Shown in pieces: positions 1-64,000 of a DNA stretch of 64,000 nucleotides. The first letter of the stretch is position 1. The number at the start of each line of letters is the position of its first letter. Location: positions 12,571 through 76,570 of the forward strand of contig CAVGEJ010000001.1 of the NCBI GenBank assembly GCA_963628215.1. Direction: 5' to 3'. A program made the translations under genes and the position numbers. Below the pieces are notes generated by a model. That model had not been told where the DNA came from, searched no databases, and saw only the letters and a program-made list of their open reading frames with translations. The DNA comes from Eubacterium sp. CAG:180. Lineage in GTDB: Bacteria > Bacillota > Clostridia > Oscillospirales > CAG-272.

Positions 1-1191
1 GCTGTCGCCAACGTGCGGGTCGGCATCCAACCTCTCGATTGCCCAACCGCCCATCGTGGTGTATTCGCACTCAAAGTCGCGCGGTTCGTATTCGATCTCG
101 GAGAAAAAGTCGTCGATGTTCATGTCGCCCGAGACCTCGTAGGTGTTTTCGCCCGTTTTGACGAATTCGGGGACAATTTCGTCCGATTCGTCCCAGATGT
201 CGCCGACCAGTTCTTCCAGAATGTCTTCCATCGTCACGATGCCGAGCGTACCGCCGAATTCGTCGACGATGATGGCAATGTGCGTCTTTTTCTCCCGCAG
301 AATTGTCAGCGCGGCGGGGAGCTTCATGGTTTTGTGCAGAAAGCACGGCTCCATGAGAAGCGAGCGGATATCGTCGGTGGAAAGTACAGGCGTGTCGATT
401 GCCCGGCGGTAGTAGTGGTTGAGGTAGAGGATGCCGATGATATTATCGATGGAATCTTCGTAAACGGGAATCCGCGAGAAGTGAGAACCTTCAATGATCT
501 TGTGAATCTCATCCGGCGTATCCAGAATGTCAAACGCCAGCATATCGATTCGGGGCGTCATGATCTCTTCCACCGTCGTGTCGCGGAATTCGAGCGTGGA
601 CTGGAGCAGATCGCTCTGATCTTCGTCAATCACGCCTTCTTCCTCAACCGTGTCGATGATGGAGGAAAGTTCCTCTTCGGTCACGGTCGGTCCTTCGTCG
701 TTGTCCTTGCCCCAGATTTTGGAGAGCAGTTTCACCAGTCCCATGACCAACCAGACAATCGGGTAGAGAATGTAGGTCAGAATGCGGATGGGGTAGGCGA
801 ACCAGAGCACCGTGGTGTCAGCATTGTTCTTTGCAATGATCTTCGGGACAATCTCGCCGAAAATCAGGATGATAAAGGTCATGACCAGCGTTGCAATCAG
901 AGATGCAAGGCTGTCTGAACCTGCGCTGCCGACCCGCAACAGCAGGGTCATGGTAATAACCGTTGCCGCCGTGGAAGCCGCGATGTTGGCAAGGTTGTTT
1001 CCGATAAGAATTGCGGAGAGCGCAGAGGTAAAGTTTTCGCTGATCTTATAAGCCAGCGCGGCAGTCTTGCTTCCTGCCTCCGCCGATTTCTTCAGGCGCA
1101 TCTTGTTGGAGGCGTTGAAGGAAATCTCCGAAGCGGAGAAGAACGCGGAGAACAGGATCATGATGAAAATCACAAGAATATATCCTGCCAT
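1..1191 (-). CDS. DUF21/CBS-pair/CorC_HlyC membrane protein (CNNM/TlyC 'hemolysin family'); C-terminus lies beyond window start
   Basis: Not in the ORF track because there is no stop in the window. My reverse translation from ATG at 1191-1189 reads MAGYILVIFIMILFSAFFSASEISF...GNNLANIAAS...GEIVPK (DUF21 TM core). It continues with a CBS pair (EIMTPRIDM..., THIAIIVDEFGGTLGIVTMEDILEELVGDIWDE). 1191 nt = 397 codons, open to position 1. Confidence 0.85.
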   Translation of the reverse strand, partial: MAGYILVIFIMILFSAFFSASEISFNASNKMRLKKSAEAGSKTAALAYKISENFTSALSAILIGNNLANIAASTAATVITMTLLLRVGSAGSDSLASLIATLVMTFIILIFGEIVPKIIAKNNADTTVLWFAYPIRILTYILYPIVWLVMGLVKLLSKIWGKDNDEGPTVTEEELSSIIDTVEEEGVIDEDQSDLLQSTLEFRDTTVEEIMTPRIDMLAFDILDTPDEIHKIIEGSHFSRIPVYEDSIDNIIGILYLNHYYRRAIDTPVLSTDDIRSLLMEPCFLHKTMKLPAALTILREKKTHIAIIVDEFGGTLGIVTMEDILEELVGDIWDESDEIVPEFVKTGENTYEVSGDMNIDDFFSEIEYEPRDFECEYTTMGGWAIERLDADPHVGDS

Positions 1192-1193
1192 GG

Positions 1194-2603
1194 TCACGCC
1201 TCCTGTCCGTCGTCCGCCGAAGCGGTCTGTTCATCTTCGGGGATCACGCGGATAATCACGTGGTCAATCTTGCCGTTTTCCACGTCCTCAACGGTGAATT
1301 CGAGATTTCCAACCGTTACGCAGTCATCCTCTTCGGGCATCTTGTCGAATTTTTCAAGCAGAAGCGAGAGAATCGGGCGCGCGGGATTGATCTCGGGCGG
1401 GCAGGGAATGCCCATCTTTTCGCAGACCTCCCCGCAGATCAGGTGCGTACTGACCTGAAAACGGTTTCCGCCGAGTTTGACGAAGTCATTGTCCACCACA
1501 TCGTCCTCGTCCCAGATTTCTCCCACCAATTCTTCGAGGAAGTCCTCAATGGTGATGATTCCCACCGTGTGCATTTCCGCGTCCCGCACCACGCCGAGAT
1601 AGAACTTGTGCTGACGCATCTCGGTCAAAAGATCGTCGATCAGCGCGTCGGGCTTGACAAAATAGGGCGGAATCAGCAGTCCGCGCAGGCGGACGTTGGG
1701 ATTTCTCAGATAAGCGCGGATGAAAGCGCGGATCTGAAGCGTTCCGATAATGTGGTCAAGATCGCCGTCGTAAACCGGCAGGCGGCTGTGCGTGGTGTTT
1801 TTGATTTGTTCAATGATCTGAGCATTGGGAAGGGACGCGTCAATCGCAACGATATCCTGCCGCATGGTCATGACATCGCGGGCGCGGGTGTCGGAGAAAT
1901 CGAGCGCCGATTTGAACAGGTCGCCCTGTTCTTCGTTCATCACGCCTTCCTTTTCGATGGTGTCGATGATGTCGTAAAGCTCATCCTCTGTGATGGAGGG
2001 TGCTTTTTCGTGCTTCATAAAGCGTTCGGTCAATTTGGTAAAACCGCGCGAAATCAGAGTGAAGAAGGAGACCAGAGGGGTCAGAATCTTCATCAGGAAG
2101 CGCACCGGCGCAGCGAAGAGCATGGAGAGCGAATCGCAACGGTCGTTGGCAAGGCTCTTCGGAATCATCTCGCTGAACAGAAACACGATCATTGTGGAAA
2201 TGATCGTACACCAGAGCGCAACCTCGTCTGTATTGTCGGAATCACCGAACAGGCGGGTGGCAATTACGGTCGCAACGGAAGCGGCGGCAATGTGGGTGAT
2301 ATTGTTTCCGATGAGAAGCGTTGTGAGCGCCCGGTCGAAATTGTTTGAGATGTACAGCACACCTTTGGCGCGTTTGTTTCCGTCATCCGCTTTTGCCTTG
2401 ATACGGATCTTGTTCGTCGCGGAGAACGCGCTCTCGGCACCGCCGAAGAACCCGCCGCCTATGACGAACAGAATGAACAACAGAGTCAGCCCCGCAATTC
2501 CTTTCTCCGCTACGGTTGCATCCGCGGCGGCAAAAAGCGCCTTTTGTGGGACATTCCATAACCAACTCCATATGTTCCCGTCTGTATCCATTTGAAAAAC
2601 CAA
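1194..2603 (-). CDS. DUF21/CBS-pair/CorC_HlyC membrane protein (CNNM/TlyC family), paralog of the downstream gene
   Basis: 469-aa ORF with the same architecture: GGAESAFSATN...GNNITHIAAAS...SEMIPK, CBS pair (VMTMRQDIVAID; FYLGVVRDAEMHTVGIITIEDFLEELVGEIWDEDD) and a CorC_HlyC-like tail. AAAAGGAG RBS. The stop lies 2 nt from the next start. Confidence 0.9.
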   Translation of the reverse strand: MVFQMDTDGNIWSWLWNVPQKALFAAADATVAEKGIAGLTLLFILFVIGGGFFGGAESAFSATNKIRIKAKADDGNKRAKGVLYISNNFDRALTTLLIGNNITHIAAASVATVIATRLFGDSDNTDEVALWCTIISTMIVFLFSEMIPKSLANDRCDSLSMLFAAPVRFLMKILTPLVSFFTLISRGFTKLTERFMKHEKAPSITEDELYDIIDTIEKEGVMNEEQGDLFKSALDFSDTRARDVMTMRQDIVAIDASLPNAQIIEQIKNTTHSRLPVYDGDLDHIIGTLQIRAFIRAYLRNPNVRLRGLLIPPYFVKPDALIDDLLTEMRQHKFYLGVVRDAEMHTVGIITIEDFLEELVGEIWDEDDVVDNDFVKLGGNRFQVSTHLICGEVCEKMGIPCPPEINPARPILSLLLEKFDKMPEEDDCVTVGNLEFTVEDVENGKIDHVIIRVIPEDEQTASADDGQEA

Positions 2604-2629
2604 CTCCTTTTCGGTAAAGAATATTTATC

Positions 2630-2658
2630 ATTATACCATATAAACAGAGGAAAGTCAA
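2630..2658 (-). promoter_or_regulatory. sigma-A type promoter for the DUF21-CBS tandem
   Basis: Minus strand reads TTGACT (fwd 2653-2658), 17 nt, TGG-TATAAT (fwd 2630-2638), about 25 nt upstream of the RBS and ATG at 2603. Confidence 0.6.
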
Positions 2659-2706
2659 GAGGTTTTTGCGCCGATTTGATGAAATTCCGGCACAAAATGC
2701 AAAAAA

Positions 2707-3750
2707 TCAGTCAAGGCGACGCAACTTGGGGGCAAGCGCGCGCAGATAGTCATCTCCAAGCATCGTCTCAATCTCGCCGAACGTTCGAATCTCCGCGCCA
2801 TCGGTTTCGTCAAAAATGCGGTCTGCAACCATGTGGCGGAGCGAGGAAAGCAGAGTCGGCTCAATCCAGTAGCGGAACGCGGTTTCGGGAAAGTTCGCTT
2901 CCAACCGCTTCATGCGCAGATAGAGCGGCAAACCGTCGAATTGGTCGTGCCAGATGTCAACGAACGCGAGATCAAACGCGTCGGGTTTCATGTCATGCTC
3001 GGTGAACCCGAACGCGTCGGCATTCAGAACGGTGATCTTGTCGCGGTTCGGAAATTGCGGCAGAATGCAATCGCGGAACAGACCGATCAGGTCGGAATCC
3101 CGCTCAATCACCGTTACCGATTCCACCTCCGGCTTCTGCGATGCGTGAAACGCAAAATAGCCGAGCCCCAATCCGTAGGTCAGAACCCGCCCGCGCGCCT
3201 CGGCGATGACCGCCCGCATGGTTTCCGCTTCGTTCGGGGTAACGGTCATCCATTCCACGCCGTTTTCGGTGACGGACGGGAAGGAAAAGCGCTCTTCAAA
3301 AAAGCCGATCTGCGGAATCTCGCGGAAATCGGAGGTCAGAACCGGATGTCCGCAGACGAACGGCTCGAACGCATGGTATTCCCCGTGCGTAAACCGCCAT
3401 TTTCCGACCGACAGATCTCCGAAGCGAACCGTTTTCACATATGCGTCGTTGCGGTAGGGCGCAGGGGAAAGACTGCGGATACCCGGCTGAATGTATACCC
3501 GCTCCAGACGGCGATCGTCCGGGTTGTCGGGAATTTCCAACCCGATGGAGGCACAAAAGAGCGCGCGGAACGCGTCGGCGGCGGGAATCCCGCAGTCGGC
3601 GGCAAGGTCGCGAACCGTCCGCACGTCAAGCAGGCGCGGGGTCAGATTGAGATAATCCGCATACAGGCGGAGGATGCGGTCGTTTTCCTCTGTGATTTTT
3701 TTCAGTCGCGCAACGCGGAGCGCGTCGGCGGGGGAGAGATTCAGCTTCAT
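2707..3750 (-). CDS. putative class I SAM-dependent methyltransferase / spermidine-synthase-like protein (function unassigned)
   Basis: The track ORF 2707..4047 runs through the upstream XRE gene. I start at internal MKLNLSPADAL (ATG 3750-3748), preceded by AAAGGAAC. Rossmann-like VLTYGLGLGYFAFHA...VTVIERD...VLNADAF resembles SAM-MTase motifs I-III. Product assignment is weak. Confidence 0.55.
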   Translation of the reverse strand: MKLNLSPADALRVARLKKITEENDRILRLYADYLNLTPRLLDVRTVRDLAADCGIPAADAFRALFCASIGLEIPDNPDDRRLERVYIQPGIRSLSPAPYRNDAYVKTVRFGDLSVGKWRFTHGEYHAFEPFVCGHPVLTSDFREIPQIGFFEERFSFPSVTENGVEWMTVTPNEAETMRAVIAEARGRVLTYGLGLGYFAFHASQKPEVESVTVIERDSDLIGLFRDCILPQFPNRDKITVLNADAFGFTEHDMKPDAFDLAFVDIWHDQFDGLPLYLRMKRLEANFPETAFRYWIEPTLLSSLRHMVADRIFDETDGAEIRTFGEIETMLGDDYLRALAPKLRRLD

Positions 3751-3877
3751 GTCTGTTCCTTTCGGATTTTGATTCATTATCTCATTATCTATTATAGCAT
3801 TCTTTTCGGAAAAATGCAATGGATTTCGGAAATTGAAGCAAAAGAAAACGGTCGGGAGGTTTCGCTCCGCGACCGTT

Positions 3878-4087
3878 TTATATCGGTTTGTCGGTAAGAC
3901 CGAGGATGTAATCCGCGCTGACGTTGTAGTATCGGCAGAGTGCCAGAAGATGTCGGATCGGCAGTTCGTTCTCTCCGCGCTCGTAACGGGAATACATGGT
4001 TTGAGAGGTGCCGAGATAGGACGCAACTTCCTGTTGTGTTCTGTCATGATCTTCCCGCAGGTTGCGGATTCGTGTCACATAGTCCAT
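3878..4087 (-). CDS. XRE-family helix-turn-helix transcriptional regulator (69 aa)
   Basis: MDYVTRIRNLREDHDRTQQEVASYLGTSQTMYSRYERGENELPIRHLLALCRYYNVSADYILGL is a classic HTH_3 pattern. GGAGGAGG RBS precedes the ATG at 4087. The track start at 4117 lacks an RBS. Confidence 0.85.
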   Translation of the reverse strand: MDYVTRIRNLREDHDRTQQEVASYLGTSQTMYSRYERGENELPIRHLLALCRYYNVSADYILGLTDKPI

Positions 4088-4115
4088 TTTGCATTCCTCC
4101 TCCCCGGACGGTATC

Positions 4116-4124
4116 ATTATACCA
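4116..4124 (-). promoter_or_regulatory. extended -10 element (TGGTATAAT) for the small XRE gene
   Basis: Fwd attatacca = minus TGGTATAAT, about 29 nt upstream of ATG 4087. No good -35 is seen. Confidence 0.4.
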
Positions 4125-4141
4125 AAAAATTTTCCTTGCTA

Positions 4142-4170
4142 TTGACTTTAGTAATTATTTGTGTTATAAT
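4142..4170 (+). promoter_or_regulatory. sigma-A type promoter for the XRE-TM / lipoprotein operon
   Basis: TTGACT (4142-4147), 17 nt, TATAAT (4165-4170) with TG at -15/-14. It is back to back with the divergent XRE promoter. Confidence 0.6.
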
Positions 4171-4203
4171 AAGGAGAAAACACCTGTATGTGGGCTGATT
4201 CCA

Positions 4204-4231
4204 CAAGCTGTTTAGCGGTTTCAACAGCTTG
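4204..4231. promoter_or_regulatory. perfect 9-bp inverted repeat (CAAGCTGTT-N10-AACAGCTTG): candidate XRE operator or 5'-UTR hairpin
   Basis: Read directly: caagctgtt 4204-4212 and aacagcttg 4223-4231. It lies between the + promoter and the ATG at 4303. Confidence 0.4.
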
Positions 4232-4302
4232 TTGCTTTACAAATCAGGCGGTTTGGAGTATGATAGAAACGAATCAAAAACACAAGGGGGAATGGATCGG
4301 AC

Positions 4303-5136
4303 ATGATCGGACAGAACATCAGAAGGCTGCGAACCGAAAAGCAAATGACCCAGAAAGCGTTGGCTGACAAACTGTTTGTCACAGCGCAGGCGGTATCGCG
4401 TTGGGAGAACGGAGAGGTTGAACCGTCGCTTTCCACCGTGACCGAAATCGCGCGGATATTCAATGTATCGGCAGACGAAATTCTCGGCATCGACACCACG
4501 CCGCAAGCGGAAAAAGCGAAACCGGAAACCGTTGTTCGTACCGAATATGTTTATAAAGAGCCACCGCCGCCCGTCCTCGGGGTTTGCGAGGTCTGTAACA
4601 AGCCGATCTACGAGGCGGGCGAGCTGATCCGCGAGGATTACCCAAAACAAATTATTTGTAAGGATTGCCGCGAAACACGCGAAAAGCGTAAGCTTGACAC
4701 CATGCGCGAAAACGGAATCCGACATCGGACGCATTCCTTTGTTTGGGGATCGCTTGCCGCGATCGCAACGCTTGTTATCGGAATTGTGACCGCTTCCAAA
4801 ACGGAAATGTGGGGACTGATCGGCGCATTTGCGATCGGCGCGGTTGCGATATTTGCATTGGTATCCTGCTGTATTCTGCAAAACAATTTTATCGGGGAGA
4901 TGGTCTCCACGATCTTTTCATGGGGCTTTGTCAAGTTCCCGGGCGTGATCTTTGAACTGGATTTGGATGGGATCATCTGGCTTCTGACTGTCAAATTGTT
5001 TTTCTGGATTCTCGGAATCCTGTTGGCTTGCGCAACCGGTGCGCTTGCAATCGCACTGGGCGGCGTGATGTCGCTGTTTGTTTACCCGTATGCGATCCGC
5101 AAAAATCTTGCTCATCCGGAACAATATGAAATCTGA
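4303..5136 (+). CDS. membrane-tethered XRE-family regulator (HTH + CxxC...CxxC zinc ribbon + about 4 TM helices)
   Basis: N-terminus MIGQNIRRLRTEKQMTQKALADKLFVTAQAVSRWENGEVEPSLSTVTEIARIFNVSADEILG (HTH_3). This is followed by CEVCNKPIY...ICKDC and a hydrophobic C-terminal half (WGSLAAIATLVIGIV, LIGAFAIGAVAIFALV, IIWLLTVKLFFWILGILLA, ALAIALGGVMSLFVY). Confidence 0.85.
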   Translation: MIGQNIRRLRTEKQMTQKALADKLFVTAQAVSRWENGEVEPSLSTVTEIARIFNVSADEILGIDTTPQAEKAKPETVVRTEYVYKEPPPPVLGVCEVCNKPIYEAGELIREDYPKQIICKDCRETREKRKLDTMRENGIRHRTHSFVWGSLAAIATLVIGIVTASKTEMWGLIGAFAIGAVAIFALVSCCILQNNFIGEMVSTIFSWGFVKFPGVIFELDLDGIIWLLTVKLFFWILGILLACATGALAIALGGVMSLFVYPYAIRKNLAHPEQYEI

Positions 5137-5158
5137 AATTCGGAAAGGAAATACATCG

Positions 5159-6841
5159 ATGAAACGAATTCTCTTAACCGCAATGGCTGTTCTTTTGCTT
5201 GTTTGTCTCCTTGCTTCCTGTGGGAAAAAGCCCGAAACGCCGCCTGAACCGACAAACACTTCCAACGAAGCGCAGACAGACATCCCGACTGCACCGGCAA
5301 CAAAACCCGCAACCGAAGCACCGACCGAAACTCCAACCGAAGCGCCGACAACAGAGACTCCGGAGAAGCCGGACGAACCGAAGAGATTTGAAGTGATTTT
5401 CCACTCGAACGGCGGAAGCGATGTCGCAACCATCCGCGCGGAGGCGGGGACTTTGATTGAGGAACCGGAGAAGCCGACGCAGGAAGGGAAGAAATTTGTG
5501 TGTTGGTGCACGGACGCGGAATTAACGGTTTCCGCAACGTTTCCGCTGACCCTGACAAAGAACACGGAACTTTGGGCAAAGTGGAACATGGTTGTGCCGA
5601 TCAAGGACTACCTGAAGGAGTTGACGGAAGGGTACAAGCTGAATCCCTACAGCTACATTCCGGAGAAAATGCAACCGTCCGGCGCGCTCGTGGCGCAGAA
5701 ACCGAACGAGGATTACAGCAATTTCGTGTCGGTGTCCGCAATTCCGAACGGCTTTGGAGAACAATGGCACATGATAACCGATAACCTGAACGAATCCATG
5801 CGCTTTTTCAATGTTCTGCAATCGGTTGAAGGTGTGACGGCAACTTCGGTTGCGATTTTCAACAACTGGTTTGACCAAAACCCGAGCGACACCGCACATC
5901 ACAGCTTCCTGAATGGGGACTATCAGGTAACGGTGGACTATGACGGGGCTTTTATGCGGTTTGTTCTGGATTATGCAGTTGCCGGACAAAGTATTCAGAT
6001 CGCAATGGCAATGAATATGCAGTCGCGGGAAAAGACCGTGCGGATTCAGCTTGGTGACGCAAATGCGCTGACCTATACCGTCGGCACAAATTCTTACGCC
6101 TTTGCAATCAAGTATCTCGGTGTGAGAACGGCATATTTTAAGGTTGAAAAGAATGCGGACGGGGTTGTGACCGGACAGATCAACGAGCATCTGACGGTAT
6201 CCGGAAAGGGGACTCACAGCTCGGCGGATTTCATCATCACTGCCGATTATGTGTCGGCGGTCGGAAACAAGGCAAGCGGAATTCCCGGATTCACGGGCTA
6301 TATCAATGAGCTGTACGATACCGCAACGGGCAGCCTGCTCGGTTATGAGGTGCGGGAAACGCTCAAATCCATTACCTATAACACGCTGTGGTTCAGCCTT
6401 TCCGATGTTGAGGGGGTCAATTCCATTAAATACCGCGAAAAGACCGATGATGAATCTGCCGCGTTCTTCCTGAACGGAAGTGCAAAAGAATGGGAAAACA
6501 AGTTGGTCGGGGGGGTGAATCTGAAAACAGCATCGCGCCGTTTTGACATAGAAATGCGAACGCAGTATTTTTACGTACTCGCAGACGACGGAAGCGGTTA
6601 TGAGGAAGTTGCGGTAAAAGTCCCGATGCTGTTCGTACAGGAGGAGCAATTGGAAACGCTGACAACGGACGTTGCAGAAAAGAATTCCGGTCTGACTCTG
6701 CGCGTTGACACGAATGCACCGAGTCTGAAAAAGATTCGGGAGGACTATGCCACCCTGATTGACGCGTTTATCGAACACAAAAACGCGATGACAGAGGAAG
6801 AAATCCGAAAAATGATCGGCGAAAAGGTTACATTTGACTAA
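5159..6841 (+). CDS. lipoprotein with a Listeria-Bacteroides repeat (Flg_new) domain and a large uncharacterised C-terminal region
   Basis: Start moved to MKRILLTAMAVLLLVCLLASCGKK (lipobox LASC), with AAAGGAAA RBS. A Pro/Thr/Glu-rich linker follows. Then FEVIFHSNGGSDV...GKKFVCWCTD...TELWAKW, which matches the Flg_new repeat pattern. I do not recognise the remaining ~430 aa. Confidence 0.8.
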   Translation: MKRILLTAMAVLLLVCLLASCGKKPETPPEPTNTSNEAQTDIPTAPATKPATEAPTETPTEAPTTETPEKPDEPKRFEVIFHSNGGSDVATIRAEAGTLIEEPEKPTQEGKKFVCWCTDAELTVSATFPLTLTKNTELWAKWNMVVPIKDYLKELTEGYKLNPYSYIPEKMQPSGALVAQKPNEDYSNFVSVSAIPNGFGEQWHMITDNLNESMRFFNVLQSVEGVTATSVAIFNNWFDQNPSDTAHHSFLNGDYQVTVDYDGAFMRFVLDYAVAGQSIQIAMAMNMQSREKTVRIQLGDANALTYTVGTNSYAFAIKYLGVRTAYFKVEKNADGVVTGQINEHLTVSGKGTHSSADFIITADYVSAVGNKASGIPGFTGYINELYDTATGSLLGYEVRETLKSITYNTLWFSLSDVEGVNSIKYREKTDDESAAFFLNGSAKEWENKLVGGVNLKTASRRFDIEMRTQYFYVLADDGSGYEEVAVKVPMLFVQEEQLETLTTDVAEKNSGLTLRVDTNAPSLKKIREDYATLIDAFIEHKNAMTEEEIRKMIGEKVTFD

Positions 6842-6846
6842 AACAG

Positions 6847-6878
6847 AAAAGAGCGCGGAAAATCCGCGCTCTTTTCAA
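6847..6878 (+). terminator. rho-independent terminator after the lipoprotein gene
   Basis: AAAAGAGCGCGGA-aaa-TCCGCGCTCTTTT: a perfect GC-rich stem followed by a T-run. Confidence 0.8.
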
Positions 6879-6886
6879 AATTCCTC

Positions 6887-6915
6887 TTGCGCCGCGCGCC
6901 GAAACATGGTATAAT
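6887..6915 (+). promoter_or_regulatory. promoter of the deo operon
   Basis: TTGCGC (6887-6892), 17 nt, TGG-TATAAT (6910-6915). Confidence 0.5.
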
Positions 6916-6944
6916 AGAAGCAGAAACGCAACAGGAAAGGAACG

Positions 6945-7613
6945 GTGAAAACCGAAATGGAGTTTGCAAGCATTCTGTCCCATGTGGATCACACGAATCT
7001 GAAACAGACCGCGACGTGTGAGGACATCCGCGCGCTTTGCGACGACGGGCTGACCTATCACACCGCATCGGTCTGCATTCCGCCTGCCCATGTCCGCGCG
7101 GCGGCGGATTACCTCGGCGGCAGACTGCCCGTCTGCACGGTCATCGGCTTCCCGAACGGCTACAACACGACCGCCGCGAAGGTCTTTGAGACCGCCGACG
7201 CGGTGCAGAACGGCGCGGATGAAATCGATATGGTCATCAACCTCGGGCTTCTCCGCGAACGCAAATACGAGGCGGTTCTGCGCGAAATCCGGGCTGTTCG
7301 CGCGGCTTGTGAGGGGAAAATTCTGAAGGTCATCATTGAAACCTGTCTTTTGACCGAGCAGGAGAAAATCCGGATGTGCGGCATTGTCGGCGACAGCGGC
7401 GCGGACTACATCAAGACCTCCACGGGCTTTTCCACGGCGGGCGCAACGCAGGAGGACATCGCGCTCTTTGCAAAGCATTGCCCCTCTCACCTCAAAATCA
7501 AAGCGGCGGGCGGCATCCGCTCCTTTGCCGACGCGGAGAAATTCCTCTCCCTCGGCGCGGATCGTCTGGGAACCAGTGCGTTGGTTCGGCTTGCAAAGGA
7601 GGCGCAGGCATGA
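6945..7613 (+). CDS. deoC: deoxyribose-phosphate aldolase
   Basis: HVDHTNLKQTAT...ASVCIPP...VIGFPNGYNTT...DEIDMVIN...LKVIIETCLL...ADYIKTSTGF...IKAAGGIR: DeoC class I aldolase pattern including the Schiff-base Lys context. GTG start (ATG at 6957 is an alternative). Confidence 0.93.
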   Translation: MKTEMEFASILSHVDHTNLKQTATCEDIRALCDDGLTYHTASVCIPPAHVRAAADYLGGRLPVCTVIGFPNGYNTTAAKVFETADAVQNGADEIDMVINLGLLRERKYEAVLREIRAVRAACEGKILKVIIETCLLTEQEKIRMCGIVGDSGADYIKTSTGFSTAGATQEDIALFAKHCPSHLKIKAAGGIRSFADAEKFLSLGADRLGTSALVRLAKEAQA

Positions 7614-8785
7614 CGGCAAAACGGGTCTTTCTGGTTGTCCTCGACAGTCTCGGCGCAGGGGAAGCGCCCGACGCGGCGGCTTTCGGAGATCTCGGCGCAG
7701 ATACCCTGCGCAGTATTCACAACACGGGTCTGCTCCGCATTCCGACCCTGGGGCGGCTCGGCATCGGCAACATTGACGGCTTGTCCTTCCTTGGCGCCGT
7801 CCCGTCTCCCGCCGCCGCGTTCGGCAAAATGCGGGAGCGCTCCGCCGGAAAAGATACGACCATCGGGCATTGGGAGATTGCGGGGCACATCTCGCCCCGC
7901 CCGATGCCAACCTTTCCGCACGGCTTCCCGCAGGCGCTTTTGGATCGCTTCACCGAACTGACGGGGAAAGGAGTTCTTTGCAATCTGCCGTATTCGGGAA
8001 CAGACGTGATCCGCGACTACGGCGAGGAGCATCTGCGCACGGGCAAACTGATTGTATACACCTCGGCGGACAGCGTGTTCCAGATTGCGGCGCATGAGGA
8101 CTTGATTCCGCCCGAGGAACTGTACGAAATCTGCCGCAAAGCGCGGGAACTGCTGACGGGGGACTATGCCGTCGGGCGGGTGATCGCGCGCCCGTTTGTC
8201 GGGACGAACGCCTCGGATTTCACGCGCGTTTCCGCCGACCGCCGCGATTTTTCGCTCGAGCCGCCTGTTCCCGTCCTGCCTGATGTGCTGAAGGCGGCGG
8301 GGTACGACGTGCTGTCGGTCGGAAAGATCATCGACATTTTCGCCGGGCGCGGTTTTACGAAATTCTACCGCACCCACGGCAACGATGAGGGAATGGCGGT
8401 CACCTCGGAACTGGCAAAAACCGATTTTCACGGGCTTTGCTTTGTCAATCTGGTGGATTTCGATATGCTCTACGGACACCGCAACGACGCGCGCGGCTAT
8501 GCCGAAGCGCTGAACCGCTCTGACGCGTGGCTTTCGGGCTTTCTGCCCGCCATGCGCGCGGATGACGTCCTGCTCCTGACCGCCGACCACGGCTGCGACC
8601 CGGGCGACGTGAGCACCGACCACACGCGCGAGTATGTCCCGCTTCTGGTTGCCGGACCGTCGGTTCGTTCCGTCCCGCTCGGGGTGCGGAACGGCTTTTC
8701 GGACGTTGCGGAAAGCGTGCTCGGAATGCTCGGCGCGAAGGGAACGTTCGGCGCAACCGATTTTTCGGGGGAGGTCTTGGCATGA
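7610..8785 (+). CDS. deoB: phosphopentomutase
   Basis: Internal start [41 protein letters not shown] metal site. ATGA overlap with the deoC stop. The track N-terminal extension (7376) lies inside deoC. Confidence 0.95.
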   Translation: [391 protein letters not shown]

Positions 8786-9207
8786 CAGACACTGAATTGG
8801 TTCTGCTCGCCAACGCCGCGCGTTCGAAGTCCTACGCGCCTTATTCGGGCTTCTCGGTTGGCGCGGCGCTTCTATGCACGGACGGAACGATCCTGAGCGG
8901 TTGTAATGTGGAAAACGCTTCCTTTTCGGTAACCTGTTGCGCCGAGCGGAGCGCGCTCTTTGCCGCCGTCAGCGCAGGAAAGCGGCAGTTTGCGGCGCTC
9001 GCGGTTGTGGGCGGCAGACAGGGACAAGCGCCGGACAGTTTCTTCATGCCCTGCGGGGTCTGCCGTCAGGCGTTGGCGGAATTCTGCGCCCCCGAGTTTC
9101 CGATTCTCGTGTGGGACGGAAGAGAAACGCGGCGGTATACGCTTGGCGATCTGTTGTCCTGCGGCTTTTCCGCAGACGCGATGAAGCGAGGGGAGAACCG
9201 CACATGA
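8782..9207 (+). CDS. cdd: cytidine deaminase
   Basis: CAERSALF and PCGVCRQAL zinc motifs, 141 aa. ATGA overlap with deoB. Confidence 0.95.
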   Translation: MTDTELVLLANAARSKSYAPYSGFSVGAALLCTDGTILSGCNVENASFSVTCCAERSALFAAVSAGKRQFAALAVVGGRQGQAPDSFFMPCGVCRQALAEFCAPEFPILVWDGRETRRYTLGDLLSCGFSADAMKRGENRT

Positions 9208-10106
9208 GCGGCGCGCATCGGGTCACGGCGGCGGAACTTGCCTCGTTGCTTCCGCCGCGCGAACGGAACACGCACAAGGGGGATTACGGCTACGTCGCGC
9301 TTCTCGGCGGGTGCATGGAGTATTCGGGCGCGGCAAAACTGGCAAATCTCAGCCAATCCGCCCTGCGTGCGGGATGCGGTGTGGCAACGTTGGCAGTCCC
9401 CGCAACCTTAGCGGGTGCGGTTGCGCCGTACCTTCTGGAAAGTACGCTTTCGCCTGCGCCCGACTGCGGGGACGGGCATATGACGTTTGACACGGACTAT
9501 CTGACCGCGCTGACGGCAGGAAAGCGCGCGATTGCGGTCGGCATGGGATGGGGCAGGAGCGAGGAAAACAAGCAGATTCTGAATTGGCTTCTCTCGCATT
9601 ACAGCGGTTCGCTTCTGATCGATGCGGACGGGTTATGGGCGCTTGCCGGATTAGATCCGGTCAGGGCGCTTTCTGCGGCAACCTGCCGCGTGATTCTGAC
9701 CCCGCACCACGGGGAATTCGCGCGCCTGACCGGGCTGTCGCTCCCGCAGATTGAATCGGATCGGGTTGCCGCCGCACGGGACTTTGCCAAGCGCACGGGA
9801 AAGGTAACCTTGCTCAAAGGGTCAGAAACGGTTATCACGGACGGGGAAACGGTGCTGACAGTTGACCGCGGTTGCCCGGGGATGGCGACGGCAGGAAGCG
9901 GGGATGTGCTGTCGGGCGTGATAACGGGACTGCTCGGCTACCTGCCGCCCGACGTGCGGACGGTTGCGCTTGGCGCTTATCTGTGCGGGCTTGCGGGCGA
10001 ATATGCGGCGCGGGACGTGGGCGAGATTTCCATGCTTGCGTCCGATACGGCTTCCCATCTCGCCGAGGCGGTGCGCACGGTACAAAAAGAAAGAGAACCT
10101 TGCTGA
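9204..10106 (+). CDS. nnrD: ADP-dependent NAD(P)H-hydrate dehydratase (YjeF C-terminal / carbohydrate-kinase domain only)
   Basis: Start MSGAHRVTAAEL...RNTHKGDYGYVALLGGCMEYSGAAKLA...IDADGL...TPHHGEFARL...LLKGSETVI...GMATAGSGDVLSG. ATGA overlap with cdd. Confidence 0.85.
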   Translation: MSGAHRVTAAELASLLPPRERNTHKGDYGYVALLGGCMEYSGAAKLANLSQSALRAGCGVATLAVPATLAGAVAPYLLESTLSPAPDCGDGHMTFDTDYLTALTAGKRAIAVGMGWGRSEENKQILNWLLSHYSGSLLIDADGLWALAGLDPVRALSAATCRVILTPHHGEFARLTGLSLPQIESDRVAAARDFAKRTGKVTLLKGSETVITDGETVLTVDRGCPGMATAGSGDVLSGVITGLLGYLPPDVRTVALGAYLCGLAGEYAARDVGEISMLASDTASHLAEAVRTVQKEREPC

Positions 10107-10117
10107 AGGTTCTCTTT
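10090..10117. terminator. bidirectional terminator between convergent nnrD and the glnS operon
   Basis: AAAGAGAACCTT-gctg-AAGGTTCTCTTT, with an A-run upstream and a T-run downstream. The nnrD stop sits in the loop. Confidence 0.7.
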
Positions 10118-10118
10118 T

Positions 10119-10403
10119 TTATTTCTTCTTCCGCTTCTTCCACCATTTCTTGATTGCCAACGTCAGTGCAATACAGATGGGGAAGAACGGGGTAAAAGGA
10201 CCTGCCCAGAAAACGAGCACTGCCGTTGCCATAACCGCCGCCCATTTCCAACCGAATATCAGCTTCAGCAGATAGCCGACCCAAACGGGGGAGTAAACCA
10301 CCGCGATTACCGCGATCAGCAGAACCACGGTTCGCCAATCGCGGCATTCGTCAAAGATCCAGCGGAAAAAGGCTTTGACCTTTTCCCAAAGCTTTCGGAA
10401 CAT
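10119..10403 (-). CDS. small membrane protein (3 predicted TM helices, poly-Lys tail), function unknown
   Basis: 94-aa ORF. Its ATG overlaps the glnS stop by 1 nt (TGATG). Hydrophobic segments VVLLIAVIAVVY, AAVMATAVLVFWA, FFPICIALTLAI. Confidence 0.6.
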   Translation of the reverse strand: MFRKLWEKVKAFFRWIFDECRDWRTVVLLIAVIAVVYSPVWVGYLLKLIFGWKWAAVMATAVLVFWAGPFTPFFPICIALTLAIKKWWKKRKKK

Positions 10404-12070
10404 CAGCCCTTCGGGAAGCTGTCCTTCAAGCCGACCGTGCGGTTAAAGGTGTGCGGATTCTTCGTATCGGCGCAGAAATAGCCGAAGCGAACGAACTGGA
10501 AGGTCTCTCCCGCCTTTGCGTCCGCCAACGCAGGCTCTGCCTTTGCGTTCTTGACAACAACAAGCGACTCGGGATTGATGAAATCGGTGTATTCCTTGTC
10601 ATCGGGCTTGTCTGCGGGATTTTCCAGTGTAATCAGATTGTTATAGAGGTGCAGGGTGACGTCCTCCGCATGCGGCGCGGAGAGCCAATGGATGGTTCCT
10701 TTGACCTTTCTGCCGTCCGCCGGGTTGCCGTTTCCGGTTTCCAAGTCTGCCGTGCAGTGCAGTTCGGCGATGCTGCCGTCCGCGCCGTGCACGATCTCGT
10801 TGCATTTCACGATATAAGCGCCCATCAGGCGAACCTCTCCGCCTTCCTTCATGCGGAAGAACTTGGGCGGCGGGACTTCGGCAAAGTCGCTCGCGTCGAT
10901 ATAAAGTTCGCGGGTAAAGGGCACTTTGCGCTTTCCCGCGTTCTCATCCTGCGGGTTGTTGGGCAGGTCGAAATACTCGGTCTTGTCGGCGGGATAGTTG
11001 GTAATTACCACACGCAAGGGCTTTTCAATTGCGATGCGGCGCGGCGCGGTGCGGTTCAACTCGTCGCGCAGGCAAGCCTCCAGTTGGCGGATGTCGACAA
11101 GCGACCCTGCCTTCGACACGCCCGTGCGGTTGATGAAATCCAGAATCGACTGCGGGGTATAGCCGCGCCGCCGCATTCCGCAAAGCGTGGGCATACGCGG
11201 GTCGTCCCAACCGTCCACAACGCCGGTTTCAACCATCGACCGCAGAAAGCGCTTGGACAGAACCGTGTAGGTGATGTTCAGCCGCGCGAACTCGATCTGG
11301 CGCGGGAAGCCTGCCGGATTGCCCGGGATATCCACATTGTCGCGAACCCAGTTGTAAAGCGGGCGGTGAATCTCGAACTCCAACGAGCAGAGGGAGTGCG
11401 TGATGCCTTCCAACGCGTCCTGAATCGGGTGCGCGAAGTCGTACATCGGGTAGATGCACCATTTGTTGCCCTGACGGTGATGCTCCGCATACTTAATGCG
11501 GTAGATTACGGGGTCGCGCATACAGAAGTTGCCCGAAGCCAGATCAATTTTGGCGCGCAGGGTGTACTTGCCCTCGGGAAATTCGCCGTTTTTCATGCGC
11601 TCGAACAGATCGAGGCTTTCTGCAATCGGTCTGTCGCGCCACGGGGAAACGGCAGGATGGGTCAGGTCGCCGCTGTACTTCGGGGCGCGGAATTCCTCCG
11701 CCGAAAGTTCGCAGACATAGGCAAGCCCCTTTTTTATCAATCCGACCGCCAGTTCGTAATCCTTTTCAAAGTAATCCGAGCCGTAGAAGAAGCGGTCGCC
11801 CCAGTCGAAACCGAGCCAGTGGATGTCCTCCTTGATGGCGTCAACGTACTCGGTGTCCTCCTTGGAGGGGTTGGTGTCGTCCATACGCAGGTTGCAGACC
11901 CCGCCGTACTTGCGCGCAGTTCCGAAGTCCACACACAGCGCCTTGCAGTGCCCGATGTGCAGATATCCGTTCGGCTCGGGAGGAAAGCGCGTGTGCACCT
12001 TCATGCCGGGGTTGTTTGCCAGATCCTCGTCAATAAAATCGTGTATAAAATTCTTTTCCAATTCTTCCAT
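10403..12070 (-). CDS. glnS: glutamine--tRNA ligase
   Basis: TRFPPEPNGYLHIGHCKA (HIGH), VLSKR (KMSKS), 555 aa. C-terminal anticodon-binding beta-barrel region typical of GlnRS. Confidence 0.95.
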   Translation of the reverse strand: MEELEKNFIHDFIDEDLANNPGMKVHTRFPPEPNGYLHIGHCKALCVDFGTARKYGGVCNLRMDDTNPSKEDTEYVDAIKEDIHWLGFDWGDRFFYGSDYFEKDYELAVGLIKKGLAYVCELSAEEFRAPKYSGDLTHPAVSPWRDRPIAESLDLFERMKNGEFPEGKYTLRAKIDLASGNFCMRDPVIYRIKYAEHHRQGNKWCIYPMYDFAHPIQDALEGITHSLCSLEFEIHRPLYNWVRDNVDIPGNPAGFPRQIEFARLNITYTVLSKRFLRSMVETGVVDGWDDPRMPTLCGMRRRGYTPQSILDFINRTGVSKAGSLVDIRQLEACLRDELNRTAPRRIAIEKPLRVVITNYPADKTEYFDLPNNPQDENAGKRKVPFTRELYIDASDFAEVPPPKFFRMKEGGEVRLMGAYIVKCNEIVHGADGSIAELHCTADLETGNGNPADGRKVKGTIHWLSAPHAEDVTLHLYNNLITLENPADKPDDKEYTDFINPESLVVVKNAKAEPALADAKAGETFQFVRFGYFCADTKNPHTFNRTVGLKDSFPKG

Positions 12071-12082
12071 ATCGGTAAACCC

Positions 12083-13801
12083 TCACTTCAAAGTTTCTGT
12101 CATCCGCGCAATGCGGGCTTTGACCCGTTCGGGTCCCATCACCTGCATTACGGCATACATATCGGGGGAATTCAGCCGCCCCGTAACGGCAACGCGCAAA
12201 AACATACTCACGTCGGCAACGCTTCCGCGATAAGCTGCGGGGTCTGCCTTGTAAGCCTTCATATCGGAGGCGTATCCGATGGATTCCGCAACTGCCTTGA
12301 TCTTGTCAAACCAGACCGTCATATCGTCGGCAGGGTCATAGGAGGCGAGGAAGCGCTCCAGAGCCGTGCGGATATCGGCGCGGTCAAACTGCTCCGCGTA
12401 AGCGTCCTTGATTGTAAACAGACTGTCGTAGAAGAAGTCCATATAGCCCTTGACGTCCGCCCATGTTGCAAAATCCTTGCGGGGCTTTTTGCCGCCGCGA
12501 CCGATGGCGAAGATCGCCTTTGCATAATCGGGGTCTGCGTCCAGAAGCTGACCGAATGCGGGGTCAAACTGCCGCGCCCATGCGCTTGCCTGCTCAAAGA
12601 CTTCTTCCGCCGTCATGCGGGAAATCACGTTCTTGCTGACGTCGTTCAGCTTGTTGAAGTCGAACAGACATCCGGAAGAACTCATCTTCTTGATGTTGAA
12701 GGGGAACTCGGTATAGGGCTTGTCCGGGTTCTGCGTGTGCCACTCCTCGTAGTTGGAGTTGAGCAGGGTCATGATATACTCGCAAACGCAGGCGGGAGCA
12801 TAGCCCATGCGGCTGTAGTCATCCATGTTCGCACCCATATCACGCTTGGAGAGTTTTTTCTTGTTGCCGTTTTCGTCAAGCCGCATGATCTGCGCAATGT
12901 GCAGATACTTCGGCAGACGGAAACCAAGATAGCGGAACAGCATCAGGTGCTTGGCAAGGCTCGGAAGCCATTCCTCGCCGCGGATGACGTGCGTAGTTCC
13001 CATCAGATGGTCGTCCACCGCGTGGGCGAAGTGATAAGTCGGAATGCCGTCGCTCTTGAGCAGGACAAAATCCTCGTCGTTTTCGGGAATCTCCAGCTTG
13101 CCCTTAATCAGGTCGGTGAAGGGGATTTTCTTTTCGGGATTGCCGTCCGCAAGCAGGCGCAGGACGAACGGGTCGCCGTTCTGCAGATGCGCCTTGACTT
13201 CCTCCAGAGTAAACTGCCGCTGTTTTGCCTGTTCCTCGGCGCGGTTGTCGCTCTCGTTTTCCCAGTCGCGGGATTTGATCTCCGCCTTCTTGTCAAGCGC
13301 GTTCAGCGCCTCCAGTTCCTCTTTGGTCGTGAAAACGGGGTAGGCAAGCCTGCGCTTTACAAGATCCTTTGCAAAAACGTGATAAATCGGTCCGCGCGCG
13401 CTCTGCTTGTAAGGACCGTAAGCGCCATGATCGGATACTTTTCCGTTCTCGTCGAGAATCGCGCCCTCGTCAAAATGAATCCCGTAGTGCGCCAGTGTGC
13501 GGATCAAGCCCTCCGCCGCTCCGGGAACTTCGCGCTTTGCGTCGGTGTCCTCAATCCGCAGATAGAACACGCCGCCCGATTGGTGCGCCAGACGTTCTCC
13601 GATGGTGGAGGGGAAGAGACCGCCGAAGTGCACAAAGCCCGTGGGGCTCGGTGCAAAGCGGGTCACCTTCGCGCCCTCGGGGAGATTCCGCGGCGGATAT
13701 TTCGCCTCCATATCCGCAGGTGTTTCGGTTACGTTCGGGAACAGCAGTTCCGCCAATGCTTCAAAATCCATGGTAGCAATTTCCTTTTCCTTCATCTTCA
13801 T
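12083..13801 (-). CDS. gltX: glutamate--tRNA ligase (long, divergent form)
   Basis: TRFAPSPTGFVHFGG...YLRIEDTDAKRE, KLSKRD (KMSKS). 572 aa. The start overlaps the upstream MBL gene stop (ATGA). Confidence 0.88.
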   Translation of the reverse strand: MKMKEKEIATMDFEALAELLFPNVTETPADMEAKYPPRNLPEGAKVTRFAPSPTGFVHFGGLFPSTIGERLAHQSGGVFYLRIEDTDAKREVPGAAEGLIRTLAHYGIHFDEGAILDENGKVSDHGAYGPYKQSARGPIYHVFAKDLVKRRLAYPVFTTKEELEALNALDKKAEIKSRDWENESDNRAEEQAKQRQFTLEEVKAHLQNGDPFVLRLLADGNPEKKIPFTDLIKGKLEIPENDEDFVLLKSDGIPTYHFAHAVDDHLMGTTHVIRGEEWLPSLAKHLMLFRYLGFRLPKYLHIAQIMRLDENGNKKKLSKRDMGANMDDYSRMGYAPACVCEYIMTLLNSNYEEWHTQNPDKPYTEFPFNIKKMSSSGCLFDFNKLNDVSKNVISRMTAEEVFEQASAWARQFDPAFGQLLDADPDYAKAIFAIGRGGKKPRKDFATWADVKGYMDFFYDSLFTIKDAYAEQFDRADIRTALERFLASYDPADDMTVWFDKIKAVAESIGYASDMKAYKADPAAYRGSVADVSMFLRVAVTGRLNSPDMYAVMQVMGPERVKARIARMTETLK

Positions 13802-14421
13802 CTTGTAATTCCGATTGCCGCAAGCGCGTCGCCAAGCCTTGCGGATTTCCCGTGACCGGGGTAAATAACGGTATCGGGCGGGAGCGTTGCCAATCGTCCG
13901 AGAGACGCGCGCAGGTCGTCGGCATTTCCGCTGTAAAGATCGGTGCGACCGTAGTTCTCCGCAAACAGGGTATCTCCCGTCAGCAGGTCGTGCCCGTCGT
14001 TCACGAGGAAACAGGCGCTGCCCGCAGTATGCCCGGGCGTGTGCAGAACCGTGACCGTCTCAGAACCGATCGCAATGCGGTCGCCGTCCCGGAAAGTCTC
14101 TTCGGGCGTTCTCCATACGCGTCGCTGTCGGAAGAACGCCTCAAACGCATTTTTTCGTGCGTCGGAGGGGAGATTCAGATCGTTTTCGTGAATCCCGGCG
14201 GAAACGCCGGTTCGGTCGCGCAGGGTATCGAGCGACAGAATGTGGTCGAAATGCCCGTGCGTCAGAAGAATACGCGAAAATTTCGCGCCATCGCCCCGGA
14301 GCGCACCCAGAACCGTATCGGCGTCGGGACTCGGATCAATCACCGCCGCCGCGCCGTCGCGCGCAATCAGCAGATAACAATTTGCGCCGAACGAGCCGGG
14401 GTAAAGCCTGTGAATTCGCAT
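13798..14421 (-). CDS. MBL-fold metallo-hydrolase (glyoxalase II-like)
   Basis: Start MRIHRLYPGSFGANCYLL, preceded by GGAAAGGAGG. THGHFDH and HTPGHT motifs. The track extension to 14526 crosses the promoter. Confidence 0.9.
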   Translation of the reverse strand: MRIHRLYPGSFGANCYLLIARDGAAAVIDPSPDADTVLGALRGDGAKFSRILLTHGHFDHILSLDTLRDRTGVSAGIHENDLNLPSDARKNAFEAFFRQRRVWRTPEETFRDGDRIAIGSETVTVLHTPGHTAGSACFLVNDGHDLLTGDTLFAENYGRTDLYSGNADDLRASLGRLATLPPDTVIYPGHGKSARLGDALAAIGITR

Positions 14422-14463
14422 GCAGAACCTCCTTTCCGAATCCGGTTTCATTATATCCAATCT

Positions 14464-14492
14464 ATTATACACTATTTTCATGCTTTTTTCAA
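14464..14492 (-). promoter_or_regulatory. promoter of the MBL-gltX-glnS operon
   Basis: Minus strand TTGAAA (fwd 14487-14492), 17 nt, TATAAT (fwd 14464-14469) with TG at -15/-14. Confidence 0.6.
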
Positions 14493-14574
14493 GGGGGAAT
14501 GTTACAAAAAAGTGGAAAACGCGCAATCACTTTTCCGACACAGCGGACATTTTCCGCTGTTTTCAAGATACCCC

Positions 14575-14604
14575 TTGACTTTTCCCCCTATATTGGTGTA
14601 TAAT
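14575..14604 (+). promoter_or_regulatory. promoter of the aromatic amino acid supraoperon
   Basis: TTGACT (14575-14580), 18 nt, TG-n-TATAAT (14599-14604). The track start codon at 14603 lies inside this -10 box. Confidence 0.6.
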
Positions 14605-14638
14605 GAATAAAGAAGTATTGTTTGTCGGGGGTGACGTC

Positions 14639-15847
14639 ATGAATGAAGCAATGAGGAAGCTTGGCGCGGAGCGTTCCGCGATCCGCGAACTGTTTGAATA
14701 CGGGAAGAAGCGGAGCGCCGAGGTGGGCGCGGAGCGCGTGTTTGATTTCAGCATCGGAAATCCGAGCGTTCCCACGCCGCCCGAGGTCAGTGCCGAACTG
14801 ACCCGGCTGTTGCGGGAATCCGATCCCGTCGCGCTTCACGGTTACACCTCCGCACAGGGAGACCCCGCCGCACGGCGCGCAATCGCCGCGCATCTGAACC
14901 GTACTTATAATGCCGAAGCCGACCCCGATCTGATTTATCTCACGGCGGGCGCGGCGGCATCGCTGACCGTCAGTCTCAACGCGATTCTGAACGCGGAGGA
15001 CGAGGTCATTCTGCTAGCCCCGTTCTTTCCGGAATACCGCGTGTTTGTCGAGCGCGCGGGCGGTCGGGTACGGGTTGTTCAGCCCGACCCCGAAACCTTT
15101 CTGCCCGATTTTGACGCGCTGGAGGTGGCGATCGGAGACCGCACCCGCGCGCTGATTCTCAATTCTCCCAACAACCCGAGCGGCGCGATTCTGTCCGAAG
15201 ACGGTTTGCGGCGGCTTTGCGGGATTCTGGACGCCGCAGAGAAGCGGTACGGGCATCCCGTGTGGCTGCTTTCGGACGAGCCTTACCGCGAGTTGGTCTG
15301 GGACGGGAGTCGGATTCCGTTTGTCACGCAGTTCTACAGAAACAGTCTGGTGCTGTATTCCTACAGCAAATCGCTCTCGCTCCCGGGCGAGCGCATCGGG
15401 TACATTCTGGTTTCCTCCCGCGCGCAGAACGCAAAGGGAATCTATGAGGCGATCTGCGGGGCGGGACGGGCGCTCGGATTCGTTTGCGCACCGTCTCTGC
15501 TCCAGCATATGCTTCCCGCCTGCGCGGGACTCTGCGCGGATTTCTCGGTCTACCGCACCAACCGCGCGCTGTTGTACGAGGGCTTGACGGCGCTCGGCTT
15601 TGAAGCGGTCAAGCCGCAGGGCGCGTTCTATCTCTTTCTACGCGTGCCGGAATCCGACGCCGGGCGCTTTGCGGAGCGGGCGAAGGCGCTTGAATTGCTG
15701 TTGGTTTCGTCCGACAGCTTCGGCATGGGCGGATATGTCCGCATTTCCTACTGCGTGCCGACCGACCGGATTCGCAGGGCGCTTCCCGCATTTGCGGAAC
15801 TTGCAAAGCTCTATGACCTGAAACCGACCGAAGGGAAAAGAATATGA
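14639..15847 (+). CDS. PLP-dependent class I/II aminotransferase (aspartate/aromatic type)
   Basis: MNEAMRKLGAERSAIRELFEYG...NSPNNPSG...YSYSKSLSLPGERIGY (PLP-Lys motif). GGGGGTGA RBS. Confidence 0.9.
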   Translation: MNEAMRKLGAERSAIRELFEYGKKRSAEVGAERVFDFSIGNPSVPTPPEVSAELTRLLRESDPVALHGYTSAQGDPAARRAIAAHLNRTYNAEADPDLIYLTAGAAASLTVSLNAILNAEDEVILLAPFFPEYRVFVERAGGRVRVVQPDPETFLPDFDALEVAIGDRTRALILNSPNNPSGAILSEDGLRRLCGILDAAEKRYGHPVWLLSDEPYRELVWDGSRIPFVTQFYRNSLVLYSYSKSLSLPGERIGYILVSSRAQNAKGIYEAICGAGRALGFVCAPSLLQHMLPACAGLCADFSVYRTNRALLYEGLTALGFEAVKPQGAFYLFLRVPESDAGRFAERAKALELLLVSSDSFGMGGYVRISYCVPTDRIRRALPAFAELAKLYDLKPTEGKRI

Positions 15848-16920
15848 ATTCACTGGAAAAAGCAAGAGAAACGATCAACCGCGTAGACAGAGAGATGGCG
15901 GCGCTGTTCGCCGAGCGGATGCGCGTCGCAGAGCAGGTTGCGGCTTATAAAAAGGAACACGGACTGCCGATTACCGACGCGAAGCGCGAGGCGGCGGTGA
16001 TCCGGAGCGGCGCGGAACGGGTCGACGACCCGATTCTGCGGGAGTACTATGTCCGTTTCATTCAGGAAACGATGGCGCTTTCCCGCGCGTATCAGAGCCG
16101 GTTGCTGGAAGGGATGCGGGTTGCCTACAGCGGAACGGAAGGCGCGTTTGCGCATATCGCAACCGGAAAACTCTTTCCGAGCGCGGAGAAGATCGGATTT
16201 CCCGATTTCGAAAGCGCTTACCGCGCGGTGGAGAACGGGGAATGCGACGCGGCGGTTCTGCCCGTGGAGAACAGTACCAACGGCGAAGTGGGACAGGTGA
16301 TGGATCTGATGTTCTCGGGCGGTCTGTTCATCAACCGGATGCTGGATCTGCCCGTAACGCAGGATCTGCTTGTCAAGCCCGGGATTACCGTCGAAGAAAT
16401 CCGAACCGTTATCAGTCACCCGCAGGCGCTCGGGCAGTGCGCCGCGCGCATCCGCGAGATGGGGTGGCAGACCGAGGAATATCCGAACACCGCGTTGGCG
16501 GCAAAATTCGTGGCGGCAACCAACGATCGCACGGTTGCGGCAATCGCAAGCGCCGAGGCGGCGGAGCAGTTCGGACTTTCCGTGTTGGAGCGAAATCTCA
16601 ACGCAAGCCGCAGCAACACCACGCGGTTTGCGGTCTTTACAAGAGCCGAAAACACGCAAACACCGGGAAGCTGTTCGGCGCTGATGTTTACGGTTCGCAA
16701 CGAGGCAGGCGCACTGGCGCGGGCAATCGACGTCATCGGACATTACGGCTTCAATATGCGGACTCTGCGCAGCCGTCCCATGAAGGAACTGCTCTGGCAG
16801 TACTATTTCTACGTGGAAGCGGAGGGGGATCTGCACTCGCCGGACGGGCAGAATATGCTCCGCGCACTGGCGGTCTTTTGCGACAGGCTGAAGCCCGTTG
16901 GTTGTTACACGGTTTCATAA
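15844..16920 (+). CDS. pheA: bifunctional chorismate mutase / prephenate dehydratase (P-protein, with ACT domain)
   Basis: The N-terminal CM helix bundle (REMAALFAERMRVAEQVAAYKKEHGLPITD) is followed by PDT (VAYSGTEGAFAH...VLPVENSTNGEV...ISHPQALGQC...NTTRF). The C-terminus is ACT (ALMFTVRNEAGALARAIDVIGHYGFNM). Confidence 0.95.
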   Translation: MNSLEKARETINRVDREMAALFAERMRVAEQVAAYKKEHGLPITDAKREAAVIRSGAERVDDPILREYYVRFIQETMALSRAYQSRLLEGMRVAYSGTEGAFAHIATGKLFPSAEKIGFPDFESAYRAVENGECDAAVLPVENSTNGEVGQVMDLMFSGGLFINRMLDLPVTQDLLVKPGITVEEIRTVISHPQALGQCAARIREMGWQTEEYPNTALAAKFVAATNDRTVAAIASAEAAEQFGLSVLERNLNASRSNTTRFAVFTRAENTQTPGSCSALMFTVRNEAGALARAIDVIGHYGFNMRTLRSRPMKELLWQYYFYVEAEGDLHSPDGQNMLRALAVFCDRLKPVGCYTVS

Positions 16921-16932
16921 GGAGGGGATTTC

Positions 16933-17961
16933 ATGATATTGCGGACGGAACTCGAATCTGAAAGCTATGATATCACAGTGGAACGCGGCGCGCTGGCTCA
17001 TGCGGGGGAAAAGATGAACCTTTCCCGCCGCGCGCTGATCGTCACCGATTCGGGAGTCCCGGAGGAATATGCGAAAACGGTTGCCGCGCAGTGCGCCGCG
17101 CCGACGGTTGTAACCGTTCCGGCAGGCGAGACGAGTAAGAATCTGGCGGTGTTTGGGGCGCTGCTTTCCCGTATGCTCGCGGAAAACTTCACCCGCACCG
17201 ATTGCGTGGTTGCGGTCGGCGGCGGCGTGGTCGGCGACCTCTCGGGCTTTGCGGCGGCATGCTATATGCGCGGCATCGATTTTTACAACGTTCCCACAAC
17301 TCTGCTCGCGCAGGTGGATTCCTCCATCGGCGGCAAAACCGCCGTTGATCTGGACGGCGTGAAGAACTGCGTGGGCGCGTTCTGGCAACCGTGCGCGGTC
17401 GTCATCGACCCGGAGGTGCTTTCCACTCTCCCGAAACGGCAGATCGCAAACGGCATGGCGGAAGTTATAAAAATGGCGCTGACCTCGGACGCGGATCTAT
17501 TTAAGATGTTGGAGGCGGGAATCGCGGACACCGAAACGGTGATTGTGCGCTCTTTGCGGATCAAGAAAGCCGTTGTGGAAGCGGACGTGCACGAGGGCGG
17601 CTTGCGGCGTGTGCTGAATTTCGGGCATACGCTCGGGCACGGCATCGAAAGCGCGGCAGGGTTGCACGGGTTGCTTCACGGCGAATGCGTGGCGCTCGGT
17701 ATGCTCCCGCTCTGCGCGCCCGAGGTGCGGGCACGGCTGTTGCCGCTGTTGAAGCGGCTCGGGCTTCCGACGGTTCTGCCCGTTTCTCCCGAAACGGTTC
17801 TCGGCGCGGTTTGTCACGACAAGAAATGCGACGGCGGGAAAGTTTCCTATGTTTACGTCCCGCACGTTGGGGACTACGAATTCAGACGGTCGGATATCGG
17901 CGCTTTTTGCGACGCCGTGCGGCCGTCGCTCGAAGCAATGCGGAAAGGAGAGACGGAATGA
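16933..17961 (+). CDS. aroB: 3-dehydroquinate synthase
   Basis: VAVGGGVVGDLSGFAAACYMRGIDFYNVPTTLLAQVDSSIGGKTAVD...LNFGHTLGHGIE. Confidence 0.95.
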   Translation: MILRTELESESYDITVERGALAHAGEKMNLSRRALIVTDSGVPEEYAKTVAAQCAAPTVVTVPAGETSKNLAVFGALLSRMLAENFTRTDCVVAVGGGVVGDLSGFAAACYMRGIDFYNVPTTLLAQVDSSIGGKTAVDLDGVKNCVGAFWQPCAVVIDPEVLSTLPKRQIANGMAEVIKMALTSDADLFKMLEAGIADTETVIVRSLRIKKAVVEADVHEGGLRRVLNFGHTLGHGIESAAGLHGLLHGECVALGMLPLCAPEVRARLLPLLKRLGLPTVLPVSPETVLGAVCHDKKCDGGKVSYVYVPHVGDYEFRRSDIGAFCDAVRPSLEAMRKGETE

Positions 17962-19049
17962 AGAATACATTCGGCAACCAGCTGTCGGTCACGCTGTTCG
18001 GGGAAAGCCACGGTTCTGAAATCGGCGCGGTGCTGGACGGCATTGCCCCCGGGATATCCGTGGATGAAGAATTCATCCGCCGTCGGCTCTCTCTGCGCCG
18101 CCCTGCGGGGGACGGGCTTTCCACCGCGCGCGCCGAGAGCGACCCGTTCCGCATTGTCAGCGGCGTGTTTGAGGGAAAGACCACGGGAACGCCGCTCTGC
18201 CTGCTGATTCCGAACGGCGACACGCACAGCCGCGACTATAACCGCGGTATGGCGCGCCCGGGACACGCGGATTACACAGCGGAATGCAAGTATCACGGGT
18301 TTCAGGATTATCGCGGCGGCGGACATTTTTCGGGACGGCTGACCGCGCCGCTCGTCGCAGTCGGCGCGATTCTCCTGTCGGCGCTTGCGAAAAAGCGGAT
18401 TACGGTCGGAACGCATATCGCGTCTCTTGCGGGGATCCCGGACCGTCCGCTTTCCGCTGATCCGACCGCCGACCTGAACCGATTGAACGAAACGCAGTTT
18501 CCGGTTCTGGACGAAGCGGCGGCGGAGCGCATGAAGGATGCAATCCGTTCTGCGGCGGCGGACGGGGACAGCGTGGGCGGCATTCTCGAAACCGCTGTGG
18601 TCGGAATGCCCGCAGGGGTCGGCGAGCCGTGGTTTGACACGGTGGAAGGCATGCTTTCCCACGCGCTGTTCGGAATTCCCGCCGTCAAGGGCGTGGAATT
18701 CGGCGCGGGATTCGGCTTTGCAACCCTGCGCGGGTCTGAAGCAAACGACGGAATGCGCGTGTCGGGCGGTCGGGTGCTTCATACAACCAATCATAACGGC
18801 GGCGTCTGCGGCGGCATTACGAACGGCGCGCCGCTCCTGTTCCGCTGCATAGTCAAGCCCACGCCCTCCGTCGCGCGGGAGCAGGAGAGCATCGACCTTG
18901 AAACGCGGGAGAACGTGCGGTTGGCAATCAGGGGCAGACATGACCCCGCAATCGTTCACCGCGCGCGGGCGGTTGTGGACAGCGTGACCGCGTTGGTTCT
19001 TGCCGACCTGCTCGTCGGGCGGTTCGGAACAGACTATTTAGCCGACTGA
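17958..19049 (+). CDS. aroC: chorismate synthase
   Basis: Internal start MKNTFGNQLSVTLFGESHGSEIGAVLDGIAPG...RPGHADYT...GGGHFSGR...RHDPAIVHRA. ATGA overlap with aroB. Confidence 0.95.
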   Translation: MKNTFGNQLSVTLFGESHGSEIGAVLDGIAPGISVDEEFIRRRLSLRRPAGDGLSTARAESDPFRIVSGVFEGKTTGTPLCLLIPNGDTHSRDYNRGMARPGHADYTAECKYHGFQDYRGGGHFSGRLTAPLVAVGAILLSALAKKRITVGTHIASLAGIPDRPLSADPTADLNRLNETQFPVLDEAAAERMKDAIRSAAADGDSVGGILETAVVGMPAGVGEPWFDTVEGMLSHALFGIPAVKGVEFGAGFGFATLRGSEANDGMRVSGGRVLHTTNHNGGVCGGITNGAPLLFRCIVKPTPSVAREQESIDLETRENVRLAIRGRHDPAIVHRARAVVDSVTALVLADLLVGRFGTDYLAD

Positions 19050-19059
19050 GGGGGACAAC

Positions 19060-20307
19060 ATGCAATACGGATGTATCGGAGAGAAGTTGGGGCACAGCTT
19101 TTCGGCACAGATTCACGCCATGTTGGACAGCCACCCCTATGAACTGTGTGAACTTGCGCAGACAGACCTGCCCGCGTTTCTGGAGAAAAAAGACTTTCGC
19201 GGAATCAATGTCACGATTCCATACAAACAGGCGGTGATCCCGTTTTTGGATGCGATCGATCCTGCGGCGCGGGAGATTGGCGCAGTCAACACGATCGTCA
19301 ACCGGGACGGCAGACTCTGCGGCTATAACACCGATTTTTACGGGCTGAAAACGCTTCTGGAAGCTATCGGCGTTCCCTTGCAGGGCAAAACCGTTGCGAT
19401 TCTCGGCACGGGCGGAACTTCGCTGACCGCCTGCGCGGTCGCGAAAGCGATGGGGGCTTCGGAGATTCTGCGGGTCAGCCGCAGAGCGGGGGAGAACCGC
19501 ATTCCCTATGCGGATTTCTACCGCGACCATGCCGCGCGGGTGCAGATTCTCATCAACACAACGCCGGTTGGAATGTACCCGAATCCAGACGCCTGCCCGG
19601 TGGATCTTGACCGCCTTCCCGCATTGGAAGCGGTCGCAGACCCGATCTATAATCCGCTCCGTTCCGATCTGATTCTCGGCGCGCGGGCGCGCCGGATTCC
19701 CGCACAGGGCGGACTTCTGATGCTGACCGCACAGGCGGTGCGCGCGTCGGAAATCTTCACGGGACAGGTCTATCCTGCGGGAACGGCGGAACATATCTGC
19801 GCGGTGCTGACCGAGAGAAAGGAAAACCTGATTCTTTCGGGAATGCCCGGAAGCGGAAAGACCACGGTCGGTCGGCTGTTGGCACAAAAGACGGGCAGAG
19901 CGTTTCTCGATCTGGACGAGGAGATCACGCAACGGTACGGCAAAACGCCCGCCGATCTGATTGCCGAGGACGGGGAATCGGCGTTCCGCGACACAGAAAC
20001 CGCAGTCCTGCGCGCGGTTCTGGCGGGACTTTCGGGCGCGGTTCTGGCGCTCGGCGGCGGAACAATTCTGCGCGATGAAAACGTGACCATGCTCCGCCGG
20101 AACGGCAGAATCTGCTTTCTGGATCGTCCCGTGGCTGACCTCCTGCCAACCGCAGACCGTCCGCTTTCCGCCACGCGGGAGGCGTTGGAAAAACGGTATG
20201 CAGAACGCATCGACCGCTATCTTGCCACGGCGGATCTCCGCGTTGCGGGCTTCCGAACGCCCGGGGAAGCGGCGGAAATCATCGAAAGGAGCAGAAAAAC
20301 GGTATGA
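19060..20307 (+). CDS. aroE/aroK: fused shikimate dehydrogenase (N-terminal, ~aa 1-250) / shikimate kinase (C-terminal, ~aa 255-415)
   Basis: AroE: GEKLGHSFSAQIH, NVTIPYKQAV, AVNTIV, GYNTD, ILGTGGTS. AroK: LILSGMPGSGKTTVGRLLA...FLDLDEEI...FRDTE...VLALGGG. One uninterrupted 415-aa frame. Confidence 0.9.
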   Translation: MQYGCIGEKLGHSFSAQIHAMLDSHPYELCELAQTDLPAFLEKKDFRGINVTIPYKQAVIPFLDAIDPAAREIGAVNTIVNRDGRLCGYNTDFYGLKTLLEAIGVPLQGKTVAILGTGGTSLTACAVAKAMGASEILRVSRRAGENRIPYADFYRDHAARVQILINTTPVGMYPNPDACPVDLDRLPALEAVADPIYNPLRSDLILGARARRIPAQGGLLMLTAQAVRASEIFTGQVYPAGTAEHICAVLTERKENLILSGMPGSGKTTVGRLLAQKTGRAFLDLDEEITQRYGKTPADLIAEDGESAFRDTETAVLRAVLAGLSGAVLALGGGTILRDENVTMLRRNGRICFLDRPVADLLPTADRPLSATREALEKRYAERIDRYLATADLRVAGFRTPGEAAEIIERSRKTV

Positions 20308-20738
20308 AACTGTATGTTCTGAACGGACCGAACCTGAATCTGCTCGGGATTCGCGAGCCGGATCAATATGGCTCCGAAAGTTTTGCGCATCTGACCGGGC
20401 GGATTGCAACGCACTGTGCGGAGCGCGGAATCGAAGTGATTCAGAAGCAATCCAACCATGAGGGCGATCTGGTGGACTGGATACAGGAAGCCTATTTTGC
20501 ACACGCGGACGGGCTTGTTATCAACCCGGGCGCATACACGCACACGAGCATCGCGCTCCTTGACGCACTCAAAGCAACGAAGTTGCGGGCGGTGGAAGTC
20601 CATATTTCCAAGGTGGAGGAACGCGAAGCCTTCCGTCAGGTCAGCTACCTGCGCGCCGCCTGCGAAAAGACGATTACGGGGCACGGAACAGACGGGTATC
20701 TGGAAGCGATCGATTACCTTGCGGAGGGTTGCGCATGA
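20304..20738 (+). CDS. aroQ: type II 3-dehydroquinate dehydratase
   Basis: MKLYVLNGPNLNLLGIREPDQYG...SNHEGDLVDWIQ...INPGAYTHTSIAL. Confidence 0.95.
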   Translation: MKLYVLNGPNLNLLGIREPDQYGSESFAHLTGRIATHCAERGIEVIQKQSNHEGDLVDWIQEAYFAHADGLVINPGAYTHTSIALLDALKATKLRAVEVHISKVEEREAFRQVSYLRAACEKTITGHGTDGYLEAIDYLAEGCA

Positions 20739-21943
20739 AAGTACGGATTCATGCGGGGCGCGCGGCGGGAGAAGTCCGCGTCCCTCCTTCCAAAAGCGTC
20801 GCGCACAGAATGCTGATCTGCGCGGGACTTGCCGAAGGAGTCAGCACCGTCCGGAACGCAGGGGACTGCGAGGACATTCTCGCAACGCTCGACTGCCTTT
20901 CCCGTCTCGGAGCAGACTGCAGGCGGGAGGGGGACGCGGTAACGGTTCGCGGCGGACTGCTCCGCACAGCGCCGACCGAAGCGCTCCCTTGCCGGGAGAG
21001 CGGAAGCACGCTCCGCTTTCTCATTCCGCTTGCGCTGACCGCGCGGTTTCCCGTCGCGTTTACGGGTTACGGGAGACTCCCCGAGCGCCCGCAGACGGTT
21101 TACGAAACAATCTGCGCAGGGCAGGGGCTGACGTTTGCGCGCGACGGGCAGACAATCCGCGTTTGCGGACCGCTTCGCGGCGGCGAGTTCCGCGTGGCGG
21201 GGAACATCAGCAGTCAGTTCGTCACGGGACTGCTCTTCGCCCTGCCAACGCTCCCCGAGCCGAGCAGGATCACTCTGCTTCCGCCGGTGGAAAGCCGTTC
21301 TTATATCGATCTGACTCTGGACGTGCTGAAAAAATTCGGCATCCGCGCGGAATGGGAGAACGAAACCGCGCTTGCCGTGCCGTGCGGTCAGCGCTTTACG
21401 CCATGCGACTGCGAGGCGGAGGGCGATTGGTCGGCGGGCGCGTTCTGGGAAGCGCTCGGGCGCATGGGCGATAATGTGATTCGGATTCCGAACCTGAATC
21501 CGAACTCGCGGCAGGGGGATCGCGTTTGCGCCGCTTATCTCGACGCACTCCGGGACGGTTCTGCAACGCTCTCGCTTGCCGACTGTCCCGATCTCGGTCC
21601 GATGCTCTTTGCCTATGCCGCCGCGATGCACGGCGGAACGTTTACCGATGCCGGACGACTGCGCATCAAGGAAAGCGACCGCATCGGCGCAATGCGGGAA
21701 GAACTCGCCAAATGCGGCGTTGAACTTTCCGATTCCGGCGATACCGTAACCGTCGGGGGCGGGACATTACACGCGCCGGACTCGCCCTTGAACGGACACG
21801 GCGATCATCGGATCGTGATGGCGTTGGCGATTCTTGCCACGCGCACGGGCGGCGAGATCGAAGGCGCAGAAGCCGTGCGGAAAAGCTATCCGTCCTTCTG
21901 GGAGGATCTCGGCGCGCTCGGAATTCACTGTGAAATCAAATAA
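20735..21943 (+). CDS. aroA: 3-phosphoshikimate 1-carboxyvinyltransferase (EPSP synthase)
   Basis: MKVRIHAG...PPSKSVAHRMLI...ESGSTLRFL...DHRIVMA. ATG at 20735 after GGAGGG, with ATGA overlap with aroQ. The track uses an upstream TTG. Confidence 0.93.
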   Translation: MKVRIHAGRAAGEVRVPPSKSVAHRMLICAGLAEGVSTVRNAGDCEDILATLDCLSRLGADCRREGDAVTVRGGLLRTAPTEALPCRESGSTLRFLIPLALTARFPVAFTGYGRLPERPQTVYETICAGQGLTFARDGQTIRVCGPLRGGEFRVAGNISSQFVTGLLFALPTLPEPSRITLLPPVESRSYIDLTLDVLKKFGIRAEWENETALAVPCGQRFTPCDCEAEGDWSAGAFWEALGRMGDNVIRIPNLNPNSRQGDRVCAAYLDALRDGSATLSLADCPDLGPMLFAYAAAMHGGTFTDAGRLRIKESDRIGAMREELAKCGVELSDSGDTVTVGGGTLHAPDSPLNGHGDHRIVMALAILATRTGGEIEGAEAVRKSYPSFWEDLGALGIHCEIK

Positions 21944-21952
21944 GGAATCATT

Positions 21953-22807
21953 ATGGAACTCAATCGGAATACACGGATTCTCATTGTCGGTCTCGGCGTT
22001 ATCGGGGGCGGTTACGCCAAGGCGCTGACCCGGCAGGGATATCACGTTACCTGCATTACAAAGGAACAAAAGGACATTGACTATGCCGAGGCGCACGGCA
22101 TCATCCGCTCGGGCTACACCGAGCCGCGCCCGGACATCCTCGCGGAGGCGGATCTTGTGGTGCTTGCGCTCTACCCGCATATCGCGATTGAATGGATGAA
22201 GCAGAACCAACAGCATCTGTGCGCGGGAATTCTCGTGACGGATGTAACCGGCGTTAAATCCCGCTTTCTTGCCGAAATGGCGCAGATTCTGCGCCCGGAT
22301 ATCGAATTCATCGCCGCGCACCCGATGGCGGGGCGGGAATCAAGCGGCGTGGAATACAGCAACGACGAAGTGTTCCGCGGCGCAAACTACATCGTGGTAC
22401 CCACCGGGCGGAACACGCCGGAGGGCATTGCAACCTGCCGCAGACTCGGGGAAATTCTCGGGTTCGGCAGAATCACGGAACTGGACGCCGCCGCGCACGA
22501 CCGCATGATTGCGTTTCTCTCTCAGCTGACCCACTGCATTGCCGTGGCGCTGATGGACTGCAACACCGACGAGGGCTTGGAAAACTACACGGGAGACTCC
22601 TTCCGTGATCTGACGCGGATCGCAAAGATCAACGACGAGATGTGGAGCGAACTGTTCCTGTGGAATCGCGAGGCGTTGCTTGAGCAGATGGACTGTTTTG
22701 AGGAAACGCTTGCCCGTTTCCGCGGATTTCTGGAAGCGGGAGACCGCGAGGGAATGCGGGAAATGATGCGTACCTCCACCCGCCGCCGCGCACGATTTGA
22801 TAAATGA
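21953..22807 (+). CDS. tyrA: prephenate dehydrogenase
   Basis: RILIVGLGVIGGGYAKAL (Rossmann), AAHPMAGRE, SFRDLTRIA. Confidence 0.9.
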   Translation: MELNRNTRILIVGLGVIGGGYAKALTRQGYHVTCITKEQKDIDYAEAHGIIRSGYTEPRPDILAEADLVVLALYPHIAIEWMKQNQQHLCAGILVTDVTGVKSRFLAEMAQILRPDIEFIAAHPMAGRESSGVEYSNDEVFRGANYIVVPTGRNTPEGIATCRRLGEILGFGRITELDAAAHDRMIAFLSQLTHCIAVALMDCNTDEGLENYTGDSFRDLTRIAKINDEMWSELFLWNREALLEQMDCFEETLARFRGFLEAGDREGMREMMRTSTRRRARFDK

Positions 22808-22823
22808 AAGGAAAAACGATAAT

Positions 22824-23858
22824 ATGAATATGCAATTTTACCGTAAACTCCCGATCCCGAAGGAGATCAAGGAGCAATACCCCGCAACGCCCGAGATTAC
22901 AGCGGCGCGGGAAAGTTGGGTCAATCAGATCAAAGCGATTCTGGACGGCAGAGACGATCGGCTTCTGTTGGTCATCGGTCCTTGCTCGGCAGACGCAGAG
23001 GACACGGTTCTGCGCTATATCTACCGTCTGCGCGAGGTACAGGACAGAGTGTCCGACCGCATTCTGATCGTCCCGCGCATCTATACCAACAAGCCCCGCA
23101 CCACGGGCGACGGCTACAAAGGCATGCTCCACCAACCCGACCCCGAATCCGAGCCGGATCTTTTGCGCGGTTTGGTTTCCATCCGCAAGCTTCATATGCG
23201 CGCGATTGCGGAAACGGGCTTCGGTTGCGCGGACGAGATGCTGTACCCCGAAAACCACCGCTATCTTTCGGATCTGCTGGCATATGTCGCGGTCGGTGCG
23301 CGGTCGGTGGAGGATCAGCAACACCGCATGACCGCGAGCGGGCTGGACATTCCCGTCGGCATGAAGAACCCCACGGGCGGGGATATCACCGTGATGATGA
23401 ACTCCATCACCGCCGCACAGCATTCGCATATGTTCCTCTACCGCGGGTGGGAAGTGCGGAGCGCGGGAAACCCCTACGCCCACGCGATTCTGCGCGGCTA
23501 TGTTAACAAGCACGGGCAGTCGCTCCCGAACTACCACTACGAGGATCTGATCCATCTGGCGCAGTCCTACGAGGCAAGCGGACTTGCCAATCCTGCGGTC
23601 GTGGTGGATACCAACCATGCCAATTCGGGCAAACAGTATCTCGAACAGCCGAGAATTGCCAAGGAGATTCTGCATTCCCGCCGCTGCTCTCCGGAAGTGC
23701 GCGGACTGGTCAAGGGACTGATGATCGAAAGCTATCTGGAGGACGGCGCGCAGAAGATCGGCGCGGAGAATTTCGTCCCGGGTAGATCCATCACCGACCC
23801 CTGCCTCGGTTGGGAAAAGACCGAACGCCTGATCTGTGAACTTGCGGAGCAGTGCTGA
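22824..23858 (+). CDS. 3-deoxy-7-phosphoheptulonate (DAHP) synthase, class I-alpha (AroF/G/H type)
   Basis: MNMQFYRKLPIPKEIKEQYP...LLLVIGPCS...PRIYTNKPRTT...YKGM...GARSVEDQQHR...VGMKN...DTNHANS. AAAGGAAAA RBS. Confidence 0.9.
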   Translation: MNMQFYRKLPIPKEIKEQYPATPEITAARESWVNQIKAILDGRDDRLLLVIGPCSADAEDTVLRYIYRLREVQDRVSDRILIVPRIYTNKPRTTGDGYKGMLHQPDPESEPDLLRGLVSIRKLHMRAIAETGFGCADEMLYPENHRYLSDLLAYVAVGARSVEDQQHRMTASGLDIPVGMKNPTGGDITVMMNSITAAQHSHMFLYRGWEVRSAGNPYAHAILRGYVNKHGQSLPNYHYEDLIHLAQSYEASGLANPAVVVDTNHANSGKQYLEQPRIAKEILHSRRCSPEVRGLVKGLMIESYLEDGAQKIGAENFVPGRSITDPCLGWEKTERLICELAEQC

Positions 23859-23891
23859 CGGAAAACCGCCCGAAAAAATTCCCTTTCATGG

Positions 23892-23939
23892 CAACTATAT
23901 GTTGTAAATACCACTTGACAAAAACACAAGATGTGGTAT
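23892..23939. promoter_or_regulatory. two candidate NrdR boxes flanking/overlapping the nrdD promoter
   Basis: CAACTATATGTTGTAA (23892-23907) and ACACAAGATGTGGTAT (23924-23939) match 11/16 and 12/16 positions of the remembered NrdR consensus acaCwAtATaTwGtgt. Centres are ~32 bp apart (3 helical turns). Confidence 0.35.
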
Positions 23940-23942
23940 AAT
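23915..23942 (+). promoter_or_regulatory. nrdDG promoter
   Basis: TTGACA (23915-23920), 16 nt, TGG-TATAAT (23937-23942). About 100-nt leader to the ATG at 24052. Confidence 0.6.
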
Positions 23943-24051
23943 AATATCGCTATCTCTCGCAGGCGGCACAAGATACGGAAACCCATGGCGCGACGTGCAC
24001 ACCCCCGCGTCTCCCGATAGCACAGCCGATATTACATTGAAGGAGGAAATC

Positions 24052-26226
24052 ATGAAAGTCATCAAAAGAAACGGTTCGGAAGTTGTATTTGATATTTCCA
24101 AAATCATTACCGCAATCACAAAAGCCAACAATGCCGTTGGCGAATCCGAGCGTATGACCCCCATGCAGATCCGTCGGATTGCCGAAGCGGTTGAACTGAA
24201 CTGCATCCGCATGAACCGCGCCCCCGGGGTGGAGGAAATTCAGGATCTTGTGGAAAAGCAGATCATGGCGCACGGCGCTTATGAGGTTGCGAAGGAATAT
24301 ATTACCTACCGTTATACGCGGAATCTCGTGCGCCGCTCCAATACAACGGACGAACGGATTCTGAGTCTGATCGAATGCTGCAATGAGGAAGCGAAGCAGG
24401 AGAACGCGAACAAGAACCCCACCGTCAACAGCGTTCAGCGCGACTATATGGCGGGCGAGGTCAGTCGCGACCTGACCGAACGTCTGCTCCTGCCGCAGGT
24501 TATTGTCGAAGCGCACCGCGACGGCATCATCCATTTCCACGACGCGGATTACTATGCGCAGCATATGCACAACTGCGATCTGGTCAATCTGGAGGATATG
24601 CTCCAGAACGGAACCGTGATTTCGGGCACGATGATCGAACGTCCGCACAGCTTTTCCACCGCCTGCAACATCGCAACCCAGATCATTGCGCAGGTTGCGA
24701 GCAACCAGTACGGCGGGCAGAGCATTTCGCTGACGCATCTGGCACCGTTCGTGCAGGTCAGCCGCGAGAAGATCGCGAAGAATCTGCGCGAGGAACTGAA
24801 CGACGCGGGGGCGGAAATCTCGGAAGAGAAATTTCATAAGATGGTTGAGAGCCGCCTGCGCGAGGAAATCCGCCGCGGCGTGCAGACCATTCAGTATCAG
24901 GTCGTTACGCTTCTGACCACAAACGGACAAGCTCCTTTTGTCACGGTCTTTATGTACCTTGGCGAAGCGAAGGACGAGCAGGAAAAGCACGACCTTGCCA
25001 TTATCATCGAGGAAACTCTGCTTCAGCGCTATCAGGGCGTGAAGAACGAAGAAGGTGTATATGTCACGCCCGCGTTCCCGAAGCTGATTTATGTGTTGGA
25101 AGAGCAGAACATCCACGAGGATTCGCCGTACTACTATCTGACCAGACTGGCGGCAAAGTGCACGGCAAAGCGGATGGTTCCCGACTACATCTCCGAGAAG
25201 AAGATGCTGGAGCTGAAAGTCGACAAGAATGGGCAGGGGCACTGCTACACCTGCATGGGTTGCCGCAGTTTCCTCACGCCGTATGTCGACGAGAATGGCA
25301 AACCGAAGTACTACGGGCGGTTCAATCAGGGCGTTGTGACCCTGAATCTGGTGGACGTCGCGCTGTCGTCGGGCGGAAACATCGAGAAGTTCTGGAAGAT
25401 TTTCGACGAGCGGTTGGAGTTGTGCCACAAGGCGCTGATGTGCCGCCACGAAAGACTCAAGGGAACGCTTTCGGACGCTGCACCGATTCTGTGGCAGTAC
25501 GGCGCGCTGGCAAGACTGAAGAAGGGCGAACCGATTGACAAGCTGCTCTACGGCGGATATTCCACCATCTCTCTCGGCTATGCGGGGCTTTACGAGTGCG
25601 TGAAGTACATGACCGGCAAGAGCCACACCGACCCGAGCGCAACGCCGTTTGCACTGGAAGTCATGAAGTACATGAACGCCGCCTGCAAGAGATGGAAGGA
25701 AGCGCACAACATCGACTTCAGCCTTTACGGAACGCCGCTCGAATCCACCACCTATAAGTTTGCAAAATGCCTCCAGAAGCGGTTCGGCATTATCCCCGGT
25801 ATCACCGACAAGGGATATATCACCAACAGCTACCATATCCATGTCACCGAGCAGATCGACGCATTCTCCAAACTTGCGTTTGAAGCGCAGTTCCAGGCGC
25901 TGTCTCCCGGAGGCGCTATCAGCTATGTCGAAGTTCCGAATATGCAGCAGAACATCGAGGCGGTTCTGCAGGTGATGAAGTTCATTTACGACCACATCAT
26001 GTACGCCGAACTGAACACCAAATCCGACTACTGCCAGGTCTGCGGGTACGACGGCGAGATCAACATCGTGGAAGAGGACGGCAAACTGATCTGGAGATGC
26101 CCGAAGTGCGGCAACACCGACCAGAGCAAGATGAACGTGGCAAGACGAACCTGCGGTTATATCGGAACGCAGTTCTGGAATCAGGGCAGAACGCAGGAAA
26201 TCAAAGAGCGGGTGCTCCATCTGTGA
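24052..26226 (+). CDS. nrdD: anaerobic ribonucleoside-triphosphate reductase (class III)
   Basis: Start MKVIKRNGSEVVFDISKI (ATP-cone) after GAAGGAGG. C-terminal Zn site CQVCGY...CPKCG and glycyl-radical motif RRTCGYIG. Confidence 0.95.
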   Translation: MKVIKRNGSEVVFDISKIITAITKANNAVGESERMTPMQIRRIAEAVELNCIRMNRAPGVEEIQDLVEKQIMAHGAYEVAKEYITYRYTRNLVRRSNTTDERILSLIECCNEEAKQENANKNPTVNSVQRDYMAGEVSRDLTERLLLPQVIVEAHRDGIIHFHDADYYAQHMHNCDLVNLEDMLQNGTVISGTMIERPHSFSTACNIATQIIAQVASNQYGGQSISLTHLAPFVQVSREKIAKNLREELNDAGAEISEEKFHKMVESRLREEIRRGVQTIQYQVVTLLTTNGQAPFVTVFMYLGEAKDEQEKHDLAIIIEETLLQRYQGVKNEEGVYVTPAFPKLIYVLEEQNIHEDSPYYYLTRLAAKCTAKRMVPDYISEKKMLELKVDKNGQGHCYTCMGCRSFLTPYVDENGKPKYYGRFNQGVVTLNLVDVALSSGGNIEKFWKIFDERLELCHKALMCRHERLKGTLSDAAPILWQYGALARLKKGEPIDKLLYGGYSTISLGYAGLYECVKYMTGKSHTDPSATPFALEVMKYMNAACKRWKEAHNIDFSLYGTPLESTTYKFAKCLQKRFGIIPGITDKGYITNSYHIHVTEQIDAFSKLAFEAQFQALSPGGAISYVEVPNMQQNIEAVLQVMKFIYDHIMYAELNTKSDYCQVCGYDGEINIVEEDGKLIWRCPKCGNTDQSKMNVARRTCGYIGTQFWNQGRTQEIKERVLHL

Positions 26227-26227
26227 T

Positions 26228-26752
26228 ATGAATTACTGCGAGATCAAGAAATGCGACATCGCGAACGGCATCGGCGTGCGAACCACGCTGTTCGTCTCGG
26301 GGTGTACCAACCATTGCGAAGAATGCTTTCAACCCCAGACATGGGATTTTGACTACGGAAAGCCTTTTACGGAAGAGACCGAGGATGAACTCATTGCCGC
26401 CTGCAAGCCGTTTTATATCAACGGTCTGACCCTGCTCGGCGGAGAACCGTTCGAGCCGTCCAATCAGCGCGCGCTGGTGCCGTTTCTGCACCGCTTTCGC
26501 GAGGAATGTCCCGGAAAAACGGTCTGGGCGTTCAGCGGATTTACGCTTGACAAGGAGTTGCTCGCAGACGGGTCGCACGCGAGATGCGAGGTCACCGACG
26601 AGATGCTGTCGCTGATCGACGTCCTGGTGGACGGGCGGTTCGTCCGCGCGCTTAAGGATATCTCCCTGCGCTTTCGCGGCTCTTCCAATCAGCGTGTGAT
26701 CGATCTGAACAAAACCAGAGAGGCGGGAAGCATCGTTCTGTGGAACGACTGA
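26228..26752 (+). CDS. nrdG: anaerobic RNR activating radical-SAM protein
   Basis: DIANGIGVRTTLFVSGCTNHCEECFQPQTW (CxxxCxxC cluster). Starts 1 nt after the nrdD stop. Confidence 0.95.
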   Translation: MNYCEIKKCDIANGIGVRTTLFVSGCTNHCEECFQPQTWDFDYGKPFTEETEDELIAACKPFYINGLTLLGGEPFEPSNQRALVPFLHRFREECPGKTVWAFSGFTLDKELLADGSHARCEVTDEMLSLIDVLVDGRFVRALKDISLRFRGSSNQRVIDLNKTREAGSIVLWND

Positions 26753-26770
26753 CGGAAAAACATGAAAAAA

Positions 26771-26806
26771 AGCCCCCGCGCGGTGTGGAAATGCCGCGCG
26801 GGGGCT
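26771..26806 (+). terminator. terminator after nrdG (13-bp perfect GC stem)
   Basis: AGCCCCCGCGCGG-N10-CCGCGCGGGGGCT followed by TGACCTTTTCC. The U-tract is interrupted, and the 3' end overlaps the proB -35. Confidence 0.65.
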
Positions 26807-26834
26807 TGACCTTTTCCGACAAATATGATATAAT
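26806..26834 (+). promoter_or_regulatory. proBAC promoter
   Basis: TTGACC (26806-26811), 17 nt, TATAAT (26829-26834). Short (~35 nt) leader, so no room for a T-box. Confidence 0.6.
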
Positions 26835-26873
26835 AGAATGTGGGAAAATCGAAACATACAAAGGACAAACACT

Positions 26874-27659
26874 ATGAAACTGGTCGTAAAAATCGGAACA
26901 TCCACGCTCACGCATTCTTCGGGATGCCTCAACATCCGCAGAATCGAGTCGCTTGTCAAGGTTCTGTCGGACATTGCCAATGCAGGGCACGAGGTCATTC
27001 TGGTTTCCTCGGGCGCAATCGCCATGGGAGTCGGAAAACTCAACCTCGGCGAGCGGCCGCGCGACATTGCGGGCAAACAGGCTGCGGCGGCAGTCGGGCA
27101 GTGCGAACTGATGTACACTTACGATAAGTTGTTTTCCGAATACAACCGCACCGTTGCGCAAATCCTGTTAACGGCAGACGATCTGAAGATTCCCGAGCGG
27201 CACAGCAAATTCGAAAACACCATGGAGCAACTGCTTGCATGGCACGTCCTGCCGATCATCAACGAAAACGACACGGTTTCCACCGATGAGATCCGCATCG
27301 GAGATAACGACACGTTGGGCGCGATTGTGGCGGCGAGCGTCGGGGCGGATCTCCTGATTCTGATGTCGGATATCGACGGGCTTTACGACCGCGACCCGCA
27401 CAAGGACGCAGGCGCGCGCCTGATTCCCGAAGTGCGGGAACTGACCGACGAGATTCTGGCGCTCGGCGGCGGAGCGGGAAGCGCGCGCGGAACGGGCGGC
27501 ATGGTAACCAAACTCCACGCCGCGCAGATTGCAACCGGGGCGGGATGCGAAATGGTGATTGTGAACGGGTGGAATCCCGAAGTCCTCTACCGCGTGATGG
27601 ACGGCGAGCCGGTCGGAACACGATTTTTTGCGAAGGAGAAAGACAATGGAAACGCTTGA
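26874..27659 (+). CDS. proB: glutamate 5-kinase (no PUA domain)
   Basis: [13 protein letters not shown]...[12 protein letters not shown]...INENDTV...GDNDTLGA...GTGGMVTKL. Confidence 0.95.
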
Positions 27660-28902
27660 AATTCTGCGGCGCGCAAAAGCGACCGTGCCTGTTCTGCGCG
27701 AATTCGGCTCTGCCGATCTTGACCACGCGCTTCTTGCCATGGCGGAGGCACTGGAAAAACGGGCGGACGGAATTCTGGAAGCCAATGCGGCGGATATGGA
27801 AGCGGCGAAGGGGAGCATCGGCGACGTAATGTTGGACAGACTCCGTCTCACGCGGGAACGCGTCGGCGCGATGGCGGACGGCATCCGCAACGTCGCGGCA
27901 TTGCCGTCTCCCGTCGGTCGGGTACTGGAACGGACGGTTCGCCCGAACGGATTGGAGATCGAGAAGATCGCCGTTCCGATGGGCGTTCTGGCGATCATAT
28001 ACGAAAGCCGCCCGAATGTGACCTCCGACGCGGCGGCACTCGCGGTCAAAAGCGGAAACGTCTGCATTCTGCGCGGCGGAAAGGAAGCCTACCGCTCCGC
28101 CAAGGCGATCAGCGTTGCCCTGCGGGAAGGATTGGAACACGCGGGACTGCCGATGGACGCGGTTCAGCTTGTGGATGATACCACGAGACAAAGCGCAAAG
28201 GAACTGATGCAGGCGAAGGGCTATGTGGATCTGCTGATTCCGCGCGGCGGTGCGGGTCTGATCCGCGCCTGCGTGGAGAATGCAACCGTGCCGACGTTGG
28301 AAACGGGAACGGGAATCTGCCATGTCTATGTGGATCGGGACGCCGACCCGGAAAAGGCGCTTGCAATCGTCGAGAACGCAAAAGCAAGCCGCCCGTCGGT
28401 CTGCAACGCCGAGGAAGTTCTGCTTGTTCACCGCGGAATTGCAAAGACCTTTTTGCCGATGCTGAAGAAGCGGCTGTGCGATGACCGCGCGGCAAAAGGA
28501 CTTGTTCCCGTGGAATTGCGCGGCGACGCGGCAACGCGGGAAATCATCGAGGCAAAGCCTGCGGGGGACGCGGACTTTGACACCGAATTTCTGGATTATA
28601 TCCTTGCAGTCCGCGTGGTGGATTCGGTGCAGGACGCGGTGGCGCATATCGCGGCGCATTCGACCTCGCACAGCGAAGCGATCGTAACCGAGAACCGCGA
28701 AGCCGCCGATTATTTTACCGCAAATGTGGACAGCGCGGCGGTTTACGTCAACGCTTCCACACGCTTTACCGACGGCGGCGAATTCGGGCTCGGCTGTGAG
28801 ATGGGCATCTCCACCCAGAAACTCCACGCGCGCGGTCCGCTCGGGCTGAACGAATTGACCACCTACAAATACATTATCCACGGCAACGGACAGATCCGCT
28901 GA
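27646..28902 (+). CDS. proA: glutamate-5-semialdehyde dehydrogenase
   Basis: [11 protein letters not shown]... after [56 protein letters not shown]. Confidence 0.95.
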
Positions 28903-28915
28903 GAAAGGAATCGGA

Positions 28916-29716
28916 ATGAATATCGCGTTTATCGGAACAGGAAACATGGGCGGCGCGCTCGCAAGAGCCGTTCGGGCGGCGCTTCCCGAAGCGGAACTGT
29001 ATCTGTCCGACCGTTCACGGGAGAAAGCCGAGGCGCTGGCAGAAGAAATCGGAGCGGAAGTTCTTGACAATGAGACCGCCGCCCGGCGTGCGGACTATCT
29101 CTTCCTCGGGGTCAAACCGCAGATGCTCGGCAATCTGGCGAAAGAGATCGGCGGGGTCACAGCGGCGCGCGGAAACGCCGTCACGCTCGTCAGCATGGCG
29201 GCAGGCGTTCCGATTGAACGAATCAACAACCTGTTCGGGAAAAACGTCCCCGTGATCCGGATCATGCCGAACACCCCCGTGTCGGTTGGCAAAGGCTTGG
29301 TGCTCTGGTGCGCAAACGGGACGGTTCAACCAGGCGGAAAACAGGATTTCCGCGCAATGCTTGCAAAAGCGGGCGTTCTGAGCGAACTGCCGGAAGGACT
29401 GATCGACGCAGGCTGCGCGCTCTCGGGTTGCGGACCTGCATTCGTCTGCCTGTTTCTGGAGGCAATGGCGGACGGCGCGGTGACCTGCGGTCTGCCGCGC
29501 GCGCAGGCGATGGAGTACGCGGCGCAGACCCTGCTCGGAACTGCCGCGCTTCTCTTGGATACGGGAAAGCACCCGGGCGAACTCAAGGACGCGGTTTGCA
29601 GTCCGGCGGGGTCTACAATCGCGGGCGTTCGGGCGCTTGAGAAGGGCGCATTCCGCGCGGATGTCATGAACGCGGTCATCGCGGCGTTTGAGAGAACCAA
29701 AGAACTCGGAAACTGA
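28916..29716 (+). CDS. proC: pyrroline-5-carboxylate reductase
   Basis: MNIAFIGTGNMGGAL...RIMPNTP...GCGPAF...SPAGSTIAG. Confidence 0.95.
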   Translation: MNIAFIGTGNMGGALARAVRAALPEAELYLSDRSREKAEALAEEIGAEVLDNETAARRADYLFLGVKPQMLGNLAKEIGGVTAARGNAVTLVSMAAGVPIERINNLFGKNVPVIRIMPNTPVSVGKGLVLWCANGTVQPGGKQDFRAMLAKAGVLSELPEGLIDAGCALSGCGPAFVCLFLEAMADGAVTCGLPRAQAMEYAAQTLLGTAALLLDTGKHPGELKDAVCSPAGSTIAGVRALEKGAFRADVMNAVIAAFERTKELGN

Positions 29717-29725
29717 GGGGGAACT

Positions 29726-30667
29726 ATGAATCTGCTGTATCTGAAATACGCCGCCACGGTTGCCGACTGCGGGTCTATCAGCAAAGCGGCGGAACGGCTG
29801 TATATCGACCAACCGAACCTGAGCCGATCCATCAAGGATCTGGAGACCTCCATGGGCGTGAAACTGTTCGAGCGGAGCGCAAGAGGCATGAAGCTGACGC
29901 CGGACGGGGAAGAATTTCTGAAATATGCAAGGGTGATCCTTTCCGAAGTGGACGCAATGGAGAATATGTTCCGCTCGGGCGACGCGCGCAAACAACGCTT
30001 TTCGTTGTCCGTTCCGCGGGCAAGCTATATTTCCGAAGCGTTCGCGGCGTTTTCCGAACGGTTTTCCGACATTGCGCAGATCGAGGCGTTTTACAAAGAG
30101 ACCAACCCCATGCGCACGCTGAAAAACATTCTGGAGGACGGCTACAATCTCGGAATCATCCGCTATGCCGCGCAGTATGACAAATACTACAAGGAAATGC
30201 TGGAGGAAAAAGGGCTCAGCTACGAGTTGATCTGCGAATTCCGTTTTGTCCTGCTCACAAGCCGCTCTTCGCCGATTGCGACCAAAGAAACCGTAACCGA
30301 AGCCGATCTTGCAGACCTGACCGAGGTGCTGTACGGCGATCCTTACGTGCCGTCCATGCCGTTGGACGAAGTGCGGAAGGAAGCGTGGTCCGACGTCAGC
30401 CCGCGCCGCATTTTCGTATTCGAACGGGGAAGCCGGTTCGACCTGTTGGCGGGAAACCCCAACACCTTTATGTGGGTCGCGCCGATTCCGCAGACGGTAC
30501 TGGACCGTTACGGACTGGTGCAGAGAACCTGCGGGGACGGTCACAAGATCTATAAGGATATTCTGATCCGCAGGAAGGAATACAAGCTGTCGGAACTCGA
30601 CAATGCGTTCATCGCCGAACTCTGCCGGACAAAAAGAGAGGTATTCAGAGAGGGGACAAGCCTATGA
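29726..30667 (+). CDS. LysR-family transcriptional regulator
   Basis: MNLLYLKYAATVADCGSISKAAERLYIDQPNLSRSIKDLETSMGVKLFERSARGMKLTPDGE is a canonical LysR wHTH, followed by a substrate-binding domain. Confidence 0.9.
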   Translation: MNLLYLKYAATVADCGSISKAAERLYIDQPNLSRSIKDLETSMGVKLFERSARGMKLTPDGEEFLKYARVILSEVDAMENMFRSGDARKQRFSLSVPRASYISEAFAAFSERFSDIAQIEAFYKETNPMRTLKNILEDGYNLGIIRYAAQYDKYYKEMLEEKGLSYELICEFRFVLLTSRSSPIATKETVTEADLADLTEVLYGDPYVPSMPLDEVRKEAWSDVSPRRIFVFERGSRFDLLAGNPNTFMWVAPIPQTVLDRYGLVQRTCGDGHKIYKDILIRRKEYKLSELDNAFIAELCRTKREVFREGTSL

Positions 30668-31221
30668 AATGGTTGATTGCGTCGGATATCCACGGCTCGG
30701 CATACTGGTGTCGCAAACTGTTGGAAGCTTACCGCAAGGAGGGGGCGGATCGGATGCTGTTGCTCGGCGATCTGCTCTACCACGGTCCGCGGAACGATCT
30801 GCCAAAGGATTATGCGCCGAAGGAGGTCATTTCCATGCTGAACGGCATGAAAAACGATATCCTTGCGGTGCGGGGCAACTGCGAAGCGGAAGTGGATCAG
30901 ATGGTTCTGGAATTTCCCGTGCTCGCGGATTACGCGATTCTGGATCTCGGTCAGCGCATGGTGTTTGCCACGCACGGGCACGTCTGGAACGAAGGACATC
31001 TGCCGCCGTTGCACGAGGGCGACATTCTTCTGCACGGGCATACACACATTCCGAAATGCGCGGTTCATGAGACGTTCGTCTGTATGAATCCGGGGTCGGT
31101 CTCGATTCCGAAAGAGGGGAGTCACCACGGCTATATGACGCTTAAGAACGGCGTGTTCCTCTGGCGTGATTTTGAAGGAACGCTCAAGGACGAATACGGC
31201 GCGCCGGACGGCGATCTCTGA
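30664..31221 (+). CDS. YfcE/MJ0936-family metallophosphoesterase
   Basis: ASDIHG...LLGDLLYHGPRN...VRGNCE...THGH...GHTH. ATGA overlap with lysR. Confidence 0.85.
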   Translation: MKWLIASDIHGSAYWCRKLLEAYRKEGADRMLLLGDLLYHGPRNDLPKDYAPKEVISMLNGMKNDILAVRGNCEAEVDQMVLEFPVLADYAILDLGQRMVFATHGHVWNEGHLPPLHEGDILLHGHTHIPKCAVHETFVCMNPGSVSIPKEGSHHGYMTLKNGVFLWRDFEGTLKDEYGAPDGDL

Positions 31222-31272
31222 ATCCGTAACCGATATATTGATATATACAATACAGATATGTGAAATCGGCAA

Positions 31273-31301
31273 TTGCAAAACAGAGGGTTCTGTGATACAA
31301 T
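31273..31301 (+). promoter_or_regulatory. candidate promoter of the rex-adhE-hyd array
   Basis: TTGCAA (31273-31278), 17 nt, TG-a-TACAAT (31296-31301). Confidence 0.5.
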
Positions 31302-31314
31302 AAGGTTGTATTAC
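31292..31314. promoter_or_regulatory. inverted repeat GTGATACAA-TAAGG-TTGTATTAC overlapping -10/TSS (candidate operator)
   Basis: 8 of 9 arm positions are complementary. A second TGTGA lies at 31259-31263 next to the -35. Neither is a canonical Rex box. Confidence 0.35.
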
Positions 31315-31361
31315 TGTAACTCCGCCCAATGATGCGGAATTACAAGAAACGGGAGGCAACG

Positions 31362-31961
31362 ATGGAGCTTTCACGCGCAACAATCGGCAGATTGCCGATC
31401 TATCTGGACTATCTGAAGCATTTACCCGCAGAAACCAAAACCATTTCGGCAACATCGATTGCCAGAGCGTTGAATCTGGGCGACGTGCAGGTGCGCAAAG
31501 ATCTTTCTGCGGCTTGCGGACTCGGCAGACCGAAGATCGGATACGAGGTCGCGGAACTGACCTGCGCGCTCGAGGCGACTATCGGAGAGCCTGCGGGATG
31601 CGAGGCGGTCATCGTCGGCGCGGGCAGACTCGGGAGAGCCCTGCTCGGCTTCGGCGGATTTTCGGAATACGGTCTGACGGTCACGCACGCGTTTGACCTG
31701 TTGCCGAACGGCAATCCTGCAGTGAGCCCGGTTGACGAACTGCCGTCCTACTGCCGGTTTCATCAGGTCGAGATCGGAATCATCACCGTTCCGCCCGAAG
31801 CGGCGCAGGGCGTTGCGGATCTGTTGGTCAAATGCGGTGTGCGGGCAATCTGGTGCTTTGCGCCGATTCGGCTGAATCTGCCGCAGGGGATCACGGTACA
31901 GTACGAGAATCTGGCGCTGTCGCTGGCGCATCTACATCAGAAGGTGAAAAACCGGAATTGA
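31362..31961 (+). CDS. rex: redox-sensing transcriptional repressor Rex
   Basis: MELSRATIGRLPIYLDYLKHL...ISATSIARALNLGDVQVRKDLS (wHTH), VIVGAGRLGRALL (NADH Rossmann). GGGAGG RBS 5 nt before the ATG at 31362. Confidence 0.9.
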   Translation: MELSRATIGRLPIYLDYLKHLPAETKTISATSIARALNLGDVQVRKDLSAACGLGRPKIGYEVAELTCALEATIGEPAGCEAVIVGAGRLGRALLGFGGFSEYGLTVTHAFDLLPNGNPAVSPVDELPSYCRFHQVEIGIITVPPEAAQGVADLLVKCGVRAIWCFAPIRLNLPQGITVQYENLALSLAHLHQKVKNRN

Positions 31962-31974
31962 GGGGGATTTCAAA

Positions 31975-34656
31975 GTGAGCAACGAGAGAAGGACGGTTGA
32001 TTCGGTGGAAACACTGGAAGCGGCGCTGAAATCGGTACGCGCCGCGCAGAAGCGCTATGCCACCTACACCCAGGAACAGGTGGACGCAATTTTCAAGGCG
32101 GCGGCAATCGCCGCGAACCAAGCGCGGATTCCGCTTGCGAAACTGGCGGTTGAAGAGACCGGAATGGGCGTCGTGGAGGACAAGGTCATCAAAAACAACT
32201 ACGCCGCCGAGCATATCTACAATGCCTACCGCCACACCCGAACCTGCGGAGTTATCGAAGAGGACAAGGCTTACGGCGTGAAGAAGATCGCAGAGCCGAT
32301 CGGCGTCATTGCCGCAGTCATTCCGACCACAAACCCGACTTCCACCGCAATTTTCAAGTGCCTGTTGGCGCTCAAGACCCGAAACGCGATTCTCATCAGC
32401 CCGCACCCGCGTGCGAAGAAATCCACCGCGGCGGCGGCAAAAATCGTTCTGGACGCGGCGGTTGCCGCAGGCGCGCCGGAAGATATCATTTCGTGGATTG
32501 ACGTTCCGTCGTTGGATATGACAGGGCTGTTGATGAAGGAAGCCGATATCATCCTCGCAACAGGCGGTCCCGGAATGGTCAAGGCGGCATATTCTTCGGG
32601 AAAGCCCGCGCTCGGAGTCGGAGCGGGAAACACTCCCGCCATTATCGACGACAGCGCCGACATTGTGTTGGCGGTCAGTTCGATCATCCACTCCAAGACA
32701 TTTGACAACGGTATGATCTGCGCCTCGGAGCAGTCGGTTATTGTGCTTGACGGCATCTATGATGCCGTGCGAACCGAATTTGTCGAGCGCGGCTGTTACT
32801 TCCTCTCTCCCGATGAGACCGAAAAGGTTCGCAAGACCATCCTCATCAACGGAGCGCTGAACGCAAAGATCGTCGGACAGAGCGCCGCAACCATCGCGTC
32901 GCTTGCAAATGTAAAAGTGCCCGAGGGGACAAAAATTCTGATCGGCGAAGTGGAGAGCGTGGAACTTTCGGAAGAGTTCGCACACGAAAAGCTGTCTCCC
33001 GTTCTGGCAATGTACCGCGCAAAGGACATCAGCGACGCATTCGACAAGGCGGAACGGCTGATTGCCGACGGCGGATACGGTCACACGTCCTCCATCTACC
33101 TGAACACCGAAACCGAGCAGGCGAAGCTGAACGAATTCGCCGCGCGGATGAAAACCTGTCGGATTCTTGTCAACACCCCCTCGTCGCAGGGCGGTATCGG
33201 AGATCTGTACAACTTCAAACTCACGCCGTCGCTGACCCTCGGCTGCGGTTCGTGGGGCGGCAACTCGGTGTCCGAAAATGTCGGAGTCAAGCACCTGCTC
33301 AATATCAAGACCGTTGCCGAAAGGAGAGAGAATATGCTCTGGTTCCGCGCCCCCGAAAAGGTCTACATCAAAAAGGGCTGTCTGCCCGTTGCGCTGGACG
33401 AATTGAAAAACGTCATGCACAAGAAGCGGGCGTTCGTCGTAACCGACAGCTTCCTCTATCACAATGGCTATACCAAGCCCATTACCGACAAACTGGATGA
33501 AATGGGCATTGCGCACACCACCTTCTTTGACGTTGCTCCTGACCCGACCCTTGCCTGCGCAAAGGAAGGAACTGCGCAGATGTGCGCGTTTGAGCCGGAT
33601 TGCATCATCGCGTTGGGCGGCGGCTCTGCGATGGACGCGGCAAAAATCATGTGGGTCATGTATGAACACCCCGAGGTGGATTTCATGGACATGGCAATGC
33701 GGTTCATCGACATCCGCAAGCGGGTTTACAACTTCCCGAAAATGGGGGAGAAAGCGTACTTCATTGCAATTCCCACATCCGCCGGAACAGGCTCGGAAGT
33801 CACGCCGTTTGCGGTCATCACCGACGAAGAGAGCGGCATCAAGTATCCGCTTGCCGACTATGAACTGATGCCGAACATGGCGATCATCGACACAGACTTT
33901 CATATGAGCGCGCCGCGCGGACTGACCGCCGCATCGGGTATCGACGCGGTGACCCACGCGCTTGAAGCATATGCCTCGGTCATGGCAACCGATTACACCG
34001 ACGGGCTTGCTCTGCAGGCGCTGAAAACCATCTTCCGCTATCTCCCGAAAGCCTATGACAACGGGCAGATCGACGTGGAAGCGCGCGAAAAGATGGCGAA
34101 CGCCGCAACCATGGCGGGTATGGCGTTTGCAAACGCTTTCCTTGGCGTCTGCCACTCCATGGCGCACAAATTGGGCGCGTTCCACCATCTGCCGCACGGC
34201 ATTGCGAACGCATTGATGATCGAAGAAGTCCTGCGTTTCAACGCCGCCGAAGCACCCGCCAAGATGGGAACGTTCTCGCAGTACGATCACCCGCACACAA
34301 TGGAGCGTTATGCGCAGATTGCCGACGCACTGGGATTGGGCGGAAAGACGGACGGCGAAAAGCTTGAAAATCTGATCCGTGCCATCAACGAACTGAAAGC
34401 GCGCGTTGGAATCAAGGCGACCATCCGCGATTATAACATTGACGAAACCGATTTTCTCGACCGTCTCGACGCAATGACCGAACAGGCGTTCGACGATCAA
34501 TGCACGGGCGCGAACCCGCGGTATCCGCTGATGCGCGAGATCAGGCAGATGTACCTCAACGCTTACTACGGAAACAAGCATTTCACCGAGCAACCGATGC
34601 CAACGTCCGCAGGGCGCGCGACAAAAAACGCCGCAGGCGGCAAAAAGAAAGGCTGA
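31975..34656 (+). CDS. adhE: bifunctional acetaldehyde-CoA / alcohol dehydrogenase
   Basis: 893 aa. N-terminal ALDH (TNPTSTAIFK, FDNGMICASEQ) and C-terminal Fe-ADH (GGGSAMDAAK, TSAGTGSEVT, HSMAHKLG). GTG start 13 nt after the rex stop. Confidence 0.95.
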   Translation: MSNERRTVDSVETLEAALKSVRAAQKRYATYTQEQVDAIFKAAAIAANQARIPLAKLAVEETGMGVVEDKVIKNNYAAEHIYNAYRHTRTCGVIEEDKAYGVKKIAEPIGVIAAVIPTTNPTSTAIFKCLLALKTRNAILISPHPRAKKSTAAAAKIVLDAAVAAGAPEDIISWIDVPSLDMTGLLMKEADIILATGGPGMVKAAYSSGKPALGVGAGNTPAIIDDSADIVLAVSSIIHSKTFDNGMICASEQSVIVLDGIYDAVRTEFVERGCYFLSPDETEKVRKTILINGALNAKIVGQSAATIASLANVKVPEGTKILIGEVESVELSEEFAHEKLSPVLAMYRAKDISDAFDKAERLIADGGYGHTSSIYLNTETEQAKLNEFAARMKTCRILVNTPSSQGGIGDLYNFKLTPSLTLGCGSWGGNSVSENVGVKHLLNIKTVAERRENMLWFRAPEKVYIKKGCLPVALDELKNVMHKKRAFVVTDSFLYHNGYTKPITDKLDEMGIAHTTFFDVAPDPTLACAKEGTAQMCAFEPDCIIALGGGSAMDAAKIMWVMYEHPEVDFMDMAMRFIDIRKRVYNFPKMGEKAYFIAIPTSAGTGSEVTPFAVITDEESGIKYPLADYELMPNMAIIDTDFHMSAPRGLTAASGIDAVTHALEAYASVMATDYTDGLALQALKTIFRYLPKAYDNGQIDVEAREKMANAATMAGMAFANAFLGVCHSMAHKLGAFHHLPHGIANALMIEEVLRFNAAEAPAKMGTFSQYDHPHTMERYAQIADALGLGGKTDGEKLENLIRAINELKARVGIKATIRDYNIDETDFLDRLDAMTEQAFDDQCTGANPRYPLMREIRQMYLNAYYGNKHFTEQPMPTSAGRATKNAAGGKKKG

Positions 34657-34669
34657 GGAGGGACAAAAG

Positions 34670-35419
34670 ATGAAGCTGGACAGAATCATTGCGGTCAGAA
34701 ATCACAAAACCGTCTACCGTGACGGCGAGCTTTGCATGAAAGTCTTTGACGAAACCTATTCCAAAGCGGATATTCTTGCCGAGGCGCTGAATCAGGCGCG
34801 GGTCGAGGAAACGGGGTTGCACATTCCGCAGGTTCGCGAGGTAACGGTCATTGACGGAAAATGGACCATCATGACCGACTACATCAAGGGAAAAACACTG
34901 GCACAGCTGATGGTAGAGCATCCCGAAAAGAAAAACGACTGGCTGAATCTGTTTGTCGACCTTCAACTGGAGGTACAGTCCAAGACCTGCCCGCTTCTGC
35001 CGAAGCTGCGCGACAAAATGGATCGCAAGATTTCCCAAACCGATTTCGACGCGACCACGCGCTACGAACTGCACACGAGATTGGACTCCATGCCCAAACA
35101 CGCAAAACTTTGCCACGGAGACTTCAATCCCTCCAATATCATTGTCTCGGAGGACGGAACGCCCTACATTCTGGACTGGGCGCACGCCACGCAGGGGAAC
35201 GCCTCGGCGGATGCCGCCAGAACCTATCTGCTGTTCTGGCTTGCGGGAGATATCGACGGCGCAGAACGCTACCTCAAACTGTTCTGCATCAAGAGCGACA
35301 CCGCCAAGCAATATGTACAGAAATGGATGCCGATTGTTGCCGCGTCCCAATCGGTCAAAGGAAACGAAAAGGAACGCGAATTTCTTCACTCTTGGGTCAA
35401 CGTTGTTGACTACGAATAA
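34670..35419 (+). CDS. APH/choline-kinase-fold phosphotransferase-family protein (kinase-like)
   Basis: 249 aa. Catalytic-loop-like LCHGDFNPSNIIV and metal-binding ILDWAHAT (Brenner-type HxDxxxxN...D). GGAGGG RBS, 13 nt after adhE. Confidence 0.75.
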   Translation: MKLDRIIAVRNHKTVYRDGELCMKVFDETYSKADILAEALNQARVEETGLHIPQVREVTVIDGKWTIMTDYIKGKTLAQLMVEHPEKKNDWLNLFVDLQLEVQSKTCPLLPKLRDKMDRKISQTDFDATTRYELHTRLDSMPKHAKLCHGDFNPSNIIVSEDGTPYILDWAHATQGNASADAARTYLLFWLAGDIDGAERYLKLFCIKSDTAKQYVQKWMPIVAASQSVKGNEKEREFLHSWVNVVDYE

Positions 35420-35471
35420 TACCTGACGTACCGAACCTACAAAATTTTAATATAGAAAGAGAGAATTCATC

Positions 35472-35717
35472 ATGAAAGTTACAGTTTGCATCGGATCTTC
35501 CTGCCATATCAAAGGGTCAAGACAGGTTGTGGAAGAGTTGCAGTATCTGATCTCCGGCGCGGGACTGGAGGACAAAGTCGAGTTGGGCGGCACTTTCTGC
35601 ATGGGAAGATGTCAGGAAGGCGTTTGTGTAACGGTGGACGGGGAGTTCCATTCGGTCAGCCCCGACAATGTCAGGGAATTCTTTGAAAAAGAGGTTAAGG
35701 GAAAGGTTACGGCATGA
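35472..35717 (+). CDS. thioredoxin-like [2Fe-2S] ferredoxin mini-protein (HfsA/NuoE-like), copy 1
   Basis: 81 aa. Cys pattern CIGSSCHIKG...CMGRC. Confidence 0.8.
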   Translation: MKVTVCIGSSCHIKGSRQVVEELQYLISGAGLEDKVELGGTFCMGRCQEGVCVTVDGEFHSVSPDNVREFFEKEVKGKVTA

Positions 35718-35980
35718 TTTTCGTTGAGGTTTGCGTCGGAAGTTCCTGCCATATCAAAGGCGCGCCCGAGATTGTGGAACTGATGCAGAAATACATCGCG
35801 GACGCGAAACTGGAGGATGAAATCGTGCTCTCGGGCAGTTTCTGCTCGGGCAGATGCAATCGCACGGGCGTAACGATCACCGTCGGAGACGACGTGTACA
35901 CGGGAATCACCCCCGAGGGCTTCCGCGATTTCTGGAACGACAGGATTCTGCCCGCAGTGGAGAAGGCAAAGGAGGGATAA
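35714..35980 (+). CDS. thioredoxin-like [2Fe-2S] ferredoxin mini-protein, copy 2
   Basis: 88 aa. CVGSSCHIKG...CSGRC. ATGA overlap with copy 1. Confidence 0.8.
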   Translation: MIFVEVCVGSSCHIKGAPEIVELMQKYIADAKLEDEIVLSGSFCSGRCNRTGVTITVGDDVYTGITPEGFRDFWNDRILPAVEKAKEG

Positions 35981-35982
35981 GC

Positions 35983-37659
35983 GTGGCAAACTGTCTGACG
36001 CTGAAAAAATCCAATTGCAAAAACTGCTATAAATGCATCCGGCATTGCCCCGTTAAGTCCATCCGCTTTTCGGGCAATCAGGCGCATATCATCGGAAACG
36101 AGTGCATTCTCTGCGGTCAGTGCTTTGTGGTCTGCCCGCAGAATGCCAAGCAGATCGTGGACGAGACCGAAAAGGTTAAGGTTCTGATCCAGTCCGGTGA
36201 TCCCGTTTATGTCAGTCTGGCGCCGTCCTTTATCGCCAACTATGCGGAAATCGGCATCGAAGGGATGCGGAAGGCGCTGAAAAAACTCGGCTTCGCGGAC
36301 GCGGAGGAAACGGCGATCGGAGCAAACATCGTCAAGACCGAATACGAAAAACTTCTGGCAGAGGGCGACCGTGATATTGTGATCTCCTCCTGCTGTCATT
36401 CGGTCAATCTGCTGATTCAGAAGTACTTCCCGCGCGAGTTGGAAATGCTCGCCGACGTTCTGTCACCGATGCAGGCGCACTGCCGCGACATCAAACGGCG
36501 TGTCCCGAACGCAAAGACCGTTTTCATCGGTCCGTGCGTGGCAAAAAAGGACGAGGCGGAGTATTACAGCGGCATTGTGGATGCGGTTCTGACCTACGAG
36601 GAACTCACCGCATGGTTTGACGCGACGCATGTGCGGTTGGAACCGGATATGGATCACACAGAGGAAAGCCGCGCGCGCTTCTTCCCGACAACGGGAGGAA
36701 TCCTCAAAACGATGGCGCAGAACGCCCCGGGATATGCCTATATGGCAATCGACGGCGTAGAAAACTGCATTGCCGCGCTGCGCGACATCGAAAGCGGGAA
36801 GATTCACAAGTGCTTTATCGAAATGTCGGCGTGTATCAGCAGTTGCGTCGGCGGTCCTGTGATGGAGAAATACCACCGCGCCCCGGTTGCGGATTACATG
36901 GCGGTTGCGCAGTATGCGGGCTCGCGCGATTTCAATGTCGCTCAACCCGAAAGCGATACGTTGCGCAAGCATTTTGAGCCGATCGAACGTCGGTACGGAA
37001 CGCCGAGCGAGGACGAGATCGCCGAAATCCTGCGCAAAATGGGGAAAACCAAACCCGAGGACGAATTGAACTGCGGCTCATGCGGGTATGATACCTGTCG
37101 GGAAAAGGCGATTGCAATCTATCACGGTAAGGCGGAAATCTCCATGTGCCTGCCGTATCTCAAGGAAAAAGCCGAAAGCTTTTCCGATTGCATCGTCAAC
37201 AATACGCCGAACGGTCTGATCGTTGTCAACGACGCATTGGAAGTTCAGCAGATCAACGCGGCGGCAAGAAAGATCATGAACATCCGCTCCGCTTCGGATA
37301 TTCTGGGAGATCAGGTGGTTCGGATTCTCGACCCAACCGTTTTTCTCAAAGTTCTGGAAACCAAACGGAGCATCCGCGATCAACGCGTGTACCTCGCCGA
37401 ATACAAGAAATATGTGGAGCAGACCGTGGTGTACGACAGCACCTATCAGATGCTTGTCTGCATCATGCGCGACGTGACCGACGAGGAAACCGAGCGTGAA
37501 AAGAAAGAGGACATCAGCCGCCGCACGGTGGAAATTGCCGACAAGGTGGTTGACAAGCAGATGCGGATTGTGCAGGAGATAGCCTCTCTGCTCGGAGAAA
37601 CGGCGGCGGAAACCAAGATCGCGCTGACCAAGCTGAAGGAGAGTATTTCCGATGAATGA
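35983..37659 (+). CDS. hydS: HydS-like putative sensory [FeFe]-hydrogenase (2x[4Fe-4S] ferredoxin + H-cluster domain + Cys4 + PAS + coiled coil)
   Basis: GTG start after AAGGAGG. CKNCYKCIRHCP / CILCGQCFVVCP are followed by the H-domain motifs SSCCHS, GPCVAKKDE and EMSACISSCVGGP. After those come CGSCGYDTC, a PAS-like stretch (IVNNTPNGLIVVND...ILGDQV) and a charged helical tail. Confidence 0.85.
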   Translation: MANCLTLKKSNCKNCYKCIRHCPVKSIRFSGNQAHIIGNECILCGQCFVVCPQNAKQIVDETEKVKVLIQSGDPVYVSLAPSFIANYAEIGIEGMRKALKKLGFADAEETAIGANIVKTEYEKLLAEGDRDIVISSCCHSVNLLIQKYFPRELEMLADVLSPMQAHCRDIKRRVPNAKTVFIGPCVAKKDEAEYYSGIVDAVLTYEELTAWFDATHVRLEPDMDHTEESRARFFPTTGGILKTMAQNAPGYAYMAIDGVENCIAALRDIESGKIHKCFIEMSACISSCVGGPVMEKYHRAPVADYMAVAQYAGSRDFNVAQPESDTLRKHFEPIERRYGTPSEDEIAEILRKMGKTKPEDELNCGSCGYDTCREKAIAIYHGKAEISMCLPYLKEKAESFSDCIVNNTPNGLIVVNDALEVQQINAAARKIMNIRSASDILGDQVVRILDPTVFLKVLETKRSIRDQRVYLAEYKKYVEQTVVYDSTYQMLVCIMRDVTDEETEREKKEDISRRTVEIADKVVDKQMRIVQEIASLLGETAAETKIALTKLKESISDE

Positions 37660-38824
37660 CCTTTGCGCCGATATCGGCTACAGAAGCATTAACCATATCG
37701 GGGAACAGCTCTGCGGAGACCATGTGGACGTGGTGGAGCAGGGGGACAATTCCACGGTCATTGTGCTGGCGGACGGTCTCGGAAGCGGCGTGAAGGCGAG
37801 CATTCTTTCCACGCTGACCTCCAAGATCATCTCCACCATGATGGCGGAAGGACTGACGCTCGAGGACTGCGTGGAGACCATTGCGCAGACCCTGCCGATC
37901 TGCAGCGTCCGCGGCGTGGCATATTCCACCTTTACCATCCTGCATCTGGTGGATAACCGCGAAATGGAACTGATCCAGTACGACAACCCGTTGGTGATTC
38001 TGTTGCGGGACGGCAAGAACTACGACTACCCCAAAACCGAGATGAACATCGGCGGAAAAAAGATCTATAAATCGGTGGTCAAGCTGTTGGAAAACGATAT
38101 CTTCGTTGCCATGAGCGACGGTTGCCCGCATGCGGGAATCGGTCTTGCCTACAATTTCGGTTGGAAGCGGGAGGACATCATCAGCTTTATGGAGACGGTT
38201 GCCATTGCGGGCTACACCGCAAAAACGCTGTCCACCATTCTGATCGATGAAGTCAACAAGCTTTACGAGCGAAAGCCCGGAGACGACGCCACCGCCTGTG
38301 TGGTTCGCATCCGTCGGCGCGAACCGATGAATATCCTGTTCGGTCCGCCGTCCAACCGCGACGACTGCAACCGCATGATGTCGCTCTTCTTCTCAAAGGA
38401 AGGCAAGCACATCGTCTGCGGCGGAACAACTTCGTCCATCGCGGCAAAATATCTCGGAAAACCGATCAAGGCAAGTCTGAATTTTGTCAAGAGCGATATT
38501 CCGCCGATTGCGGAAATCGAAGGGGTCGACCTCGTAACCGAAGGCGTTATCACCATCAACCGCGTTGTGGAATACGCCAAGGATTCGGTTGGGGAGAACC
38601 GCCTTTACGAAAAATGGAGTTTTGGGCACGACGGCGCGTCTCTGATCTGCCGGATGCTGTTTGAAGAAGCCACGGATATCAACTTCTTTGTTGGCAGAGC
38701 CATTAACCCGGCGCACCAGAACCCGGATCTGCCGATCAATTTCAACATCAAAATGAATCTGGTTGAAGAACTGTCCGCCTGCCTGCGCAAGATGGGAAAG
38801 CGGATCAAGGTCAGCTATTTCTGA
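37652..38824 (+). CDS. SpoIIE/PP2C-family serine phosphatase with an uncharacterised C-terminal domain
   Basis: GDHVDVVEQGDNSTVIVLADGLGSGVKASILS...AMSDG...GDDATACVVRI (PP2C metal-binding Asp pattern, aa 1-222). I do not recognise aa ~225-390. 8-nt overlap with hydS. Confidence 0.85.
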   Translation: MNDLCADIGYRSINHIGEQLCGDHVDVVEQGDNSTVIVLADGLGSGVKASILSTLTSKIISTMMAEGLTLEDCVETIAQTLPICSVRGVAYSTFTILHLVDNREMELIQYDNPLVILLRDGKNYDYPKTEMNIGGKKIYKSVVKLLENDIFVAMSDGCPHAGIGLAYNFGWKREDIISFMETVAIAGYTAKTLSTILIDEVNKLYERKPGDDATACVVRIRRREPMNILFGPPSNRDDCNRMMSLFFSKEGKHIVCGGTTSSIAAKYLGKPIKASLNFVKSDIPPIAEIEGVDLVTEGVITINRVVEYAKDSVGENRLYEKWSFGHDGASLICRMLFEEATDINFFVGRAINPAHQNPDLPINFNIKMNLVEELSACLRKMGKRIKVSYF

Positions 38825-38842
38825 GCCCACGGAGGGAAACAT

Positions 38843-40264
38843 ATGAGAAAATTCGATACAAAAGTCCAACATCTGAAGTACAAGGTACTCAGAGAGGTGG
38901 CAAGAGAGGCGTGGGCGGACCGTCTGGCACAGACCGCGATCGATATTCCGAAAACCATTGTGCCCGGCAAGATTCCCACCATGCGTTGCTGCGTTTACAA
39001 AGAGCGCGCAATTCTGGCGGAGCGGGTCAAAATCGCGATGGGGGGAGACCGGAACAACCCGAACGTGATTGAGGTCATCGACATCGCCTGCGACGAATGC
39101 CCGATGGGCGGCTACGAGGTGACCAACGCCTGCCGCGGATGTCTGGCGCACCGTTGCGAGGACGCTTGCCGCTTTGGCGCGATCACCTTTGACCAGAACC
39201 ATGTGGCGCACATTGACAAGACCAAATGCAAGGAGTGCGGCGGATGCGCGAAGGTTTGTCCTTACAGCGCAATCCACAACTACAAGCGCCCCTGCGAGAC
39301 CGCCTGCAAGGTCAAGGCGATTTCGATGGGCGAGGAAAAGCAGGCTTGCATTGACAACAACAAGTGCATTTCCTGCGGCGCATGCGTATACCAGTGCCCG
39401 TTTGGCGCAATTACGGACAAGTCCTTCATTCTCAAGGTGATTGACATTCTGAAAAACAGCCGCGAGGGCAAGGAATACAAGGTTTACGCCATTGTTGCGC
39501 CGTCGATTTCGAGCCAGTTCACCTATGCAAAGCTTGGGCAGGTGATTACGGGTTTGCGCGAACTCGGATTCCATACCGTCATTGAGGCGGCGCTTGGCGC
39601 TGACATGGTGGCGCAGGCGGAGTCCCGCGAGCTTGCCGAAAAGGGCTTCCTGACCAGTTCCTGCTGTCCCGCATTCGTTGACTACATCCACAAGAATTTC
39701 CCCGAACTGGAGCAGTTTGTCTCGCACAATCTCTCTCCGATGGCAACCATTGCGAAGTACCTCAAGGAGCATGAGCCGGACTGCAAGACGGTCTTTATCG
39801 GTCCTTGCACCGCAAAGAAGATGGAGGTACAGAAAGAGAGCGTCAGCCCGTACATTGACACGGCGATGACGTTTGAGGAACTGCAGGCGCTCTTTGACAG
39901 CCGCGATATTGATATCACGACGTTGGAAGAAGGCGTTCTGGACAATGCTTCCTACTTCGGCAGAATCTTTGCGCGCAGCGGCGGACTTTCGGATGCGGTT
40001 GCGGAGGGGTTGAAGGAGCAGGGGATCGATTTCCTGCTGAAGCCCTGTGCGTGCGACGGCATTGAGCAATGCAAGATCGCGCTTCTGCAAAAGAGCAAGA
40101 ATCGGTTGGACGCGAACTTCATTGAAGGCATGGCGTGTGTTGGCGGTTGCATTGGCGGTGCAGGCTGTCTGACGCACGGCGAAAAAAACAAAGCCGAGGT
40201 TGACAAGTACGGCAAGCAGGCGCTCGAAAAGACCATTGCCGATGCGGTTTCGATGTTGAAATAA
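38843..40264 (+). CDS. hydA: [FeFe]-hydrogenase, group B type (catalytic)
   Basis: The N-terminus MRKFDTKVQHLKYKVLREVA is followed by Cys-rich Fe-S modules (CKECGGCAKVCP, CISCGACVYQCP). H-cluster motifs are intact: TSSCCPAF, GPCTAKK, EGMACVGGCIGG. Confidence 0.9.
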   Translation: MRKFDTKVQHLKYKVLREVAREAWADRLAQTAIDIPKTIVPGKIPTMRCCVYKERAILAERVKIAMGGDRNNPNVIEVIDIACDECPMGGYEVTNACRGCLAHRCEDACRFGAITFDQNHVAHIDKTKCKECGGCAKVCPYSAIHNYKRPCETACKVKAISMGEEKQACIDNNKCISCGACVYQCPFGAITDKSFILKVIDILKNSREGKEYKVYAIVAPSISSQFTYAKLGQVITGLRELGFHTVIEAALGADMVAQAESRELAEKGFLTSSCCPAFVDYIHKNFPELEQFVSHNLSPMATIAKYLKEHEPDCKTVFIGPCTAKKMEVQKESVSPYIDTAMTFEELQALFDSRDIDITTLEEGVLDNASYFGRIFARSGGLSDAVAEGLKEQGIDFLLKPCACDGIEQCKIALLQKSKNRLDANFIEGMACVGGCIGGAGCLTHGEKNKAEVDKYGKQALEKTIADAVSMLK

Positions 40265-40277
40265 GGGATAAGACCTT

Positions 40278-40320
40278 GGAGGGAGAAGAGACCCCTTTCG
40301 GAGGGGTCTCTTCTCCCTCC
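40278..40320. other. perfect 19-bp stem / 5-nt loop hairpin immediately after the hydA stop
   Basis: GGAGGGAGAAGAGACCCCT-ttcgg-AGGGGTCTCTTCTCCCTCC. No flanking T-run on either strand. Confidence 0.7.
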
Positions 40321-40340
40321 AAGCCTCCCTCTTCTCCCCG

Positions 40341-40426
40341 AACTTCCCCACAGAACCCCGTCCTTACCTGAGCGAAAATTTGTTTCGCTTTTTGGATGGG
40401 CGGGGTTCTGTGGGGAAGTTTTTTGA
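40341..40426 (+). terminator. compound terminator: 20-bp outer stem enclosing an inner hairpin, followed by T6
   Basis: AACTTCCCCACAGAACCCCG (40341-40360) pairs with CGGGGTTCTGTGGGGAAGTT (40401-40420), then TTTTTTG. Inner hairpin AGCGAAA-atttg-TTTCGCT + TTTTT at 40371-40394. Confidence 0.6.
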
Positions 40427-40457
40427 ATTTCAGGGAGGAATTTTGCAATAGAGAATA

Positions 40458-40485
40458 CCCCATTCGTCGAGGTGGACGAATGGGG
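40458..40485 (-). terminator. hairpin downstream of ruvB (likely its terminator)
   Basis: CCCCATTCGTC-gaggtg-GACGAATGGGG, perfect 11 bp. It starts 7 nt after the ruvB stop. T-rich flanks on both strands. Confidence 0.55.
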
Positions 40486-40491
40486 CGTTGT

Positions 40492-41565
40492 TTATTTGTT
40501 TTCGTTCCCGCTGTCAAACATCTGCATTTGTTCGGCGGGGGCTTGCGGGGGACGGTAGGGGATTCCGAGGTGTTCATAGGCAAGGCGGGTAACGCATCTG
40601 CCGCGCGGGGTACGGCTGAGGTAGCCGATTTGCATGAGGTATGGCTCGTAGACATCCTCGAGCGTCACGGCTTCCTCGCCGACGGTTGCGGCAAGCGTTT
40701 CCAGACCCACCGGACCGCCGTCGTAGAAGTCGATAATGGTTTTCAGCATCCGACGGTCGGTGTTATCCAGTCCCAACTCGTCGATTTCCAGTTTGGTCAG
40801 CGCGTAGTTTGCGATTGCCGCGTTGATCTCTCCGTTGCCTTTGATCTGCGCGAAGTCACGCACACGTTTGAGCAGGCGGTTTGCGATACGCGGCGTTCCG
40901 CGCGAACGTCCTGCGATTTCTCTTGCACCGTCGCCTGAAATCTCCATGCCGAGGATGCCCGCGCTGCGGGTCACGATCTCCGCCAGTTCTTCGGGCGTGT
41001 AAAGTTCCAGTTTCATCAGCACGCCGAAACGGTCGCGCAGAGGGGTGGTCATCTGACCCGCCCGCGTGGTTGCGCCGATCAGCGTGAATTTCGGCAGGTC
41101 GATCCGCAGGCTTCGCGCCGACGGACCTTTGCCGATGATGATATCCAGCGCGTAGTCCTCCATTGCGGGGTAGAGAATTTCTTCAACCGATCGGGAAAGG
41201 CGGTGAATCTCGTCGATGAACAGGACATCGCCCTCGGAAAGGTTGGTCAGAAGCGCCGCGAGGTCGCCCTGCTTTTCAATGGCAGGACCTGACGTGATGC
41301 GGATATTGACCCCCATTTCGGAGGCGATGATATTCGCAAGCGTGGTCTTGCCAAGCCCGGGAGGACCGTAAAGCAGAACATGGTCGAGCGGTTCTCCGCG
41401 CTTCTTCGCGGCGGCAATGTAGACTTTGAGAATCTCTTTGGTCTTTTCTTGCCCGATGTAGTCGTCCAGAAACTTCGGGCGCAGGGAAAGTTCGGTTTCC
41501 GCGTCATCCGAGGTATATCCGGTGTTCATGATACGGTTTTCAAAATCGAATTCGTTTGTATCCAT
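40492..41565 (-). CDS. ruvB: Holliday junction branch-migration helicase RuvB
   Basis: [14 protein letters not shown]...[14 protein letters not shown]...FIDEIHRL...GATTR...[11 protein letters not shown]. Confidence 0.97.
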
Positions 41566-41589
41566 AACAGTCCGTCAGTCCTTTCGCCG

Positions 41590-42216
41590 TCAGTATTTCA
41601 TCAGGTTCTTCAGCGCCGCGCGGATGATGGCTTCCAATTCCAACCGATCGGTGTCAACCGTTTTCAGCGCCGTCAGCGCCTCGGGGCGGGAGTAGCCGAG
41701 CACAATCAGCGCGTCAACCGCTTCGCTGAGTTTGCCTCTTCCGGCAGGAGCGGCGGGGGCAGAGGAGACAGCCCCGCCGTCGGGAATTGCGCCGCCGTTT
41801 TCCTTCAGCATCTTGTCCTTCAGTTCCAGAATAATCCTTGCCGCCGTTTTCGGACCGACCCCGTTTGCGCGGGAGATGGTCTTGCGGTCGTCGGTGCAGA
41901 CCGCAAGCGCGAATTTCTCGGGTGAGAGCAGGGAAAGCACGGCGAGCGCCGCTTTTGGTCCAACGCCCGAAACGGTGAGCAACATCCGGAAAGAGGAAAG
42001 TTCCGCCTGTGTGGCGAATCCGTAGAGTTCGATATCGTCCTCCCGCACGGCAAGGTGCGTATAAAGCGTGACCTGCGGCGGGTCGGTGACCGAGCGCGGC
42101 GGCATGGCTTCGTAGGTCGTGCCGCTGACGGTCAGCTTATATCCGACTCCGCCGACGTCGACCACCGCAAAGGTCGGCTCCAGATGGACAAGCTTGCCTT
42201 TGATATAGTAAAACAT
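41590..42216 (-). CDS. ruvA: Holliday junction DNA helicase RuvA
   Basis: MFYYIKGKLVHLEPTFAVVDVGGVGYKL...FRMLLTVSGVGPKAALAVLS...ANGVGPKTAARIILELKDK. Confidence 0.95.
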   Translation of the reverse strand: MFYYIKGKLVHLEPTFAVVDVGGVGYKLTVSGTTYEAMPPRSVTDPPQVTLYTHLAVREDDIELYGFATQAELSSFRMLLTVSGVGPKAALAVLSLLSPEKFALAVCTDDRKTISRANGVGPKTAARIILELKDKMLKENGGAIPDGGAVSSAPAAPAGRGKLSEAVDALIVLGYSRPEALTALKTVDTDRLELEAIIRAALKNLMKY

Positions 42217-42222
42217 GAGAAG

Positions 42223-45192
42223 TTACTCCTTTCGGGAATCGTCCGAAGTCTTTTCCGCGTCCTGTTCTTTGGTCTCCGCCTTTTTGCGCGGAACTGTGGA
42301 AACCACGCCGCGCAGGATCGGAACGCGCCGCAGAACGGGGGAGAAGATGAGCAGGGCAAGGAACAGAAGAACCGAAATGCCCGAAATCGTCAGCCCCAAT
42401 ACCAACGTGCGCGGGCGGTAAACCAGTTGAATGTCATGCGTACCCGCGTCGCCGTCCACACGGAAGGCAACCAGTGCGCCGAGCGCTTTCACGGTCTCGA
42501 CTTCCTTGCCGTCCACCGTGACCTTCCACCCCGAATCATAGGCAAGGGTGGTCAGGATCAATTCATTGTCGCGGCTCGTTGTCACGCTTCCGTCAAAGGA
42601 ATGCTCGGTGTAGTCCTCGATGAGGAATTGATCGGAAGCAAGGCGCGCAAAGGCATCCTCGAACGCCGTTTTGTCGATCATGGCAATCACAGGTTCGGAT
42701 TTGACATAATAGATATCTTTTCCGGTCGGAGTCACGCGCAGGGTCAGCCTGTCACCTTTGGAATGCACGCCGAGCGACGCAATCCGCAGATTCTCTCCCG
42801 TGCCCCACTTGCCGCATTCGGTGTAATCGCCCGTTGTGTCGTTTGTCAACGTCAGCGTGACCTCGCGCGGGTACTTTGTGGGCAGATAGAAGAACACCTC
42901 GCCGTCCTGCGGCACTTCAAAGCTGTAAGTGATAACCGAGGAATCCGAAACGCTGCTGTAGCATGTATGCCTTTCGGCATAGTATGGCGCGCCCATTCCC
43001 ACATCGCTTTGCGTGACCTTCACGGGAACGAACAGATCCGCGCGCTCGTCTCCGAGCATCGCCGCAACCATGGCGTTTAGCCGCGTAAAGGGCGTGTAAT
43101 AGGGGTCGGTGTACTCGGCATTCCGAATGGTTTCGTCAATGCCCAGTTTGCCGTTGATAAAGGCTTTCAGTTTGTCAATCGCATTCCCGATTTTGCTTGC
43201 GTCCTCGGGCTTCTTTTCGGTATCCTCGTCGTCCTTTTTTTCGTCCTCCTTCGGCTCGACCGGCTTGTAGCCCAACTCAAAATCCAGCAGGCTGTCGCTC
43301 ACGCCGTAAGCAAGCGAGAGGGCGTAGGGGTTGCGATAGGCGGTGTAGCCGTTGACGGTATCGGAACAGTACGCCTCATACCAGTAGGTTTGCGAGGCAG
43401 ACCCCGTGTCGGAAATGATATACTTCAAGCCGAGCAGGGAATCGTTGATCGGAGTCCCGCCGAGATATTTGGACCAGTGCGACATGGAACTGTAACCCAT
43501 TTTGTCAAGGAACTTGATGGTTTCCTGATTGAGCGTGGAGGTTGAACCCGAAAGCCCGCGGATGTTCAGCGCCATGTTGTCGTTGAGTTTGCGGAAGATG
43601 GTCTTTTCCATGCGGTAAAAGCTTTGGTCGCTTTCCTGCACGGTCTCCACGATCGGGCGGGTGCGGTTCAGATAGTTGTTGTAGTAGCTGTATCTGGAGT
43701 AGACCACATCGTCGTCCAGTGCATTCATGCACCAAAGCCCGTTGAGGAAGCATTCGATTGCAACCACCGCAACCATCACCACGCTGATCACCTGCTTGTC
43801 TTTCCGCGAGCGGTAAAGTCCCAACACCGCGAGCCAGACGGCAATCAGAATCAGCGTAAACCAGATGCAGGTGTAATCGTTGGGCGCAAGATACTCGTTG
43901 TCGGGGTCGACGTACTTCTGTAGAATCACGCAAAGCAGAGCCAGAATTCCGCCCGTTCCCGCAACGGTTTTGAGCGATACGCTGTCAAACTCGTTCATTG
44001 CGCGGCAGGCAAGCACCGTGAGGATGAAGCAGAGCATGAAGCTGTAACGGTAATTGAGCCAGTTGGGGCGTTGGAAGCCGTGCCAGAGCAGGTCGGGAAC
44101 GGAAAGCGAGAAGGAGGCAACGAACAGGAAAATAAAGAGCGCCGCCGCAATCTTCTGCCGCATGGGATATTTGCGGGAGAGGAAATAGGAGGGGATCAAA
44201 AGCAGGGTCAGCACGCCGCAATAAACGAACGGATACCCCGCAGGGCGCACGGTATCGTAAGAGGACGGCAGGAATTTATAAAGCAGATCGAGGATGTCGA
44301 AATTGAAACTCCAGACCCATTTGGTTGTGGAGAACGTGCTCTTTCCGAAGCTGAGCGAATAGTAAGCGCCGAGCAGAATCACCGCCGCAATTCCGACGGC
44401 AAGCAGAGACCAGAACGCCACGCGCAAGCCGGAGCGGAGAAAATGGCAGCGCTCGTTATCCGGGTTGTGCTCGCGGTTCTCGGAATGTCCGAAGTAGCAG
44501 AGGAAAAAGTAGAAGAAGCAGTAGATGCAGACCATGTAGCCGATATAGAAGTTGCTGAACAGGGTAATCGCCAGAGAAACGGTATAGAGGCGGAATTTTC
44601 CCTTCTTGATCAGCGATTCCATTCCGAGCGTGATCATCGGCAGCCACATCATTGCGTCAATCCACATGGTGTTATGCTGTTGGACGATGCCGTAAGCCGA
44701 GAGCGCATAGCAGGTGGCGAACACCACAATTGCAGCTTTGTTCGGCTTTTGGGAAGTCTTGTGCATATAAAGTCCGAACGAACCGCCGCAGAGCGCGGTT
44801 TTGAGCAGGAACAGGAAGAGCAGTCCCTCAAGCATCCGATCCTGCGGGAAGAGCGCCAACAGGTAGGAAAGCGGACTGGCGAGGTAGTAGGCGTAAATGC
44901 CGAGGAATTCGCCGCCGAGCGCGCGGGAGAAGGAGTAGAGCAGATCCGCGTCGCCGTGAACGAAGTTCCGCAAAGCCTCAAAGAACCAGACGTACTGCCC
45001 GTTGAGGTCGAGAACCAACACGCTCCCGTCCCCGAGGGGGTAAAGTTCGCGGGAGAAATAAATCAGATACATCACAACCGCAGGAACCAACATGCACAGA
45101 AGCAGATAACCCCAATCGCCGAAACGGCGCTTTCGGGCTTGTCCTTCTGCGGGCAGAATGGCTTGTACGGTTCGGTTTACAGGACGGTTCAT
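42223..45192 (-). CDS. YfhO-family polytopic membrane protein (putative glycosyltransferase), 989 aa
   Basis: Start MNRPVNRTV (ATG 45192) after AAAGGAAT. Conserved YfhO N-terminus: YPLGDGSVLVLDLNGQYVWFFEALRNFVHGDADLLYSFSRALGGEFLG. Many TM helices, a large C-terminal extracytoplasmic region and a final TM. Confidence 0.85.
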   Translation of the reverse strand: MNRPVNRTVQAILPAEGQARKRRFGDWGYLLLCMLVPAVVMYLIYFSRELYPLGDGSVLVLDLNGQYVWFFEALRNFVHGDADLLYSFSRALGGEFLGIYAYYLASPLSYLLALFPQDRMLEGLLFLFLLKTALCGGSFGLYMHKTSQKPNKAAIVVFATCYALSAYGIVQQHNTMWIDAMMWLPMITLGMESLIKKGKFRLYTVSLAITLFSNFYIGYMVCIYCFFYFFLCYFGHSENREHNPDNERCHFLRSGLRVAFWSLLAVGIAAVILLGAYYSLSFGKSTFSTTKWVWSFNFDILDLLYKFLPSSYDTVRPAGYPFVYCGVLTLLLIPSYFLSRKYPMRQKIAAALFIFLFVASFSLSVPDLLWHGFQRPNWLNYRYSFMLCFILTVLACRAMNEFDSVSLKTVAGTGGILALLCVILQKYVDPDNEYLAPNDYTCIWFTLILIAVWLAVLGLYRSRKDKQVISVVMVAVVAIECFLNGLWCMNALDDDVVYSRYSYYNNYLNRTRPIVETVQESDQSFYRMEKTIFRKLNDNMALNIRGLSGSTSTLNQETIKFLDKMGYSSMSHWSKYLGGTPINDSLLGLKYIISDTGSASQTYWYEAYCSDTVNGYTAYRNPYALSLAYGVSDSLLDFELGYKPVEPKEDEKKDDEDTEKKPEDASKIGNAIDKLKAFINGKLGIDETIRNAEYTDPYYTPFTRLNAMVAAMLGDERADLFVPVKVTQSDVGMGAPYYAERHTCYSSVSDSSVITYSFEVPQDGEVFFYLPTKYPREVTLTLTNDTTGDYTECGKWGTGENLRIASLGVHSKGDRLTLRVTPTGKDIYYVKSEPVIAMIDKTAFEDAFARLASDQFLIEDYTEHSFDGSVTTSRDNELILTTLAYDSGWKVTVDGKEVETVKALGALVAFRVDGDAGTHDIQLVYRPRTLVLGLTISGISVLLFLALLIFSPVLRRVPILRGVVSTVPRKKAETKEQDAEKTSDDSRKE

Positions 45193-45413
45193 GGCTTTTC
45201 GATTCCTTTCTGCCCGGCAGAGCCGCCGGGAATGTGCTGTTTGATCGCTTTTTCGAGTTTCAGGCGATCCATCACCATATCGTGCCGACAGGTCTCGCAA
45301 CGCAGTCTGACTTCCGCACCAACGCGAAGCAATGCGAAGCGATCCCCGCCGCAGGGATGTTTTTTTCGAAGCACGAGGGTATCTCCCGCGCGCAAAAGAG
45401 GAATGCCCGCCAA
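45189..45413 (-). CDS. DUF951-family small protein
   Basis: ...RAGDTLVLRKKHPCGGDRFALLRVGAEVRLRCETCRHDMVMDRLKLEKAIK matches the DUF951 pattern (GD..KKPHPCG...R.GAD...C..C). The track ATG (45488) is upstream of the promoter, so I propose the TTG start at 45413. The stop overlaps the yfhO ATG (ATGA). Confidence 0.65.
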   Translation of the reverse strand: MAGIPLLRAGDTLVLRKKHPCGGDRFALLRVGAEVRLRCETCRHDMVMDRLKLEKAIKQHIPGGSAGQKGIEKP

Positions 45414-45453
45414 ACCGACCGCCTGCCTTTCCGATAAAAGATACGATAAGATT

Positions 45454-45482
45454 ATTATACCATAAAAAGAAAGCGCTGTAAA
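45454..45482 (-). promoter_or_regulatory. promoter of DUF951-yfhO-ruvAB
   Basis: Minus strand TTTACA (fwd 45477-45482), 17 nt, TGG-TATAAT (fwd 45454-45462). Confidence 0.55.
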
Positions 45483-45532
45483 CCGCAAATTCGCACTTTC
45501 CGCTAAAATTTACAATTCAAATGATAATTTGT

Positions 45533-45561
45533 TTGACATCGGCGGGAGAATGTGGTATAAT
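45533..45561 (+). promoter_or_regulatory. promoter of the ruvC operon
   Basis: TTGACA (45533-45538), 17 nt, TGG-TATAAT (45556-45561). Confidence 0.65.
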
Positions 45562-45592
45562 AGAGACTGGATTATCATAGGACGGTGAATGC

Positions 45593-46099
45593 ATGAGAAT
45601 ACTCGGAATCGACCCGGGACTCGCCATCATCGGGTGGGGAGTCGTGGAGTACAACGCGTCAAAATTTCATACCGTAGCCTACGGCGCTCTGCGAACGCCT
45701 GCGGGCATTCCGACCGAGGACAGGCTTTCCCTGATCTGGGACGGAATGCGGGAACTGTTCGACACCTATCACCCCGACGCCATGTCGGTGGAGGAACTGT
45801 TCTTCAACACCAACATTACCACGGGTATCCGCGTGGCGGAGGCGCGAGGGGTTATCCTGCTCAGCGCCAGACAGGCGGGAGTCCCCATGCAGGAATATAC
45901 GCCGCTTCAGGTCAAACAGGCGGTGGTCGGATACGGAAAAGCCGAAAAAACGCAGATCATTGCCATGGTCACGCGGATTCTCGCCCTGCGCGAGCCGCCC
46001 AAGCCTGACGACACGGCGGACGCTTTGGCGCTTGCCATCTGCCACGCCCACAGCGGCGCGTCGCGGATTGCGTCTTACTATAACAAAAACACCATCTGA
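45593..46099 (+). CDS. ruvC: crossover junction endodeoxyribonuclease RuvC
   Basis: MRILGIDPGLAIIGWGVV...SVEELFFNTN...VKQAVVGYGKAEK...DDTADALALAICHA. Confidence 0.95.
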   Translation: MRILGIDPGLAIIGWGVVEYNASKFHTVAYGALRTPAGIPTEDRLSLIWDGMRELFDTYHPDAMSVEELFFNTNITTGIRVAEARGVILLSARQAGVPMQEYTPLQVKQAVVGYGKAEKTQIIAMVTRILALREPPKPDDTADALALAICHAHSGASRIASYYNKNTI

Positions 46100-46110
46100 A
46101 AGGACACGGT

Positions 46111-46977
46111 ATGTGGAGCGCGGAAAACTGGAAGGATTATGAACTGCTTGATACATCGGACGGAGAGCGGTTGGAACGTTGGGGAAAGCTGATTCTCATC
46201 CGCCCCGACCCGCAGATCATCTGGCACGGGGAAGCGAAGCATCCCGCATGGAAACGGGCGGACGGAATCTACCGCCGTTCTTCCTCGGGCGGCGGCGCGT
46301 GGGTGAAGAACGATCTGCCCGAAAGTTGGCAGATCGGTTACGGCGACCTGCGCTTTCTCCTGCGCCCGATGGGCTTCAAGCATACGGGACTGTTTCCCGA
46401 GCAGGCGGCAAACTGGGATTGGTTCGGCGGACTGATCCGGCGGGCAAACCGCCCCGTCCGGGTTCTGAACCTGTTCGCCTACACGGGCGGCGCAACGCTT
46501 GCCGCCGCGGCGGCGGGCGCGTCGGTCGTTCATGTCGACGCGGCGAAAGGGATTGTCGCACAGGCGCGGGAAAACGCACAGCTTTCGGGGCTTGCGGAAG
46601 CGCCGATCCGTTGGATTGTGGACGACTGCAAAAAATTTGTCGAGCGGGAAATCCGCCGCGGCAATCACTATGACGGAATCATCATGGATCCTCCGTCCTA
46701 TGGCAGAGGTCCGGGGGGAGAGGTCTGGAAACTGGAGGACAGCGTGGACGGGCTGATTTCGCTTGCGGCGCAACTGCTCTCCGACGATCCGCTGTTCTTC
46801 CTTGTCAACTCCTATACAACGGGACTGTCGCCGCTGACCATGCAATACCTGCTTGATCTGCGGGTCAGAAAAAAATACGGCGGAACACTGGAATGCGGGG
46901 AACTGGGACTGCGCGTGCGCGAGAGCGGCGGCTTCCTGCCGTGCGGCGCGTCGTCGCGGTGGTTTCGAACCGAATGA
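46111..46977 (+). CDS. class I SAM-dependent methyltransferase (RlmI/YwbD-like short form)
   Basis: FKHTGLFPEQA...VLNLFAYTGGATLAAAAAGA.VVHVD...YDGIIMDPPSYGRG. Confidence 0.8.
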   Translation: MWSAENWKDYELLDTSDGERLERWGKLILIRPDPQIIWHGEAKHPAWKRADGIYRRSSSGGGAWVKNDLPESWQIGYGDLRFLLRPMGFKHTGLFPEQAANWDWFGGLIRRANRPVRVLNLFAYTGGATLAAAAAGASVVHVDAAKGIVAQARENAQLSGLAEAPIRWIVDDCKKFVEREIRRGNHYDGIIMDPPSYGRGPGGEVWKLEDSVDGLISLAAQLLSDDPLFFLVNSYTTGLSPLTMQYLLDLRVRKKYGGTLECGELGLRVRESGGFLPCGASSRWFRTE

Positions 46978-47888
46978 AAGGAAACGAAGCTGTGGCTGAA
47001 TCCGAAATTTATATTCATACCGAGCACCTCTCCTTTGCCTACCAGAGCGACGAGGCAGACCCGACCCCCGCGCTCCGCGACGTCAGTCTCGACATCCGCC
47101 GCGGGGAATATGTGGCGGTTCTCGGGCACAACGGAAGCGGAAAATCCACCTTTGCAAAGCTGCTCAACCTGATGCTTGAGCCGACGGGCGGGAAACTGGT
47201 CATCGGCGGGAAGGATCTGTCCAAATCGGAAAATATGACCGAAGAGGAACTGTTTGCGCATCGCCGCCGGGTCGGCATGGTCTTTCAGAACCCCGACAAT
47301 CAGTTGGTTGCAACGATTGTGGAGGAGGATGTGGCGTTCGGTCCGGAAAACCTCGGGATTCCGAATCCCGAACTGCGTGAGCGTGTTGATGGAGCTCTGG
47401 CAACGGTCGGCATGACCGAATATGCGCACCATGAGCCGCACCGGCTCTCGGGCGGGCAAAAGCAACGCGTTGCCATTGCGGGCGTGATTGCCATGATGCC
47501 GGAATGCGTCATTTTCGACGAATCCACCGCCATGCTGGACCCCTCGGGACGGCGGGAGGTACTGGACATGATCCGTAAACTCAACCGCGAATACGGCATG
47601 ACCGTCCTCAACATCACGCACTACATGGAAGAGGCGGCGCAGGCGGATCGCGTTGTCGTTATCAACGACGGCAGCGTTTATATGGACGGCACGCCGGACG
47701 AAGTGTTCGCAAGGCGGGACGAACTGGTTCGCGTGGGACTGGAAGTTCCGCAGTGTGCCGAACTGTTGCACAGACTCCGCGCGGCGGGGGCGGACGTAGA
47801 CGTTTCCCATGCCGCGAGCATGGAGGGCTGTGCGACGGCGCTCGCGGAAATGCTTGCAAAGCGCGCAGAACCCCGAAAGGATGAATGA
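46974..47888 (+). CDS. ecfA: ECF transporter ATPase component EcfA1
   Basis: Internal start MKGNEAVAESEIYIHTEHLSFAY (ATGA overlap). GHNGSGKST, QNPDNQ, LSGGQKQRVAIAGV, IFDEST, ITH. Confidence 0.9.
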   Translation: MKGNEAVAESEIYIHTEHLSFAYQSDEADPTPALRDVSLDIRRGEYVAVLGHNGSGKSTFAKLLNLMLEPTGGKLVIGGKDLSKSENMTEEELFAHRRRVGMVFQNPDNQLVATIVEEDVAFGPENLGIPNPELRERVDGALATVGMTEYAHHEPHRLSGGQKQRVAIAGVIAMMPECVIFDESTAMLDPSGRREVLDMIRKLNREYGMTVLNITHYMEEAAQADRVVVINDGSVYMDGTPDEVFARRDELVRVGLEVPQCAELLHRLRAAGADVDVSHAASMEGCATALAEMLAKRAEPRKDE

Positions 47889-48849
47889 TCCGAAGATGGA
47901 AAAAATCGTACTGGAGCATATTACCTATATTTACGGCGAGGGAACGCCGTTCCGTCAGGTCGCGCTCGACGACGTCAGCATCGCGATCCGCGAGAACCGC
48001 GTCACGGGCGTCATCGGACATACGGGAAGCGGCAAGTCGACCATGATGCAGTTGCTCAACGGTCTTGCAAAGCCGACGAGCGGAAAAATCCTGTTGGACG
48101 GCTACGACATCAACACCGAACCCGGCGAGGTATACGACGCGTGGCGGAATCTGCCGGAATATGCGGGACTTTCCCGCAGAGCGGCGAAAAAAGCGATCCG
48201 CGAGGAGGTTCTGCGCCGCCGCAAGCGGCTTTGCTTCCGCGTGGGGTTGGTGATGCAGTACCCCGAATATCAGCTGTTTGAGGAAACCGCCCGCAAGGAC
48301 ATTGCCTACGGTCCTGCCAACATGGGGCTGGAGCAGGCGGAGATTGACGCGCGCGTGGCGGAAGCCGCCGAGTGGTGCGGAATTTCGCCCGATCTGCTCG
48401 ACCGCTCCCCGTTTGACCTCTCGGGCGGGCAGAAGCGCCGCATTGCCATTGCTGGCGTGATTGCCATGCGCCCAGAGGTTCTGATTCTCGACGAACCCGC
48501 CGCAGGGCTTGACCCGCAGGGCAGGGATTGGATTTTTGAAGGCATCCGCACCTATCGGGAAAAGACCGGCTCTACGGTGGTCATTGTCAGCCACAGCATG
48601 GAGGATATGGCGCGGTACTGCGACGATGTGGTGGTTCTCGCCAACGCAAAAGTGATTCTGCAAGGGGATCGCGAGGAAATCTTCTCCCACGGAGACCAAT
48701 TGGAGGAAAGCGGTTTGGATGTGCCGCAGATCACGCGCCTGATTGCCATGCTGCGCCGTAAGGGCTTCGATCTGCCCGCAAATATTTACACGGTGGATCG
48801 CGCCTGCGAGGTTCTGCTTGAGAAAACGGCAGGGAGGGCGGCGGAATGA
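47881..48849 (+). CDS. ecfA': ECF transporter ATPase component EcfA2 (with an internal basic insertion)
   Basis: GHTGSGKST, QYPEYQLF, LSGGQKRRIAIAGV, ILDEPAAGLD, VSH. The start may be 47881 or 47896. Confidence 0.88.
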   Translation: MNDPKMEKIVLEHITYIYGEGTPFRQVALDDVSIAIRENRVTGVIGHTGSGKSTMMQLLNGLAKPTSGKILLDGYDINTEPGEVYDAWRNLPEYAGLSRRAAKKAIREEVLRRRKRLCFRVGLVMQYPEYQLFEETARKDIAYGPANMGLEQAEIDARVAEAAEWCGISPDLLDRSPFDLSGGQKRRIAIAGVIAMRPEVLILDEPAAGLDPQGRDWIFEGIRTYREKTGSTVVIVSHSMEDMARYCDDVVVLANAKVILQGDREEIFSHGDQLEESGLDVPQITRLIAMLRRKGFDLPANIYTVDRACEVLLEKTAGRAAE

Positions 48850-49670
48850 AAAAAATCGCTTTCGGGCAATACTACCCTGCGGATTCGGTGATTCACCGCA
48901 TGGACGCGCGGGCAAAGATCATTGCCACGATCCTGTATATTGTCACCGTATTTCTCTGCAAGAACGCGCTCTGCTTTGCGGCTCTGGCGCTTTCGGCGGT
49001 CCTGTTGGTTGCGCTCAGCCGCATTCCGCTCCGTCTGGTTTTGTCCACCCTGAAGCCGCTGATCGTCATCATCACGCTGACGTCTATCATCAATATCTTC
49101 TTTACCAAAGGGGAAACGCTTCTGACCCCCGAAACGTGGAAGATTCATATCTACCTTGAAGGACTCTGGAACGCGCTGTTCATGATCCTGCGCATCACGG
49201 TTCTGTTGGCTGCCACCGGCGTTTTTCTGACCTTTTCCACCACGCCGATTGCGCTGACCGACGCGCTCGAATCGCTTCTGATGCCGCTTGCCAAACTGCA
49301 TATTCCGGTTCACGACCTTGCCATGATTACCACCATTGCCCTGCGGTTCATTCCCACCCTGAGTGAGGAGACCGAGAAGATCATGAACGCGCAGAAGGCG
49401 AGAGGCGCGGACTTTTCAAACGGCGGGCTTATCAAACGTGCCAAAGCGCTCCTGCCCGTGTTCATCCCGCTTCTGTCCTCGGCGTTCAAGCGGGCGGATG
49501 AACTTGCCAACGCCATGGACTGCCGCTGCTACCACGGCGGAGCAGGCAGAACGCGGCTGAACGTGCCGCGCTTCCGGGGCTCGGACGCCGTGGCAATCCT
49601 GCTCGTTACCGCCTTCGGTGTCGGCGTGTTCTTCCTGAACCGTCTCGGCATCGGGTATACCATGAAGTAA
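48846..49670 (+). CDS. ecfT: ECF transporter transmembrane component EcfT
   Basis: YYPADSVIHRMDARAKI..., multi-TM, ...MNAQKARGADF... (coupling-helix region). ATGA overlap with ecfA2. Confidence 0.9.
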   Translation: MKKIAFGQYYPADSVIHRMDARAKIIATILYIVTVFLCKNALCFAALALSAVLLVALSRIPLRLVLSTLKPLIVIITLTSIINIFFTKGETLLTPETWKIHIYLEGLWNALFMILRITVLLAATGVFLTFSTTPIALTDALESLLMPLAKLHIPVHDLAMITTIALRFIPTLSEETEKIMNAQKARGADFSNGGLIKRAKALLPVFIPLLSSAFKRADELANAMDCRCYHGGAGRTRLNVPRFRGSDAVAILLVTAFGVGVFFLNRLGIGYTMK

Positions 49671-49674
49671 CGCC

Positions 49675-50466
49675 ATGAAACTGTTACTCAGAATCGCTTA
49701 TGTCGGCACTCGTTACGGCGGGTATCAGGTTCAGCCGAACGCGGACACGGTGCAGGCGCGGCTGAATCTCGCGGCGGAACGGCTCTTCGGATATCCCTGC
49801 GATATTGTGGGATGCAGTCGGACAGACAGCGGAGTTCACGCGCGCGAATTCTGCGCGGCGGTTACCAAGCGGGGGCGCGACAGTCTGGAGACCGATATCC
49901 CCGCCGCAAGGCTTCCGCTTGCCTTTTCGGCAAATCTGCCCGAGGACATCTGCGTATATGACACGTGTTTCGTCCCGTCGGATTTCCATCCGCGCTACGG
50001 CGTGGTGATGAAGGAATATCTCTATCGGATTCTGAACCGCGCGGTTCGCGACCCGTTTGAAACCGACCGCGCCTATCATCTGCCGAAACCGATTCCCGAA
50101 GCGGCGCTGGAGCAGATGAATCTTGCGGCAGAGCGCCTTTGCGGAACGCACGATTTCCGCGCGTTCATGGCGCAGGGCTCGAAGATTGCCGATACCGTGC
50201 GCACGGTCTATGCCTCCGAAGTCACCCGCGAGGGAGATATTCTCCTGTACCGCGTCCGCGCGGACGGTTTTCTTTACAACATGGTGCGGATTCTTGCGGG
50301 AACTCTGGTTGAGGTCGGGGAGGGGAAGCGCGCCGCCGGGGAAATCCCCGACATTCTCCGCTCGCTTGACCGCTCCCGCGCAGGACGAACCCTGCCTGCG
50401 TGCGGGCTGTATCTGAATCGGGTATTCTATCCCGAGAATCCATTCGGAAGGGAGGGAAACGGTTGA
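49675..50466 (+). CDS. truA: tRNA pseudouridine(38-40) synthase
   Basis: LRIAYVGTRYGGYQVQPN...GCSRTDSGVHA...FLYNMVRILAGTL. Confidence 0.95.
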   Translation: MKLLLRIAYVGTRYGGYQVQPNADTVQARLNLAAERLFGYPCDIVGCSRTDSGVHAREFCAAVTKRGRDSLETDIPAARLPLAFSANLPEDICVYDTCFVPSDFHPRYGVVMKEYLYRILNRAVRDPFETDRAYHLPKPIPEAALEQMNLAAERLCGTHDFRAFMAQGSKIADTVRTVYASEVTREGDILLYRVRADGFLYNMVRILAGTLVEVGEGKRAAGEIPDILRSLDRSRAGRTLPACGLYLNRVFYPENPFGREGNG

Positions 50467-51665
50467 AGCGAAGAAGCGCCCGTGTATCTGTCCGTCCCGA
50501 GCGCCCGCTTGACGCGTATTACGAAAGCATTTCCGAACGCTTCGGGATTACGCAGGTTCTGCTGTACCTTTCCCTGCTCGTGTTCGTTGTGCTGTCGCTA
50601 ATCGGGAATACGGGACTCCTGACGTATCAGAATTTCTACTACTTTTTTAAGGATCTCGGCGCGTCCGCCGAAACGGTGGACGTTCTCCACACCGACGCGC
50701 TGAGCTATCCCACCGACTCCGCGCAGAGTTTTACGCTCTACCGGCAGGGGCTTGCCATCGCGGGGAACACCTCGGTTACGGTCTTTACGCCGTCGGGCAG
50801 ACAGGCGATCAGCCAAAAGCTGCAATACGACAAACCGACCGCCGAAGGGTCTGGGAAATATCTGCTTGTCTACGACGCGGACGGCATGCAGTATTCGCTC
50901 TACAATTCCTACGCGCAGGTCTGGTCAGGCAAGAGCCGATACCCGATCCGAAGCGCGGCGGTCTCGGCTTCCGGCGCATACCTGTTGCTTTCCGCCTCGG
51001 ACGAATTCCCGTCGGAAATGGAACTTTACGACGACCGCTTTGACCGGATCGGCTATTTCACGCTTTCCTCCTACGTCACGGATGTTGCCATCAACCGCAA
51101 GGGAACCGTGTTCGCGTTCCTTGCTTCCGAGGTGCGGGACGGCGCATTTGCAACCTCCATTCGCATTTACGAAACGGGACGGAGCGAACCGGTAGCGGTC
51201 ACGCCGCTCGGAAACGGCTTGGGGCTTTCCTGCTCCTTTACCGATAACGGCAACCTGTCCGTAATCTGCGGCGACGGCGTTTATACCGTCTCTCCACGCG
51301 GAAATCTGTTGAACAGCTATGCGTTTGACGAAAAAACCATCCGCTCCGCCGACGGAAACGGGGACGGATGCGCTCTGATCCTTGCGGAAAACGATATTTC
51401 TTCCAAAAAATCCGCGATTGTATTTGACAAAAGCGGAAAAATCGTGTATCATGAAGCAATCAACGAAACGGCGGGAACGGTCAGGCTTTGCGGAAACGCA
51501 ATCTTTCTGCAATGCTCCGACGGAATCGAGCGCATCCGAACCGACAACGGGCATTCGGAAAAGTTCGTCTGCGTCACCGACGGGCGCTTCATGCTTGCCT
51601 ATGACGAAACCTGCGTTCTGCTCTGCTCGTCCAAGCGGGCGGTATTCTGCCGCTTCGGAACATAA
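50463..51665 (+). CDS. hypothetical N-terminally membrane-anchored protein (repetitive beta-rich ectodomain; DUF5711-like by memory)
   Basis: Proposed TTG start overlapping the truA stop (TTGA), after GGGAGGG. TM helix VLLYLSLLVFVVLSLI, then ~330 aa with recurrent short hydrophobic-turn segments. Confidence 0.65.
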   Translation: MKRRSARVSVRPERPLDAYYESISERFGITQVLLYLSLLVFVVLSLIGNTGLLTYQNFYYFFKDLGASAETVDVLHTDALSYPTDSAQSFTLYRQGLAIAGNTSVTVFTPSGRQAISQKLQYDKPTAEGSGKYLLVYDADGMQYSLYNSYAQVWSGKSRYPIRSAAVSASGAYLLLSASDEFPSEMELYDDRFDRIGYFTLSSYVTDVAINRKGTVFAFLASEVRDGAFATSIRIYETGRSEPVAVTPLGNGLGLSCSFTDNGNLSVICGDGVYTVSPRGNLLNSYAFDEKTIRSADGNGDGCALILAENDISSKKSAIVFDKSGKIVYHEAINETAGTVRLCGNAIFLQCSDGIERIRTDNGHSEKFVCVTDGRFMLAYDETCVLLCSSKRAVFCRFGT

Positions 51666-51695
51666 AACCGGAAATGAGAAAAGGAGAATTTCACC

Positions 51696-52394
51696 ATGCA
51701 GTACATTTTTGATATCTGCGCGCTTGTCATCGCGGCGGTCATCATTTTCAGCTGTGCGCGCAAAGGATTCTTTCTGACCGTGCTCAGCTTCTTCAAGTTC
51801 CTGCTTGCCGTCCTCGCGGCGTACTTCTTCGGCGGCGCGCTCGGCAATCTGCTCGGAAAAATGTTCATCAACGAAGCCGTCTACGGATCGGTTTCCAAGA
51901 AAATCACCAAAATTTATGAGAGTACCGCGGGAACGTTCAATGCGGAAAGCATCACGGAAGCAATTCCGAAATTCCTGCGTTCCGAGGCGCTGACGGAAAA
52001 GCTGAACAGCCTTGACGCCACGGGCGCGGAGTTGGCGGACGCCATGTCGCAAACCGTTGCGGGCGCATTGTCGGCGGTCATCTGCGCGGTGGTCGGCGCG
52101 ATTCTGATGTTCGTGATTGCAATGTTCGTTCTGACGGTTGTATATGCAATTCTCAAAGCGATCCGCTCGAAGTTCAAGCTGCTCGGACTTGCGGACGGCA
52201 TTCTCGGCGCGGTGCTCGGTTGCATGATCGCGTCGCTTGCGCTGATGCTGCTCGGCTCGCTCGCGAAGGTCTTTTTCGGAAACTCGGACGCTTATAACGC
52301 TTCCAAAATTCTGAAATTCTTCGGAAACGCAACGCTCGGAGACTTTTTCGGTTGGCTCAACCTCGGACATTGGATCGATAAACTCAACAGCTAA
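51696..52394 (+). CDS. cvpA: CvpA-family membrane protein
   Basis: MQYIFDICALVIAAVIIFSCARKGFFLTVLSFFKFLLAVLAAYFFGGALG is typical of a CvpA N-terminus. Additional TM helices at the C-terminus. Confidence 0.65.
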   Translation: MQYIFDICALVIAAVIIFSCARKGFFLTVLSFFKFLLAVLAAYFFGGALGNLLGKMFINEAVYGSVSKKITKIYESTAGTFNAESITEAIPKFLRSEALTEKLNSLDATGAELADAMSQTVAGALSAVICAVVGAILMFVIAMFVLTVVYAILKAIRSKFKLLGLADGILGAVLGCMIASLALMLLGSLAKVFFGNSDAYNASKILKFFGNATLGDFFGWLNLGHWIDKLNS

Positions 52395-52448
52395 AAAGTT
52401 AAAAAACACACCGTTAAACAGTGAATTGAGAAACGAAAGGCTTTTACC

Positions 52449-54770
52449 ATGACCATGTGTTCACAATGCCACAAGCGCGTGGCAGTCGTGTTTATGACGC
52501 GGGTGGAAAACGGGGAAAAGACCACCCGGGGTCTTTGCATGAAATGCGCAAAGGAGTTGGGCGTTCCGATTGACAACATCGTCGGAAACGTGATCGACCA
52601 ACTCGGAATTTCCCCCGAACAATTGGAAAACGCCGAAAACGACCTCGGAGAAATGCTCGGACAGGCGCTCAAGCCCTCCGATTGCGACGATCCCGAGGAC
52701 GGCGGCGCGCCCGCCATCGACTTCCCGAAACTGTTCCGCGACGCGGGACTGGTTCCGCCCGAAGCGCCCAAGCCTGCAGACGGCGCACCCGCCGCAGACA
52801 AGGGCAAGAGCGACCGCAAGCGGGAAAAAGAGCAGAAAAAGCTGAAGTTCCTGACCACCTACTGCCGGAATCTGACCGACTTTGCGCGGAAAGGAAAGCT
52901 TGACAACATCATCGGGCGCGACCGGGAACTGGCGCGCGTGATTCAGATTCTCTGCCGCAGGCAGAAGAACAATCCCTGCCTGATCGGCGAGCCGGGCGTG
53001 GGAAAGACCGCGATTGCCGAGGCACTTGCCATCCGCATTGCGGCGGGAAATGTCCCGTACAAACTGCGCGGGAAGGAAATTTATCTGGTCGACATGACCG
53101 CGCTTGTTGCGGGAACGCAATTCCGCGGGCAGTTCGAATCCCGCATTCTCGGGCTTCTCGGCGAGGTGCGCGAGGTCGGCAATGCAATTCTTGTTATCGA
53201 CGAGGTGCACAACATCGTCGGAACGGGAGAAGCGGAGGGAAGCGTCAATGCGGCGAACATCCTCAAACCCGCGCTGTCGCGCGGCGAGGTGCAGGTCATC
53301 GGCGCAACCACACTGAACGAATACCGCAAGTATATCGAAAAGGATTCCGCACTGGAACGCCGTTTCCAACCCGTCACGGTAAACGAGCCGTCGGTGGACG
53401 AGTCGATGGAAATGCTGCAGGGCATCAAGCACTACTACGAGGAATTCCACGCCGTCACGATTCCCGACGAGGTTCTGCGGCGGGCGGTGGTGCTGTCCGA
53501 GCGCTATATCACCGACCGTTTCCTGCCGGACAAGGCAATCGACCTGATCGACGAGGCGGCGGCGCACCGTTCGCTTTCCTCGGCGGTTCTGACGGAAAGT
53601 TACGAAGTCCGCGACAAGCTTCTGGAACTCCGGAACAAGCGCGAAGCACTGGAGGGCGAGATCGCGGGCAACGCGCAGGTGGAGAACAGCCGGTACGAAG
53701 AGATTTCCAAGATTCAGTCCGAGGAATTGCGCCTGAGCGCACGGCTCGACGAACTCGAACCCGAAACGCACCGCATTGAACTGACCGAAAACGATATTGC
53801 CGACGTGATCGAGTTGTGGACAGGCGTTCCCGCAACCACGATTACCGAGAACGAATTCCGTCGGATCGACCGTCTTGAAGAACGTCTCAAGGAGCATATT
53901 GTGGGGCAGGACGCCGCTGTGGAAGCCGTGGCAAGAGCCATCAAACGGAGTCGCGCGGGGATTTCCTACAAGCGCAAACCCGTGTCCTTCATTTTTGCAG
54001 GACCGACGGGCGTCGGAAAGACCGAATTGGTCAAGGTGCTTGCAAACGATCTGTTCTGCTCGCCCGAAACGCTGATCCGTCTGGATATGTCGGAATTCAT
54101 GGAGAAGCATGCGGTATCCCGAATCATCGGCGCGCCTCCCGGATACGTCGGTTACGACGAGGCGGGACAGCTGACCGAGAAGATCCGCCGCAGACCCTAT
54201 TCGGTTGTGTTGTTTGACGAGATCGAAAAGGCGCACCCCGACGTGCTGAATATCCTGCTCCAGATTCTCGACGACGGCAGAATCACCGACGCGCGCGGAA
54301 AGACCGTCAACTTCGAAAATACCGTTATCGTCATGACCACAAACGCAGGCTCGGATCACTCTGCGGCAACGGCGGGCTTCAGCGCAAGCGAACAGACCGC
54401 CGCCGAGGACAAAACGCAAAAGGCGCTGTCCGCCTTCCTGCGCCCCGAGTTCCTCAACCGCGTGGATGAAATCATTACGTTCCGTCAGCTTGACCGCAAC
54501 GACTTTGTGCGCATCGCATCCATCATGCTCGGGGAACTTTCCGCGGCATTGGCGGAGAAGCACATCACGCTGACCGTGACCGACGCCGCCAAGGAACAGA
54601 TTGCGGATAAGTCCTATTCCCGCACCTACGGCGCGCGGAATATGCGGCGCTATATTCAAAAGGAAGTTGAGGACAGGCTCGCGGCAGAGTTGATCTCGGG
54701 CTACGAGCAGCATTACACGCAGGCGATTGTCGACGCAGACGCGGACGGCATCCGCGTTCGGTGTCTCTGA
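52449..54770 (+). CDS. ClpE-like Clp/Hsp100 AAA+ unfoldase (N-terminal zinc ribbon, two AAA modules)
   Basis: CSQCHKR...CMKCAKE zinc ribbon. D1: [15 protein letters not shown] / [11 protein letters not shown]. Short coiled-coil M region. D2: [15 protein letters not shown] / [21 protein letters not shown] is a possible ClpP-docking loop. Confidence 0.9.
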
Positions 54771-57448
54771 TGGGGATGGAGGAAAAACGCATCCGCTGGT
54801 GTCGCACAACGCCGCGGGACGCGCTGAAACTGCTCGAAAGCAACGGGCAGAGCGGGCTTTCTCATAAGGAAGCTTATGCAAGACTCCGGAAAAACGGACC
54901 GAACCGTTTCATGGAGCCTCCCAAGCAGGCTTACGGTATTCTGAAAAGCCTGCTTCGTGATCCCGTTCTGCTTCTGACTCTCTTGTGCGGGGTTCTGTCG
55001 CTGTGCTTTGACGAACTTCTGAGCGGTCTGCCGTTCCTGCTCCTGCTCGGTGTATGGAGCGGACTCTTCCTCGGGCGGCTGTTGCACACGATCGGGCGCT
55101 TCCAATCGGATTTTGCCTTTTTCGGCACGCCGTCGGTCACGGTTCTGCGGGAGGGGGAAGCCTTTCTGATTCCCGCCACGCGCGTGGTGCGCGGCGATGT
55201 CATCGTGCTTCACGAAGGGGATATCGTCCCGTGCGACTGCCGGTTGCTCTCGGGCGACGACCTGACCGTGCGCATGACATGGCGCGAGGGAGACAAGCCG
55301 ACCCCGCATCTCTACCGCAAAACCGCCGACCGTCTCTATGCGTTCGGCGACACCGCGCAAGCGCCCGATTTTGAAAATATGGTTTACGGCGGCTCGGAGA
55401 TTGTTGCGGGCAGCGCCGTTGCGCTCGCGGTCGAGTTGGGGGAGACCTCCTTTCTCGGCGCGATGGGCGAACGCTTCGGAAAGAACGTGCGGACGGTCAG
55501 GGGCGAAATGCTCGGCGGCATTCTGCCGTACTGCAAGCTGTTGTCCTTCGCTTCGCTTCTGCTCCTGTTTCTGGTCAGCATCGTGTCGCTGTTCGCCGCG
55601 CCGTCGGCGTACACCTCGCTGCGCGTTTTCCTGCCGGTCTGCGTCATCACCGCGTCGGCATCGGTCGGCGTAACCGGGCTGTACTTTACCGCACTGCTCT
55701 TCCGGAATCGCCGCGCGGCGGGGGCGGAAAAGCAGAAGCGAAACCGCGTTTACATCCGAACTGATATCGCAAACGAGACCCTGCCGTATCTGACCGATCT
55801 TGTGATTACCGACCGCTCCGCCTTCTCGGACGGCAGACTGCATCTGCGCGCGGGCTATACGGGGGACGGTGTGGTAACGGGCGGCGCGCCGCTTGCGGGG
55901 CTTGCCGAAGCCTTTGTTCTGCTTGCAAAGGCGCGCGAGGCGCTTCCCGCCGCGCAGTGCGACCGCTTTACCGAAACCGAGGACATGACCTATCTTTCCG
56001 AGCTGTTGCGGGCAAGCAAATTCGACCTCCACGCGCTTGATATCCGTCTCTCTGCCGTGAACCTGATTGCGGCGGGTGACGAGGAACTGTTGCACGTTGC
56101 CACCGCGACCGAGACCTTCCGCCTGCACGTCACGCACGGCGTGGGCGCGGTCACGGGGTGTTCCGCAATTCAGTCCGAGGGAGGCGTACTTTCCATGACC
56201 CCCGAGCGGTTGGAGCGCATTTTGCGATTCTGCGCACGCGAGGAGGACGCGGCGGGCAGTGTGCGGACAGTGGTCAAAGAGAAGAACGGGCGGTTTCTGC
56301 TCGTCGGTCTGCTTGCACTCGGCGAGGTATTCCTGCCAGACCTGAACGAGCGGTTGGACATGCTGAACCGGGCGGGCGTGCGGGTCTCAGTTCTTCTGCC
56401 GCATTCCCGCGAGGACTGCCTGCGGTACTTCCGCAACTGCTGTCCCGATCTTCCGATCGAAGAACCTGCGGCGCTTGAACAGGACAACGGCGCGGCAATC
56501 CGCATTGCGGCGGGCGCGGATCGGGATTATGTGACAGAATACCTGAAAAAGCTGAAGAAAAATAAGCGGACGGCGGCACTGCTGTGCAACCGCACCGACA
56601 ACCGGCAACTGCTTGGCGCGGCGGCGCTCCGCGTGGTCTGCGACGACTGCTTCGGGCTTCTGTGCGACAGCGGGGAAGCCCTGCCCGAGCGGATTCCGGT
56701 TGCCGATCTCACGGTGCGAGACGGATGCACACAGTCGGTGCGCAATTCCGCCGATCTGATTCTCTGCCGCGCGGGAGCGTCCGGCGGGGGAATCGCCGCG
56801 CTTGAACCGATTCTGCGCCGCTCCAAAGCCATGACATGGCGGTTGCGGGCGCTGCTCTGGAATTTCACGCTGCTCAAACTTGCGCGGATGCTCTTCTTTA
56901 CGCTCTGCGCGCTCTCGGGACTCGGACCGCCGACCGCCGCGGAAACGCTCTTCGTCTGCTTCGGCGGGGATTTGGCGGCGCTGTACGTTGCGCAAACGGG
57001 AAAATTGCAGCATCCCGAGCGCACGCCGTTCCGCCCCGATTACACCGGTCTGATGCGCTTCTTCCGCGACCGCAGAATCGCGGTGTGTACGGCAGTTCCG
57101 CCGCTTGCGATCTGGTTCGTTTCGCTGATTCTGCGCGTGACGGGACTGCTCTCGACGGAAGCCGCGCAGTCGCTCCCGATTCTCGGACTTGCGATTCTGC
57201 AGGTCGTACTTCTGACCTTTGCGGAGTCCGACGACGTGCGGATGCGGACTTCCGCAGGCTACGCAAGGCTTGCAGTGCTCCTGCTCGCGCCGCTGTTGCC
57301 GTCGGTTCTGCTGTCGGTTCTGATTCCTGCGGTCGGTAAGGTCACGGGGCTCGGGACATGGTCGCTCGCCTCGGGCTTTATGACGGTTTTCGCATTCCTT
57401 GCTTCCCTTGCGGGAACATTGCCGATCTTCCGCAAAAAAACGAAATAG
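54770..57448 (+). CDS. P-type (type II-like) cation ATPase homologue with degenerate catalytic motifs (probable pseudo-enzyme)
   Basis: Cation_ATPase_N-like GLSHKEAYARLRKNGPN. A-domain VLREGE...VRGDVIVLHEGDIVPCDCRLL. About 10 TM segments. However, DKTGT is replaced by DRSAF (55811-55825) and TGES by WREG. MxTGD is replaced by LLPHSRED, and GDGxND by CNRTDN. Start is ATG 54770 (TGATG overlap with clpE-like) or 54761/54776. Confidence 0.8.
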   Translation: MGMEEKRIRWCRTTPRDALKLLESNGQSGLSHKEAYARLRKNGPNRFMEPPKQAYGILKSLLRDPVLLLTLLCGVLSLCFDELLSGLPFLLLLGVWSGLFLGRLLHTIGRFQSDFAFFGTPSVTVLREGEAFLIPATRVVRGDVIVLHEGDIVPCDCRLLSGDDLTVRMTWREGDKPTPHLYRKTADRLYAFGDTAQAPDFENMVYGGSEIVAGSAVALAVELGETSFLGAMGERFGKNVRTVRGEMLGGILPYCKLLSFASLLLLFLVSIVSLFAAPSAYTSLRVFLPVCVITASASVGVTGLYFTALLFRNRRAAGAEKQKRNRVYIRTDIANETLPYLTDLVITDRSAFSDGRLHLRAGYTGDGVVTGGAPLAGLAEAFVLLAKAREALPAAQCDRFTETEDMTYLSELLRASKFDLHALDIRLSAVNLIAAGDEELLHVATATETFRLHVTHGVGAVTGCSAIQSEGGVLSMTPERLERILRFCAREEDAAGSVRTVVKEKNGRFLLVGLLALGEVFLPDLNERLDMLNRAGVRVSVLLPHSREDCLRYFRNCCPDLPIEEPAALEQDNGAAIRIAAGADRDYVTEYLKKLKKNKRTAALLCNRTDNRQLLGAAALRVVCDDCFGLLCDSGEALPERIPVADLTVRDGCTQSVRNSADLILCRAGASGGGIAALEPILRRSKAMTWRLRALLWNFTLLKLARMLFFTLCALSGLGPPTAAETLFVCFGGDLAALYVAQTGKLQHPERTPFRPDYTGLMRFFRDRRIAVCTAVPPLAIWFVSLILRVTGLLSTEAAQSLPILGLAILQVVLLTFAESDDVRMRTSAGYARLAVLLLAPLLPSVLLSVLIPAVGKVTGLGTWSLASGFMTVFAFLASLAGTLPIFRKKTK

Positions 57449-57502
57449 AGCGGAGCGCGCCCGCATATACTGTACCGAGCCTATCGGATAAGGAGAAAGG
57501 GT

Positions 57503-57817
57503 ATGAAACGGTACAGTACGGCGGAATTGCGGAAACTGGAAATTGTCAATCTGTGCGACGGCGCACGGCTCGGCTACGCGGAAGATTTCGAATTTGAGGC
57601 GGAAGGGGATTGCTCGCGCATTCTCTCGCTGATTATCTCGGGCAGTTGCGGCTTTCTCGGGATCGGCAGGGAGGACGATCTGGTTATCCCGTGGTGTCGC
57701 GTGGAGTGCATCGGAGAAGATACCATTCTGGTAAAGCTTACGCCGCAGGAGTTCTCAAGCTGTCTCTGCGGCAGAAAAAGCGGCGGACGGCATCTGTTCG
57801 GCAAGCGCAAATGTTAA
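57503..57817 (+). CDS. ylmC: YlmC/YmxH-family (PRC-barrel) sporulation-associated protein
   Basis: STAELRKLEIVNLCDGARLGYAEDFEFE...LIISG....LGIGREDDLVIPWCRVECIGEDTILVK. Confidence 0.8.
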   Translation: MKRYSTAELRKLEIVNLCDGARLGYAEDFEFEAEGDCSRILSLIISGSCGFLGIGREDDLVIPWCRVECIGEDTILVKLTPQEFSSCLCGRKSGGRHLFGKRKC

Positions 57818-57844
57818 TAAAATGTAAAAACGAGTAAAAACCGA

Positions 57845-57873
57845 TTGAAAAAGGCGACGGAATATGGTATAAT
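57845..57873 (+). promoter_or_regulatory. rpsB-tsf promoter
   Basis: TTGAAA (57845-57850), 17 nt, TGG-TATAAT (57868-57873). About 140-nt leader. Confidence 0.55.
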
Positions 57874-57906
57874 TCAATGTAATTGTGCCGGACTGTCGCC
57901 TTTTTG
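57848..57906 (+). terminator. terminator-like hairpin after ylmC whose loop contains the rpsB -10 box
   Basis: AAAAAGGCGAC (57848-57858) pairs with GTCGCCTTTTT (57895-57905). 36-nt loop; T5 tail. Confidence 0.4.
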
Positions 57907-58023
57907 CGTCGGCGGCGCAAAATAATACACACATCGGACGAAAATCGCCTCGGTGCCGTGCCGTGCGGTGCGGTTTCGGCGGATGCGTCGCGATGGTGGA
58001 AAAACCGAAGGAGGACATGAAAC

Positions 58024-58755
58024 ATGTCTGTTATCTCGATCAAGCAGTTGCTTGAAGCAGGTGTTCATTTCGGACACCACACCAGAAGATGGAACCCGAA
58101 AATGCAGGAATACATTTTCACGGAGCGGAACGGTATTTATATTATCGACCTGCAGAAAACCGTGAAAAAGTTCGACGAGGCGTATAACTTCGTCCGCGAA
58201 CTGTCCGAAAAGGGCGGCACTCTGCTGTTTGTGGGTACGAAAAAGCAGGCGGCGGAAGCCATCAAGGAAGAGGCTACCCGTTGCGGAATGTACTATGTCA
58301 ACGTGCGTTGGCCCGGCGGTATGATGACCAACTTCAAGACCATCAAGAAGTCGATCAACCGTCTGAACAACCTCTACAAGATGCAGGAGGACGGCACGTT
58401 CGATCTGCTTCCGAAGAAGGAAGTTGCCGCGATGCAGAAGGAAATCTTCGATCTCGAGAAGAGTTACGGCGGTATCAAGACCATGGAGCAGCTGCCTGAC
58501 GCAGTGTTCGTGGTTGACCCCAAGAAGGAGCACATTGCGGTTCTTGAGGCAAAGAAACTGGGCATTCCGGTTATCGCAATCGTGGATACCAACTGCGACC
58601 CCGACGACGCAGACTATATCATCCCTGGTAACGACGACGCAATCCGCGCAATCAAGCTGATTTCCTCCTCTCTGGCAGACGCCGTGATCGAGGGCAAGCA
58701 GGGTGAAGAGACGGCGGAAGCGACCGCCGAAGAGACCGCGACCGACGCGGAGTAA
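58024..58755 (+). CDS. rpsB: 30S ribosomal protein S2
   Basis: [43 protein letters not shown]. Confidence 0.97.
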
Positions 58756-58773
58756 TCGAAAGGGGAAACAAAA

Positions 58774-59697
58774 ATGGCTGCTATTACCGCAAAAGATGTT
58801 GCCGCGCTCCGCGCAAAGACCGGTATCGGTATGATGGAGTGCAAGAAGGCGCTGGTTGAGGCGGACGGCGATATGGACGCCGCTGTCAAGATCCTGCGCG
58901 AGAAGGGCGAATTGAAGGCTGAATCCAAGATGGCAACCAGAATTGCCGCCGACGGACTGGTTGAGATTCTCAAGGAAGGCGACCTGACCGCAATGATCGA
59001 GGTCAACTCCGAGACCGACTTCGTGGCAAAGAACGAGACCTTCAAGGCGTTCGTAACCGATCTGCTGAAGATCATCATCGCGCAGAAGCCCGCAACGGTG
59101 GAAGCCCTGATGGCTTGCAAATATGACGATGAGATGACCGTTGACGCCAAGCTGAAGGAAATGATCTTCAAGATCGGCGAAAAGCTGACCGTTCGTCGTT
59201 TCGTTCTGGTCGAGGGCATCACAAGCACCTATATCCACGGCAACGGCTCGATCGGCGTTGTTGCGAAGTTCAAGACCAATGTGGCGGACAAGCCCGAGTT
59301 CGCGGCGTTCGCAAAGAACATCGCGCTCCAGATCGGCGCTTACCCGACACCGTATCTCTGCCGCGAGCAGGTTCCCGCGGACGTGATCGAGGAAGAGAAG
59401 AAGATTCTTCTGGCGCAAATCGCAAACGATCCCGCAAACGCGAAGAAGCCCGACGCAATCAAGGCGAAGATGGTCGAGGGTCGTGTTTCCAAGTTCTACG
59501 ACAACAACTGCCTGTTGGATATGGGCTATGTCAAGGACGAGGACATGAAGGTCGGTCAGTACGTCAAGGCTACCGCAAAGGAACTGGGCGGCGAGATCGA
59601 AATCGTGGAATTCTACCGCTACGAAAAGGGCGAGGGAATCCAGAAGCGCGAGGACAACTTTGCAGAGGAAATCGCAAAGCTGACCGCGAACAAGTAA
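58774..59697 (+). CDS. tsf: translation elongation factor Ts
   Basis: ITAKDVAALRAKTGIGMMECKKALVEADGDMDAAVKILREKG. Confidence 0.97.
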   Translation: MAAITAKDVAALRAKTGIGMMECKKALVEADGDMDAAVKILREKGELKAESKMATRIAADGLVEILKEGDLTAMIEVNSETDFVAKNETFKAFVTDLLKIIIAQKPATVEALMACKYDDEMTVDAKLKEMIFKIGEKLTVRRFVLVEGITSTYIHGNGSIGVVAKFKTNVADKPEFAAFAKNIALQIGAYPTPYLCREQVPADVIEEEKKILLAQIANDPANAKKPDAIKAKMVEGRVSKFYDNNCLLDMGYVKDEDMKVGQYVKATAKELGGEIEIVEFYRYEKGEGIQKREDNFAEEIAKLTANK

Positions 59698-59712
59698 TCG
59701 ATAGAATATCGC

Positions 59713-59761
59713 AAAAAGGGCGGATCGAAGAAATTTTTTCTTCGATCCGCCCGCTTTTTTT
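59713..59761 (+). terminator. rho-independent terminator after tsf
   Basis: GGGCGGATCGAAGAA-atttt-TTCTTCGATCCGCCC (perfect 15 bp) followed by GCTTTTTTT. Confidence 0.88.
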
Positions 59762-59771
59762 CCGAAACCTC

Positions 59772-59799
59772 TTGACAAATCCGGAATTTGTGGTATAAT
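59772..59799 (+). promoter_or_regulatory. ylxM-ffh promoter
   Basis: TTGACA (59772-59777), 16 nt, TGG-TATAAT (59794-59799). Confidence 0.6.
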
Positions 59800-59840
59800 G
59801 TAAAGGAAATTGCTTTACACTCGGAAGCGCGGTGAATCGT

Positions 59841-60173
59841 ATGTTTGAAAAGAATCTGAAAATCGGGTTTCTGTTGGATTTTTACGGAGATATGCTTTCC
59901 GAGCGGAAAAGAACCGTGTTGGACTACTATTACAACGACGACCTCTCGCTGTCCGAAATTGCGGACGAGATCGGCATCTCGCGCCAAGGCGTGCGGGAAC
60001 TGATTAAAAAGGCGGAAGATGAGTTGCTGTTTTTTGAAGAAAAATTGGGACTGGCGGCAAGATTCCGTCAAGCAGGCGAGCAAGCGAAACGGCTTCTCGG
60101 GCTGTTGCGGGAACGGGATGCCGACAGCGAGATCATGGAAGCGGCGGAGAATCTTGCAAAGTTGATCCGCTGA
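59841..60173 (+). CDS. ylxM: YlxM/UPF0122 putative DNA-binding protein (SRP operon)
   Basis: MFEKNLKIGFLLDFYGDMLSERKRTVLDYYYNDDLSLSEIADEIGISRQGVRELIKKAE. ATG at 59841 preferred over the GTG at 59832. Confidence 0.85.
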   Translation: MFEKNLKIGFLLDFYGDMLSERKRTVLDYYYNDDLSLSEIADEIGISRQGVRELIKKAEDELLFFEEKLGLAARFRQAGEQAKRLLGLLRERDADSEIMEAAENLAKLIR

Positions 60174-60193
60174 CGAAAGGAGGGGAGTGTGCC

Positions 60194-61537
60194 GTGTTTG
60201 AAAGTCTTGGCGAGAAGCTGTCAAACGCATTCAAAAAGTTCAGAAGCAAAGGAAAACTGACCGAAGCGGACGTCAAAGCGGGAATGCGGGAGATCAAGCT
60301 TGCATTGTTGGAAGCGGACGTCAACTTCAAGGTGGTTCGCGACTTTATCAAGATCGTGTCCGAACGGGCGGTTGGAAGCGAGGTTCTGGAATCGCTCCTG
60401 CCCGCACAGCAGATTGTCAAAATCGTAAACGAAGAGCTGACCCGTCTCATGGGCGGCTCGCAATCCAAGCTGACGATTGCCTCCAAACCGCCAACGGTCA
60501 TTATGATGGTCGGTTTGCAGGGCGCAGGTAAGACCACGCACGCAGGGAAACTTGCGGGACTCTACAAGAAGCAGGGCAAAAAGCCGCTGTTGGTTGCCTG
60601 CGACGTTTACCGTCCCGCGGCAATCAAGCAGTTGCAGGTGGTTGGAGAAAAACTGGATATCCCCGTGTTCACCATGGGCGATCAGGTCTCTCCCGTTAAG
60701 ATTGCAAAAGCGGGCGTTGACTATGCCAACCAAAAAGGCTACGACATGGTGTTCATCGACACCGCAGGTCGGCTGCAGATCGACGAAGTCCTGATGGAGG
60801 AACTGGAGCAGATCAAAGAGGCGGTCAAGCCGACCGAGATCCTGCTGACGGTGGACGCGATGATCGGTCAGGAATCGGTCAACGTGGCGGAAACCTTCAA
60901 CAACAAACTGGACATTACGGGTGTCATTCTGACCAAACTGGACGGCGATACCCGCGGCGGCGCGGCGCTTTCCATCCGTTATGTGACGGGAAAGCCGATC
61001 AAGTTCGTGGGAACAGGCGAAAAACTGGATACCATCGAGCCGTTCTATCCCGACCGCATGGCATCGCGGATTCTCGGCATGGGAGACGTGCTGACGCTGA
61101 TTGACAAGGCGCAGGCGGCTTACGACGAGAAGCAGGCGGTGGAGTTGGAAAAGAAAATGCGCCAGCAGACCTTTACGCTTGACGATTATCTCGGGCAACT
61201 GATGCAGCTGAAGAAGATGGGAAATCTGGATCAGCTTGTCGGCATGATGCCGGGGATGAACGCCAAGGCGCTGAAGGACGCAAAAGTGGACGAAAAGGTG
61301 TTGGTGCGAACCGAAGCCATCATCCACTCGATGACAAAAAAAGAGCGGGAACATCCCGAGATCATCAATGCGTCGCGCAAGAAGCGCATCGCGCAAGGAT
61401 CGGGAACTTCGGTTGAAGAGGTCAATAAACTGCTCAAGCAGTTCGACCAGATGCTCAAAATGATGCGGCAGTTTACCGAAATGGGCAAAACCCGCAAAGG
61501 AAAGAAAATGCTCGGCAGAATGAAGATGCCTTTCTGA
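60194..61537 (+). CDS. ffh: signal recognition particle protein Ffh
   Basis: MFESLGEKLSNAFKK...MMVGLQGAGKTT...DTAGRL...KLDGDTRGGAALS. Met-rich M domain. GTG start after AAAGGAGGGGAG. Confidence 0.97.
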   Translation: MFESLGEKLSNAFKKFRSKGKLTEADVKAGMREIKLALLEADVNFKVVRDFIKIVSERAVGSEVLESLLPAQQIVKIVNEELTRLMGGSQSKLTIASKPPTVIMMVGLQGAGKTTHAGKLAGLYKKQGKKPLLVACDVYRPAAIKQLQVVGEKLDIPVFTMGDQVSPVKIAKAGVDYANQKGYDMVFIDTAGRLQIDEVLMEELEQIKEAVKPTEILLTVDAMIGQESVNVAETFNNKLDITGVILTKLDGDTRGGAALSIRYVTGKPIKFVGTGEKLDTIEPFYPDRMASRILGMGDVLTLIDKAQAAYDEKQAVELEKKMRQQTFTLDDYLGQLMQLKKMGNLDQLVGMMPGMNAKALKDAKVDEKVLVRTEAIIHSMTKKEREHPEIINASRKKRIAQGSGTSVEEVNKLLKQFDQMLKMMRQFTEMGKTRKGKKMLGRMKMPF

Positions 61538-61591
61538 TTTCACCGTTCATTCATAAAACCATATTTTATTTATTTTTCGGAGGAAAAAATC

Positions 61592-61837
61592 ATGGCAGTA
61601 AAAATGAGACTTACCAGAATGGGCGCAAAGAAAGCTCCGTTCTATCGCGTTATCGTGGCGGACAGCCGCTCGCCCAGAGACGGTCGCTTCATCGACACGA
61701 TCGGCACTTACAACCCGCTGACCAACCCCGTTGAGATCAAGATCGACGCGGAGAAGGCAAAGAAGTGGCTCGGAAACGGCGCTCAGCCGACAGAAACCGT
61801 CAAAGCGCTTCTGAAGAAGAGCGGAATCGTTGACTGA
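61592..61837 (+). CDS. rpsP: 30S ribosomal protein S16
   Basis: [40 protein letters not shown]. Confidence 0.97.
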
Positions 61838-61862
61838 TTCCCTTCCACAGGAGTAACGCGGT

Positions 61863-62099
61863 ATGGCAAATTTACAGGAAACCTTGCTTGATATCGCGAA
61901 AGCGATTGTCGATAACCCCGATGAAGTGAAGGTTGCAACCGAAGAGGATGAGCGTTCGATTACGCTCACGCTCACGGTTGCGGCGGACGACACGGGAATG
62001 GTCATTGGCAGACACGGAAGAATCGCGAAAGCGATCCGCACGGTCATCAAGGCTGCATCTGCCGGCAGCGGCAAAAAAGTGAATGTGGAAATTCGTTGA
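61863..62099 (+). CDS. KH-domain RNA-binding protein (YlqC/UPF0109)
   Basis: LLDIAKAIVDNPDEVKV...DTGMVIGRHGRIAKAIRTVIKA. Confidence 0.9.
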   Translation: MANLQETLLDIAKAIVDNPDEVKVATEEDERSITLTLTVAADDTGMVIGRHGRIAKAIRTVIKAASAGSGKKVNVEIR

Positions 62100-62102
62100 A
62101 GC

Positions 62103-62135
62103 CGAAAAACCGGACGCTTGCCGTTCGGTTTTTCG
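62103..62135. other. 14-bp hairpin directly after the KH gene (possible attenuator/terminator)
   Basis: CGAAAAACCGGACG-cttgc-CGTTCGGTTTTTCG (one G-U pair). The U-run is part of the 3' arm rather than a free tail. Confidence 0.4.
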
Positions 62136-62153
62136 TTATAAGGAGGGGAGGAC

Positions 62154-62831
62154 ATGGAGAAATCGGAGATCTTTCGCTTTCCCGAAGAGCGGGAAGGGGA
62201 AGAACGTTTGCGCGGCATGACGGCGGAAGAACTGCTTGCGGCGCTTTCCCGCCTTGAAAAGATGTTGCCGACCGCACCCGATCCAACAACCGGAGACAAG
62301 CGGCGGCAGGCGGTGAAAATTCTGACGGTTCTGGAACAGGAAACCGCCCGTTTTCTCACGGCGGAGCGCGGCAAAACCGATGTATTCGGACATCTGCGGG
62401 ACGTGAACGGCTTTTACGCGGACTACTGCGGAATGCAGGCTGTCGTGCAGGAGGGAGCAGAACGGTTGGAGAACCTTTGTGCCCGGGAAGTCGGCGGGCA
62501 AGCCGTTGACCGTTACACGGAATGGGCAATCCTCAGACTGTCGCAGGGCTTGCACGCTGATCCTGCCGTCACCGACGCGGCGCGCGCACTGGCAGTCCGG
62601 CTTCGGGAAGCGCAGGACAGACAGGCGAAGGAGACCGAACGTACCACGCGCCTGCAGGCATGTCTGCGTACCTTTCTGCGGAAAACAATCCCCGCGTATT
62701 GCGAGCGCGCCCTGCCGCTCTCGGACGCGCGGAACGACGGAAAAGCCCCGCAGGCAGGACAGCTGTTGGCACTGGTTGGGGAGTTGAACGACGCCATCGC
62801 GCGCACAAGACAGGCGCTTGAATCGCTCTGA
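62154..62831 (+). CDS. hypothetical protein (Ala/Glu/Arg/Leu-rich, predicted helical)
   Basis: 225-aa ORF with strong AAGGAGGGGAGG RBS. The opposite-strand ORF (62136..62849) is Arg/Cys-rich junk. I recognise no motif. Confidence 0.55.
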   Translation: MEKSEIFRFPEEREGEERLRGMTAEELLAALSRLEKMLPTAPDPTTGDKRRQAVKILTVLEQETARFLTAERGKTDVFGHLRDVNGFYADYCGMQAVVQEGAERLENLCAREVGGQAVDRYTEWAILRLSQGLHADPAVTDAARALAVRLREAQDRQAKETERTTRLQACLRTFLRKTIPAYCERALPLSDARNDGKAPQAGQLLALVGELNDAIARTRQALESL

Positions 62832-62835
62832 CCGC

Positions 62836-62864
62836 TTGACAAATCGCAAAAGCTGTGTTACAAT
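62836..62864 (+). promoter_or_regulatory. glpK promoter
   Basis: TTGACA (62836-62841), 17 nt, TG-t-TACAAT (62859-62864). Confidence 0.55.
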
Positions 62865-62894
62865 AAAAACAGAATATGATTCGGAGGTTTTGCT

Positions 62895-64000
62895 ATGAAG
62901 CCTTATTTACTGGCACTCGACCAAGGGACAACAAGTTCGCGTTGCATTCTGTTTGATCGGCACGGGACGGTGCTGTCGCGGGTCAATCGCGAATTCCGAC
63001 AGTCCTATCCGCAGGACGGTTGGGTGGAGCAGGACGCAACCGAGATTCTCGCCTCGCAGATGGGCGTTGCAGTGGAAGCCATGCTCCGCGCGGGCATCGG
63101 CGCAGAGGAAATCGCGGCAATCGGCATCACGAATCAGCGGGAAACCGTCATCGTCTGGGATCGCGCCACGGGAAAGCCGATCTGTCCCGCAATCGTCTGG
63201 CAGTGCAGACGGACGGCAGAGCGCTGCGCCGAACTGAAGCGGCAGGGATTGGAGTCGATGCTCCATGCCAAAACCGGACTGATTGCCGACCCGTATTTTT
63301 CGGCAACCAAGTTGCAATGGATTCTGGAAAACATCCCCGACGCGCGCCGTCGCGCGGAAGCGGGGGAACTTTGCTTCGGCACGGTGGACAGTTGGCTGAT
63401 CTGGAATCTGACGGGCGGGAAAGTCCACGCCACAGACCCCTCCAATGCGGCGCGCACCATGCTGTACAACATTCACACAGGGGCGTGGGATCGCGATCTG
63501 CTCGATCTGTTCGGCATTCCGGAGGCAATCCTGCCCGAGATCAAACCGTCCTCCTGCATATTCGGCTATACATCCGAGCATCTGTTCGGGGAGCGCATTC
63601 CGATCTCCGGCGCGGCGGGGGATCAGCAGGCGGCGCTGTTCGGGCAGGGGTGCTTTGACGCGGGCGATGTCAAGAACACTTACGGAACGGGCGGATTTTT
63701 GCTGATGAACACAGGCGAGACGCCTGTCGATTCCGAAGCGGGACTGCTGACAACCGTCGGTTGGCAACTCGGAGACCGCACAACCTATGTGTTGGAAGGC
63801 TCGGTCTTTGTCTGCGGAGCGGTTATTCAGTGGTTGCGGGACGGATTGCATCTGTTCGGAAAGGCGAGCGAGACCGAAGCCATGGCAACCGCAGTTCCCG
63901 ACAGCGCGGGTGTTTATCTTGTTCCCGCCTTTGTCGGACTGGGCGCGCCGTACTGGGATCCGTTCGCGCGCGGTTCAATTCAGGGACTGACCCGCGCTGT
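62895..64000 (+). CDS. glpK: glycerol kinase (3' end beyond window)
   Basis: Not in the track (no stop in the window). My translation from ATG 62895 after GGAGG reads [52 protein letters not shown]...[28 protein letters not shown]...[11 protein letters not shown]. Confidence 0.95.

What the first reader, a model, noticed from the sequence alone, without database searches (positions are those of the whole stretch)
54770..57448. P-type ATPase homologue in which every catalytic signature is degenerate
Fold-level features of a type II P-type ATPase are clear:
- The N-terminal GLSHKEAYARLRKNGPN.
- The actuator-domain VLREGE...GDVIVLHEGDIVPCDCRLL.
- GSAVALAVELGETSFLG.
- SADLIL...hinge.
- About 10 TM helices.

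The invariant motifs are all changed:
- LTGES becomes MTWREGD.
- (C/S)DKTGT becomes ITDRSAF; the Asp is kept but K, T, G and T are lost.
- DPPR becomes EVFLPD.
- MxTGD becomes LLPHSRED.
- TGDGxNDxPAL becomes CNRTDNRQLL.
- The N-domain looks shortened: ~165 aa between the Asp and the hinge, versus >200 in typical members by memory.

The frame is intact over ~890 codons with normal codon usage, so this looks like a maintained pseudo-enzyme rather than a decaying gene. Its start overlaps the stop of the ClpE-like unfoldase.
Basis: partly seen in the sequence, partly recalled or inferred. Interest (0 to 1): 0.6.

Follow-up and report, generated by a model that had tools for sequence, protein, structure and literature searches.

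The report
Dead ion-pump homologue paired with ClpE
This gene encodes a full-length, well-conserved copy of an ATP-driven ion pump that has lost every residue needed to use ATP. It belongs to an undescribed family of such "dead pumps" in uncultured gut Clostridia, almost always encoded directly after a ClpE-type protein-unfolding ATPase.

Summary
ORF 54770-57448 (+) is intact at 892 aa. By sequence, only the N-terminal third matches P-type ATPase models, yet the predicted structure matches the whole P2/P3 pump fold with 10 TM helices.

- **Motifs:** TGES, PEGL, DKTGT, KGAPE, DPPR, TGD and GDGxND are all replaced.
- **The Asp:** this copy's "kept" Asp is not a family feature; that column is Gly in 72% of 212 relatives.
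- **Family-wide loss:** 0 of 181 family members carry DKTG or GDGxND, against 40 of 40 canonical controls.
- **Not a pseudogene:** dN/dS is 0.08-0.10 in every domain, and the ORF is intact in about 50 species-level MAGs.
- **Clp linkage:** 50 of 53 family loci have a ClpE-type unfoldase gene directly upstream (here TGATG stop/start overlap). None of 27 canonical-pump loci does.
- **Pore:** an Arg replaces the M5 cation-binding Glu opposite the retained M6 Asp.

Best reading: a maintained pseudo-pump acting as a non-catalytic membrane partner of ClpE. The pseudoenzyme status is shown; the role is inferred. I found no description in the literature, and public records call it "cation-transporting P-type ATPase". 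I rate it a new variant of a known kind, interest about 0.6.

The parts
54770..57448 (+). Pseudo-P-type ATPase ORF, 892 aa. Alternative starts are GTG 54761 and ATG 54776; the latter matches the start used by most relatives.
   Evidence: ORF; domain models; fold; purifying selection
54806..55000 (+). Cation_ATPase_N domain (aa 13-77), including the conserved GLSxKEAxxRLxxxGxN
   Evidence: PF00690, E 9e-9; conservation
55130..55654 (+). Actuator (A) domain plus M3 (aa 121-295). This is the best-conserved part: GDVxxLxxGDIVPCDCRLL and ENMVYGGSE.
   Evidence: PF00122, E 6e-16; conservation profile
55274..55303 (+). Site of the lost TGES dephosphorylation loop (aa 169-178, MTWREGDKPT)
   Evidence: canonical T-G-E-S aligns to gap/R, E, G, D. 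No residue in these family columns reaches canonical identity.
55655..55678 (+). M4 site of the lost PEGL motif (aa 296-303, SASVGVTG). The ion-binding Glu is replaced by Gly300.
55799..55843 (+). Degenerate phosphorylation loop (aa 344-358, LVITDRSAFSDGRLH). It replaces xCxDKTGTLTxNxM, followed by the family-specific (S/T)DGxxH.
   Evidence: Column of D348: Gly 153 / Asp 44 of 212. Column of T347: hydrophobic.
56129..56149 (+). N-domain site of the lost KGAPE nucleotide-binding motif (aa 454-460, VTHGVGA), with a 2-residue deletion
56318..56341 (+). Site of the lost DPPR motif (aa 517-524, LGEVFLPD)
56390..56413 (+). Site of the lost TGD(N/H) motif (aa 541-548, VLLPHSRE)
56579..56614 (+). Site of the lost GDGxNDxPAL Mg2+-binding motif (aa 604-615, LLCNRTDNRQLL)
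56633..56734 (+). Family-specific insertion of about 25 aa in the P domain, Cys-rich in this copy (C624, C627, C632, C653)
   Evidence: (gap in canonical pumps)
56744..56803 (+). Hinge (aa 659-678, NSADLILCRAGASGGGIAAL). Canonical ADxxL-TDDNF is replaced by a 5-residue insertion plus a conserved GGG (G673 and G674 at 96%).
56885..56887 (+). Arg706 in M5, at the column of the cation-binding Glu (SERCA E771 by my own numbering knowledge). Arg in 162 of 212 family members.
56969..56971 (+). Asp734 in M6, the retained canonical M6 Asp. Asp 142 + Glu 44 of 212 in the family; Asp 11 of 12 in canonical pumps.
52449..54770 (+). ClpE-type AAA+ unfoldase, 773 aa: N-terminal C4 zinc ribbon, two AAA+ modules and an AGF ClpP-docking tripeptide. 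Its stop codon overlaps the pseudo-pump start.
51696..52394 (+). CvpA-like membrane protein, part of the conserved upstream block
50400..51665 (+). DUF5711 membrane-anchored protein, part of the conserved upstream block
57503..57817 (+). YlmC/YmxH-family PRC-barrel protein with its own strong Shine-Dalgarno sequence. It lies downstream in the closer relatives only.

Best explanation
The ORF encodes a structurally complete but catalytically dead P2-type P-type ATPase, a "pseudo-pump". It is one member of a single-origin, previously undescribed family found only in uncultured gut Clostridia.

Shown here:
- The A, P and N domains and 10 TM helices are retained.
- Every residue needed for ATP binding, aspartyl-phosphate formation, Mg2+ coordination and dephosphorylation is replaced, both in this copy and family-wide.
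- The gene is under strong purifying selection.
- It sits at the 3' end of a conserved same-strand block, truA - DUF5711 - CvpA-like - ClpE-type unfoldase - pseudo-pump. Its start overlaps or abuts the clpE stop and has no Shine-Dalgarno sequence of its own.

Inferred:
- It no longer pumps. Arg706 (M5) replaces the cation-binding Glu and probably pairs with the retained Asp734 (M6), plugging the former ion site like a built-in cation.
- It is made together with ClpE by translational coupling.
- It works as a non-enzymatic membrane partner of ClpE(P): an anchor, receptor or regulator that brings or gates unfoldase activity at the membrane. The conserved cytoplasmic headpiece, especially the A domain, would serve as the interaction surface.

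Sub-confidences: maintained pseudo-enzyme about 0.9; co-expressed with ClpE about 0.7; physical or functional ClpE partner about 0.35-0.4.
For: Fold: the AF2 model has pLDDT 87.3 and pTM 0.86. Foldseek matches SPCA1, LMCA1, MgtA and Na,K-ATPase over about 940 columns, with E down to 9e-32, TM 0.5-0.62 and 12-16% identity. hhalign of the family against canonical pumps gives probability 100%, E 7e-58.

Catalytic loss: motif columns. 0 of 181 family members have DKTG or GDGxND, against 40 of 40 controls. Pfam Hydrolase is absent. TIGR01494 scores 26 bits against a 62-bit cut-off.

Selection: dN/dS is 0.079 (L001) and 0.100 (L003), including 0.10-0.11 for the P/N-like region. ORFs are intact in about 50 species.

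Family size and single origin: at least 150 full-length representatives at 50% identity have E<1e-88. One tree split separates 212 family sequences from 12 canonical sequences.

Clp linkage: 50 of 53 family loci have the Clp gene directly upstream on the same strand, with a gap of 3-185 nt; 0 of 27 canonical loci do. The linkage persists down to 57-60% Clp identity, after the downstream YlmC/rpsB neighbours are lost. All 39 full-length partner Clps have the zinc ribbon and an xGF loop. The junction is a TGATG overlap with no SD, whereas the next gene has AAGGAGA. No terminator-like site lies between the genes on the + strand.

Ion site: R706 is Arg in 162 of 212; D734 is Asp or Glu in 186 of 212. 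The analogous TM5 Arg / TM6 Asp pair in the plant H+-ATPase AHA2 is described in PMC10654040.
Against: - No direct evidence of a ClpE/pseudo-pump contact; complex prediction was not possible with these tools.
- All linked loci come from one related clade (rpsB 85-99% identical). Adjacency could therefore be inherited gene order rather than functional coupling.
- One locus (L027) has the pseudo-pump without clp upstream.
- The whole truA-to-pseudo-pump block is conserved, so the partner could equally be the CvpA-like or DUF5711 protein.
- The Arg706-Asp734 pairing rests on alignment columns only; no coordinates were available to measure it.
- About a quarter of family members keep a Glu at the M4 position, so some branches may still bind an ion.
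- The AF2 model resembles E1 states (TM 0.57-0.62) more than E2 states (0.46-0.53). That gives no sign of a locked A-P contact.
Confidence: 0.45

Rival explanations
1. The pseudo-pump has a Clp-independent role. It could be a passive ion or proton leak or channel, an ion or voltage sensor, or a purely structural membrane protein that uses the retained M6 Asp / M5 Arg and the intact fold. On this view, the position next to clpE is inherited gene order within one clade.
For: The upstream block truA-DUF5711-CvpA-clp is conserved as a whole. L027 keeps the pseudo-pump without clp. The M6 Asp is retained, and Glu is present at the M4 position in 52 of 212 members. All loci come from related gut Clostridia.
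Against: The clp adjacency outlasts the downstream synteny. The start codon overlaps the clp stop and lacks its own SD. The cytoplasmic A domain, not the membrane core, is the most conserved part, which is unexpected for a mere channel.
Confidence: 0.3
2. It is a sporulation- or envelope-related membrane component that works with the neighbouring YlmC/YmxH, CvpA-like and DUF5711 proteins. ClpE would be only one of several cluster members, or a bystander.
For: The downstream gene matches TIGR02888, the YlmC/YmxH sporulation family. CvpA-like and DUF5711 membrane proteins are in the same conserved block.
Against: YlmC adjacency is lost in about 11 more distant family loci that keep clp. The ylmC-like gene has its own strong SD. 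No sporulation evidence exists for these uncultured organisms.
Confidence: 0.12
3. It is still an active ATP-driven transporter that uses non-canonical catalytic residues, for example D348 as the phospho-acceptor in this copy.
For: D348 aligns with the catalytic Asp in two of four alignments. The overall fold is intact.
Against: That column is Gly in 72% of the family, and close relatives toggle between Asp and Gly. The motif Lys, Thr, Gly and Thr, the TGES loop, the KGAPE Lys, the TGD motif, the GDGxND Asp residues and the conserved P-domain Lys are all gone. The HAD-type core model is failed.
Confidence: 0.04
4. It is a decaying pseudogene of a former cation pump.
For: All catalytic motifs are lost. 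It diverges fast relative to its neighbours: 22-93% identity where Clp is 57-96%.
Against: The ORF is intact over 892 codons here and in about 50 species. dN/dS is 0.08-0.10 in all domains. The AF2 model is confident. Family-specific motifs are conserved: (S/T)DGxxH, the GGG hinge, N203 and R706.
Confidence: 0.01

Closest known systems
Bacterial and eukaryotic P2-type Ca2+ pumps (LMCA1 of Listeria, SPCA1, SERCA) and the P3B pump MgtA
   Same: Same overall architecture: Cation_ATPase_N, A domain, Rossmann-like P domain with an inserted N domain, and 10 TM helices. These are the best sequence and structure matches. The conserved A-domain core GDxxxLxxGDxVPAD(C/A)RLL and the M6 Asp are shared.
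   Different: TGES, PEGL, DKTGT, KGAPE, DPPR, TGD and GDGxND are all lost. The N domain is about 35 aa shorter. There is a 25-aa insertion before the hinge and a 5-aa insertion with GGG in the hinge. The M5 Glu is replaced by Arg. Identity is only 12-17%.
P3A plasma-membrane H+-ATPases (AHA2, Pma1)
   Same: An Arg in TM5 facing an Asp in TM6 within the membrane core (AHA2 Arg655/Asp684, PMC10654040). This resembles the family's R706/D734 pair. NCBIfam's second-best N-terminal hit is the IIIA H+-ATPase model.
   Different: P3A pumps are fully catalytic. Positional equivalence of the Arg was not tested: R706 aligns with the Glu column of P2 pumps, and I could not align it to AHA2 directly. The family's closest canonical relatives by profile search are Firmicute Ca2+-type pumps.
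Degenerate P4-ATPase-like domain of the Plasmodium guanylate cyclase GC-beta
   Same: A precedent for a P-type ATPase module that has lost most signature residues yet is retained in a functional protein (PMC6592433).
   Different: That case is eukaryotic, P4-type, and fused to a cyclase as one domain of a larger enzyme. Here the dead pump is a free-standing bacterial protein of P2 type, forming its own large family linked to a Clp unfoldase.
Operon-encoded Clp partners such as McsA/McsB (encoded with ClpC) and MecA (encoded elsewhere), in Bacillus (analogy from my own knowledge)
   Same: McsA/McsB are partner proteins encoded in the same operon as a Clp/Hsp100 unfoldase. The N-terminal zinc ribbon of this ClpE-type protein matches the McsA zinc-finger model.
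   Different: Known adaptors are small soluble proteins. A 10-TM pseudo-pump as a Clp partner has no precedent that I could find, and the interaction is not demonstrated.

Membership tests
P-type ATPase superfamily (E1-E2 ATPases) | Actuator domain and N-terminal domain recognisable by sequence (PF00122, PF00690) | tested here: met
   PF00122 at 59 bits (cut-off 28.1); PF00690 at 35.3 bits (cut-off 20.4)
P-type ATPase superfamily (E1-E2 ATPases) | Global fold: A, P and N domains plus a 10-helix membrane domain (P2/P3 type) | tested here: met
   pLDDT 87; full-length Foldseek matches to SPCA1, LMCA1 and MgtA; hhalign probability 100% over 829 columns.
P-type ATPase superfamily (E1-E2 ATPases) | DKTGT motif with the phosphorylated Asp | tested here: not met
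   the sequence is ITDRSAF. The family column is Gly 153 / Asp 44 of 212. 0 of 181 members have DKTG, against 40 of 40 controls.
P-type ATPase superfamily (E1-E2 ATPases) | TGES (A-domain dephosphorylation loop) | tested here: not met
   replaced by W-REGD; no conserved Glu in register
P-type ATPase superfamily (E1-E2 ATPases) | P-domain Mg2+/phosphate site: TGD, GDGxNDxP, DPPR | tested here: not met
   LPHS, CNRTDNRQ and EVFL. No Pfam Hydrolase hit.
P-type ATPase superfamily (E1-E2 ATPases) | N-domain nucleotide site (KGAPE Lys, adenine-stacking Phe) | tested here: not met
   THG--V with a 2-residue deletion; canonical EIPF aligns to NLIA
P-type ATPase superfamily (E1-E2 ATPases) | Membrane ion site: M4 PEGL Glu, M5 Asn/Glu, M6 Asn/Asp | tested here: not met
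   M4 Glu to Gly, M5 Asn to Lys (family Gln), M5 Glu to Arg, M6 Asn to Cys (family Gly). Only the M6 Asp is kept.
P-type ATPase superfamily (E1-E2 ATPases) | NCBIfam core model TIGR01494 (HAD-IC P-type ATPase) at or above its cut-off | tested here: not met
   26.2 bits against a 62.3-bit cut-off. All subfamily equivalogs score 11-51 bits against cut-offs of 346-975.
P-type ATPase superfamily (E1-E2 ATPases) | Forms an acid-stable aspartyl-phosphate intermediate; vanadate-sensitive ATPase | not testable with these tools
   Needs a biochemical assay
ClpE-type Hsp100/Clp unfoldase (the upstream neighbour) | N-terminal C4 zinc ribbon, two AAA+ modules, ClpP-docking xGF loop | tested here: met
   AAA + AAA_lid_9 + AAA_2 + ClpB_D2-small domains. 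A CxxC...CxxC motif and an (A/V/I/L)GF tripeptide are present in 39 of 39 partner genes.
Pseudogene | Frame disruptions or relaxed selection (dN/dS near 1) | tested here: not met
   intact ORFs; dN/dS 0.08-0.10

The most novel reading that the evidence does not exclude
A free-standing, catalytically dead P-type pump has been repurposed as the dedicated membrane receptor of a ClpE-type unfoldase, possibly together with the CvpA-like and DUF5711 membrane proteins of the same block. This would give abundant gut Clostridia a previously unknown machine for extracting or degrading membrane proteins. It would be an FtsH-like function assembled from a soluble Clp ATPase and a pseudo-pump.
Probability: 0.25. 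Interest if true: 0.8.

Novelty: new variant of a known kind. Interest (0 to 1): 0.62.

Why it matters
P-type ATPases are among the best-studied membrane enzymes. I found almost nothing on catalytically dead members, and nothing for bacteria, in full-text searches. The closest precedent found is a degenerate domain inside a Plasmodium cyclase.

Here a whole family is maintained under strong purifying selection. It comprises at least 150 clusters at 50% identity and about 50 species-level genomes, and it occurs in bacteria that are very common in human and animal gut metagenomes. That implies the pump scaffold has a selectable non-catalytic job.

The near-constant coupling to a ClpE-type unfoldase gives a concrete, testable hypothesis for how soluble Clp machines might be directed to the membrane.

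There is also a practical point. Public records label these proteins "cation-transporting P-type ATPase". Metabolic and transport reconstructions of these gut Clostridia will therefore credit them with a cation pump they almost certainly lack.

Tried and rejected
- **Pseudogene reading:** rejected by dN/dS and ORF integrity.
- **Mis-registration of motifs:** rejected by three independent alignments.
- **Defence-system association:** PADLOC gives no hit for the pseudo-pump, DUF5711, CvpA-like or YlmC-like proteins, and only generic AAA+ hits for Clp.
- **RNA elements:** no Rfam family reaches its gathering score anywhere in the window.
- **AFDB fold search for UniProt or cultured members:** the library was unavailable.
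- **Exact-sequence look-ups of the window's own pseudo-pump and of P0339 (100% identical to the window's Clp):** not on record. The 98%-identical P0001 was found in human gut metagenome assemblies with identical synteny.
- **Homologue search with Clp,** meant to find named or cultured taxa and test co-occurrence: it returned only near-identical (>=79%) unnamed sequences and was uninformative.
- **Profile search with distant family members:** limited by the word prefilter. It mainly showed that the nearest canonical relatives are Firmicute Ca2+-type pumps, and that no listed family member is in UniRef.
- **First NJ tree:** distances were saturated (NaN) and the rooting was inappropriate. It was redone with capped distances.
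- **Out-of-register motif matches:** occasional TGES, TGD or PEGL string matches in family members are out of register and treated as chance. L078 has a chance DKTG at residue 514 of a 741-aa ORF.
- **A paralogous canonical pump in the window:** none among the large ORFs checked.

Full report
**1. What is in the sequence**

An uninterrupted ORF runs on the + strand from 54761 (GTG) / 54770 (ATG) / 54776 (ATG) to the stop at 57448. It is 892 aa from 54770.

The upstream 773-aa Clp gene ends at 54770. The junction reads CTC-TGA-TGG, so the ATG shares its A with the TGA stop. No Shine-Dalgarno-like sequence precedes either candidate ATG. The next gene downstream (57503) has AAGGAGA.

The gene has higher G+C (0.62-0.635) and a negative AT skew compared with its neighbours. 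This fits a Leu/Ala/Gly/Arg-rich membrane protein. Given the conserved synteny below, it is not evidence of recent transfer.

**2. Homology and fold**

Pfam recognises only Cation_ATPase_N (aa 13-77) and E1-E2_ATPase (aa 121-295). Nothing covers the remaining 600 residues at E<=1.

NCBIfam models for every P-type subfamily hit only the N-terminal third, at 11-51 bits against cut-offs of 346-975. The core model TIGR01494 gives 26 bits against a cut-off of 62. phmmer against PDB sequences finds Ca2+ and Mg2+ pumps, again over residues about 20-350 only.

Even so, an AlphaFold2 model built on a 31-sequence family alignment is confident (pLDDT 87.3, pTM 0.86). It shows an A domain, a Rossmann-type P domain with an inserted N domain, and ten membrane helices.

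Foldseek against the PDB returns only P2/P3 pumps over the whole length: SPCA1, LMCA1, MgtA, Na,K-, H,K- and SERCA pumps. E-values reach 9e-32, TM-scores are 0.46-0.62, and identity is 12-16%. Profile-profile comparison of the family with 20 canonical pumps gives probability 100%, E 7e-58, and 829 aligned columns spanning residues 12-891.

So the whole protein is a P-type ATPase homologue, not just its first third.

**3. The catalytic signatures**

| Canonical motif | In this protein |
|---|---|
| TGES | W-REGD |
| M4 PEGL | SVGV |
| DKTGTLT | (T)DRSAFS |
| KGAPE | THG--V, with a two-residue deletion |
| DPPR | EVFL |
| TGD(H/N) | LPHS |
| GDGxNDxPAL | CNRTDNRQLL |
| Conserved P-domain Lys | Val588 |
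| Hinge TDDNF | five-residue insertion plus GGG |

The one ambiguity is a single-residue register at the phosphorylation site. phmmer against LMCA1 and the small MAFFT put D348 on the catalytic Asp. hhalign and the large MAFFT put T347 there and D348 on the Lys.

It does not matter for the conclusion. Across 212 family members the D348 column is Gly 153 / Asp 44, and the T347 column is hydrophobic. Close relatives of this very gene toggle between ITDRSAF, IMDRAAF and VVGRAAF.

As a string test, 0 of 181 family proteins contain DKTG or GDGxND. All 40 canonical pumps recovered in the same search contain both.

The span from D348 to the DPPR-equivalent residue is 171 aa, against 207 aa in a canonical reference. 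This confirms a shortened N domain.

**4. The membrane domain is remodelled, not merely decayed**

In M5 the cation-binding Glu column holds Arg706, which is Arg in 162 of 212 members. The Asn column holds Lys in this copy and Gln in most of the family. In M6 the Asn is lost, but the Asp is kept (Asp734; Asp 142 + Glu 44 of 212). In M4 the PEGL Glu is Gly here, although 52 of 212 members keep a Glu.

A buried Arg facing the retained M6 Asp resembles the TM5 Arg / TM6 Asp pair of plant H+-ATPases (PMC10654040). I infer, but could not measure, that the guanidinium group fills the former ion site.

**5. It is a maintained gene and a real family**

A first search found 32 full-length relatives at 98-28% identity. 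All carry only PF00690 and PF00122.

An exhaustive profile search of 1.84 billion representatives gave 1544 proteins at E<1e-30. The best 150 are nearly all full length and have E<1e-88. Canonical pumps can also reach E of about 1e-90 with a broader profile. I therefore claim only "at least 150 clusters at 50% identity".

A scan of one genome per GTDB species returned 80 loci, of which 53 are family members. Where the contig allows, all have intact ORFs of about 850-1100 aa. All are metagenome-assembled genomes labelled Clostridia, Eubacteriales, Oscillospiraceae, "Ruminococcus" or "Lachnospiraceae". They come from human, deer, goat, sheep, buffalo and chicken guts.

No cultured organism and no UniRef entry appeared among the listed hits. 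The only public names found are "cation-transporting P-type ATPase [Clostridia bacterium]". The 98%-identical protein lies in human gut metagenome assemblies with the same gene order.

dN/dS against the two unsaturated orthologues is 0.079 and 0.100. Every region is at or below 0.12, including the motif-less P/N region at 0.10-0.11. For comparison, the Clp gene gives 0.03-0.05.

A neighbour-joining tree places the 12 canonical pumps in one clade, separated from all 212 family members by a single split. This is consistent with one loss event, within the limits of the canonical sampling.

Several family-specific positions are conserved at or near 80% or more: W10, D64, N203/M204 in ENM(V/L)YGGS, (S/T)DGxxH just after the dead phosphorylation loop, E380, D419, R426, and G673-G674. 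R706 is Arg in 76%. This is what a protein with a new, non-catalytic constraint would look like. The most conserved segment of all is the A-domain sheet GDVxxLxxGDIVPCDCRLL.

**6. Genomic context**

The window shows a same-strand run with short gaps:
- ECF-transporter genes (ABC ATPase, CbiQ)
- truA
- DUF5711 membrane protein
- CvpA-like membrane protein
- Clp
- pseudo-pump
- YlmC/YmxH-family PRC-barrel protein

A strong promoter-like site at 57845-57873 then precedes rpsB-tsf. No terminator-like hairpin on the + strand separates Clp, the pseudo-pump and ylmC.

The Clp protein is ClpE-type. It has an N-terminal C4 zinc ribbon that also hits the McsA zinc-finger model, two AAA+ modules, a D2-small domain, and an AGF tripeptide where ClpC carries its ClpP-docking VGF (the VGF comparison is my own knowledge).

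Across the 80 genome loci:
- 50 of 53 family loci have this Clp gene directly upstream on the same strand, with a gap of 3-185 nt.
- One (L040) has it 568 nt upstream.
- One (L020) has no upstream DNA.
- One (L027) is a genuine exception, with an unrelated 560-aa gene upstream.
- None of 27 loci encoding canonical DKTG pumps has a Clp neighbour.

All 39 full-length partner Clps keep the zinc ribbon and an xGF loop.

The upstream block truA-DUF5711-CvpA-Clp persists down to 59% Clp identity. The downstream YlmC/rpsB neighbours are lost in about 11 of the more distant loci. The Clp linkage is therefore the most persistent one.

The caveat is that all these genomes belong to one related group (rpsB 85-99% identical). 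Part of the signal is shared ancestry.

**7. Most likely mechanism**

Shown: the protein cannot run the Post-Albers cycle. It has no nucleotide site, no phospho-acceptor context, no Mg2+ ligands and no TGES. It is nevertheless kept intact under purifying selection, and it is encoded at the end of a conserved block immediately after a ClpE-type unfoldase, with a stop/start overlap.

Inferred: it is co-translated with ClpE. Its ion pathway is plugged by the Arg706-Asp734 pair. It also serves as a non-enzymatic membrane partner (anchor, receptor or gate) for ClpE(P), with the conserved headpiece as the docking surface.

| Claim | Confidence |
|---|---|
| Maintained pseudo-enzyme | about 0.9 |
| Co-expression with ClpE | about 0.7 |
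| ClpE-partner role | about 0.35-0.4 |

Rival readings:
- A Clp-independent channel, sensor or structural role, with adjacency being inherited synteny: about 0.3.
- A sporulation or envelope role with YlmC, CvpA and DUF5711: about 0.12.
- Residual non-canonical catalysis: about 0.04.
- Pseudogene: about 0.01.

The AF2 model resembles E1 states slightly better than E2 states. This gives no support for a locked A-P contact and is not weighed heavily.

**8. Comparison with what is known**

The protein works like nothing characterised. By descent it is a P2-type pump, and its closest canonical relatives are Firmicute Ca2+-type "cation-translocating" ATPases.

It fails five of the defining sequence features of the P-type ATPase family, and it fails NCBI's core model. 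I therefore file it as a homologue with the P-type fold, not as a P-type ATPase in the enzymatic sense.

[quoted passage not shown] That case is a eukaryotic P4-type domain fused to a cyclase.

A 2023 survey of open questions in the field notes undescribed prokaryotic diversity. Term searches of its text turned up no mention of dead pumps (PMC10654040). Full-text searches for P-type ATPase pseudoenzymes, inactive or degenerate bacterial members, FUPA families in Firmicutes, and ClpE with P-type ATPases found nothing relevant.

**9. Verdict**

This is a new variant of a known kind: a large, single-origin, purifying-selected pseudo-pump family in uncultured gut Clostridia, genetically coupled to a ClpE-type unfoldase. 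Interest is about 0.6. The pseudoenzyme status is solid and unusual for this superfamily. Its function remains an inference that the listed experiments could settle.

Noticed in passing
window 52449-54770 (+): The Clp unfoldase is ClpE-type. Its first 38 residues form a C4 zinc ribbon that also matches the McsA (arginine-kinase activator) zinc-finger model. It carries AGF at the ClpP-docking loop position. Both features are conserved in 39 of 39 orthologues next to pseudo-pumps.
   Followed up: partly
window 49675-52394 (+); loci L001-L073: truA, a DUF5711 single-pass membrane protein and a CvpA-like membrane protein form a block with clpE. The block is conserved down to about 59% Clp identity. 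DUF5711 and the CvpA-like protein are uncharacterised here and could be part of the same functional module.
   Followed up: partly
window 56633-56734 (+), aa 622-655 of the pseudo-pump: A family-specific insertion before the hinge is Cys-rich in this copy (C624, C627, C632, C653: VVCDDCFGLLCDS...DGC). Only the CD dipeptide and the last Cys recur in close relatives. A possible metal or redox site was not evaluated.
   Followed up: no
window 54500-57500: The pseudo-pump gene has higher G+C (0.62-0.635) and negative AT skew (-0.06 to -0.2). Its neighbours clpE and rpsB-tsf have G+C 0.52-0.60 and positive AT skew. This probably reflects membrane-protein amino-acid composition rather than foreign origin, given the conserved synteny.
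   Followed up: partly
L027 1-4626: This is the only family locus with enough upstream DNA that lacks clp. A 560-aa unrelated ORF precedes the pseudo-pump, while YlmC-like and rpsB still follow. It could be a real rearrangement or a MAG assembly chimera.
   Followed up: partly
L040 (JAGHTD010000169.1): The record is titled Candidatus Colimorpha enterica, which NCBI taxonomy places in Bacteroidales. Yet the locus carries the Clostridia-type truA-DUF5711-CvpA-clpE-pseudo-pump block. This suggests a taxonomy or binning problem.
   Followed up: no
L005, L038, L052 (family ORFs of 985, 1074 and 1107 aa); L078 (741 aa): Some family members carry large insertions or a shortened form. L078 also has an out-of-register DKTG at residue 514. 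The domain content of the extra segments was not examined.
   Followed up: no
window 57845-57873 (+): A strong sigma-70-like promoter (TTGAAA, 17-nt spacer, TG-TATAAT) lies upstream of rpsB. It marks the end of the clpE/pseudo-pump/ylmC transcription unit and the start of rpsB-tsf.
   Followed up: no
window 23995-26226, 31975-34656, 35854-40264, 42223-45300: The rest of the window is core anaerobe metabolism: NrdD anaerobic ribonucleotide reductase, a bifunctional AdhE-type aldehyde/alcohol dehydrogenase, two [FeFe]-hydrogenase-like proteins and a YfhO membrane protein. No second P-type ATPase was found among the large ORFs checked.
   Followed up: partly
window 10451-13855 (+), 1134 aa: This long ORF has no Pfam hit at E<=1e-5. 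It overlaps two long ORFs on the opposite strand (10403-12070 and 12083-13801), so the real coding strand is unresolved.
   Followed up: no
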